Below are positions 1-32,000 of a stretch of DNA of 32,000 nucleotides, piece after piece (positions within the stretch are counted from its first letter, which is position 1; each line of letters opens with the position of its first letter). The DNA is taken from positions 1,668-33,667 of the forward strand of contig JAKSVZ010000009.1 of the NCBI GenBank assembly GCA_024407725.1, given 5' to 3'. A model generated the notes under the pieces. That model did no database searches, was not told the DNA's origin, and saw only the letters and a program-made list of their open reading frames with translations. The stretch is from Opitutales bacterium (GTDB lineage: Bacteria; Verrucomicrobiota; Verrucomicrobiia; Opitutales; UBA9783). The position numbers were made by a program, and so were the translations under genes.

Positions 1-908
1 TTGTAAAATTCAGAATGATTTTTGTTGCCTAACAAACTCTGAATAAACTCATAGTCTAACCCACTTCCGCTAGAACGATCCAAGCCACTTAAACCAAGGA
101 CAAGATGCCCTAATTCATGTTTTAATAGTGGCCAAAAATCCACAAAATCAGGAGATAAGGTCAAAACATGTGAAGAATTATACGAATCCATCGTATACTT
201 ATCGTCATGCCCTTCCACATGAATACGCGGACAAATCACCAATATCATTGGCAAATCCTTTAAGACTTCTTGATTAATGCACAAAATCGCAAGAACTGTT
301 TGGCGTCCAATCGGATGATTGGCCAATTTTAATAAGGCCTTCTCAAACTGTTTTCGGTATTTAGCTACAAACGCTTCGCTCGGTTGATAATAAACACTCG
401 CATTTTCCCCCTCAATACCGCTCAAGACCTGAATATTAGCGGCATAATCCTTAATTGCTTTCGATAACGCATCCCAAGCATCCTTAGAATCCGCATTCAT
501 TGCTATCCATTTGGCTGTAGAACTGGGATACAAAAACTCAATTCCATTCATCAATGTATCAAACGTTAAGACACGTACCCCATCGATTCCAGCTGCTTTC
601 TTCTCTTCCGGCGTCCCTTCGCGGGTAAAAAGCTCTACTGTCGGACGATATAACTTTGTAGTATGGGTTGTTTTATAACGATCATTAAAAAAAGAATCAA
701 GATTAACGAAGGCTTTAAGTTCTTCCGAGTTACATATTAAATCGGAAACCTCTTTAAACGTATCGTCTGTTTTAAACGTAACGACATCATCGGGCGAACG
801 TTGTAAATCTTGGATGAACCCATTTTTTTCTAAAAGCTGAAAGACTTTAAATGCCTCAGCTTCTGTAGGAAAATTTATGGTTGATTCGTGATTAATAACT
901 AAACTCAT
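1..908 (-). CDS. HExxH-motif protein, tandem paralog 1 (5' end complete, 3' end cut by window edge)
   Basis: ATG at 908-906 (ATGAGTTTAGTT, same start context as the paralogs at 2495 and 4069). My translation is open to base 1 and gives MSLVINHESTINFPTEAEAFKVFQLL..., ...EAFVAKYRKQFEKALLKLANHPIGRQ... and ...VDFWPLLKHELGHL.... It aligns by eye with the three downstream paralogs. It is absent from the ORF track only because the stop lies outside the window. Confidence 0.65.
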   Translation of the reverse strand, partial: MSLVINHESTINFPTEAEAFKVFQLLEKNGFIQDLQRSPDDVVTFKTDDTFKEVSDLICNSEELKAFVNLDSFFNDRYKTTHTTKLYRPTVELFTREGTPEEKKAAGIDGVRVLTFDTLMNGIEFLYPSSTAKWIAMNADSKDAWDALSKAIKDYAANIQVLSGIEGENASVYYQPSEAFVAKYRKQFEKALLKLANHPIGRQTVLAILCINQEVLKDLPMILVICPRIHVEGHDDKYTMDSYNSSHVLTLSPDFVDFWPLLKHELGHLVLGLSGLDRSSGSGLDYEFIQSLLGNKNHSEFY

Positions 909-980
909 AACAATAATAATTTTTAAGGTTTTGATAAAAAATTTTGAAAGTTGTTGGCTATCTGCTAGCAACAGATAAGG

Positions 981-2495
981 TTAGGCAATCCGCTTGGGAT
1001 CCCAACCATCCATCTTGCGTACATTGCTTTCGATATGCACGTTATCCTCGCCGCGTAATGCAAATCGATCCTCAATGTATTGGGTGTGTGTATCGCGCTC
1101 GTGCAATTGACATAAGCGCTTAAAAGCGTCCTGTTTGGGCGGCAAAAATGACCAATTTTTGAGGCTATTGAACACATCCAATAGATTTTTCGCGTTTTCG
1201 AACAAGCTTCGTTCTTCACCACTTAATCCGGTAGATGCTAACTTAGCCTGAACCTTTTCCGACAAATACTTTAAGGTTTCAGAACCAGAATATCCCCAGC
1301 GAACCTTTTCAAAAAATGCGAAATCAGATAAACGATTAATGATCAAATAAGGAGTATTCCATCCTTTGGCAGTATTCATCAGCTCCACATTAACCCCGAT
1401 AATATCGGACATCTCCATAGCATTTGGGAAACAAGCCTGAAATGCTAATGCGTTATAAACCTCATACAAACGGCATTCATTTGGTTTACCTTGATAAGGA
1501 GGCAAATATAAGCCCCAATCGTTCGGTAATTGAACCGTTTCAGATTCAGATACATCTATAGACGATTTTCTACAGGCATCTTTAAACAAAGCATAGGTTT
1601 CATCATCGCATCCGAACAAATCCCCTAATAATTTGAATTTTACATGATAGGACATGTCCAAATCCAACCCATAGGTACGCAGAACCAGATGACCCAATTC
1701 ATGCCTTACAACTGGCCAAAAATCCAAAACATTAGGCCCTAACTGCAAATAATGTTCATGGGAATACAGGTATTCTCCAAAATCATCAAATCTCCCCGCA
1801 TTAATACGAGGAGTAATCACCACCTCAAACGGTAAATCTTTTAGGGTTTCTTGGGTTGCACATAACGTAGCAATCACCGTTTGACGACCCACCGGATGAT
1901 TGGCCAATGTTAACAAAACGCGTTCCAACACCTTGCGGTATCTCGCTACACAGGCTGCATTCGGTTTGTAGTAGAGCTTATCATCCCATTCAATTCCGCT
2001 TAAAATTGTAATGTTCGCAGTATAATCCTTAATCGCTTTCGATAACGCATCCCAAGCCTCAGAAGTCCCTGCATTCATCGCTATCCATTTGTCAGTGCTA
2101 CCAAGTGAAAGAGCATCAATCCCCTGCATTAATGTATCGAAAGTCCCGATGCGCAAATCATTAGTTTCCGCAAGCTGCTTTTCTTCAGATGTGCCTTCAC
2201 GCGTATAATACTCAACTTTACCCCAACAATCAGTAGGGCGCTGAATACTACGATGACTGATGGCTTTTTGAATCCCTAAAAAGGGAGCAAATTCCGCCGA
2301 ATTATGGATAACATCCTGAATTTCGTCATACTTAGTTAGAAATTGCTCCCTATCGGTAACAAAGGAAAAAACATCACCTGTAGGCTTTTGCAAATTCTGA
2401 ATTAATCCCTTGTCTGCAAGTACCTGAAAGGCTTTAAAAGCCTCATCCTCGCTGGGATAATCTATGGGCGTTGTTTGATTGATAGTTAAACTCAT
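981..2495 (-). CDS. HExxH-motif protein, tandem paralog 2 (putative zincin-like, possible secreted effector)
   Basis: 504-aa ORF. Blocks shared with the neighbours: DYPSEDEAFKAF, YTREGTSEEKQLA, TFDTLMQGI, ANHPVGRQTVIATLC, VVITPRI, FWPVVRHELGHLVL, INRLSDF, AFKRLCQLHERD, ESNVRKMDGWDP. The family is not recognised beyond the HExxH motif. Confidence 0.75.
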   Translation of the reverse strand: MSLTINQTTPIDYPSEDEAFKAFQVLADKGLIQNLQKPTGDVFSFVTDREQFLTKYDEIQDVIHNSAEFAPFLGIQKAISHRSIQRPTDCWGKVEYYTREGTSEEKQLAETNDLRIGTFDTLMQGIDALSLGSTDKWIAMNAGTSEAWDALSKAIKDYTANITILSGIEWDDKLYYKPNAACVARYRKVLERVLLTLANHPVGRQTVIATLCATQETLKDLPFEVVITPRINAGRFDDFGEYLYSHEHYLQLGPNVLDFWPVVRHELGHLVLRTYGLDLDMSYHVKFKLLGDLFGCDDETYALFKDACRKSSIDVSESETVQLPNDWGLYLPPYQGKPNECRLYEVYNALAFQACFPNAMEMSDIIGVNVELMNTAKGWNTPYLIINRLSDFAFFEKVRWGYSGSETLKYLSEKVQAKLASTGLSGEERSLFENAKNLLDVFNSLKNWSFLPPKQDAFKRLCQLHERDTHTQYIEDRFALRGEDNVHIESNVRKMDGWDPKRIA

Positions 2496-2545
2496 AACAA
2501 TAAAATTTTTGGATTGTTTGGACTATCCGCTCTACACGGATACGG

Positions 2546-4069
2546 TTAACAAACCCGCTGTGGGTCCCAACCGTCCATCTTGCGTACATTGCTTTCACAA
2601 TACAATTCGACATCGGTGGTTACCCGATCATCAATGTACTTTGTATCTATATCACGCTCGTGCAATTGACATAAGCGCTTAAAAGCGTCCGGATCCGGCT
2701 GCAAGGTTGTCCAATCTTTTAAATCTCGGAACTCCTTCAGTACATAGTTAGCATTTTCAAACCACTTACGACCTTCAGTACTCAATGAATCTGATTGTAA
2801 CGTATATCCGATGCGTTCTAACATAGTGTTTAGGATCATTGGATTGCCATGACCCCAACGTACTTGCTCAAGGAAATTAAAATCCGACAAATGGTTAATG
2901 ACCAAGCAAGAGGTCTTTGCTTGAGGACGATCTCCTGGCATCCAATGGGGCATAATTCCAATAATATCCACCATCTCTGCTTCGTTTGAGAAATGAGATG
3001 CTACAACAAACATATCATACAGCATCGGAAGCAAATAATTATTCCCCTCAAAAGCATAAGGCTCAGCACACAAACCCAAAACTATATCCATGGGTAATTG
3101 AACCGTATCTGCTTTGGATACCAATCCAGGAACTGCATTACATTTACGTTTAAACTCATCATAATTATCGTTCCTGAATAACTTCTGACACAATTGCGTT
3201 CCAATACCATAGTGTAGGCATCGATCCAATCCACAAACCCCAAGAATCAGATGATTCAATTCATGATATAAAACAGGCCAGTAATCCAAAATATTTGGAA
3301 CCAACTGTAAATAATGAGATGAGGAATAAGAATCTTGCCCTTGTCGCTTCTTACCCTCCACATGGATACGCGGCGTAATCACCAATTCCATCGGAAGATC
3401 ATATAAAATTGATTGATTAATACATAAAGCAGCAATAACCGTTTGGCGCCCAATTGGATGATTAGCCAATTTTAATAAGGCCTGTTCAAACACCTTACGG
3501 TATTTAGCTACACATACCTCATTCAGCTTATAGTGAAAAGATACACTATCTATATGGCTTCCGCCTACAATCGTAATATTAGCCGCATAATCCTTAACCG
3601 CTTTCGATAGCTTATGCCACGCATCATCAGAATTGTTATTCATAGCAACCCATTCTTGGGTACTACCAGGATAAAGGCTTTCAATCCCTTGCATTAATGT
3701 ATCGAAGGTTACAACACGCATATAATCAGTTCCTGCCAGTTGCTTTTCTGCTGATGTACCTTCGCGGGTATAAAGTTCAACTGTCGGACGACATAATTTG
3801 CTCATCCGATTTAACGCCATAGTGCGTTCTAGTAGAGTTGCCCGATGGTTTAAAAAAGGTTTACAGGGTTCTGATGTTAACAGGATGTCCTTGAGAACAC
3901 CTCTTTTAGCTATAATCCTGCTTCGATCAGTGCTAAAAGAAAACACATCATCCGTAGGGTGTTGGTAATCCCACAGAATATCGTTAGCAGCTAAGAGTTG
4001 CAATACCTTAGCAGCATCATCCTCACTAGGATAATCTATATTAGTTATGCGGGGTGCATTTAAGCTCAT
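2546..4069 (-). CDS. HExxH-motif protein, tandem paralog 3
   Basis: The ORF track extends to a TTG at 4144. The ATG at 4069 (MSLNAPRITNIDYPSEDD) matches the N-termini and upstream context of the paralogs and removes the overlap with the upstream gene. Motif YWPVLYHELNHLIL. Confidence 0.75.
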   Translation of the reverse strand: MSLNAPRITNIDYPSEDDAAKVLQLLAANDILWDYQHPTDDVFSFSTDRSRIIAKRGVLKDILLTSEPCKPFLNHRATLLERTMALNRMSKLCRPTVELYTREGTSAEKQLAGTDYMRVVTFDTLMQGIESLYPGSTQEWVAMNNNSDDAWHKLSKAVKDYAANITIVGGSHIDSVSFHYKLNEVCVAKYRKVFEQALLKLANHPIGRQTVIAALCINQSILYDLPMELVITPRIHVEGKKRQGQDSYSSSHYLQLVPNILDYWPVLYHELNHLILGVCGLDRCLHYGIGTQLCQKLFRNDNYDEFKRKCNAVPGLVSKADTVQLPMDIVLGLCAEPYAFEGNNYLLPMLYDMFVVASHFSNEAEMVDIIGIMPHWMPGDRPQAKTSCLVINHLSDFNFLEQVRWGHGNPMILNTMLERIGYTLQSDSLSTEGRKWFENANYVLKEFRDLKDWTTLQPDPDAFKRLCQLHERDIDTKYIDDRVTTDVELYCESNVRKMDGWDPQRVC

Positions 4070-4119
4070 AAAAATAATATTTTTTAAGTGTTTTGGAAGT
4101 ATGGCTACCAACCGGTTGA

Positions 4120-5697
4120 TTACCCAATCCGGTTTGGATCCCAACCGGATACTTTACGTACATTGCTTTCACTACATAATGTAAGGTCTCTTGTTGACCG
4201 AGTATCTAGATAAGCTGTACTTGTATCTCTTCCGTGCAATTTACATAAGCGCTCAAAAGCTTCCTTATTCGGTTGTTCCTTCGACCAATCTTTTACTTTT
4301 ATGAAAGACTCAACCACGTGTTGTGCATTTTCCAGCAACGTTCGATACTGATCTGGCATTTGCTCATCCGTTAACCTTCGGGTTAGGTCTGCTAATAAGT
4401 CATTTAATTCGGTTAAATTATCATGTCCCCAAGGTATTCTTTCCAACAAATTGAAATCGGATAAACGATTAATGACCAAACAAGGCACCTTAGGCTCTTC
4501 TGGATCATAGGGTTCATTTTTTAAGTAATGGAACCCAACCCCAATCATATTCAGCATCTCTCGCAAATTGGAAAAATGAGCTTTTATAACCAATGCATCA
4601 TAAATCTCCTCAATGGCGTATATATCATTCCTGTAAGAATGATGTAACAACCGCTTACCAAAACCCTTAGGTAATCGAACCATCGAATCTTCGGATATTA
4701 ATCCTTGGAATTTACTACATTCATTTCTAAATTTTGTATAACTCTCTTGGTCGGTACCTAATAAATCCCTCCAGAATTTAAATGGAGCTATATCGCCCTC
4801 ATCAAATCCACAGATACGTAATATAAGATGATTCAATTCATGATATAAAACAGGCCAGTAATCCAAAAAATCTACAGACAAGCGTATATAATGCGCCCCT
4901 ACCGAATACGCAGCGTTTAGTACTGCATGTTCCCCCTCTATAACTATACGCGGCTCAAGAACCACGGTTAATGGCAAATCATGTAAAACTTCTTGATTAA
5001 TGCACAAAGCAGCAATCACGGTTGGCCGACTTAATGGATGATTGGCCAATTTTAATAAAGCCTGCTCAAACTGTTTTCGGTATTTTGCTACACATTCCTC
5101 ATTGGGTTTGTAATAAAGACGTACCTTTAAATCAAATCCCCCTAAAAAGTTAATCGTAGAAACATAAGCTTTAATTGCTTTTGTTAATTCATTGCGTGCT
5201 TCCTCAGAATCCGAATTCATCGCCACCCATTTAGCGGTACTATCGGGACGGCAATATTCGATTCCCTTCATTAACGAATCGAAGGTCACAATACCAAACC
5301 GAGCGGTTTCAACGAGATCTTCTTCTTCCTGCTTGCCTTCTTCAACATAAGGATCACAAACAGGAAGGATTACATTAAAACATCTTTTCTCTAGATGTTT
5401 ATTGCGGCACTCAAACCACTTTTGATTTTTTAAAAAATGTTTAAACGGTTCTTGTAGCGATGAGTCATCTTCCTCCAATGCTTCTGCAAGCGCCCCTAGG
5501 TCCCCTCTGTCATGGACTTTAAACGAAAAAACATCTCCATCATGGCGTTGTAAGTCCTGTATGACCCCCTGCCTCATCATCCATTCAAATGACTGAAAAG
5601 CTTCATCTTCAGAAGGCCATTCTAGGCGTTCCAATTCTTGAAGATAAACACCATCTAATTTCTTAAACCAATTTTTTATTTCTGTATTTATGCTCAT
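4120..5697 (-). CDS. HExxH-motif protein, tandem paralog 4
   Basis: The ORF is open to an ATG at 5730. The ATG at 5697 (MSINTEIK, codons ATGAGCATAAAT) fits the paralog start pattern ATGAG(T/C). Motif YWPVLYHELNHLIL; C-terminus ESNVRKVSGWDP. The start choice is uncertain. Confidence 0.7.
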   Translation of the reverse strand: MSINTEIKNWFKKLDGVYLQELERLEWPSEDEAFQSFEWMMRQGVIQDLQRHDGDVFSFKVHDRGDLGALAEALEEDDSSLQEPFKHFLKNQKWFECRNKHLEKRCFNVILPVCDPYVEEGKQEEEDLVETARFGIVTFDSLMKGIEYCRPDSTAKWVAMNSDSEEARNELTKAIKAYVSTINFLGGFDLKVRLYYKPNEECVAKYRKQFEQALLKLANHPLSRPTVIAALCINQEVLHDLPLTVVLEPRIVIEGEHAVLNAAYSVGAHYIRLSVDFLDYWPVLYHELNHLILRICGFDEGDIAPFKFWRDLLGTDQESYTKFRNECSKFQGLISEDSMVRLPKGFGKRLLHHSYRNDIYAIEEIYDALVIKAHFSNLREMLNMIGVGFHYLKNEPYDPEEPKVPCLVINRLSDFNLLERIPWGHDNLTELNDLLADLTRRLTDEQMPDQYRTLLENAQHVVESFIKVKDWSKEQPNKEAFERLCKLHGRDTSTAYLDTRSTRDLTLCSESNVRKVSGWDPNRIG

Positions 5698-5776
5698 GGA
5701 TTCGCCGATTTTATCAAAAAAAATCAGCATGTCAATCCAAAAAAATAAAAAGAATCCCGCTTAACGAAAATCATCG

Positions 5777-6220
5777 TTAACGAATTTTTTGAACTCGGAT
5801 ACGCGGAGTTGATTGAGTAGAAAGGAAATCCAATGTTTTGCGTTCCATTTCGCGCATCAACGCACGGTCATGGTCCGTATGGTCATCATAACCAGCCAAA
5901 TGTAACCATCCATGAACCGCATACAACGTTAATTCATCCGACAAGCATTGAACCTGTTCATACTTAAGCGCTTCATCAACCGAAATACAAATTTCACCCA
6001 TACGTACCGCATCGCCTTTGAGCGCCGGAAAGGTAATCACATCGGTCGGATTTGCATCGTTCAAAAAGCGAACATGGAGCGCGCACAAAGCTGCTTCGGT
6101 TAAAAAAGCGAACGACAACGCATCGTAATGAATAGGCACATAGCACTCCAAGGATTTTGCTAAAGAACGCAATCCGCTCAGCCGATATTTCGGATGGCCA
6201 TTGTAAATAGTACAACGCAT
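5777..6220 (-). CDS. ybeY: rRNA maturation endoribonuclease YbeY
   Basis: Motif HGWLHLAGYDDHTDHD (the YbeY H-x3-H-x5-H zinc site) and size of about 150 aa. The ORF track start at 6241 is a TTG; the first ATG is at 6220. Confidence 0.85.
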   Translation of the reverse strand: MRCTIYNGHPKYRLSGLRSLAKSLECYVPIHYDALSFAFLTEAALCALHVRFLNDANPTDVITFPALKGDAVRMGEICISVDEALKYEQVQCLSDELTLYAVHGWLHLAGYDDHTDHDRALMREMERKTLDFLSTQSTPRIRVQKIR

Positions 6221-6343
6221 GTACTCAGTAAGGTTGAACAATTTTATTTATTCGTCAAACACAGACCTTATTTCATTTTTGATAAACAAAAAGCTTGCCA
6301 ACCGTGAACAATCTATCGCATCTTAATGAAGATCTTTGTTAGT

Positions 6344-6430
6344 GGTGGGGTATCCAAGTGGCTAAAGGACGTAGACTGTAAATCTATTAGGAGTTTCCTT
6401 TCGGGGGTTCGAATCCCTCCCCCACCACCA
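6344..6430 (+). tRNA. tRNA-Tyr (anticodon GTA), long variable arm, CCA encoded
   Basis: Cloverleaf folded by hand. Acceptor GGTGGGG/CCCCACC, anticodon stem GTAGA/TCTAT with loop CTGTAAA, long variable arm, T-loop TTCGAAT, then discriminator A + CCA. Confidence 0.9.
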
Positions 6431-6488
6431 GGATTTTGGAAATTAGGGTTGAAAATCGCTAAGCCATTAAGTATACTGATTACAGTAT

Positions 6489-6728
6489 ATGAAATCACTG
6501 TTTGTTTGGCTTACTACTCGTCTTATCCTTCTCTTCGTTTTAGTAATAGCCTGTGTTGCTGGCATCGGTTACTATCTATCCTTAGAGTTCGAAGAAGTAT
6601 ACCAATTAACCTACCAAGGACTGGTTAAGCGCGATCAAGTAACATTGAAGAAAACCTTCAATCAGACGCTGGAATCGCACCATTACTTCGGCGATAAATT
6701 TCCTTTCGAAATTCATCCCAAACGTTAA
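6489..6728 (+). CDS. hypothetical small membrane protein
   Basis: 79-aa ORF with a hydrophobic N-terminal segment (LFVWLTTRLILLFVLVIACVAGIGYYL). No recognisable family and no clear RBS. Confidence 0.35.
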   Translation: MKSLFVWLTTRLILLFVLVIACVAGIGYYLSLEFEEVYQLTYQGLVKRDQVTLKKTFNQTLESHHYFGDKFPFEIHPKR

Positions 6729-6748
6729 TTTTTAACGTTTTTTGGTAG

Positions 6749-7534
6749 CTAATAGTTAATATTAAAGAAACGCAATGCGTTTTCGGCGGTTATTTTTGCG
6801 CAATCCGCAAACGAAATTTGCTTTATTTCGGCTAATTTTTCAGCCACATACCGTACATATTCCGGAATATTGTGCTGTCCTCTAAAGGGAGCAGGGGTTA
6901 AATACGGGCTATCGGTTTCAATAACCATACGCTCCAACGGTACCCAAGGAGCAGTTTCCAGCATATTTCCTGCACGTTTAAAGGTTATGACCCCTGAATA
7001 AGACACAAAACCGCCGTTGTCTATAATCCACTGAGCGGCTTCCAAATCCTCCGCAAAGCAATGAAACAATACGCGGCTCAAATCAAACTGCGTATGAATC
7101 AGAATTTCTTTAATAGCAAAAAAAGCATCGCGGCAATGAATCACAATGGGGAGATGATAACGCTGTGCCAAACGCAATTGGTACTCAAATGCCTGCATTT
7201 GTAGCTTCATTTGCGGAATGTGTTCCTTATCAAAGGTACCATGGAAATCGAGACCAATCTCCCCCACCCCAATTGAATGCGGTAAGTACGTACGCAAGCG
7301 TTCCAAATCCTCTTCCCACCGCTCGCTCACTTCCAATGGATGCAGGCCATAATAAACCCTTACGCGGTTCGAATGTTCAGCAACCTGTGAATTCAACAAC
7401 CAATCGTTGGGGCAAGTTGATGCCAACAAAAGCATCCGTAAATTCTTTGCATCCAATTGGGATATATATTCCAGCGCCCCATTCAGACCCAAATTATCCA
7501 AATGGCAATGGGAATCAATTAACAATGGGGTCAT
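6749..7534 (-). CDS. tatD: TatD-family metal-dependent hydrolase (DNase)
   Basis: N-terminal IDSHCHLD motif, later GEIGLDF, and size of about 260 aa. The ORF track start at 7537 is a GTG immediately before the ATG at 7534. Confidence 0.85.
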   Translation of the reverse strand: MTPLLIDSHCHLDNLGLNGALEYISQLDAKNLRMLLLASTCPNDWLLNSQVAEHSNRVRVYYGLHPLEVSERWEEDLERLRTYLPHSIGVGEIGLDFHGTFDKEHIPQMKLQMQAFEYQLRLAQRYHLPIVIHCRDAFFAIKEILIHTQFDLSRVLFHCFAEDLEAAQWIIDNGGFVSYSGVITFKRAGNMLETAPWVPLERMVIETDSPYLTPAPFRGQHNIPEYVRYVAEKLAEIKQISFADCAKITAENALRFFNINY

Positions 7535-7605
7535 CACAGGGTAATAAAAATTTTCTTATGCGCTTAATGGTTGCAAAACCGTAAAAACTAAAATTAATTA
7601 AAAGT

Positions 7606-8181
7606 ATGACGTTGTCAAATTGGATTACCCTCTCGCGTATCGGGTTAATCTTCGTCATTGGATGGTTATTTTACATCCCTTGGCCTAAGGCAAAAATTCT
7701 TGCTCTTATCGTTTATATTCTTACTAGCTCAACCGATTGGTTGGATGGCTATGTTGCGCGCAAATATCACCAAGTGACCGACTGGGGAAAGTTGATGGAT
7801 GCGTTGGTAGATAAAATTTTTACCATCAGTATGTTTATCTTATTGATCGGCAAAGGCCTCATCCCGACTTGGGGAATCTTTTGCATCCTGCTGATTTTAT
7901 GCCGCGAATTCTTCATCACCGGTCTACGCATCTTGTTGGCAAAAAGCGGGGTTGTCCTTGCAGCCGAAGCGCACGGAAAGATTAAAACCATTTTACAATT
8001 AGTGGTGATCGGCTCGTTCTTTTTAATCGAAATGCTAAGGGTCAATATCCACGCTGATTGGATGCAATCCTTACTGCCTGTTTTGTGCTGGATCAATACG
8101 GTCAACTTTATCCTAGCTACCGCCTTAACCCTTCATTCTGGGATCCATTACTACAACAAGTACAGCGCGTATTTGCACTAA
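7606..8181 (+). CDS. pgsA: CDP-diacylglycerol--glycerol-3-phosphate 3-phosphatidyltransferase
   Basis: CDP-alcohol phosphatidyltransferase motif DWLDGYVARKYHQVTDWGKLMDALVDK. Multi-pass hydrophobic protein of about 190 aa. Confidence 0.8.
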   Translation: MTLSNWITLSRIGLIFVIGWLFYIPWPKAKILALIVYILTSSTDWLDGYVARKYHQVTDWGKLMDALVDKIFTISMFILLIGKGLIPTWGIFCILLILCREFFITGLRILLAKSGVVLAAEAHGKIKTILQLVVIGSFFLIEMLRVNIHADWMQSLLPVLCWINTVNFILATALTLHSGIHYYNKYSAYLH

Positions 8182-8223
8182 GAACATTGCTATTTTCCCC
8201 AAAAAACGTTATCCTAATAGTGT

Positions 8224-8664
8224 ATGGAGCTATTCAAGGATTGGCTTACTGAACTAGATAAGGAATTGAATTTAGGGGGTGAGTTGGCGCTCGACGAACA
8301 TCAACGGTGCTTCCTCTTGTTTGATGAAAATCTATTGGTCAGTATTATTTACCATCCTCATGAAAACGCCTATGAACTTAGGGGAAATTTAGGCCCTATC
8401 AATCGGTTGCGCAAAAAGCAGATCAATGCTAAGTTGATAGAAGCCAACCTAATCGGTGAGCTTAATGGCATTGCCCACTTCGCCATTGAAAAATACAGCG
8501 AAAAAGCGCTACTTATTCAATCGCTAACGCTCGATACTTGCGATTATCCACGCTTCAATAAATCCCTAGAGCTGTTTGTTAACCTTTTTGAGTATTGGAC
8601 TAAAAACCTAACCTCATTAACCACCAAAGTGACCCAAGCGCAAATCGTTGGGTTGCGTGTTTAG
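8224..8664 (+). CDS. type III secretion chaperone-like protein (CesT/Tir-chaperone class)
   Basis: 146 aa. The N-terminal pattern F..WL.EL...LNL.GELALDE...C.LLFDENLLVSI and the small size are typical of class I T3SS chaperones. The call is by resemblance only. Confidence 0.45.
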   Translation: MELFKDWLTELDKELNLGGELALDEHQRCFLLFDENLLVSIIYHPHENAYELRGNLGPINRLRKKQINAKLIEANLIGELNGIAHFAIEKYSEKALLIQSLTLDTCDYPRFNKSLELFVNLFEYWTKNLTSLTTKVTQAQIVGLRV

Positions 8665-8692
8665 TACTCAATTTTTTGCTTATTCATACCGT

Positions 8693-9574
8693 ATGCAAGG
8701 CATTTACACATCACTCATCACTCCCTTCTACAAAGACAAAGTGGATTATGAATCGCTAGAACGCTTACTGACGTATCAAATTAAATCAAAAGTACAGGGG
8801 CTCATTCTGCTGGATACAACCGGAGAAAATTCAACCTTAGAATCCACTGAGCGCAACGAATTGATTACCTTTATCACTAAAAAGCTTAACCATAAACTGC
8901 CGTTTTTCCTTACCATTGAGGCAAATTGCACGCGTAAGGCCATTCGGTTTATGCATGAACTGGAGCATTTTAAACCCGATGGATTTTTAATGGTCACGCC
9001 CTATTATAACCGTCCTACTCAAAGCGGCCTGTACCTCCATTATGAAGCGCTTGCCAAGGAAACCCGAAAACCGATTTGCTTGCACTCATCCGCATTTCGC
9101 TGTGGAACTGAATTAGCTGTTGATACCATCGACCAATTGCGCCAAGCGTTTCCCGATACCATTATTGCCATTAAAGAATCGGGCAATTCCTGCAACCGCG
9201 TCAGTCAGCTCCTTAAAAACAAACGCAGTCCCTTCCACGTCCTATCGGGAGATGATTCCCTCATCCTGCCATTTTTAGCACTCGGAGCACAAGGAGCCAT
9301 CAGCACAGCCGCCAACTGGATTGCAAAAGAAATGGTTCAACTTTTTACCTTTGTTCAAGCCAACGACCTTGAAAGCGCCGCCCCCATTAACCGAAATTTT
9401 TATCCTTTATTTCGCGCATTGACCGTAGAAACCAACCCTGCCCCTATCAAATACATTTTGTATAAGGCAGGTTGGATCAAAAGCCCAGAAGTCCGTTTGC
9501 CTTTAAGCCCATTATCCGCCAAAAGCATGGCCTTTATTGACCAAATCCTGGAAAAATTAAAAGCCCAGTCTTAA
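8693..9574 (+). CDS. dapA: 4-hydroxy-tetrahydrodipicolinate synthase / DapA-NAL family aldolase
   Basis: GIYTSLITPF N-terminus, TTGE motif (DTTGENSTL), and Schiff-base lysine context IIAIKESG. The ORF track start at 8648 is a TTG; the ATG at 8693 gives a canonical N-terminus. Confidence 0.7.
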   Translation: MQGIYTSLITPFYKDKVDYESLERLLTYQIKSKVQGLILLDTTGENSTLESTERNELITFITKKLNHKLPFFLTIEANCTRKAIRFMHELEHFKPDGFLMVTPYYNRPTQSGLYLHYEALAKETRKPICLHSSAFRCGTELAVDTIDQLRQAFPDTIIAIKESGNSCNRVSQLLKNKRSPFHVLSGDDSLILPFLALGAQGAISTAANWIAKEMVQLFTFVQANDLESAAPINRNFYPLFRALTVETNPAPIKYILYKAGWIKSPEVRLPLSPLSAKSMAFIDQILEKLKAQS

Positions 9575-9640
9575 TCCACTTACAGACGCCACAAAACATT
9601 TTCCATTTTACAAGCACCCTCACTTGATTAAGATGAAAGC

Positions 9641-10213
9641 ATGATTGCTTTTTTAGAAGGCGTTCTAGATTCTGTTCATGCCCACAGCATCTTTTTAGCA
9701 ATCCAAGGCATCGGTTATGAGGTATTTGTTCAAAAACCTCAAGCGTTTCAACCGCAGCAACATTACCGCTTATACACCTGCCCCATTTACCGAGAAGACA
9801 ACCAACAACTCTATGGGTTCCTTACGATGGAAGAACGCAACTGCTTTAAGTTGTTAGTAGAAAAAGTCAGCGGTATAGGGCCTAAATTGGCCTTAACCTT
9901 GTTAACCGTTTTTTCGATGCAAGAACTCTGCTCGTTGATCGTTAATCAAGATTACCAAGCGCTTACCCGCTGCCCTGGAGTCGGTAAAAAAACCGCTCAA
10001 CGGCTTTTGTTGGAGCTTCATGATTACTTAAAAGCCTTACCTGCATCAACACCTGCCGATACCCCTCATACGTGTTATAAAGACGCTATCGAGGCGCTAA
10101 TTGTCCTAGGTTATCCCCGCAAACAATCAGAAGAGCGAATCCAAAAAGTTCACGAAAATCATCCTGAGCTGGATTCCGTGGAAGCTATTTTGCGTCAAGC
10201 CTTGCAAAGCTAA
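9641..10213 (+). CDS. ruvA: Holliday junction DNA helicase subunit RuvA
   Basis: MIAFLEGVL start, and helix-hairpin-helix motifs GIGPKLALTLL and PGVGKKTAQRLLLEL. Confidence 0.9.
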   Translation: MIAFLEGVLDSVHAHSIFLAIQGIGYEVFVQKPQAFQPQQHYRLYTCPIYREDNQQLYGFLTMEERNCFKLLVEKVSGIGPKLALTLLTVFSMQELCSLIVNQDYQALTRCPGVGKKTAQRLLLELHDYLKALPASTPADTPHTCYKDAIEALIVLGYPRKQSEERIQKVHENHPELDSVEAILRQALQS

Positions 10214-10313
10214 GCGCGCATACCCTATCACCCGCTTTATTGCTGCTGATTGAGTCATCGAAAATTGACTTGCGTCCCCCGTTTAAACCCATTGTTTTAA
10301 GGGTATACAGATT

Positions 10314-10634
10314 ATGCAACCGTTCTTCTTTTCATTTTTATTCGGAGCAGAGGTTCCACAAGCCCCTCAAGGAGCTTCCATAACCTCAAGCCTATTGATG
10401 ATGGGGCTGTTTTTCTTGGCCTTCTGGTTTTTGATGATTGCCCCTCAACGGAAGCGTCAAAAGGAACAAAAAGCGATGATTGCAGCCCTCAAGGTAGGCG
10501 ATGAAATCATAACCTCCTCTGGGTTTCTAGCTTCTGTTGTTCAAGTAAAGGAAGACCGTTTGGTCATAAAAACAGGCGATGCTAAATTAGAAATCTATAA
10601 GCAGTTCGTTCAATCCGTACATCATCACAAATAA
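10314..10634 (+). CDS. yajC: preprotein translocase subunit YajC
   Basis: Single TM segment followed by APQRKRQKE...VGDEIITSSGFLASVV. It sits immediately upstream of secDF (TAATG overlap). Confidence 0.85.
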   Translation: MQPFFFSFLFGAEVPQAPQGASITSSLLMMGLFFLAFWFLMIAPQRKRQKEQKAMIAALKVGDEIITSSGFLASVVQVKEDRLVIKTGDAKLEIYKQFVQSVHHHK

Positions 10635-13123
10635 TGCAAGCGACTAAGTGGCGTTTAGGTATTACCCTCCTAGCAATTGCTATTGGGGTCGGTCAATTAA
10701 TGCCTTGGGAAGATAAACCGTATGATACGTATCTGACCCAGCAGGTAAAAAGCAACAAAGAGCAATTCCAATCGGTTTTGCAAGCAGCTCAAACTCAGGT
10801 TAAAGAGCACAAGGCGCCTAACTTAATTCAGGCATTGGTACGTATCTGTAAGGAACGAAAGCTGGATTTAAGTACCTGCTTTACCCAATTTAATGCCGCG
10901 GATATTAAAAATTTTGATAAGCGGAATCAGATCCTCCTACAGCACCTATTGCATCAATCCCAAAGCGTGTTTAAGCAAGGATTGGATCTCAAAGGCGGCG
11001 TTGCATTTTCATTGAGCATCAACCCGCAAGTGTTGGAAGGTAAATCCGATTGGGAATGCGAAAAGTTGGTGCAAAAGGCGATTGAGGTTATTACAACCCG
11101 TATCGATGCTCTTGGGGTAGCTGAACCGATTGTACGCCCCTATGGACGCAATAACATTGAAATTCAACTGCCCGGCATTTCGCTTGAAACCCATCCGGAT
11201 ATCGTTGGCGCCCTCAAAAAGCCAGCAAAGCTAGATTTTCGTTTGGTTAAGGAAGATGCAGACCCGAATGGCTCTATTCCCTTAGGATATGAGCGCTTGG
11301 TCATGGAGCACGAGGATGAGCAAGGGCAATGGATGCAAATTCCGTTGATTGTTAAACGCATCCCAGAGATGACGGGGAAAGCCATTAAGGAAGCCCAGCC
11401 GGTGGTAGATGCTTACGGAAAGTATGAGGTCAGCCTGCAAATGACCTCCGAAGGTAAAGAGCGTTTTGCAAGCATTACCCGACAAAACCTACACCGTCGC
11501 TTAGCCATTGTGCTGGATGGCGTTGTATGCTCCGCCCCTGTTATTCAATCAGAAATTACCGGTGGACAAGCCAGCATTTCAGGACGCTTTACCCAACGCG
11601 ACGCGATTGAGCTTTCTAACGTACTCAATAACCCGCTGGAATTTGAGCTAGAATTGGCAGAAATCTATGAAATAGGACCCTCGCTTGCCACCAGTGCTAA
11701 AAACATCGCTATTTATGCATCCTTGGCAGGACTCATCCTGTTGATCACGGTCATGTCTTTGTATTACCACCTATCCGGTATGCTCTGCAGCCTCTCTTTG
11801 TTGCTCAATGCGTTCTTCATCTTTGTTTCTTGGGCAATCTTAGGAGCAACCATCACTCTGCCCAGCATTACAGCGCTTGCGTTAACTCTTGGAATGGCCG
11901 TGGATGCCAACATCCTGATTTTTGAACGCGTCCGAGAAGAACTCCGCGCAGGTATTAACTTAACCACCGCTTTAAATACAGGACACAAAAAGGCATTCAT
12001 CGCTATTTTAGATTCCAACCTAACAACGCTTTTAACCGCAGGATTGCTCGTTCTTTTAGGAACCGGTGCGGTTAAAGGATTCGGAATCACCTTGGCAGCC
12101 GGTATTTTAACCACCCTGTTCTCCGTTTTGTGCTTCAATCGAGCTTTGTTGGAACTTTTGGTACACGCCAACCATTTTCACCTACCGGATCAAGCTTGGT
12201 TTCAAGATGCAAAAATCAACTTTTTAGCCCACATTAAGGGCGGTTTGTGCATCTCCTGCTTATTGGCTCTCATCGGTTGCGCTGCATTTGGAATACGGGG
12301 CAAAGGCGTACTGAGCATCGACTTTGTGGGTGGAGATGAATTGTTGGTTCAAGGCGACCGCATGGTGGATTGTCAAAAAATCCGCGATTTAGCGAAGCAA
12401 AAGCAACTGGGTACCATCAATGCCGTCTATCAGAAGAACCTATCCAGCACCTCGCATTTGCTAAAAATTCAAACCGAAAAGGGGCGCGGCATGGATGTGT
12501 TTTCAGCCGTACAAGCATCCGAGCCTGAAGTTCATTTCAAATGCGTTTCGAAAAACCAAATCGGTGCTTCCGTCAGCTCAGATGTCCAAAAACATGCTAT
12601 TTTATCCATTGTGTTCGCACTCATCGGTATCCTAGCCTACATCGCGGTGCGCTTTGAATGGACCTATGGAATTAGCTCTGTATTGGCGTTAACGCACGAT
12701 ACCCTCATTACCATGGGCTTATACGTCGCATTCGGACATCAATTTACAGCGCCCATGATTGCTGCAGTTTTGTTGGTCATCGGTTATTCGATCAATGATA
12801 AAATCATCATTTTCGACCGCGTCCGCGAAGAGCTAGCAGCCAATCGTTCCCTACCCCTAAACGCTGTGATCAATCGCTCCATCAACAAAACCCTATCGCG
12901 TACGTTAATGACCAGCTTAACGACGTTTATTCCAACGTCATTGCTGTATATCTGCTGCTCCGGAATCGTACGGGATTACGCGCTTGTATTCATGTTGGGA
13001 ATTATTATCGGTACGTTCTCATCCATCTTCGTGGCAACGCCTTTGTTTTATAAATTAAACCACGGGAATCGCACCCATTTGGACAATCCACAAACGTCTA
13101 AGCACGCTTGGGAACAAGCATAA
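10634..13123 (+). CDS. secDF: fused protein-export membrane protein SecDF
   Basis: 829 aa with a large periplasmic domain and two 6-TM-like blocks containing DANILIFERVREEL and NDKIIIFDRVREEL. Confidence 0.9.
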   Translation: MQATKWRLGITLLAIAIGVGQLMPWEDKPYDTYLTQQVKSNKEQFQSVLQAAQTQVKEHKAPNLIQALVRICKERKLDLSTCFTQFNAADIKNFDKRNQILLQHLLHQSQSVFKQGLDLKGGVAFSLSINPQVLEGKSDWECEKLVQKAIEVITTRIDALGVAEPIVRPYGRNNIEIQLPGISLETHPDIVGALKKPAKLDFRLVKEDADPNGSIPLGYERLVMEHEDEQGQWMQIPLIVKRIPEMTGKAIKEAQPVVDAYGKYEVSLQMTSEGKERFASITRQNLHRRLAIVLDGVVCSAPVIQSEITGGQASISGRFTQRDAIELSNVLNNPLEFELELAEIYEIGPSLATSAKNIAIYASLAGLILLITVMSLYYHLSGMLCSLSLLLNAFFIFVSWAILGATITLPSITALALTLGMAVDANILIFERVREELRAGINLTTALNTGHKKAFIAILDSNLTTLLTAGLLVLLGTGAVKGFGITLAAGILTTLFSVLCFNRALLELLVHANHFHLPDQAWFQDAKINFLAHIKGGLCISCLLALIGCAAFGIRGKGVLSIDFVGGDELLVQGDRMVDCQKIRDLAKQKQLGTINAVYQKNLSSTSHLLKIQTEKGRGMDVFSAVQASEPEVHFKCVSKNQIGASVSSDVQKHAILSIVFALIGILAYIAVRFEWTYGISSVLALTHDTLITMGLYVAFGHQFTAPMIAAVLLVIGYSINDKIIIFDRVREELAANRSLPLNAVINRSINKTLSRTLMTSLTTFIPTSLLYICCSGIVRDYALVFMLGIIIGTFSSIFVATPLFYKLNHGNRTHLDNPQTSKHAWEQA

Positions 13124-14857
13124 ATGCGTTGGTGTTTTCCTTCCTCTTGCTCCATTCCTCAATGGTTAACGGATTACCTTAAGCAACAGGAGCTGCCGCA
13201 CGCTTATTTACCGATTTTAGGCCAGCTGCTTAGTCAGGTAAGTCCTCCCTTCAATAATCCACAGGAGGTAGAGCAGTTCTTGCGTCCATCGTTAAAGAAC
13301 TCTGAAGCCCCTAAGGACATTCTAAATTTACCAGAAGCGGTTCAGTGCATTCATGCGGCCTGCAAAGCCCACAAACGGATTATTGTGGTTAGCGATTACG
13401 ATGTGGATGGCGTCACCAGTATGACACTGATGTACCGCTTTTTTCACTACTTCCAGCTACCCTTTACCCCTGTATTTCCATTAAGAAAAAGCGAAGGGTA
13501 TGGGTTAACCGATGCGTTTATCGATCGTATCCTCAAAACCCATGCGCCCTTCGATTACCTCATCGCCATGGATTGCGGAACGAATTCGACTCAAGCGATT
13601 CAGCGCATCAACGCCTCTGGTGCATCCGCCCTTATCATTGATCACCACCAACCAACCGTTGATCCCTTACCTTCGGCTCTCATCGTTAATCCGCACGTAC
13701 AACCCGAACGCCATTCAGCATCTGCTCAAAACTTATGCACAGCAGGATTGGTCTTTAAATTTATCCAATATTGGCGCACGCTGTTAAAACAAGAGGGCTG
13801 CGCGGCTGCAGAACAATTGGTATTGAGCTCATTTTTGGATTTAGTGGCCTTAGGAACCATTGCCGATGTAGTACCTTTGCGCGGAGATAACCGCTTATGG
13901 GTGCATTTTGGCTTAAAGGCTATGGAACGAACGCCGTCCTATGGTCTTAAAACCTTACTGAAATTAGCAGGATGCGGCCAAATTCCTACGGTTGAAGATA
14001 TAGGGTTTAAAATAGGGCCGCGCATCAACGCAGGCGGTCGGTTGGATTCCGCCACAGCCCCGTTTGAACTGCTAACGTCCGATGACCACCCTAACTGCAA
14101 GGCCCTCGCGACTGAATTGGACGCACTGAATTCCCAACGCAAGTCCATGGAACATCAAATGGTTCAAGAGGCCGAAGCGCTCATCGCCCAAGATCCCAAT
14201 CAACACGCCTATGTTCTCTATCAACCGCATTGGCATACCGGTATTGTAGGAATTGTTGCAGGGCGCCTGATGCACCAGCATCATTGCCCCATCTTTGTGC
14301 TAGGGCAGCAAAATGAACTCGCTAAGGGTTCAGGGCGCAGTATTTCGGGCGTTGATCTCGTTCCCCTCCTTACTCAAGCGCAACCATGGATTCATCAATG
14401 GGGCGGGCATGAAGCAGCGGTTGGGTTAAGTACCGCCATCGATCAAATTCCAGCCTTGGAGCAATCTATCCGCCGTTACCTAAAGGATACGTTTCCCGTT
14501 TGGCCCCAACCTACCCTGAACCTATCCGGTATCCTGACGGAAGACCTACTAACGGACGACTTTTTGCACATACTGGATCGCTTAGGTCCCTTCGGATCCG
14601 GTTATGAACCTCCCCTGTTTGCCCTCCCTTCTATTCAATTAACTCAACCGCCTAAGCGTTTTGGTTCCAATAATAACCACCTGCGGCTACAATGGCATCG
14701 CCATAGCTTCGTCGCTTGGAATTATTCGGGAGCCGAACCGTCCATTAATCAGCCCATCGATTGCGCAATCCGTTTAGGGTGGAACTATTGGGCCAATCGC
14801 TTGAATTTACAAATTCAGTTGATTGATTGGCGCCCATCAGAATCCATCGACCTATAA
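13124..14857 (+). CDS. recJ: single-stranded-DNA-specific exonuclease RecJ
   Basis: DHH-family motifs VSDYDVDGVTS, IIDHHQP, GTIADVVPL and GGHEAAVG. 577 aa. Confidence 0.9.
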   Translation: MRWCFPSSCSIPQWLTDYLKQQELPHAYLPILGQLLSQVSPPFNNPQEVEQFLRPSLKNSEAPKDILNLPEAVQCIHAACKAHKRIIVVSDYDVDGVTSMTLMYRFFHYFQLPFTPVFPLRKSEGYGLTDAFIDRILKTHAPFDYLIAMDCGTNSTQAIQRINASGASALIIDHHQPTVDPLPSALIVNPHVQPERHSASAQNLCTAGLVFKFIQYWRTLLKQEGCAAAEQLVLSSFLDLVALGTIADVVPLRGDNRLWVHFGLKAMERTPSYGLKTLLKLAGCGQIPTVEDIGFKIGPRINAGGRLDSATAPFELLTSDDHPNCKALATELDALNSQRKSMEHQMVQEAEALIAQDPNQHAYVLYQPHWHTGIVGIVAGRLMHQHHCPIFVLGQQNELAKGSGRSISGVDLVPLLTQAQPWIHQWGGHEAAVGLSTAIDQIPALEQSIRRYLKDTFPVWPQPTLNLSGILTEDLLTDDFLHILDRLGPFGSGYEPPLFALPSIQLTQPPKRFGSNNNHLRLQWHRHSFVAWNYSGAEPSINQPIDCAIRLGWNYWANRLNLQIQLIDWRPSESIDL

Positions 14858-14940
14858 GATTGACAAAGTCCAAGGAGCATCGAGTATAATAAAGACCTAA
14901 GTGCAGCTTAACGTGTGCAGTTAATTTGGGAGATGGTAGA

Positions 14941-15897
14941 ATGCACGACGAACAAATAATCATTGTTGGAAGCGGATGCGCTGGGTTATCAGCCGCTATC
15001 TATGCTGCACGCGCACAACTACACCCGTTGGTGATTGAAGGAAACCAACCGGGAGGATTGTTAACGCAAACCACCCAAGTGGAAAATTTCCCTGGATTCT
15101 CTGAGGGGATTCAAGGATACGAGTTGGTTAACCGTATCCGTAAACAGGCTGAGAAATTCGGTGCTCGTTTCTTGTCCAACCAAGTGCAGCGCATTACCTT
15201 TGAAGCCAATTCATCGCTCAATCCTCACCAGCTCAAAGGAGCAATTTTGGACGATGGTCAAACGCTTCAAGCAGCGGCGATTATTTTAGCAACTGGGTCT
15301 CATCCAAAGATGCTTGGTTTGCCCCATGAAGCGAAATTGCTGGGCGGCAAAGGACTCAGCGTTTGCGCCACCTGCGACGGATGCTTTTATAAAGGCGAAA
15401 CCGTTTGCGTAATTGGCGGAGGAGATTCTGCTTGCGAAGAAGCTTTGTATTTAAGCCAAATCTGCAAAAAGGTTTATTTGGTTCACCGACGCGATACCTT
15501 ACGCGCTTCAAAAATTATGGCTGATCGCGTACAATCCAATCCAAGTATTGAATGCGTATTCGATTCCAAACCGGTTCAATACGAAGTGGATCCTCAAGGA
15601 TTTATTCAAGGATTACAGGTACAATCCAACGCAACCCAAGCGCTACGGGTGCTGCCCTGTACCGGTATCTTTTTGGCCATCGGATGGAACCCAAACACTG
15701 CGTTATGTAGCTCCCTTTTGCCCTTAGATGACAAAGGCTATTTTTCCATCGACGCCCACCTACAAAGTAGTATTTCTGGCCTATTTGCAGCAGGAGATTG
15801 CGTTGATACGCGCTACCGACAAGCAAGCGTTGCAGCCGGTATGGGAGTACAGGCCGCTTTAGAAGCACAAAATTGGTTAACCCAGCATCATGAGTAA
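14941..15897 (+). CDS. trxB: thioredoxin-disulfide reductase
   Basis: GSGCAG FAD motif and redox centre CATCDG. The ORF track start at 14926 is a TTG; the ATG at 14941 has GGGAGA 7 nt upstream. Confidence 0.9.
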   Translation: MHDEQIIIVGSGCAGLSAAIYAARAQLHPLVIEGNQPGGLLTQTTQVENFPGFSEGIQGYELVNRIRKQAEKFGARFLSNQVQRITFEANSSLNPHQLKGAILDDGQTLQAAAIILATGSHPKMLGLPHEAKLLGGKGLSVCATCDGCFYKGETVCVIGGGDSACEEALYLSQICKKVYLVHRRDTLRASKIMADRVQSNPSIECVFDSKPVQYEVDPQGFIQGLQVQSNATQALRVLPCTGIFLAIGWNPNTALCSSLLPLDDKGYFSIDAHLQSSISGLFAAGDCVDTRYRQASVAAGMGVQAALEAQNWLTQHHE

Positions 15898-16372
15898 ATG
15901 TTGTCTATGTGAACAAACTGCAAGCGTGCACCTCATCAATGTGGACGCAAATGGACGTATGTTCGAAACCTTTTTGTGTGCCGAACATGCCGAAAGCAAG
16001 GAGGTTTCCACCCCCAATGCGTACCAATTGATGGATATATTGCCGCATTACGACAAAGGCGTTGTGTTATCGAACCACATCTGTCCTACCTGCGGATGCA
16101 CCAAGGAATGGATTGAAAACACCCATCATGCCGGCTGTCCCGATTGCTATAAAACCTTCAAAGAGCTCCGGTTAACGGGCGCCCATGATTGTTGCGTCCA
16201 TTTCGGCAAAATTCCGCAAGGGAAGCTATCGCCAGAGGCATTTAAACCCCGCTTACGTTATTTACAAGCGCAGTTGCAGGCAGCCATCGATGCGGATCGT
16301 TTGGAAGTAGCTCAGCAAATACAAAAACAAATCCGAACCATTGAAAGAGCCATAAAAGCATGTACTCAATAA
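15890..16372 (+). CDS. UVR-domain zinc-ribbon protein (McsA-like)
   Basis: Paired CxxC motifs (CPTCGC...CPDCY) and a C-terminal UvrB/UvrC-type motif (LRYLQAQLQAAIDADRLEVAQQIQKQIRTIE). It overlaps the trxB stop by 8 nt. Confidence 0.55.
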   Translation: MSKCCLCEQTASVHLINVDANGRMFETFLCAEHAESKEVSTPNAYQLMDILPHYDKGVVLSNHICPTCGCTKEWIENTHHAGCPDCYKTFKELRLTGAHDCCVHFGKIPQGKLSPEAFKPRLRYLQAQLQAAIDADRLEVAQQIQKQIRTIERAIKACTQ

Positions 16373-16662
16373 CCTTTGATTCTCAATGCCAAGCGGTTTT
16401 AGGGAAAATGACGCAGGAAAAACAGCTGAAATTGGTGGATTTTTTAAGCAATTTTGATGCGCAAAAAGTTCCCGCAGCTGATCAAATGAAGCGCGATAAT
16501 AAGCTGTTTTATCGATTAAAATGGGAAGCCTTTCGCATTTACATCGAATCTACACCAGAAGGCACCCTTATTGTGCACTCTATCCTTTCAAAGCATTCTT
16601 GGAATGACTTTTTGTTTCGGGCAAAATTACCCTATCCATCCGAAAACAACACCCCAAAATAG
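16360..16662 (+). CDS. RelE/ParE-fold toxin-like protein
   Basis: 100 aa. It fits the RelE/ParE architecture by eye: Y-I-F start, helix (QEKQLKLVDFLSNF), then LFYRLKWEAFRIYIESTPEGTLIVHSILSKHS. It overlaps the upstream gene by 13 nt. Confidence 0.4.
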   Translation: MYSITFDSQCQAVLGKMTQEKQLKLVDFLSNFDAQKVPAADQMKRDNKLFYRLKWEAFRIYIESTPEGTLIVHSILSKHSWNDFLFRAKLPYPSENNTPK

Positions 16663-16679
16663 CCCCAAAGGCATCTATT

Positions 16680-17474
16680 ATGTTAAGTACTAACCGAAAT
16701 TCTTCATTAACAAAAATCTATTTATTACCGAATACCTTAACAGCAGGTAATTTGTTCTTCGGATTTTTGTGCATTATTCGGTGCATCCAAGCAAAATACT
16801 GCAATGACGGCGCAGCATCCGCCGAGCTTTACAATCAAGCAGTTTGGTGCATTTTTGGCGCATTGGTATGTGATGGACTGGATGGACGGGTAGCGCGCCT
16901 CAGTGGACGGGAATCCTTATTCGGCATCGAATTTGATTCGTTGGCCGACATCATATCGTTTGGGCTAGCACCCGCTATGATTGTGTTCTTCCTGATTTTA
17001 TCCCCAGAAAACAACTTCCCGTTTTTCAAACGCATTGGGTGGCTCATCGGCTTTATCTATTTACTGTGTGGAGCAGTACGCCTAGCGCGCTTTAACGTTA
17101 CCCATCATCCGCTGTTACCGAAAGACCAACGGCCCACATCCCCTAATTCCGTATTTGTTGGTCTCCCGATCCCAGCTGCAGCAAGCGTTATCGCCTCATT
17201 GGTCTTGGTCATCAATCAATTCGATCTAAAGGCCTTTGCAATTTGTTTGCCCTTTTTGATGCTGCTGATTGCTTGGCTTATGATCAGTAATGTTTACTAT
17301 CCCAGCTTTAAGCATCTCGATTGGACAACGGAAACTAAACTGATAGCCTTTGTCATCATTATCAGCACCTTGGCGATTTTGGCGCTATTTAAAGGCTTAT
17401 CCTTTTTCATCCTATCCATCAGCTATGTTTTTTACGGCCTTATCCATCACTTGCGCCATAAAAAACCGCTTTAA
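16680..17474 (+). CDS. pssA: CDP-diacylglycerol--serine O-phosphatidyltransferase
   Basis: YLLPNTLTAGNLFFGF N-terminus and motif DGLDGRVARLSGRESLFGIEFDSLAD. Polytopic, 264 aa. Confidence 0.8.
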   Translation: MLSTNRNSSLTKIYLLPNTLTAGNLFFGFLCIIRCIQAKYCNDGAASAELYNQAVWCIFGALVCDGLDGRVARLSGRESLFGIEFDSLADIISFGLAPAMIVFFLILSPENNFPFFKRIGWLIGFIYLLCGAVRLARFNVTHHPLLPKDQRPTSPNSVFVGLPIPAAASVIASLVLVINQFDLKAFAICLPFLMLLIAWLMISNVYYPSFKHLDWTTETKLIAFVIIISTLAILALFKGLSFFILSISYVFYGLIHHLRHKKPL

Positions 17475-17486
17475 AATTAAAAAACT

Positions 17487-17900
17487 GTGCGCTTCCTTCA
17501 ATGGCTTCAAATCCTTTATAGCAAGCTGAGGTCCTGTGGTTCTAAAACAGGACGTTTGGGGCGTAAGGGGGAACAGGCGGCAACCCGATTTCTCAAGCGC
17601 GCTGGATATCATATCCTCGACCGCAATTGGCGCTCAGGACATTACGAATTGGATATTGTGGCTCAAATCGGTTCCTGCGTGGCTTTTGTTGAAGTTCGTG
17701 GGCGCTGCACCCAAAGCCTTCAAAGTGGGTACGACACCATCAATCGTGCGAAGAAACAAGCACTCTCTAAAGCCATACGCGCTTATTTAAAGCAGCATCG
17801 CTGGATACACAGCTACCGCTTTGATATCATCTCGATTGATTGGGACACCCAAGGAACGATCAGCGATATACGCCACTACGAATCGGTTCCGCTCCGGTAA
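17487..17900 (+). CDS. yraN: YraN-family (UPF0102) endonuclease
   Basis: GRKGEQAATRFLKRAGYHILDRNWRSGHYELDIVA...VAFVEVRGR is the family signature. GTG start; the exact start is uncertain. Confidence 0.8.
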   Translation: MRFLQWLQILYSKLRSCGSKTGRLGRKGEQAATRFLKRAGYHILDRNWRSGHYELDIVAQIGSCVAFVEVRGRCTQSLQSGYDTINRAKKQALSKAIRAYLKQHRWIHSYRFDIISIDWDTQGTISDIRHYESVPLR

Positions 17901-18305
17901 TTACAAAGCGGTATCGACGTAATCACTACACACCAGCAGGTATTTAAACAAGCGGTAAAGCGTAGGTTGATCGCATTCCGTATCTAAAATTTTAGCGAAA
18001 AATCCAATGTCATGATCGGATTGTGCAATCGCCTGCACCTGAAACGTCTCATGTGCGTTTTGCAAGGGCATCGATAAAGCTTTTTCATACATAGCGTAAG
18101 GCAAAGGCGCAAGGTCGTAAGGCTTTATTACAAAGAAAAATATCCACTCGCCGGATTCTTCAATTTGCAACGTACGGTTATCATCCAATATAAACTGGAT
18201 ACACCGCTTATCATTTAACTTCAGGTCTGGGATTCCAATATGATTACCAAACGCTTGTAATTCACTATCAATTAGCATCGTTATTCTCTTCAAAAATTTT
18301 CTCAT
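17901..18305 (-). CDS. SycN-like type III secretion chaperone
   Basis: Aligns by eye with Yersinia SycN as recalled from memory (F...IGIP......IQF.....TLQIEE.G). It sits downstream of TyeA-like and YopN-like genes, the same order as yopN-tyeA-sycN. An alternative ATG is at 18278. Confidence 0.5.
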   Translation of the reverse strand: MRKFLKRITMLIDSELQAFGNHIGIPDLKLNDKRCIQFILDDNRTLQIEESGEWIFFFVIKPYDLAPLPYAMYEKALSMPLQNAHETFQVQAIAQSDHDIGFFAKILDTECDQPTLYRLFKYLLVCSDYVDTAL

Positions 18306-18555
18306 CCAAAAACTCTTGGATGATATTCACAAACTGCATCCGCAATTCATCTTTATCGAAAAGCGAATCGGGATACTGCCGTAAACTTAGGATTAATTGG
18401 GTTAAAAAAAAGATAATGGCCTCACGCGACCGAATCCCCAACGGATGCATCATCTGCACCACCTGTTCTTCATCGAGGTATTTTTTCAAAATCGCATGCA
18501 TCATGGTTTTGGTTATCCCATAGGCTTTTTCACTAACTAAGGAAGGACTTAACAT
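18268..18555 (-). CDS. TyeA-like protein (C-terminal module of the T3SS gatekeeper)
   Basis: 95 aa versus 92 aa for TyeA. Acidic C-terminus, and the pattern R.YP..LF.D.E.R......IQ..LD resembles TyeA as recalled from memory (FRLFPLGVFSDEEQRQNLL). Synteny supports the call. Confidence 0.5.
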   Translation of the reverse strand: MLSPSLVSEKAYGITKTMMHAILKKYLDEEQVVQMMHPLGIRSREAIIFFLTQLILSLRQYPDSLFDKDELRMQFVNIIQEFLDEKIFEENNDAN

Positions 18556-18561
18556 AATACA

Positions 18562-19686
18562 TTAAAATAAACGCGGGAAGGTATCAGCGGTTCGTTGTAC
18601 CATTTGTTCATTGATGGTTTGAACGGTACCTAATTTTTCAACGGTACGGCAGGTATTCGCAATAGCGCTAGCAATAGACGGTTCCGGACAGCTTTTTAAT
18701 TCAGACGACAAACATTTCATCACAATCGATAGATTATCGCTAAAATGAGCAACGGCCGACTTACGGTCTTCAAAATGCTCAACCAAGTTACCCAACAAGC
18801 AATCGAATACCTTCATGGCATCCCCCTTAAGCGGTAAAATCTTATCCAAAATCAACGCATTGAAGTCCTTAGGCGGCAAGGTAATGGAATGCGTTAAATG
18901 TGCAGTGGTTTCGCGTAACAACGGCGCCAAGACGTAACTATCCTCAATACGGTTTCTATCAACCCCCATTAAGCGATCCTGTTCGGATCGGATCGACTTA
19001 ATGCTCTTTTTCAGGTTATCCGCCTGTTGGTTCACGTGATCCTGACTGTCTTGGGAATAGGTAGCAGATTTATCCGGCTGCTTCATCTCTTCCGAAAACT
19101 GTTCGAGTTGGGTTAATTTACGCTCCCATACATCCAAAACAATCTGCAAGGCATTATGCTGCTCCGCAATATCCTCAAACATCATTAAACCGTTACGGAT
19201 ATCATCGAGCGTCAACATTCCGTTCTGCGCCAACGATCCATCCAATTGCTTAAAGAACGAACGATATTGCCGCTCACTCCCTGAAAACAACGCATTAGAA
19301 CGCTCTAAAACCGTCTGTTTTAAGTCCTTAGCCGTTCCATCATTGATCAAGGTTAAACGCTCTAAGGTTTGCTTTTCAACCCGCTTGCTGCGATTATCTT
19401 GTTCATTAACCTTTTTCGAATCCTCTGTCTCAGCAACCGAATTTAAACGCGGAGCACCTTTTTTCGTTTTCGATTTAAACTGTTCTTCTTTAACACTCTT
19501 ATGAGCCTGAAACGAAGACATGCATTCGTCATCCTTCGTACTTGGATCCACATCCATATTCGCTTGGATCGCTTGAGTATCTAACTGACCCTTTTGGACA
19601 CTTGCTCCCTCTTGTACTTCTTCGGTAAACGAAGGCTGTGCTTGCGTAGTCGATTGTGTTTGAAAATTTAATAGTTCTTCGCCCAT
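18562..19686 (-). CDS. putative T3SS gatekeeper SctW (CopN/YopN-like)
   Basis: 374-aa hydrophilic protein with a low-complexity polar N-terminus, directly upstream of the TyeA-like and SycN-like genes. The call rests mainly on synteny. Confidence 0.45.
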   Translation of the reverse strand: MGEELLNFQTQSTTQAQPSFTEEVQEGASVQKGQLDTQAIQANMDVDPSTKDDECMSSFQAHKSVKEEQFKSKTKKGAPRLNSVAETEDSKKVNEQDNRSKRVEKQTLERLTLINDGTAKDLKQTVLERSNALFSGSERQYRSFFKQLDGSLAQNGMLTLDDIRNGLMMFEDIAEQHNALQIVLDVWERKLTQLEQFSEEMKQPDKSATYSQDSQDHVNQQADNLKKSIKSIRSEQDRLMGVDRNRIEDSYVLAPLLRETTAHLTHSITLPPKDFNALILDKILPLKGDAMKVFDCLLGNLVEHFEDRKSAVAHFSDNLSIVMKCLSSELKSCPEPSIASAIANTCRTVEKLGTVQTINEQMVQRTADTFPRLF

Positions 19687-19795
19687 TATCTTGTATAAAC
19701 AAGCATTTTTTATGCCTAATTTTGACCATTCGGTATCCCACCCTGCCCTATCCTTCTGGGTGGACTTTTAAAAAAAACTCATTAAAATAAAAAAT

Positions 19796-20977
19796 ATGAA
19801 AGTTGCTATTTTAACCTCAGGTGGGCTTGCTCCCTGCTTGTCCGCTGCCGTCGGATATTTAATACAGCGTTATCATCTTTTAGACCCAAAAATTGAAATC
19901 ATAGCGTATCTTCACGGATACCAAGGGCTTTTGTTGGGGCAATCAACCGTGTTGTCCGATTACTCAGAAGCTTCCACCTTGCTCCATTTTGGAGGAAGCC
20001 CGATTGGCAATAGCCGCGTTAAATTATCCAACGCATCCGATTGCGAAAAAAAGGGATTAATTGCGTCTGGAGCTAACCCCTTTGAGGTTGCTGCTCAACA
20101 ACTCATCACCGATCACATCGATGTTTTGCACACCATCGGCGGCGATGATACCAGCACAACCGCTGCGGAACTTGCCCACTTCTTAAAGCAACATAACTAC
20201 CCATTAACCATCGTTGGCTTGCCCAAAACCATCGATAACGATATCAACCCAATCCAATTAAGTTTAGGGGCTACCACAGCTGCAGAACAAGGCGCTATTT
20301 TTTTCGAACACGTCGTCAACGAACATACAGCTAACCCCAAAACCTTGGTGGTTCATGAGGTTATGGGACGCCACTGCGGATGGTTAACCTATGAAACCGC
20401 ACGCCAATATACCGAACGCTTACAGCGACGCACCTTTGCCCCTCATTTGGGCTTTTCAAAAGAAGCCTTTGAGTTGCATGCGTTGTATATCCCTGAAATC
20501 GATATCCAATTGGATGCGGAAATCGCTCGTTTACAGCCAAAATTAGACCATATCGGCTCCCTAAACATTTTTGTCAGTGAAGGAGCGTGCGCTAATGTGA
20601 TTGTTCAAGAACTGGAACACAGCGGACAAGCCGTAGAACGCGATGCATTCGGACATGTAAAATTGGATAAAATCAACGCAGGGCAATGGATTGGCGAACG
20701 CTTAGCCAAACGCTTAGGAGCTAAAAAATTGCTGGTACAAAAAAGCGGCTATTTCGCCCGTTCCTCTCAACCTAACGCTTTCGACCTTAACCTAATCCAA
20801 GCTTATGTTGATTACGCCGTTGAATGCGCCTTCAACAAACAAAGTGGATTGATCGGCCAAGACGAACGCTTCGGCGGACAATTACGCTCCATCGAATTTG
20901 AAGCGATTTCAGGCGGTAAACCCTTGAATATCAAAGACCGCGCGGTACAAACGTTCATCAACAGCTTAAATCAGTAA
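19796..20977 (+). CDS. pfp: pyrophosphate-dependent 6-phosphofructokinase (PfkA family)
   Basis: MKVAILTSGGLAPC start. GGDDT (not GGDGS) and PKTIDND (Lys, not Gly) are the residues usually diagnostic for PPi rather than ATP use. Confidence 0.75.
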   Translation: MKVAILTSGGLAPCLSAAVGYLIQRYHLLDPKIEIIAYLHGYQGLLLGQSTVLSDYSEASTLLHFGGSPIGNSRVKLSNASDCEKKGLIASGANPFEVAAQQLITDHIDVLHTIGGDDTSTTAAELAHFLKQHNYPLTIVGLPKTIDNDINPIQLSLGATTAAEQGAIFFEHVVNEHTANPKTLVVHEVMGRHCGWLTYETARQYTERLQRRTFAPHLGFSKEAFELHALYIPEIDIQLDAEIARLQPKLDHIGSLNIFVSEGACANVIVQELEHSGQAVERDAFGHVKLDKINAGQWIGERLAKRLGAKKLLVQKSGYFARSSQPNAFDLNLIQAYVDYAVECAFNKQSGLIGQDERFGGQLRSIEFEAISGGKPLNIKDRAVQTFINSLNQ

Positions 20978-21084
20978 GTGGATAATACCCGCTCAACCTA
21001 TAGTCAGCTTATATTGAGCTGACCAATGGAATTAGGTGTGGATAGGGTTTATTAGTAGCCGCAAAAAGCAGAAAAACATTAAAG

Positions 21085-21179
21085 CTTGACTTACATAGCC
21101 AAATAGGATATAAGTCTTTTGCTACCTGTAATCCTTATAGAATTAATTTTATTGTAATAAGAACGTAATAAAAGTCAAG
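21085..21179. repeat. convergent-promoter cassette u1 (95 bp)
   Basis: Bounded by AAAG-CTTGAC ... GTCAAG-GAAAAA. Plus end: TTGACT (21086-21091), 17-bp spacer, TATAAG (21109-21114). Minus end: TTGACT (rc of 21173-21178), 16-bp spacer, TACAAT (rc of 21151-21156). No ORF. Confidence 0.6.
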
Positions 21180-21227
21180 GAAAAATATACTTTAATCTCA
21201 CCGATAAAAAGCCAAGAGCATTTAAAA

Positions 21228-21324
21228 CTTGACAAAATAAAGTTTTATCTTACAATCACAATTAATGCATTTATTGAACATATGGCTCAATCTTATTTTA
21301 AAGATTGATACCATTAATGTCAAG
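21228..21324. repeat. convergent-promoter cassette u2 (97 bp)
   Basis: AAAA-CTTGAC ... GTCAAG-AAAAAA. Plus end: TTGACA (21229-21234), 16-bp spacer, TACAAT (21251-21256). Minus end: TTGACA (rc of 21318-21323), 17-bp spacer, TAAAAT (rc of 21295-21300). It abuts the hairpin at 21326-21354. Confidence 0.6.
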
Positions 21325-21354
21325 AAAAAAGCCTCACTTTTGGTAAGGCTTTTT
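21263..21354 (+). ncRNA. candidate ~90-nt small RNA from the u2 plus-strand promoter to the bidirectional terminator
   Basis: Predicted start about 7 nt after TACAAT. The end is the A-tract/stem/T-tract hairpin. No start codon or ORF. Purely predicted. Confidence 0.3.
21326..21354. terminator. bidirectional intrinsic terminator (gap 3' end, minus strand; u2 transcript, plus strand)
   Basis: AAAAAGCCT-cacttttggta-AGGCTTTTT: a 9-bp stem flanked by A5 and T5, 8 nt beyond the gap stop codon. Confidence 0.7.
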
Positions 21355-21361
21355 AAAACTT

Positions 21362-22411
<1,050 letters not shown>

Positions 22412-22619
22412 CTATTAAAATCGTAAAGAATGCGAATAGATGTCTTAACCCTCATCCTACCCCATCGCTAAAAAGCATAAAGAGACTTAAAGGAACCACA
22501 AAGCACTCGCATTAGGAACCAAAACCTTAAGCCATCGCAAGCATTTCCCTGCTAAATTTAGTCCTAACACAACATCCTATAACTTAGTCGGACGCCTAAA
22601 AAAGATTGATGAAAACAGG

Positions 22620-22715
22620 CTTGACTTTTATCCTTATTAGGAATATAAATATATTCCTACTTTTGTGAATAGATTTGAATAATATTCTTATATAAGATCT
22701 TGTAAATAAGTCAAG
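22620..22715. repeat. convergent-promoter cassette u3 (96 bp)
   Basis: Plus end: TTGACT (22621-22626), 17-bp spacer, TATAAA (22644-22649). Minus end: TTGACT (rc of 22709-22714), 16-bp spacer, TATAAG (rc of 22687-22692). The interior resembles u9. The right flank is nearly identical to those of u10 and u11. Confidence 0.6.
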
Positions 22716-22751
22716 ATAAAAGCAAACCTGCAGGTACGCAGGTTGTTTTTT
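22656..22751 (+). ncRNA. candidate ~96-nt small RNA (u3 promoter to terminator)
   Basis: Near-consensus promoter, no ORF, and a 3' module CTTGTAAATAAGTCAAGATAAAAGCAAACCTGCAGGTACGCAGGTTGTTTTTT shared with u10 and u11. Predicted only. Confidence 0.35.
22725..22751. terminator. intrinsic terminator hairpin AACCTGC-aggtac-GCAGGTT + T-run
   Basis: 7-bp GC-rich stem followed by GTTTTTT on the plus strand. On the minus strand the same stem is followed by TGCTTTTATC, so it could also terminate the 22800-23756 ORF. Repeated at 31663-31690 and 31985-32000. Confidence 0.65.
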
Positions 22752-22799
22752 GTCAATGATTGATTCCACTGGTATCTGAAATAGAGCAGGATTTGTTCG

Positions 22800-23931
22800 C
22801 TAAAAGGGAACATCTTCGTCGTTGTCAGAAGATTGTTCAGGGTTCTGCAATTTATCCTCTGAAAAACTTGAATTTAACAACAGGTTCAATTTAAAAGCAT
22901 TCGTCAAAAAATTTATTGTGCTGCAAGTAAGCTCTACAACGTAGCGTGCTTGGTATTTCTTTACACATGCATTCACATCATGAGCAGTACTAGCTATGTT
23001 TCTTAATTCCTTAACTCCCGTAAAGATATTAGCATATGGATCCTCTTTAATTGGATCTATACATTGTTGAAGCGTGCACAAGGCACCTATAGCCAGCCCA
23101 ATCCCTTGTTTTTCTACTTCATCTAGGTATAAAGAATTCAAGCTTTTATCAAGGTTTTGATGTTTAAGTAAGTTTTGCAAATAATCGATTATGTCTCCCC
23201 ATGAATTTTTATTCTTTTTGAAAACCTTATTAAAAACAATTTCACATAACACTTTTAAAAAGCGTGTTAACGACAATTTACAATACAGTAACACTGCATC
23301 ATATTTATCATGTTCTAATAAGTCTAGTATTTCAATAATCCTACTACCAACTACCTGATTGCACCAAATGGGGAGAGAAATATTAAGGATCGGAAATTCA
23401 ATTAAGTCTGTAATTTTAACCCCATCGTCTGAAAAATGATATTCCAATCTGAAATGATATTTATTCCACAATTTAAAATTGACTGCTCCAATAATTACCC
23501 GACAAAAATTATAATAATTTTCATCATAAACATTTTTTATCAGTTTCTTAAAAAAATCTGGGTTTTTTTCGTCAGGCGCCGATTGCAAGCGATTCAAATT
23601 AAACAAATCAGTTAATATTTTCAAGACTCTCTTGGAGGAGTCTTTTTGCGTAGAATTTATACAACCGCTTATCGTACGTTGATATAAATCAAACGCTTTC
23701 AACCAATGCCCATTACCCCAATCATAACATCTCTCAGAAACATCCATGAGAGGCATCTGAACCGCTTTCCAAGGTTTTCTAGATCCTTGAATGGACGCTG
23801 GCCAATCAATATTTTTAGGAAGACTTTTTTCCTCAGCTAAATATCGCGCAACAATGGGGGGGGATGGATTTTGTTCCGGTCAAATAACCAACAATTTCCT
23901 CATCCAGCAAACACTTCCATTTGTTTTCCAT
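22800..23931 (-). pseudogene. Abi_C-like protein gene interrupted by a C8 homopolymer frameshift (intact 318-aa ORF 22800-23756 plus a 5' segment to the ATG at 23931)
   Basis: The C-terminal block GVKELRNIASTAHD...ARYVVELTCSTINFL, and upstream LEHDKYDAVLLYCKLSLTRFLKVL, resemble the Abi_C pattern (D-Y-D..helix...LRN..g.aHG...). The reading frame upstream of Met-23756 stays open and protein-like to 23880. An ATG at 23931 (MENKWKCLLDEEIVGYLTGTKSIPP) joins it if the run at 23856-23863 is 7 rather than 8 nt. Confidence 0.5.
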
Positions 23932-24034
23932 TCCCCTACCCTACCTGCTCTATTCCAAAAAGCAAGATAAATTCTAGGTAAAAGGGCTGTTTTTGATTGA
24001 AATGCATGCTGACCGTGCAGCATATTTTAAAAAG

Positions 24035-24133
24035 CTTGACTTATATCGTTAATAAGTATAAACTTTGTATTGAAACAATGGAAACAATAGGAAATTAAGT
24101 TAATTAATAACATAATTGTCTCCCCACGTCAAG
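24035..24133. repeat. convergent-promoter cassette u4 (99 bp)
   Basis: AAAAAG-CTTGAC ... GTCAAG-CCAAA. Plus end: TTGACT (24036-24041), 17-bp spacer, TAAACT (24059-24064). Minus end: TTGACG (rc of 24127-24132), 17-bp spacer, TATTAA (rc of 24104-24109). Confidence 0.55.
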
Positions 24134-24249
24134 CCAAATCAGATTTTTTGCATTTACCCCCTACTAAATACAATGGATTTAGCGTACAGGAAACGCCATC
24201 ATCAATCTCTGTGATTGAAGCCCAGAAACCGGATAGATTCGATAAAAAG

Positions 24250-24346
24250 CTTGACAAAGGTATTACTTTTAGGGAAAAATGATTTATTGACAATTGATAC
24301 AGTAATATTCAATAATATCGTAGCCAATTCTTGTACCGTAGTCAAG
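24250..24346. repeat. convergent-promoter cassette u5 (97 bp)
   Basis: AAAAAG-CTTGAC ... GTCAAG-TAAAAAA. Plus end: TTGACA (24251-24256) with only a weak -10 (AAAAAT at 18 bp). A second internal TTGACA (24287-24292) has an 18-bp spacer to AATAAT. Minus end: TTGACT (rc of 24340-24345), 17-bp spacer, TACGAT (rc of 24317-24322). Followed by a weak hairpin AACCC-N12-GGGTT + T6 (24352-24380). Confidence 0.5.
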
Positions 24347-24548
24347 TAAAAAACCCACGCACAGCCGAGGGTTGTTTTTTCCCATTTTTCCACTCATTAT
24401 AAGCCAAAAGCACAAACCTTAGGCGGTAAAAACGTTATTTTGTTGATCGAAAACACGCGCGGTTAGATTATCTTTAGAAGTTATCTTGAGAGGTTTTGCT
24501 TAATTGCAACACCCCAAACGTTTACCCTGCTCTGAATTTTAATAAAAG

Positions 24549-24643
24549 ATTGACAAATAGGTTATTTTTGAAATAATAATTCTATTGGACAACCTACAAT
24601 AATGCTTCACATTTATTGTATAAAATCTTATACAAAAGTCAAG
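24549..24643. repeat. convergent-promoter cassette u6 (95 bp)
   Basis: AAAAG-ATTGAC ... GTCAAG-CAAAAG. Plus end: TTGACA (24550-24555), 16-bp spacer, AATAAT. Minus end: TTGACT (rc of 24637-24642), 16-bp spacer, TACAAT (rc of 24615-24620). Confidence 0.55.
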
Positions 24644-24880
24644 CAAAAGTGTTTTAAAAGGCACAAATACCCATAAATCCAAAGACATTTGTAAAACAAT
24701 CCATTCAGGTGATACAGTGGGGCTGTAATAACCACACCATAGCTAAACCAACACCTTGTTTCAAGGTATATAAGCCCAAGAATCCTAGAAAAAACACAAC
24801 TTAAGAACGCATTACGCGCCTACCGAGTTCACATTCCAATCAAACAAGAACCCCTAGCGGTATTTCTTTTAAAAAATTTC

Positions 24881-24958
24881 TGGTGGACGGTGTAGGATTC
24901 GAACCTACGACCCCCCGGATGTAAACCGGATGCTCTAACCGCTGAGCTAATCGTCCCC
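24881..24958 (-). tRNA. tRNA-Val (anticodon TAC), CCA encoded
   Basis: The reverse complement reads GGGGACGATTAGCTCAGCGGTTAGAGCATCCGGTTTACATCCGGGGGGTCGTAGGTTCGAATCCTACACCGTCCACCA. Anticodon loop TTTACAT, T-loop TTCGAAT. Confidence 0.9.
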
Positions 24959-25013
24959 TATTAAAAAATAAAAACTTAACCTCTAAGGAAGCAATCCCTG
25001 CAATCCCTAAAGA

Positions 25014-25244
25014 TTACTCGCCGTCATCGCCAATAGCGTTAACAGGACAAGTTTCTTTCGCCTCCATGCAACGCTCAACTTCGCCTTCCAAAGACGGTTG
25101 TTTCTTTACATAGGAAGCTCCATCGCTTGTAAAATCAAACACCTCAGGAGCGATGTTGTGGCACATTCCACAATGAATGCATTGATTATCGACGTAAAAA
25201 CGACCGCGTACGTTTTCTGAAAGTTTATCCTCTTTAACAGCCAT
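25014..25244 (-). CDS. small [4Fe-4S]/[3Fe-4S] ferredoxin
   Basis: CIHCGMC ... CPVNAI cluster motifs, about 76 aa. The ORF track start at 25259 is a TTG; the ATG is at 25244. Confidence 0.8.
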   Translation of the reverse strand: MAVKEDKLSENVRGRFYVDNQCIHCGMCHNIAPEVFDFTSDGASYVKKQPSLEGEVERCMEAKETCPVNAIGDDGE

Positions 25245-25341
25245 GATTTCATTACACAAAGCCCACTTGTACCGTCAAGCAGATTTATAAATATCCACAA
25301 AAGCTAGGCTTTAGGGGGGTATTTTTGCTAAAATAAAGTAA

Positions 25342-26697
25342 ATGATTCATTTAGAACAAAGCCAAACACAATCGCAGGTATTGGCGCCCCAACTACGGCA
25401 GTCGCTCAAAATTCTGCAAGCATCCGCTATGGATTTAAAGGCTTTTGTTCAAGAAGAATTAACCAACAATCCAACCCTTGAGGAAATCCCCAGTTCATCG
25501 AGCAAAGAACCTACCGATTCCATCGCTAACGGAGCAGAATGGAGCTCCAACTATGCCAACGATACTTCAGAAGCAAGCCAACGGCACGATTTCCTATTAA
25601 ATTCACTGCAAAGTGAAGTGTCCCTCCAAAGCCATCTGCAGGAGCAGGTTGGATGTTTGGATTTAAGCAAAAAGCTTAAGGAACTGGTTCTGTTCATCAT
25701 TGGAAGCCTCAACCAAAAGGGGTTTTTGGATAGCTCCATCGATGAACTCATGCGCCAAACAGGATGCGATTACGATACACTCATGCACGCGTTATCGATT
25801 GTGCAGCAACTAGATCCTGTTGGTGTAGGCTGTTTTGATATTCCTTCCAGCCTCATGGCGCAATTGACCTATCAGCAAAAAGAGCATTCCCTCGCATTCA
25901 AAATCATTTCCCAATGTTATCCCCTTTTGTTGCACAATAAGCTGAACGATATTGCGCGCGCCTGTTCCGCAAGTCTAAAAGACGTACAAGCCGCTATCCG
26001 CAACGATATTGCGCCTCTCAATCCAGCACCTGGAAGCGCTTACGCCCATCACCCCTCCCCTATCATCATTCCCGATGTAAAAATTTACAAAAATCCGTCC
26101 AACGAATGGGTCGTGGAGTTAAATCACACCTACATTCCTCAATTGCGCATTGGTTCTAACTACAAAGACTTACTGGCTCAAAACATTGATGCGAATGATC
26201 GGCGCTATCTCCAAATTAAAATGCGCTCCGGACGCTTTCTCATTCAAGCCATCCTTCAGCGACAAAAAACCATTGAACGTATTTCACAGGCCATTTTGCA
26301 GTATCAACAAGACTTCTTTGACCATGGGGTCGCTTACTTAAAACCCTTAACCCTACAAACATTGGCAGAGTTTTTAAACCTGCACGAAACCACCATTAGC
26401 CGCGCAACCGCCAACAAATACGTCGACACCCCCTTCGGAGTCTTTAGATTTAAGTATTTTTTTACCAAAGGGTTAGCGCGCCATAATACCGACGAAAGTA
26501 TTTCCAATGCGGTTATTAAGCAGGAACTGCGCAAGCTGATTGACCATGAAGACAAACAGCACCCCTTAAGCGATCAAGCGATGGTTGAGTTGTTCAAGAA
26601 TAAACAAATTCAAATCGCACGCCGCACGATCACTAAATACCGTAAGCAATTAGGAATTTTGCCTGTTCACATGCGCCGACAATACAGCGCATCATAA
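25342..26697 (+). CDS. rpoN: RNA polymerase sigma-54 factor
   Basis: N-terminal Gln/Leu-rich region I (QSQTQSQVLAPQLRQSLKILQ), an HTH, and the RpoN box ARRTITKYRKQLGI. Confidence 0.9.
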   Translation: MIHLEQSQTQSQVLAPQLRQSLKILQASAMDLKAFVQEELTNNPTLEEIPSSSSKEPTDSIANGAEWSSNYANDTSEASQRHDFLLNSLQSEVSLQSHLQEQVGCLDLSKKLKELVLFIIGSLNQKGFLDSSIDELMRQTGCDYDTLMHALSIVQQLDPVGVGCFDIPSSLMAQLTYQQKEHSLAFKIISQCYPLLLHNKLNDIARACSASLKDVQAAIRNDIAPLNPAPGSAYAHHPSPIIIPDVKIYKNPSNEWVVELNHTYIPQLRIGSNYKDLLAQNIDANDRRYLQIKMRSGRFLIQAILQRQKTIERISQAILQYQQDFFDHGVAYLKPLTLQTLAEFLNLHETTISRATANKYVDTPFGVFRFKYFFTKGLARHNTDESISNAVIKQELRKLIDHEDKQHPLSDQAMVELFKNKQIQIARRTITKYRKQLGILPVHMRRQYSAS

Positions 26698-26718
26698 AAG
26701 GCATAACAAGGCAAAAAG

Positions 26719-26815
26719 CTTGACAAATTAGTCAAATTAAATTATCATCTGTATTGGAATACGGGGATGATAAGGATAATGATTTAATTTTATTTATATT
26801 TAACATTAAGTCAAG
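26719..26815. repeat. convergent-promoter cassette u7 (97 bp)
   Basis: AAAAAG-CTTGAC ... GTCAAG-CTAAAAG (8-bp inverted repeat AGCTTGAC/GTCAAGCT). Plus end: TTGACA (26720-26725), 17-bp spacer, TATCAT (26743-26748). Minus end: TTGACT (rc of 26809-26814), 16-bp spacer, TAAAAT (rc of 26787-26792). Confidence 0.6.
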
Positions 26816-26896
26816 CTAAAAGCTAGCGATCAGTTCTTACCTATTCCGCAACTAAAGCTAACAGTCAATAATTCATTTTCTTACAGCACAATTTAC

Positions 26897-26978
26897 CCTG
26901 CTTGCTATAAGCAGGTTTATTGTAAAATAATTACATACAATAATCAAGCAAAACCAGAGCCAAACACTGGCTGTTTTT
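26897..26978. repeat. truncated cassette u8 (right half only) with flanking hairpins
   Basis: Degenerate right end AATCAAG-CAAAA. Minus-strand TTGATT (rc of 26942-26947), 17-bp spacer, TACAAT (rc of 26919-26924). The left half is replaced by the hairpin CCTGCTT-gctat-AAGCAGG (26897-26915). A weak hairpin AGCCA-aacac-TGGCT + GTTTTT lies at 26958-26978. Confidence 0.4.
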
Positions 26979-27065
26979 GAATTCCCCTTTGCACCGAAAC
27001 TTCCATGCTCCTATAAAAAGCCTTGCCTCCGAACAAGGTTAGGCTTAAGGTAAGCGCAATACTGT

Positions 27066-28244
27066 ATGAACTTGCATGAGTATCAGGCGAAAGCCTTATT
27101 GGAATCGTTCCAAATCCTCATTCCAAGTGGTGTATGCATTCAAGAAGCCACTCCTGAAAACCTAGCTACCGTTAAAGACACCTTTAAAAATCACGCACAG
27201 GTAGCGGTTAAAGCGCAAATTCATGCGGGGGGGCGCGGCAAAGGACAGTTTAAAGAAAACGGGAAAGCGGGAGTGCAATTGGTTTCAGGCGATTGCCTAG
27301 AAGAAGCCATTACTTCCATGCTTCATAACACCTTAGTCACCAAACAAACGGGAGCGGAAGGGCAAAAAGTTAACGCGGTATACGTTACGGAAGTCCTGCA
27401 CCACACAAAAGCGTTTTACCTATCGATTTGTATTGATCGCGCGCATCAATGTCCGGTGGTGATAGCCTCGCGACAAGGAGGAGTTGATATTGAAACAGTA
27501 GCAGCCACGCATCCTGACCAAATTATCCGTCTACCCATCAATCCCAGCGTTGGGCTTTGTCATTTTCAAGCGCGAGCAATTGCCAACTGTTTTCAACTCA
27601 CTGGGTCGGCTTATACGCACTGTATTCAAACAGTTCTTAACCTATACAAGGCATTTGTAGCGCTCGATGCGACCCTCATTGAAATCAATCCGTTGGTATT
27701 AAGTGATCAACAGCAAATGGTAGCGCTCGATTCAAAGGTGCAAATCGATGACAATGCGTTATTTCGAAGTTCTATTCCGCCGTCGCTCGTACCGATTCAA
27801 TCGCCCACCCAAGCATCCACGAAAGAAGCACCTAGTTCGGTTATTCGCTTTGACGGAAACATCGCCTGTTTGTCGAATGGTGCGGGTCTATGTATGGCGA
27901 CCCTTGATCTTTTGCATCAATTAGGGGAGCAAGCATCCTGCTTTATCGATCTAGGAGACAGCGCATCGGAGCAAAAAATCGATTCTATTTTAGACATGCT
28001 TTTAACGGATTCGCAATCCAAGGGGGTGCTTATCAACGTCTTTGGTGGAACTTTCCCGTGCGATATACTGGCGCAACGCTTGATTCAAAAAATCCAGCAG
28101 CACCGCCCAACAAAACCCATTCAGGTGCGTTTGGAGGGCAACAAAAGCGAAGAAGCGCGTGAGTTGTTAAAAACCGCGCCGGTTACCTTCATGGATGACT
28201 TGCAACAAGCAATCCAAAACCTTTTACAATCGGTATCCCTATGA
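27066..28244 (+). CDS. sucC: succinate--CoA ligase subunit beta
   Basis: MNLHEYQAK start and ATP-grasp region. 392 aa, with an ATGA overlap with sucD. Confidence 0.9.
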   Translation: MNLHEYQAKALLESFQILIPSGVCIQEATPENLATVKDTFKNHAQVAVKAQIHAGGRGKGQFKENGKAGVQLVSGDCLEEAITSMLHNTLVTKQTGAEGQKVNAVYVTEVLHHTKAFYLSICIDRAHQCPVVIASRQGGVDIETVAATHPDQIIRLPINPSVGLCHFQARAIANCFQLTGSAYTHCIQTVLNLYKAFVALDATLIEINPLVLSDQQQMVALDSKVQIDDNALFRSSIPPSLVPIQSPTQASTKEAPSSVIRFDGNIACLSNGAGLCMATLDLLHQLGEQASCFIDLGDSASEQKIDSILDMLLTDSQSKGVLINVFGGTFPCDILAQRLIQKIQQHRPTKPIQVRLEGNKSEEARELLKTAPVTFMDDLQQAIQNLLQSVSL

Positions 28245-29125
28245 ATTGTTTGAATATCGATCCTCAACCGCGTGTGTTAGTACAAGGCATTACTGGACAT
28301 GCAGGATTGTTACATTCTAAATTATGTTTGGAGTATGGAACCAACATTGTAGCGGGAGCTACTCCGGGAAAAGGTGGGCAGTATGTACACAGCAACATTC
28401 CGGTGTTTAATTCCGTTGCAGAGGCCTGTCGTGAAACAGCGCCCACTGTATCGATGATCTTTGTTCCGGCTCCTTTTGCAACCGATGCTATTTATGAAGC
28501 GATTGATGCTAAAATTCCGCTGATTGTTTGCATTACCGAAGGGATTCCAGTGCAGGACATGCTGCGTATTCAATCGGTACTCAAAGGCACTCAAACGCGC
28601 TTAATTGGCCCCAATTGCCCAGGGATTTTGGCTCCCAATCGCTATAAAATCGGTATTATGCCAGGCGCTATTTTCAAAGCTGGTTCGGTCGGGCTTGTTT
28701 CCCGCTCTGGAACGTTAATGTTTGAAGCAGCGTGGCAATTGAGCACGCTAGGTTATGGGCAATCGATGGCAATCGGTATTGGAGGCGACCCGATCAATGG
28801 CACGTCCTACCAAGATGTTTTGCGGTATTTCAATGAAGATCCTGCAACCAAAGGCATTGTGTTGATAGGCGAAATCGGCGGTATTAGCGAAGAACAAGCG
28901 GCGGATTACATCCGTCAGTCGGTTCGCAAACCAGTGGTAGCTTATATTGCGGGTCAAACCTTACCCTCAAACCAGCGCATGGGACATGCAGGAGCGATTA
29001 TTGAAGGGAATAAGGGGACTGCAGCGCAAAAAATCGAAGCGCTTAAAGCAGCCGGTGTTTATATTGCTCCAACGGTAACCGACATAGGCAAGACCTATGC
29101 TCAGGCCATTCAAAGCATCCAATAA
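28241..29125 (+). CDS. sucD: succinate--CoA ligase subunit alpha
   Basis: VQGITG, SRSGTL, and the phosphohistidine loop MGHAGAII. Confidence 0.92.
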   Translation: MNCLNIDPQPRVLVQGITGHAGLLHSKLCLEYGTNIVAGATPGKGGQYVHSNIPVFNSVAEACRETAPTVSMIFVPAPFATDAIYEAIDAKIPLIVCITEGIPVQDMLRIQSVLKGTQTRLIGPNCPGILAPNRYKIGIMPGAIFKAGSVGLVSRSGTLMFEAAWQLSTLGYGQSMAIGIGGDPINGTSYQDVLRYFNEDPATKGIVLIGEIGGISEEQAADYIRQSVRKPVVAYIAGQTLPSNQRMGHAGAIIEGNKGTAAQKIEALKAAGVYIAPTVTDIGKTYAQAIQSIQ

Positions 29126-29142
29126 AGTATATTAAGGAAAAC

Positions 29143-29220
29143 TGGCGGGATGGACGAGACTCGAACTCGCGACCTCCTGCGTGACAGGCAGGCGTTCTAA
29201 ACCAGCTGAACTACCACCCC
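29143..29220 (-). tRNA. tRNA-Asp (anticodon GTC), CCA encoded
   Basis: The reverse complement reads GGGGTGGTAGTTCAGCTGGTTTAGAACGCCTGCCTGTCACGCAGGAGGTCGCGAGTTCGAGTCTCGTCCATCCCGCCA. Anticodon loop CTGTCAC. Acceptor GGGGTGG/CCATCCC with one G-U pair. Confidence 0.9.
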
Positions 29221-29233
29221 CAGCTTGTTGGTT

Positions 29234-29270
29234 ATCATCCGGATCGGAAGGACAAGTGTCAATCTTTTTA
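29234..29270 (-). promoter_or_regulatory. predicted tRNA-Asp promoter with upstream A-tract
   Basis: The minus strand reads ATAAAAAGA-TTGACA (rc of 29257-29262), 17-bp spacer, GATGAT (rc of 29234-29239), about 13 nt upstream of the mature tRNA 5' end. It has the same A-tract + TTGACA arrangement as the cassette left ends. Confidence 0.5.
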
Positions 29271-29370
29271 TCCAACATTTCTCGTTTCGAATTGATTTAA
29301 AAGCGGCGGTAATCCTTTAGCTTGAAAAAGCTTTTGCTTCCCATTAAAGTTTTTTCTCCAGAAAGAATTT

Positions 29371-30141
29371 ATGGTCAACGCACTGGTGGCTATTGGTTTG
29401 TTGTTGTTAGGAAGCCTTATAGGCAGCATTTTAAATTGCTGCATTGATCGTTGGCCGCGTCATAGCAGTCCTTTTCACACGGAACAAGCCACCGCAAGGC
29501 AATGGATGCCGTTCATCCTGATTTGGGCGCTCATTAAACGGAACGCGGGAGGTTCATCCATTCCCAAACGTTATGTTGTCACCGAAATACTCACTGGAAT
29601 CGTTGCCATTCTAACCTATCAATGGATGCCGTCGCTTGCTATTCCGTATTTTGTTCTCTTTTGCATCCTATGGGTGGCAACCTGCACGGATTTAGAAACT
29701 TGGATCATTTCAGATGCCTGTACGCTCACAGGGATTGCGCTTGGCGTTATGCTCAGCGCTTGCTACCCGTCGTTGCATTGGACAAGCGACCGTATGGCGA
29801 GCGTTGTTCTCAGTTTACAAGGCATGTGCTGGGGAACAGGTGGATTGTTTCTAATGACCAGTTTTATTGAATGGTTCATGCGAAAAGACGCTATGGGCTT
29901 AGGCGATGTTAAGCTCATTGGCTGCATCGGTGCTTTTTTAGGCTGGGAAGGATGCGTCTGGAGTTTGTTCGTTGGGTCTCTCTTAGGAACGCTCTTTGTT
30001 TGCCTGCGTACGCTTCATCCCAAAAATCGCCAACGTCAGTTGCTGATCCTTAAGCATGCCATTCCATTCGGCCCGCATTTAGCTGCCGCTGCCTTGCTGT
30101 TTATTCCCTATCAACACTTCGTGCTCATGGGTCTGGGTTAA
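29371..30141 (+). CDS. prepilin peptidase (A24 family; GspO/PilD-like)
   Basis: Polytopic membrane protein with the GLGDVKL catalytic-Asp motif and IPFGPHLAAAAL near the C-terminus. Confidence 0.8.
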   Translation: MVNALVAIGLLLLGSLIGSILNCCIDRWPRHSSPFHTEQATARQWMPFILIWALIKRNAGGSSIPKRYVVTEILTGIVAILTYQWMPSLAIPYFVLFCILWVATCTDLETWIISDACTLTGIALGVMLSACYPSLHWTSDRMASVVLSLQGMCWGTGGLFLMTSFIEWFMRKDAMGLGDVKLIGCIGAFLGWEGCVWSLFVGSLLGTLFVCLRTLHPKNRQRQLLILKHAIPFGPHLAAAALLFIPYQHFVLMGLG

Positions 30142-31107
30142 ACCGAACGCCTGTTGAAAGAAATGCGTTAAGGTCAGGGCAACATTCAGGACGAACTGAG
30201 CATGGTAGGATTCCAACTGAAAGGTTTGGGCTAATTCATCAGTTTTGCCATGGGCATCACCCGCATGATTCCTCAACGAACCGACTCCGCGCACCGTAAA
30301 TGCCAACACTTGGCAAACGCTATTGGTGAGGCTGTCGGACAAACGATAAAAGCGTTCGCTTAAATCCGGAGCGGAATGCAAGGACTTATGGCATCGAATA
30401 AACGCCTGATATAACTTCGGCAACGGTTCACTTGCCACGCGCTCCAATTCCTTCGGCGGACAAGTCTTACTTAAAACCTGCTTTAGGACGCTTTCCAACA
30501 ACGTACGCGCTTGGGTTAAAACGGTATCGTAATCCCCCTGAATCAACGCTTGTTGGCCGCGCCGGATACTCCGGTCAATCGGACCGCTGGGGTATACTAT
30601 TGGGTCAACCCCATACGATTGGGATACCACAATCCATTGAAAGTTTTGAAATCCCCCATCGCTGGCTTGTGCCTGCAACGCACGATCGTATAAATACAAA
30701 ATAGCATTGATAGCCTTCAACACCCGATCGCAAACACCCTGATAAACCCGCTTGCTTTGTGTTAACAACTGAGGGCTTTGTAAATTCGCAAAGGGCGCGC
30801 TTGCTATAAAACGTTCAAAGCTAAAAAAGTAAGGCAATAAGGCTAAAACCTTGCCCTTATCCGCCGCCATCTTCAACACCCGTTTGCAATAACCATACGG
30901 GGTTTCTAAACCGGTGCAATTGCCCATGAATCCAAGCTGTTTACAGGCGTCATCCAACCCACGCTTATGAACCAACGGCAGTTGAATCGGCCAATCCGCT
31001 CCATCAATCGTGAGCATACCTAAAGGATACTTTTGTGGCACACCGGCCAAAATCGCCACAATACGCGGGTCACAAACAAATCGATTCTCAAAATTAAGCC
31101 CCTGCAT
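30079..31107 (-). CDS. abortive-infection family protein (Abi_C-like C-terminal domain)
   Basis: IQGDYDTVLTQARTLLESVLKQVL ... LPKLYQAF ... GVGSLRNHAGDAHGKTDE ... YHAQFVLNVALTLTHFF matches my recollection of the Abi_C (PF14355) pattern well. The N-terminal ~170 aa are unassigned. Confidence 0.6.
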   Translation of the reverse strand: MQGLNFENRFVCDPRIVAILAGVPQKYPLGMLTIDGADWPIQLPLVHKRGLDDACKQLGFMGNCTGLETPYGYCKRVLKMAADKGKVLALLPYFFSFERFIASAPFANLQSPQLLTQSKRVYQGVCDRVLKAINAILYLYDRALQAQASDGGFQNFQWIVVSQSYGVDPIVYPSGPIDRSIRRGQQALIQGDYDTVLTQARTLLESVLKQVLSKTCPPKELERVASEPLPKLYQAFIRCHKSLHSAPDLSERFYRLSDSLTNSVCQVLAFTVRGVGSLRNHAGDAHGKTDELAQTFQLESYHAQFVLNVALTLTHFFQQAFGLTQTHEHEVLIGNKQQGSGS

Positions 31108-31350
31108 GCAGAAATTGTAGGATTAAAATGACCCCCTGTCAATGAAAAATAAGAAACAAGCATGCAAGCCCTGCGCACACGCAAACAAGGCTAAAAAGGG
31201 CTAAAAATCAGCGTTTTTTACTAAAATTTTCGGTCAGCAAAAAGATACTCAACCTACGAAAGCCATTCCATCGGTAATACTTTCAGGTCATGATTCAACA
31301 CAACCAATACTATAAAAAGGAATTTACGATAAGCGCCCCTATTAAAAAGG

Positions 31351-31447
31351 CTTGACTTTTACCTTAAATAGAGGTAAAAGAATGTTCCTGCATTTGTTAA
31401 TAGATTCGAATATTATTTTTTTATATACAATCCCCTAAAAAGTCAAG
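31351..31447. repeat. convergent-promoter cassette u9 (97 bp)
   Basis: AAAAAGG-CTTGACTTTT ... AAAAGTCAAG-CAAAAA (11-bp inverted repeat). Plus end: TTGACT (31352-31357), 17-bp spacer, TAAAAG. Minus end: TTGACT (rc of 31441-31446), 15-bp spacer, TATAAA (suboptimal spacing). It contains a 9-bp hairpin CTTTTACCT/AGGTAAAAG. The interior is related to u3. Followed by a 12-bp bulged hairpin at 31465-31501. Confidence 0.55.
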
Positions 31448-31554
31448 CAAAAACCAAAACGAGATTGCAAAAGCTTCTGTAATCAGGTGGAAGTTTTGCA
31501 ACCCAAGATGGGTATCCTTCACCCTATTTTACCCTATAGGAGGAGCAAAAAACG

Positions 31555-31653
31555 CTTGACAAAGCTAGCAAATTTTAGATATTAAAAATAATTGCATTTT
31601 TCACAGCAGTGTTTACGAGGAAATTTATAATAAAACCTTGTAAATAAGTCAAG
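31555..31653. repeat. convergent-promoter cassette u10 (99 bp)
   Basis: AAAAAACG-CTTGAC ... GTCAAG-ATAAAAG. Plus end: TTGACA (31556-31561), 16-bp spacer, GATATT (31578-31583). Minus end: TTGACT (rc of 31647-31652), 17-bp spacer, TATAAA (rc of 31624-31629). Confidence 0.6.
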
Positions 31654-31690
31654 ATAAAAGTAAACCTGCAGGTACGCAGGTTGTTTTTTT
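31590..31690 (+). ncRNA. candidate ~100-nt small RNA (u10 promoter to terminator)
   Basis: A variable 5' part followed by the conserved module CCTTGTAAATAAGTCAAGATAAAAGTAAACCTGCAGGTACGCAGGTTGTTTTTTT. No ORF. Predicted only. Confidence 0.35.
31663..31690. terminator. intrinsic terminator, second copy of the AACCTGC/GCAGGTT hairpin + T7
   Basis: Identical stem-loop to 22725-22751, followed by GTTTTTTT. Confidence 0.65.
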
Positions 31691-31876
31691 GTCAACATTG
31701 ATTCCGCATCTGAAATACAACTTGAATAAACAGATACCCTTGCGCACGAAATTATGCAGGAATGGGTCTAAAAAATAGGTTATTTTGATTGGGGGATCTC
31801 AAAGTTGCCTTGTTATCGTCATTCGCAAAAAAGCACTGGTAGATAAAATTACCTAACGTAATGGAGCAAGAAAACG

Positions 31877-31975
31877 CTTGACAAAGCTATCAGTTTTTAG
31901 ATAATGCAACTATTGCATTTCTCGCAGAAAAATTTAAGCAAGTTTTTTATAATAAAACCTTGTAAATAAGTCAAG
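31877..31975. repeat. convergent-promoter cassette u11 (99 bp)
   Basis: Tandem copy of u10, 322 bp downstream. Plus end: TTGACA (31878-31883), 16-bp spacer, GATAAT (31900-31905). Minus end: TTGACT (rc of 31969-31974), 17-bp spacer, TATAAA (rc of 31946-31951). The hairpin restarts at 31985 and is cut by the window end. Confidence 0.6.
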
Positions 31976-32000
31976 ATAAAAGTAAACCTGCAGGTACGCA

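Follow-up and report, generated by a model that had tools for sequence, protein, structure and literature searches.

Short repeats with facing promoter-like ends accompany two AbiJ-type genes in an uncultured Opitutales bacterium

Two AbiJ-type genes in the window

The window analysed here, a stretch of 32,000 nt from a contig of an uncultured Opitutales bacterium, holds two genes related to abortive-infection (Abi) proteins, Abi1 and Abi2, together with ten copies of a short repeat that we call the cassette (Table 1). Abi1 is part of a strain-specific insert next to tRNA-Val. In the syntenic relative L054, 4 bp occupy the position of this insert and the flanks are 88-89% identical; it is also missing in L184, L186, L189 and L252, whose fdx-gap spacer measures about 185 bp. 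The 2.45-kb block was either newly inserted or kept by this strain only. No tRNA-derived direct repeat was seen by eye at its far end, and a blastn search of the insert against phage and plasmid records gave no match. A literature search on the assembly accession found nothing. In L189, an Eco47II-type restriction-modification system adjoins the same putative islet.

Table 1. Positions of genes, cassettes and signals in the window
Feature	Position	Strand	Context and evidence
Cassette u1	21085-21179	-	Convergent pfk-gap spacer
Cassette u2	21228-21324	-	Convergent pfk-gap spacer
Strain-specific insert, 2448 bp	22431-24878	.	Holds u3, Abi1 and u4-u6; between gap upstream region and tRNA-Val 3' end
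Cassette u3	22620-22715	-	Downstream of Abi1; nhmmer E 1.8e-16
Hairpin AACCTGCAGGTACGCAGGTT (22725-22744) plus T-run	22725-22751	.	Between Abi1 stop and u3; repeat families D7, D12
Abi1, continuous part, 318 aa	22800-23756	-	AbiJ-type; C-terminal HEPN motif RNIASTAH; ORF list
Abi1, probable original 5' part	23757-23931	-	From ATG 23931, now out of frame; three-frame translation
C8 homopolymer (plus strand G8)	23857-23864	-	Cause of the Abi1 frameshift
Hairpin H2, ATGCTG..CAGCAT	24003-24024	-	Between u4 and Abi1
Cassette u4	24035-24133	-	Nearest to Abi1 start; E 1e-16
Cassette u5	24250-24346	-	Cassette scan and profile
Terminator-like hairpin plus T6	24361-24381	+	Right of u5
Cassette u6	24549-24643	-	Left end ATTGAC, one mismatch from consensus
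tRNA-Val (TAC)	24881-24956	-	Insert starts 2 nt past its 3' end
Cassette u7	26719-26815	-	In 318-bp window-specific insert between rpoN and sucC
Weak half-cassette	26909-26954	.	Same rpoN-sucC insert as u7
Abi2, intact AbiJ-type gene	30079-31107	-	3' end overlaps prepilin peptidase gene by 63 nt
Abi2 own promoter-like site, TTGACA-17-TACAAT	31114-31142	-	Ends 6 nt before ATG; conserved in sister strains
Cassette u9	31351-31447	-	Upstream of Abi2
Cassette u10	31555-31653	-	Upstream of Abi2
Deletion scar between u11 and u10	31690-31790	-	Homologue of Abi2 pre-promoter leader fused to homologue of Abi1 3' tail and terminator
Cassette u11	31877-31975	-	Upstream of Abi2

An earlier note on this DNA had judged Abi1 by eye to be AT-rich, and calculation bears this out: the G+C content of 22800-23931 is 34.3%, while gap has 43.8%, rpoN 44.8% and the window as a whole 42.7%. 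The same interval had been taken for a single open reading frame, a view that had to be given up, as its 1132 nt are not a multiple of 3 and the frame is open only over 22800-23756. The interval is not an intact ORF because the C8 tract shifts the frame; translated in three frames, the one beginning at the ATG at 23931 (MENKWKCLLDEEIVGYLTGTKSIPP) meets a stop soon past the tract. Deleting a single C restores an Abi1 protein of 376 aa, and tblastn places residues 1-25 and 24-376 in different frames. The G8 is identical in the Logan contig L183, an independent assembly of the same run, and the L182 homologue carries a C8 run at the equivalent ..PPIV.. site, but in frame.

The suggestion that Abi1 ends in an Abi_C-like domain held up in the profile search: Pfam Abi_C matches residues 242-285, including ELRNIASTAHD, with 25.3 bits, which is marginal at about 1 bit above the cut-off of 24, and the frame-corrected protein scores 24.8 bits against the same family (PF14355, gathering cut-off 24). 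PADLOC gave no match at E up to 1 for Abi1 or for its L189 homologue. Among 1.84 billion representative proteins there are two remote homologues of Abi1, and its closest homologues fall short of an Abi_C match entirely. On these sequence grounds, Abi1 reads as a diverged AbiJ-family gene that is out of frame at the C8 tract.

Assignment of Abi2 is firmer, with 36.3 bits for Abi_C and a PADLOC AbiJ match at 4.7e-20; it belongs to a 17-member cluster (90% identity or above). The recurrence of the Abi1 layout at a second Abi_C gene, with u9-u11 upstream, was thus seen correctly. The two proteins had been described as unrelated-looking; profile-profile alignment (hhalign) joins them over 218 columns at E 7.4e-5, so that they are distantly homologous. 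Both carry the HEPN Rx4-6H motif, as RNIASTAH in Abi1 and RNHAGDAH in Abi2, and its R, N and H are kept in the intact homologues P0122 and L189; the remnant P0123 is without the R. These features support membership of both proteins in the Abi_C/AbiJ family. Single-sequence AlphaFold2 models, predicted as nearly all helical, had a mean pLDDT of 34 and 41, too low to use, and a PDB sequence search with the Abi proteins gave no match. Since the own promoter-like site of Abi2, which comes close to the consensus, ends 6 nt before the ATG, its mRNA is probably leaderless.

A repeat family with promoter-like ends

The cassette consists of CTTGAC, an AT-rich interior of 83-87 bases and GTCAAG, in total 95-99 bp (about 97 bp). 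The strict pattern has six matches in the window and none in 100 shuffles; a relaxed scan gives ten copies in a single orientation, which is that of the Abi genes. A profile built from 18 cassettes brought up no other complete copy in the window but one weak half-copy (E 0.02); there was no match in cassette-free relatives (100 kb) or in window positions 1-20 kb. Altogether, the survey covered about 150 kb of the clade. Neighbouring cassettes lie 143-322 bp apart from start to start and are internally dissimilar. The actual repeated unit exceeds the cassette: it spans about 180 bp with flanks conserved on both sides, u4 of the window included, and the inverted CTTGAC/GTCAAG pair sits inside this unit and not at its ends. 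Copy u3 is a mosaic, similar to u9 on its left side and to u10 and u11 on its right (repeat families D11, D12).

Folding pairs only the cassette termini (6-10 bp); no fold is conserved across copies, and the interiors form unrelated local hairpins. At the gathering score, the Rfam 15 covariance models returned tRNAs alone, and a search of 20900-32000 at E up to 1 brought no relevant match. A public scan with the pattern GCTTGACWWN{79,86}AGTCAAGNNAAAA covered genome representatives, to which the source genome does not belong, metagenomes and viral contigs; it yielded 52, at least 120 and 3 loci, respectively. Among the matches listed, these were single scattered hits with no cassette features and no multi-cassette locus. 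When the sister-strain end motif GGTATAAGTCAAGCTTT was used on viral sequences, nearly all of the 61 matches fell in one coding-like stretch common to related viral contigs, with no cassette structure, and the 23-mer of u3/u10 had no match in the viral contigs scanned. Judged by these searches, the cassette is an undescribed, clade-specific repeat with no Rfam family and no match found outside the clade.

Both ends of the cassette resemble promoters. They read TTGAC[ATG], 16-18 bases and a hexamer with T at position 1 (17/20) and A at position 2 (20/20). The minus-strand promoter pointing toward the gene, which the earlier note had seen in each cassette, is present as a promoter-like site of the form TTGAC[TAG], 16-18 bases, TAnnnn. 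Facing motifs on both strands occur in 10/10 window copies; the copies of the sister strains, read by eye, have them too. We infer from this arrangement that the two ends may be a pair of facing sigma-70 promoters, whose predicted starts are about 25 bp apart. Several of the -10 hexamers end in G or A and not in T, and the 41 sites called by a promoter scan, against 25.6 expected, are consensus matches in AT-rich DNA. The promoter-like sites of tRNA-Asp and trxB have the same AAAGATTGACA form as the cassette ends. The end pointing toward the Abi gene would be P_in, and the opposite end, with an A-tract before it, would be P_out, which together with a terminator would yield an RNA of about 90-100 nt. 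At this distance between the starts, the 5' ends of the two transcripts would be complementary for roughly 25 nt.

Terminators oriented for P_out are located right of u2, u3, u5, u10 and u11 (5/10 window copies); reading the sister-strain cassettes by eye revealed no evident P_out terminator. The order of Abi1 stop, hairpin and u3 is as had been noted before. This hairpin is terminator-like on both strands, more strongly so for the plus-strand RNA, and the same hairpin follows u10 and u11. H2 takes the form TACTG..CAGTA in sister strains, where one pair varies between G:C, G:U and A:U, and it is broken in L252. A further hairpin, H1, occurs in one subtype of the cassette, u9 having a compensated variant of it; the other subtype, with six copies in the window, lacks it. 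On the P_in strand, the core is pyrimidine-rich (C 106 vs G 58, T 168 vs A 128).

Cassettes and Abi genes in sister strains

L054 and L055 are without both Abi genes and without any cassette, and the junctions are clean. In seven other assemblies (L185, L186/L187, L189, L252, L253/L255), a cassette is located about 200 bp upstream of Abi2 in the same orientation. The window copy u4, flanks included, is homologous to this cassette. Downstream of Abi1-like genes or 3' remnants of them, a cassette lies 45-65 bp past the stop codon, and L186 has a tandem duplication that includes an Abi1 3' fragment. These data support a genuine repeat family that is physically tied to Abi genes.

Cassettes also occur on their own. 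The four assemblies that cover the gap-pfk spacer (L184, L186, L189, L252) have a single cassette there with no Abi gene nearby, to which u1 is positionally orthologous; the core of this cassette hardly differs between L184, L186 and L252. In L189, the unit is found in a further context, between PYNP and BacA. Between strains, cassette cores are 33-62% identical, flanks 83-100% and coding regions 95-96%. Breaks in assemblies tend to fall at cassettes: L183 inside u4, L001 inside u10 and L182 at a cassette flank.

Traces of lost gene units

The region upstream of Abi1 had been regarded as a 0.9-kb leader with no credible ORF and three cassettes. This description is accurate as far as it goes, as the spacer 23932-24880 holds u4-u6 and one ORF of at least 60 aa, a 63-aa frame starting with GTG. 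Compared at the DNA level, inter-cassette spacers join an Abi leader directly to an Abi 3' tail. At the protein level, tblastn found no Abi remnants between u4-u6 or u9-u11, so these scars are visible in DNA only. The supposed leader is probably what is left of a tandem array of cassette-plus-Abi units, neither one 5' UTR nor a set of three small RNAs, and the region upstream of Abi2 would likewise derive from a unit array. The multiplicity of cassettes is most simply historical, because the spacers carry deletion scars of former gene units. The protein plus non-coding-RNA module proposed earlier is supported in part: the AbiJ-family genes and the cassettes linked to them are there, but a three-cassette RNA partner set is not supported. 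The gap-pfk copies, persisting in four assemblies without an Abi gene, also speak against cassettes as a partner set of Abi.

Possible functions of the cassette

The explanation we favour, if tentatively, is that the cassette is a facing-promoter boundary module of Abi units, which controls a toxic RNase, and that units have lost their genes by deletion; the region would then be a small accessory defence islet of this bacterium. A complete unit would comprise the cassette as upstream boundary, a leader, the unit's own promoter, the Abi gene, its 3' tail and a terminator, and arrays of such units would lose genes by deletion. Its most likely role would be to control genes for toxic RNases through antisense or interference: the module might throttle or insulate the RNase by promoter competition, polymerase collision or antisense pairing at the 5' end. 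A P_in leader would not be needed for Abi2 expression, as Abi2 has its own promoter-like site 6 nt before the ATG, and the module is not an obligate protein partner, because it persists alone between gap and pfk. Against a control role, the gap-pfk and rpoN-sucC cassettes have no toxic gene nearby to control.

Alternatively, the cassette would be an intergenic repeat of MITE or REP type, selfish or prone to recombination, that gathers in permissive variable spacers, with promoter-like ends that are incidental or self-serving. Copies sit at four kinds of site, and at two of these the neighbours are housekeeping genes; the unit has conserved flanks and a further, different context in L189 (PYNP/BacA), mosaic copies exist (D11, D12), and the assembly breaks in L183, L001 and L182 suggest many copies per genome. 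Such a repeat would also account for the long AT-rich spacers and contig breaks in these metagenome-assembled genomes. However, comparison of filled and empty sites gave no convincing target-site duplication, definable terminal repeat or clean boundary, the CTTGAC/GTCAAG pair is internal to the 180-bp unit, and no transposase gene was found near the cassettes. Besides, orientation relative to the Abi genes is uniform, and there is no copy in window positions 1-20 kb or in 100 kb of relatives. The ends, -10 positions and length are conserved but the core is not, which argues for selection on function in place. We regard a selfish repeat as unlikely.

Still somewhat less likely are free-standing genes for trans-acting small RNAs with targets elsewhere, whose proximity to Abi genes would reflect shared variable DNA. 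Candidates would be RNAs of about 95 nt from P_out ending at canonical terminators, or pyrimidine-rich RNAs of about 70 nt from P_in ending with H1 and a U-run. Promoter, short body and terminator are complete in u2, u3, u5, u10 and u11, the P_in-strand core is pyrimidine-rich, and the gap-pfk copy is stably kept in four other assemblies with a core nearly constant in L184, L186 and L252. This has to be set against the missing Rfam match even at E up to 1, the lack of a fold conserved across copies and the half of the copies that have no terminator. In the supposed seed region, copies have entirely different sequences, which leaves no common target.

It is improbable that cassette RNAs are dedicated partners of the HEPN proteins within one defence system, as a type III-like antitoxin, sensor or guide. 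Equally doubtful is the reading of the cassettes as a new kind of RNA component of AbiJ defence, with a core transcribed on both strands that sets the specificity or activation threshold of the HEPN RNase; the core RNA or duplex would act as antitoxin, decoy or guide, and phages would drive the core to diversify but leave the protein unchanged. In favour of dedicated partners, cassettes strictly accompany Abi2 in all other examined carriers as well as Abi1-type genes, cassettes and Abi genes are jointly absent in L054 and L055, and the core, which changes fast between its conserved ends, might determine specificity. Yet AbiJ has been described as a single-protein system with a proposed N-terminal sensor (PMC3710099), the units are 100-300 bp apart with their own promoters and are not tandem processed repeats, and deletion scars account for their multiplicity. 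In addition, cassettes occur without any Abi gene, the insert has no similarity to phage or plasmid records, and RNA and protein do not co-vary, since the core changes while Abi2 stays 95-96% identical.

The core sites of integron attC elements read RYYYAAC..GTTRRRY. That cassettes are attC-like recombination sites of an integron-like array with Abi genes as cargo is scarcely credible and was rejected because folding pairs the terminal 6-10 bp only, without a second inverted box (nested R''/L'' and L'/R' are missing) or whole-length hairpin; the ends are GCTTGAC/GTCAAGC and lack the G|TT boundary, the boundaries between presence and absence are found 28-235 bp beyond the ends of the cassette and not at the core, copies are scattered over four loci, and neither the window nor the other loci examined encode a tyrosine recombinase or integron integrase. 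What had suggested it was the pattern repeat-gene-repeat-gene with some units empty, ends one compensated change away from the attC core, and a length inside the attC range. Chromosomal integrons are also reported as defence-gene stores in a preprint (bioRxiv 10.1101/2024.07.02.601686).

If the facing-promoter reading is true, the cassette would represent a compact and reusable control-and-boundary module on single-gene toxic defence proteins, and a testable example of how a suicidal RNase is silenced without a protein antitoxin. It would also show units duplicating, swapping cores and losing genes, and its sequence could serve as a signature by which accessory gene units are recognised in uncultured Verrucomicrobiota.

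Comparison with known systems

Type III toxin-antitoxin loci have one promoter and short identical tandem repeats that are processed by the toxin. As in ToxIN and AbiQ/antiQ, the gene for an abortive-infection RNase is preceded by non-coding repeats and a terminator; as a candidate, this type was rejected, as the cassettes are 95-99 bp long, dissimilar inside, spaced 143-322 bp from start to start and have two promoter-like ends each. The Correia elements of Neisseria, AT-rich repeats with a length of about 100-150 bp, are scattered between genes, and their inverted ends carry promoter-like hexamers. The cassettes resemble them in being short, AT-rich and intergenic with inverted promoter-like ends, but no boundary inverted repeats or target duplication were found for the cassette unit, interiors vary, copies are few and the bias toward Abi genes is strong.

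Members of the AbiJ family are single-protein systems whose variable N-terminal domains have been proposed as sensors (PMC3710099). In line with AbiJ/Abi_C (PF14355), Abi1 and Abi2 have a C-terminal R-N-x5-H inside the Abi_C match and variable N-terminal regions, and both stand alone in variable, defence-type neighbourhoods. What sets Abi1 apart is that it is frameshifted, has no PADLOC match and is about 1 bit over the Pfam cut-off; the RNase and defence role is a prediction.

For the proposed control, two systems offer precedents. In the Ecl18kI restriction-modification system, facing promoters limit the toxic R gene via competition and slow promoter escape (PMC2760811), comparable to the predicted facing promoters of the cassette at a defence locus with a toxic partner. 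There, however, an operator is bound by a protein, the methyltransferase, and each of the promoters serves a protein gene, whereas the cassette P_out would lead to a short non-coding RNA only. In IS10, the first 35 nt of the 69-nt RNA-OUT pair with the 5' end of RNA-IN (PMC5006887). Unlike IS10, no transposase is present at the cassettes, the module is repeated many times, also without a downstream gene, and the overlap, at 100-300 nt ahead of the start codon of Abi, would miss the ribosome-binding site. Nevertheless, as with pIN and pOUT, the promoters of the cassette face each other tens of bp apart, with a 5' overlap of 35 nt in IS10 and about 25 nt predicted for the cassette, and in both cases one transcript is short and terminated while the other runs into a gene that is harmful if over-made, the cassette transcripts being predicted.

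Domain, reading frame and relatives of the two Abi genes

Judged by profile comparison, the assignment of both genes to the Abi_C defence domain holds. Abi2, the second such gene, reaches 36.3 bits on Abi_C and matches the PADLOC AbiJ model at 4.7e-20. The Pfam match of Abi1, the AT-rich gene, is genuine but exceeds the cut-off of 24 only narrowly, with 25.3 bits (residues 242-285, ELRNIASTAHD included), and none of the PADLOC models was matched. The low GC content, previously estimated by eye, was borne out by calculation (34.3% versus 43.8% for gap and 44.8% for rpoN; window overall 42.7%). The initial observations were mostly correct, but a frameshift had been missed: Abi1, described as an ORF, is not an open frame over its whole interval. 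The frame from the ATG at 23931 ends shortly past a run of eight cytosines (C8, 23857-23864), and deletion of one C joins it to a 318-aa ORF (22800-23756), giving a 376-aa protein. Since a Logan contig, assembled independently from the same run, has these eight bases as well, we take the frameshift as real, and Abi1 is either a pseudogene or a gene with a slippery tract in its off state. The closest homologue (contig L182, 1044-2134) also has a C8 run at the equivalent ..PPIV.. site, there in frame. In this gene, too, the frame is interrupted: it consists of two overlapping ORFs, 132 and 246 aa long, with the break adjoining an A7 run at a position different from that of the frameshift in Abi1, and the small Abi1 family would seem to have been repeatedly inactivated at homopolymers.

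Abi1 is a near-orphan, as a word-indexed search of 5.8 billion proteins returned only the protein itself and phmmer, run exhaustively against 1.84 billion representatives, found two relatives, a 246-aa protein (45% identity) and a 94-aa fragment. Although called unrelated-looking in the earlier note, Abi1 and Abi2 are related (profile-profile alignment of 218 columns, E 7.4e-5, probability 62%), and BLASTP also aligned the RN..AH block of the two. This pattern of homology fits the published description of AbiJ proteins, which combine a C-terminal HEPN RNase domain with variable N-terminal domains and act as single proteins (PMC3710099). Single-sequence structure models of both proteins were of too low quality for use.

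A promoter-like site upstream of Abi2 (TTGACA-17-TA(C/A)AAT; window 31107-31142, L186 6268-6305) is near-consensus, with its last base 6 nt upstream of the ATG. No Shine-Dalgarno sequence was found at the Abi2 start in the window and in L186, and the mRNA is probably leaderless. The 3' end of Abi2 overlaps the convergent prepilin peptidase gene by 63 nt (30079-30141); this overlap is kept in all Abi2-carrying strains, and a trace of it is retained within the peptidase gene of the cassette-free lineage.

Features of the window and parts of the repeated unit
Feature	Position	Strand	Location or sequence
pfk	19796-20977	plus	
u1, u2			between pfk and gap (pattern scan)
gap	21362-22408	minus	
u3			downstream of Abi1 (pattern scan)
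Abi1, AT-rich ORF	22800-23931	minus	between gap and tRNA-Val
u4-u6			upstream of Abi1 (pattern scan)
tRNA-Val	24881-24956	minus	
ferredoxin, then rpoN, sucC, sucD, tRNA-Asp, prepilin peptidase gene			between tRNA-Val and Abi2
u7			between rpoN and sucC (pattern scan)
Abi2, second Abi_C gene	30079-31107	minus	
u9-u11			upstream of Abi2 (pattern scan)
repeat, left flank			GGTAGGTGTAAAATATYCGATTTAG
repeat, middle			cassette
repeat, right flank			GCTTTTTTGAATATACTGCACAGTCAGTACGCAT, includes small hairpin H2

Anatomy of the cassettes

Scanning the window for TTGAC, 83-87 bases and GTCAA gave ten units of 93-97 nt; a stricter asymmetric pattern had six matches, every one of them on the plus strand, against none in 100 shuffles. 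The cassettes have aAAAGCTTGAC(AA/TT) at the left end and AGTCAAGnnAAAA at the right, and on both strands TTGAC[ATG] is followed after 16-18 bases by a hexamer with T at its first position in 17 of the 20 ends and A at its second in all 20. Because of these hexamer pairs, each cassette reads as two facing sigma-70 promoters, P_in pointing toward the Abi gene and P_out, the opposing end, which has an A-tract; the same AAAGATTGACA form is seen in the window at tRNA-Asp and trxB, whose promoter-like sites are beyond doubt. With the usual geometry, the two start sites would lie about 25 bp apart. Canonical terminators with T6-7 runs stand directly right of u2, u3, u5, u10 and u11, so that P_out RNA would be ~90-100 nt long there. 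The cassette interiors are AT-rich and mutually dissimilar, folding revealed neither a common nor a whole-length hairpin, and an Rfam search matched no family.

Alignment of copies from different contexts extends the repeat to ~180 bp, and u4 together with the hairpin at 24003-24024 is homologous to this unit. One cassette subtype carries an 8-12 bp hairpin H1 (CTTATACC..GGTATAAG), which overlaps the -35 and -10 of P_out and is present in u9 as a compensated variant (CTTTTACCT/AGGTAAAAG), while the other subtype is devoid of H1. Among strains with 95-96% identical coding regions, cassette ends and flanks are 83-100% identical, and the central ~50 nt only 33-62%. This core is somewhat pyrimidine-rich on the strand pointing toward the Abi gene. 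Because the cores differ little or not at all between closely related strains, and u3 combines a u9-like with a u10-like half as a mosaic, we read the core divergence as probable exchange among paralogous copies together with relaxed constraint, rather than as hypermutation.

Sister strains and distribution

Syntenic contigs of related strains were found through gap homologues. The lineage of L054 and L055 (~88-89% DNA identity to the window) is collinear with it from secDF to BacA, but both Abi genes and all cassettes are missing: 4 bp stand in place of window 22431-24878 (u3, Abi1 and u4-u6), the pfk-gap spacer measures 79 bp versus 384 in the window and the rpoN-sucC spacer 83 bp versus 368, and BacA directly follows the prepilin peptidase gene. 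The Abi2-carrying group (L185, L186/L187, L189, L252 and L253/L255; 91-96% identical to the window) was taken from a cluster of 17 sequences with at least 90% identity. All its members have a 99-bp cassette ~200 bp upstream of Abi2 in the orientation seen in the window, and a cassette also occupies the u1 position of the pfk-gap spacer in L184, L186/L187, L189 and L252.

Beyond the ten cassettes, the sole match in the window of an nhmmer profile built on 18 cassettes was a weak half-copy (E 0.02), and the profile had none in the cassette-free lineage or in 63 kb from more remote relatives. When public collections of genomes, metagenomes and viruses were scanned by pattern, the matches listed were only chance-like single ones. 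Therefore, the cassette family, which is undescribed, appears to be confined to one narrow clade. The half-cassette (26909-26954) lies in the rpoN-sucC insert, which besides u7 also holds two terminator-like hairpins (26897-26972), and the conserved sucC promoter region starts only past these elements. The 17-mer GGTATAAGTCAAGCTTT is present in 61 viral contigs (L191-L251), nearly all matches falling in one conserved, coding-like stretch common to related contigs; these matches are unrelated to the cassettes and caution against short-motif scans.

Several observations concern the neighbourhood. In cassette-free L054, only 44 bp lie between tRNA-Val and the start of gap downstream on the same strand (compared with window 22409-22430 and 24879-24880), and because of this distance gap may be co-transcribed with tRNA-Val there. 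In the window, a 2.45-kb insert parts the two, and the promoter-like site closest to gap on its upstream side is the minus-strand end of u3. Where the window has tRNA-Asp, between sucD and the prepilin peptidase gene, L189 carries a restriction gene of Eco47II type, divided over two ORFs, together with a C5 DNA methylase (7038-8827); as these genes adjoin the Abi islet, the neighbourhood is a defence-gene hotspot. At window 17901-19686 (minus strand), a 374-aa protein without Pfam match, a TyeA-like protein (31.1 bits) and a CesT/SycN-like chaperone (28.2 bits) are encoded side by side, an arrangement which is kept in all sister strains and looks like a type III secretion gatekeeper operon, here in an Opitutales genome. 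Four paralogous genes of ~505-535 aa stand in tandem at 1-5730 (minus strand; period ~1.57 kb; 62-81% DNA identity in blocks), for which neither Pfam nor NCBIfam gave an assignment.

Origin of the Abi1 leader

The sister strains show, in this order, BacA, an Abi1-like gene or what remains of it, a cassette, a leader, the Abi2 promoter and Abi2, and in L186 the cassette duplication takes in the final 28 codons of an Abi1-like gene and its 3' tail. In the window, one side of the u11-u10 spacer shares homology with the leader immediately before the Abi2 promoter, and the other side with the 3' tail and terminator past the Abi1 stop codon; leader-like and tail-like parts are thus fused where a promoter and a gene would be expected. 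Upstream of u4, too, the sequence could be aligned with the 3' tail of Abi1-like genes. From these fusions we infer that the repeated unit would consist of cassette, leader, promoter, Abi gene, 3' tail and terminator, that arrays of such units would have lost genes through deletion, and that the three cassettes upstream of each Abi gene are relics of former units, the "0.9-kb leader" not being a single long 5' UTR. The fusions thereby leave the three-cassette leader, which had been proposed as a set of RNA partners for the protein, unsupported in this role. Across strains, cassettes and Abi genes are genuinely linked, and this link is best explained by shared unit structure and deletion history instead of a three-RNA partner system. 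Abi1 of the window shares 39-41% protein identity with the BacA-side Abi1-like genes, and the tRNA-Val islet is therefore a separate, diverged member and no recent copy.

Possible role of the cassettes

For the cassettes, we favour, on sequence grounds, a possible role in control and insulation, because P_in and P_out cannot be occupied independently at such spacing, the predicted transcripts would pair over ~25 nt, one predicted product is a short terminated RNA, and the downstream genes encode potentially suicidal RNases. Rival explanations are a selfish repeat or free-standing sRNA genes. A cassette could also be the dedicated RNA partner of its Abi protein, but such a strict partnership is at odds with the near-consensus promoter that Abi2 itself possesses, with the persistence of cassettes between housekeeping genes, and with a core that varies while Abi2 does not. 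The idea of attC-like sites fails, as it is contradicted by the folding and by the junction positions.

Control and insulation by facing promoters would have precedents in two known systems. In IS10, the first 35 nt of the 69-nt RNA-OUT pair with the 5' end of RNA-IN (PMC5006887), which parallels the 5' pairing predicted for the cassette transcripts, and in the Ecl18kI restriction-modification system a toxic gene is restrained by facing promoters (PMC2760811), comparable to those predicted for the cassette.
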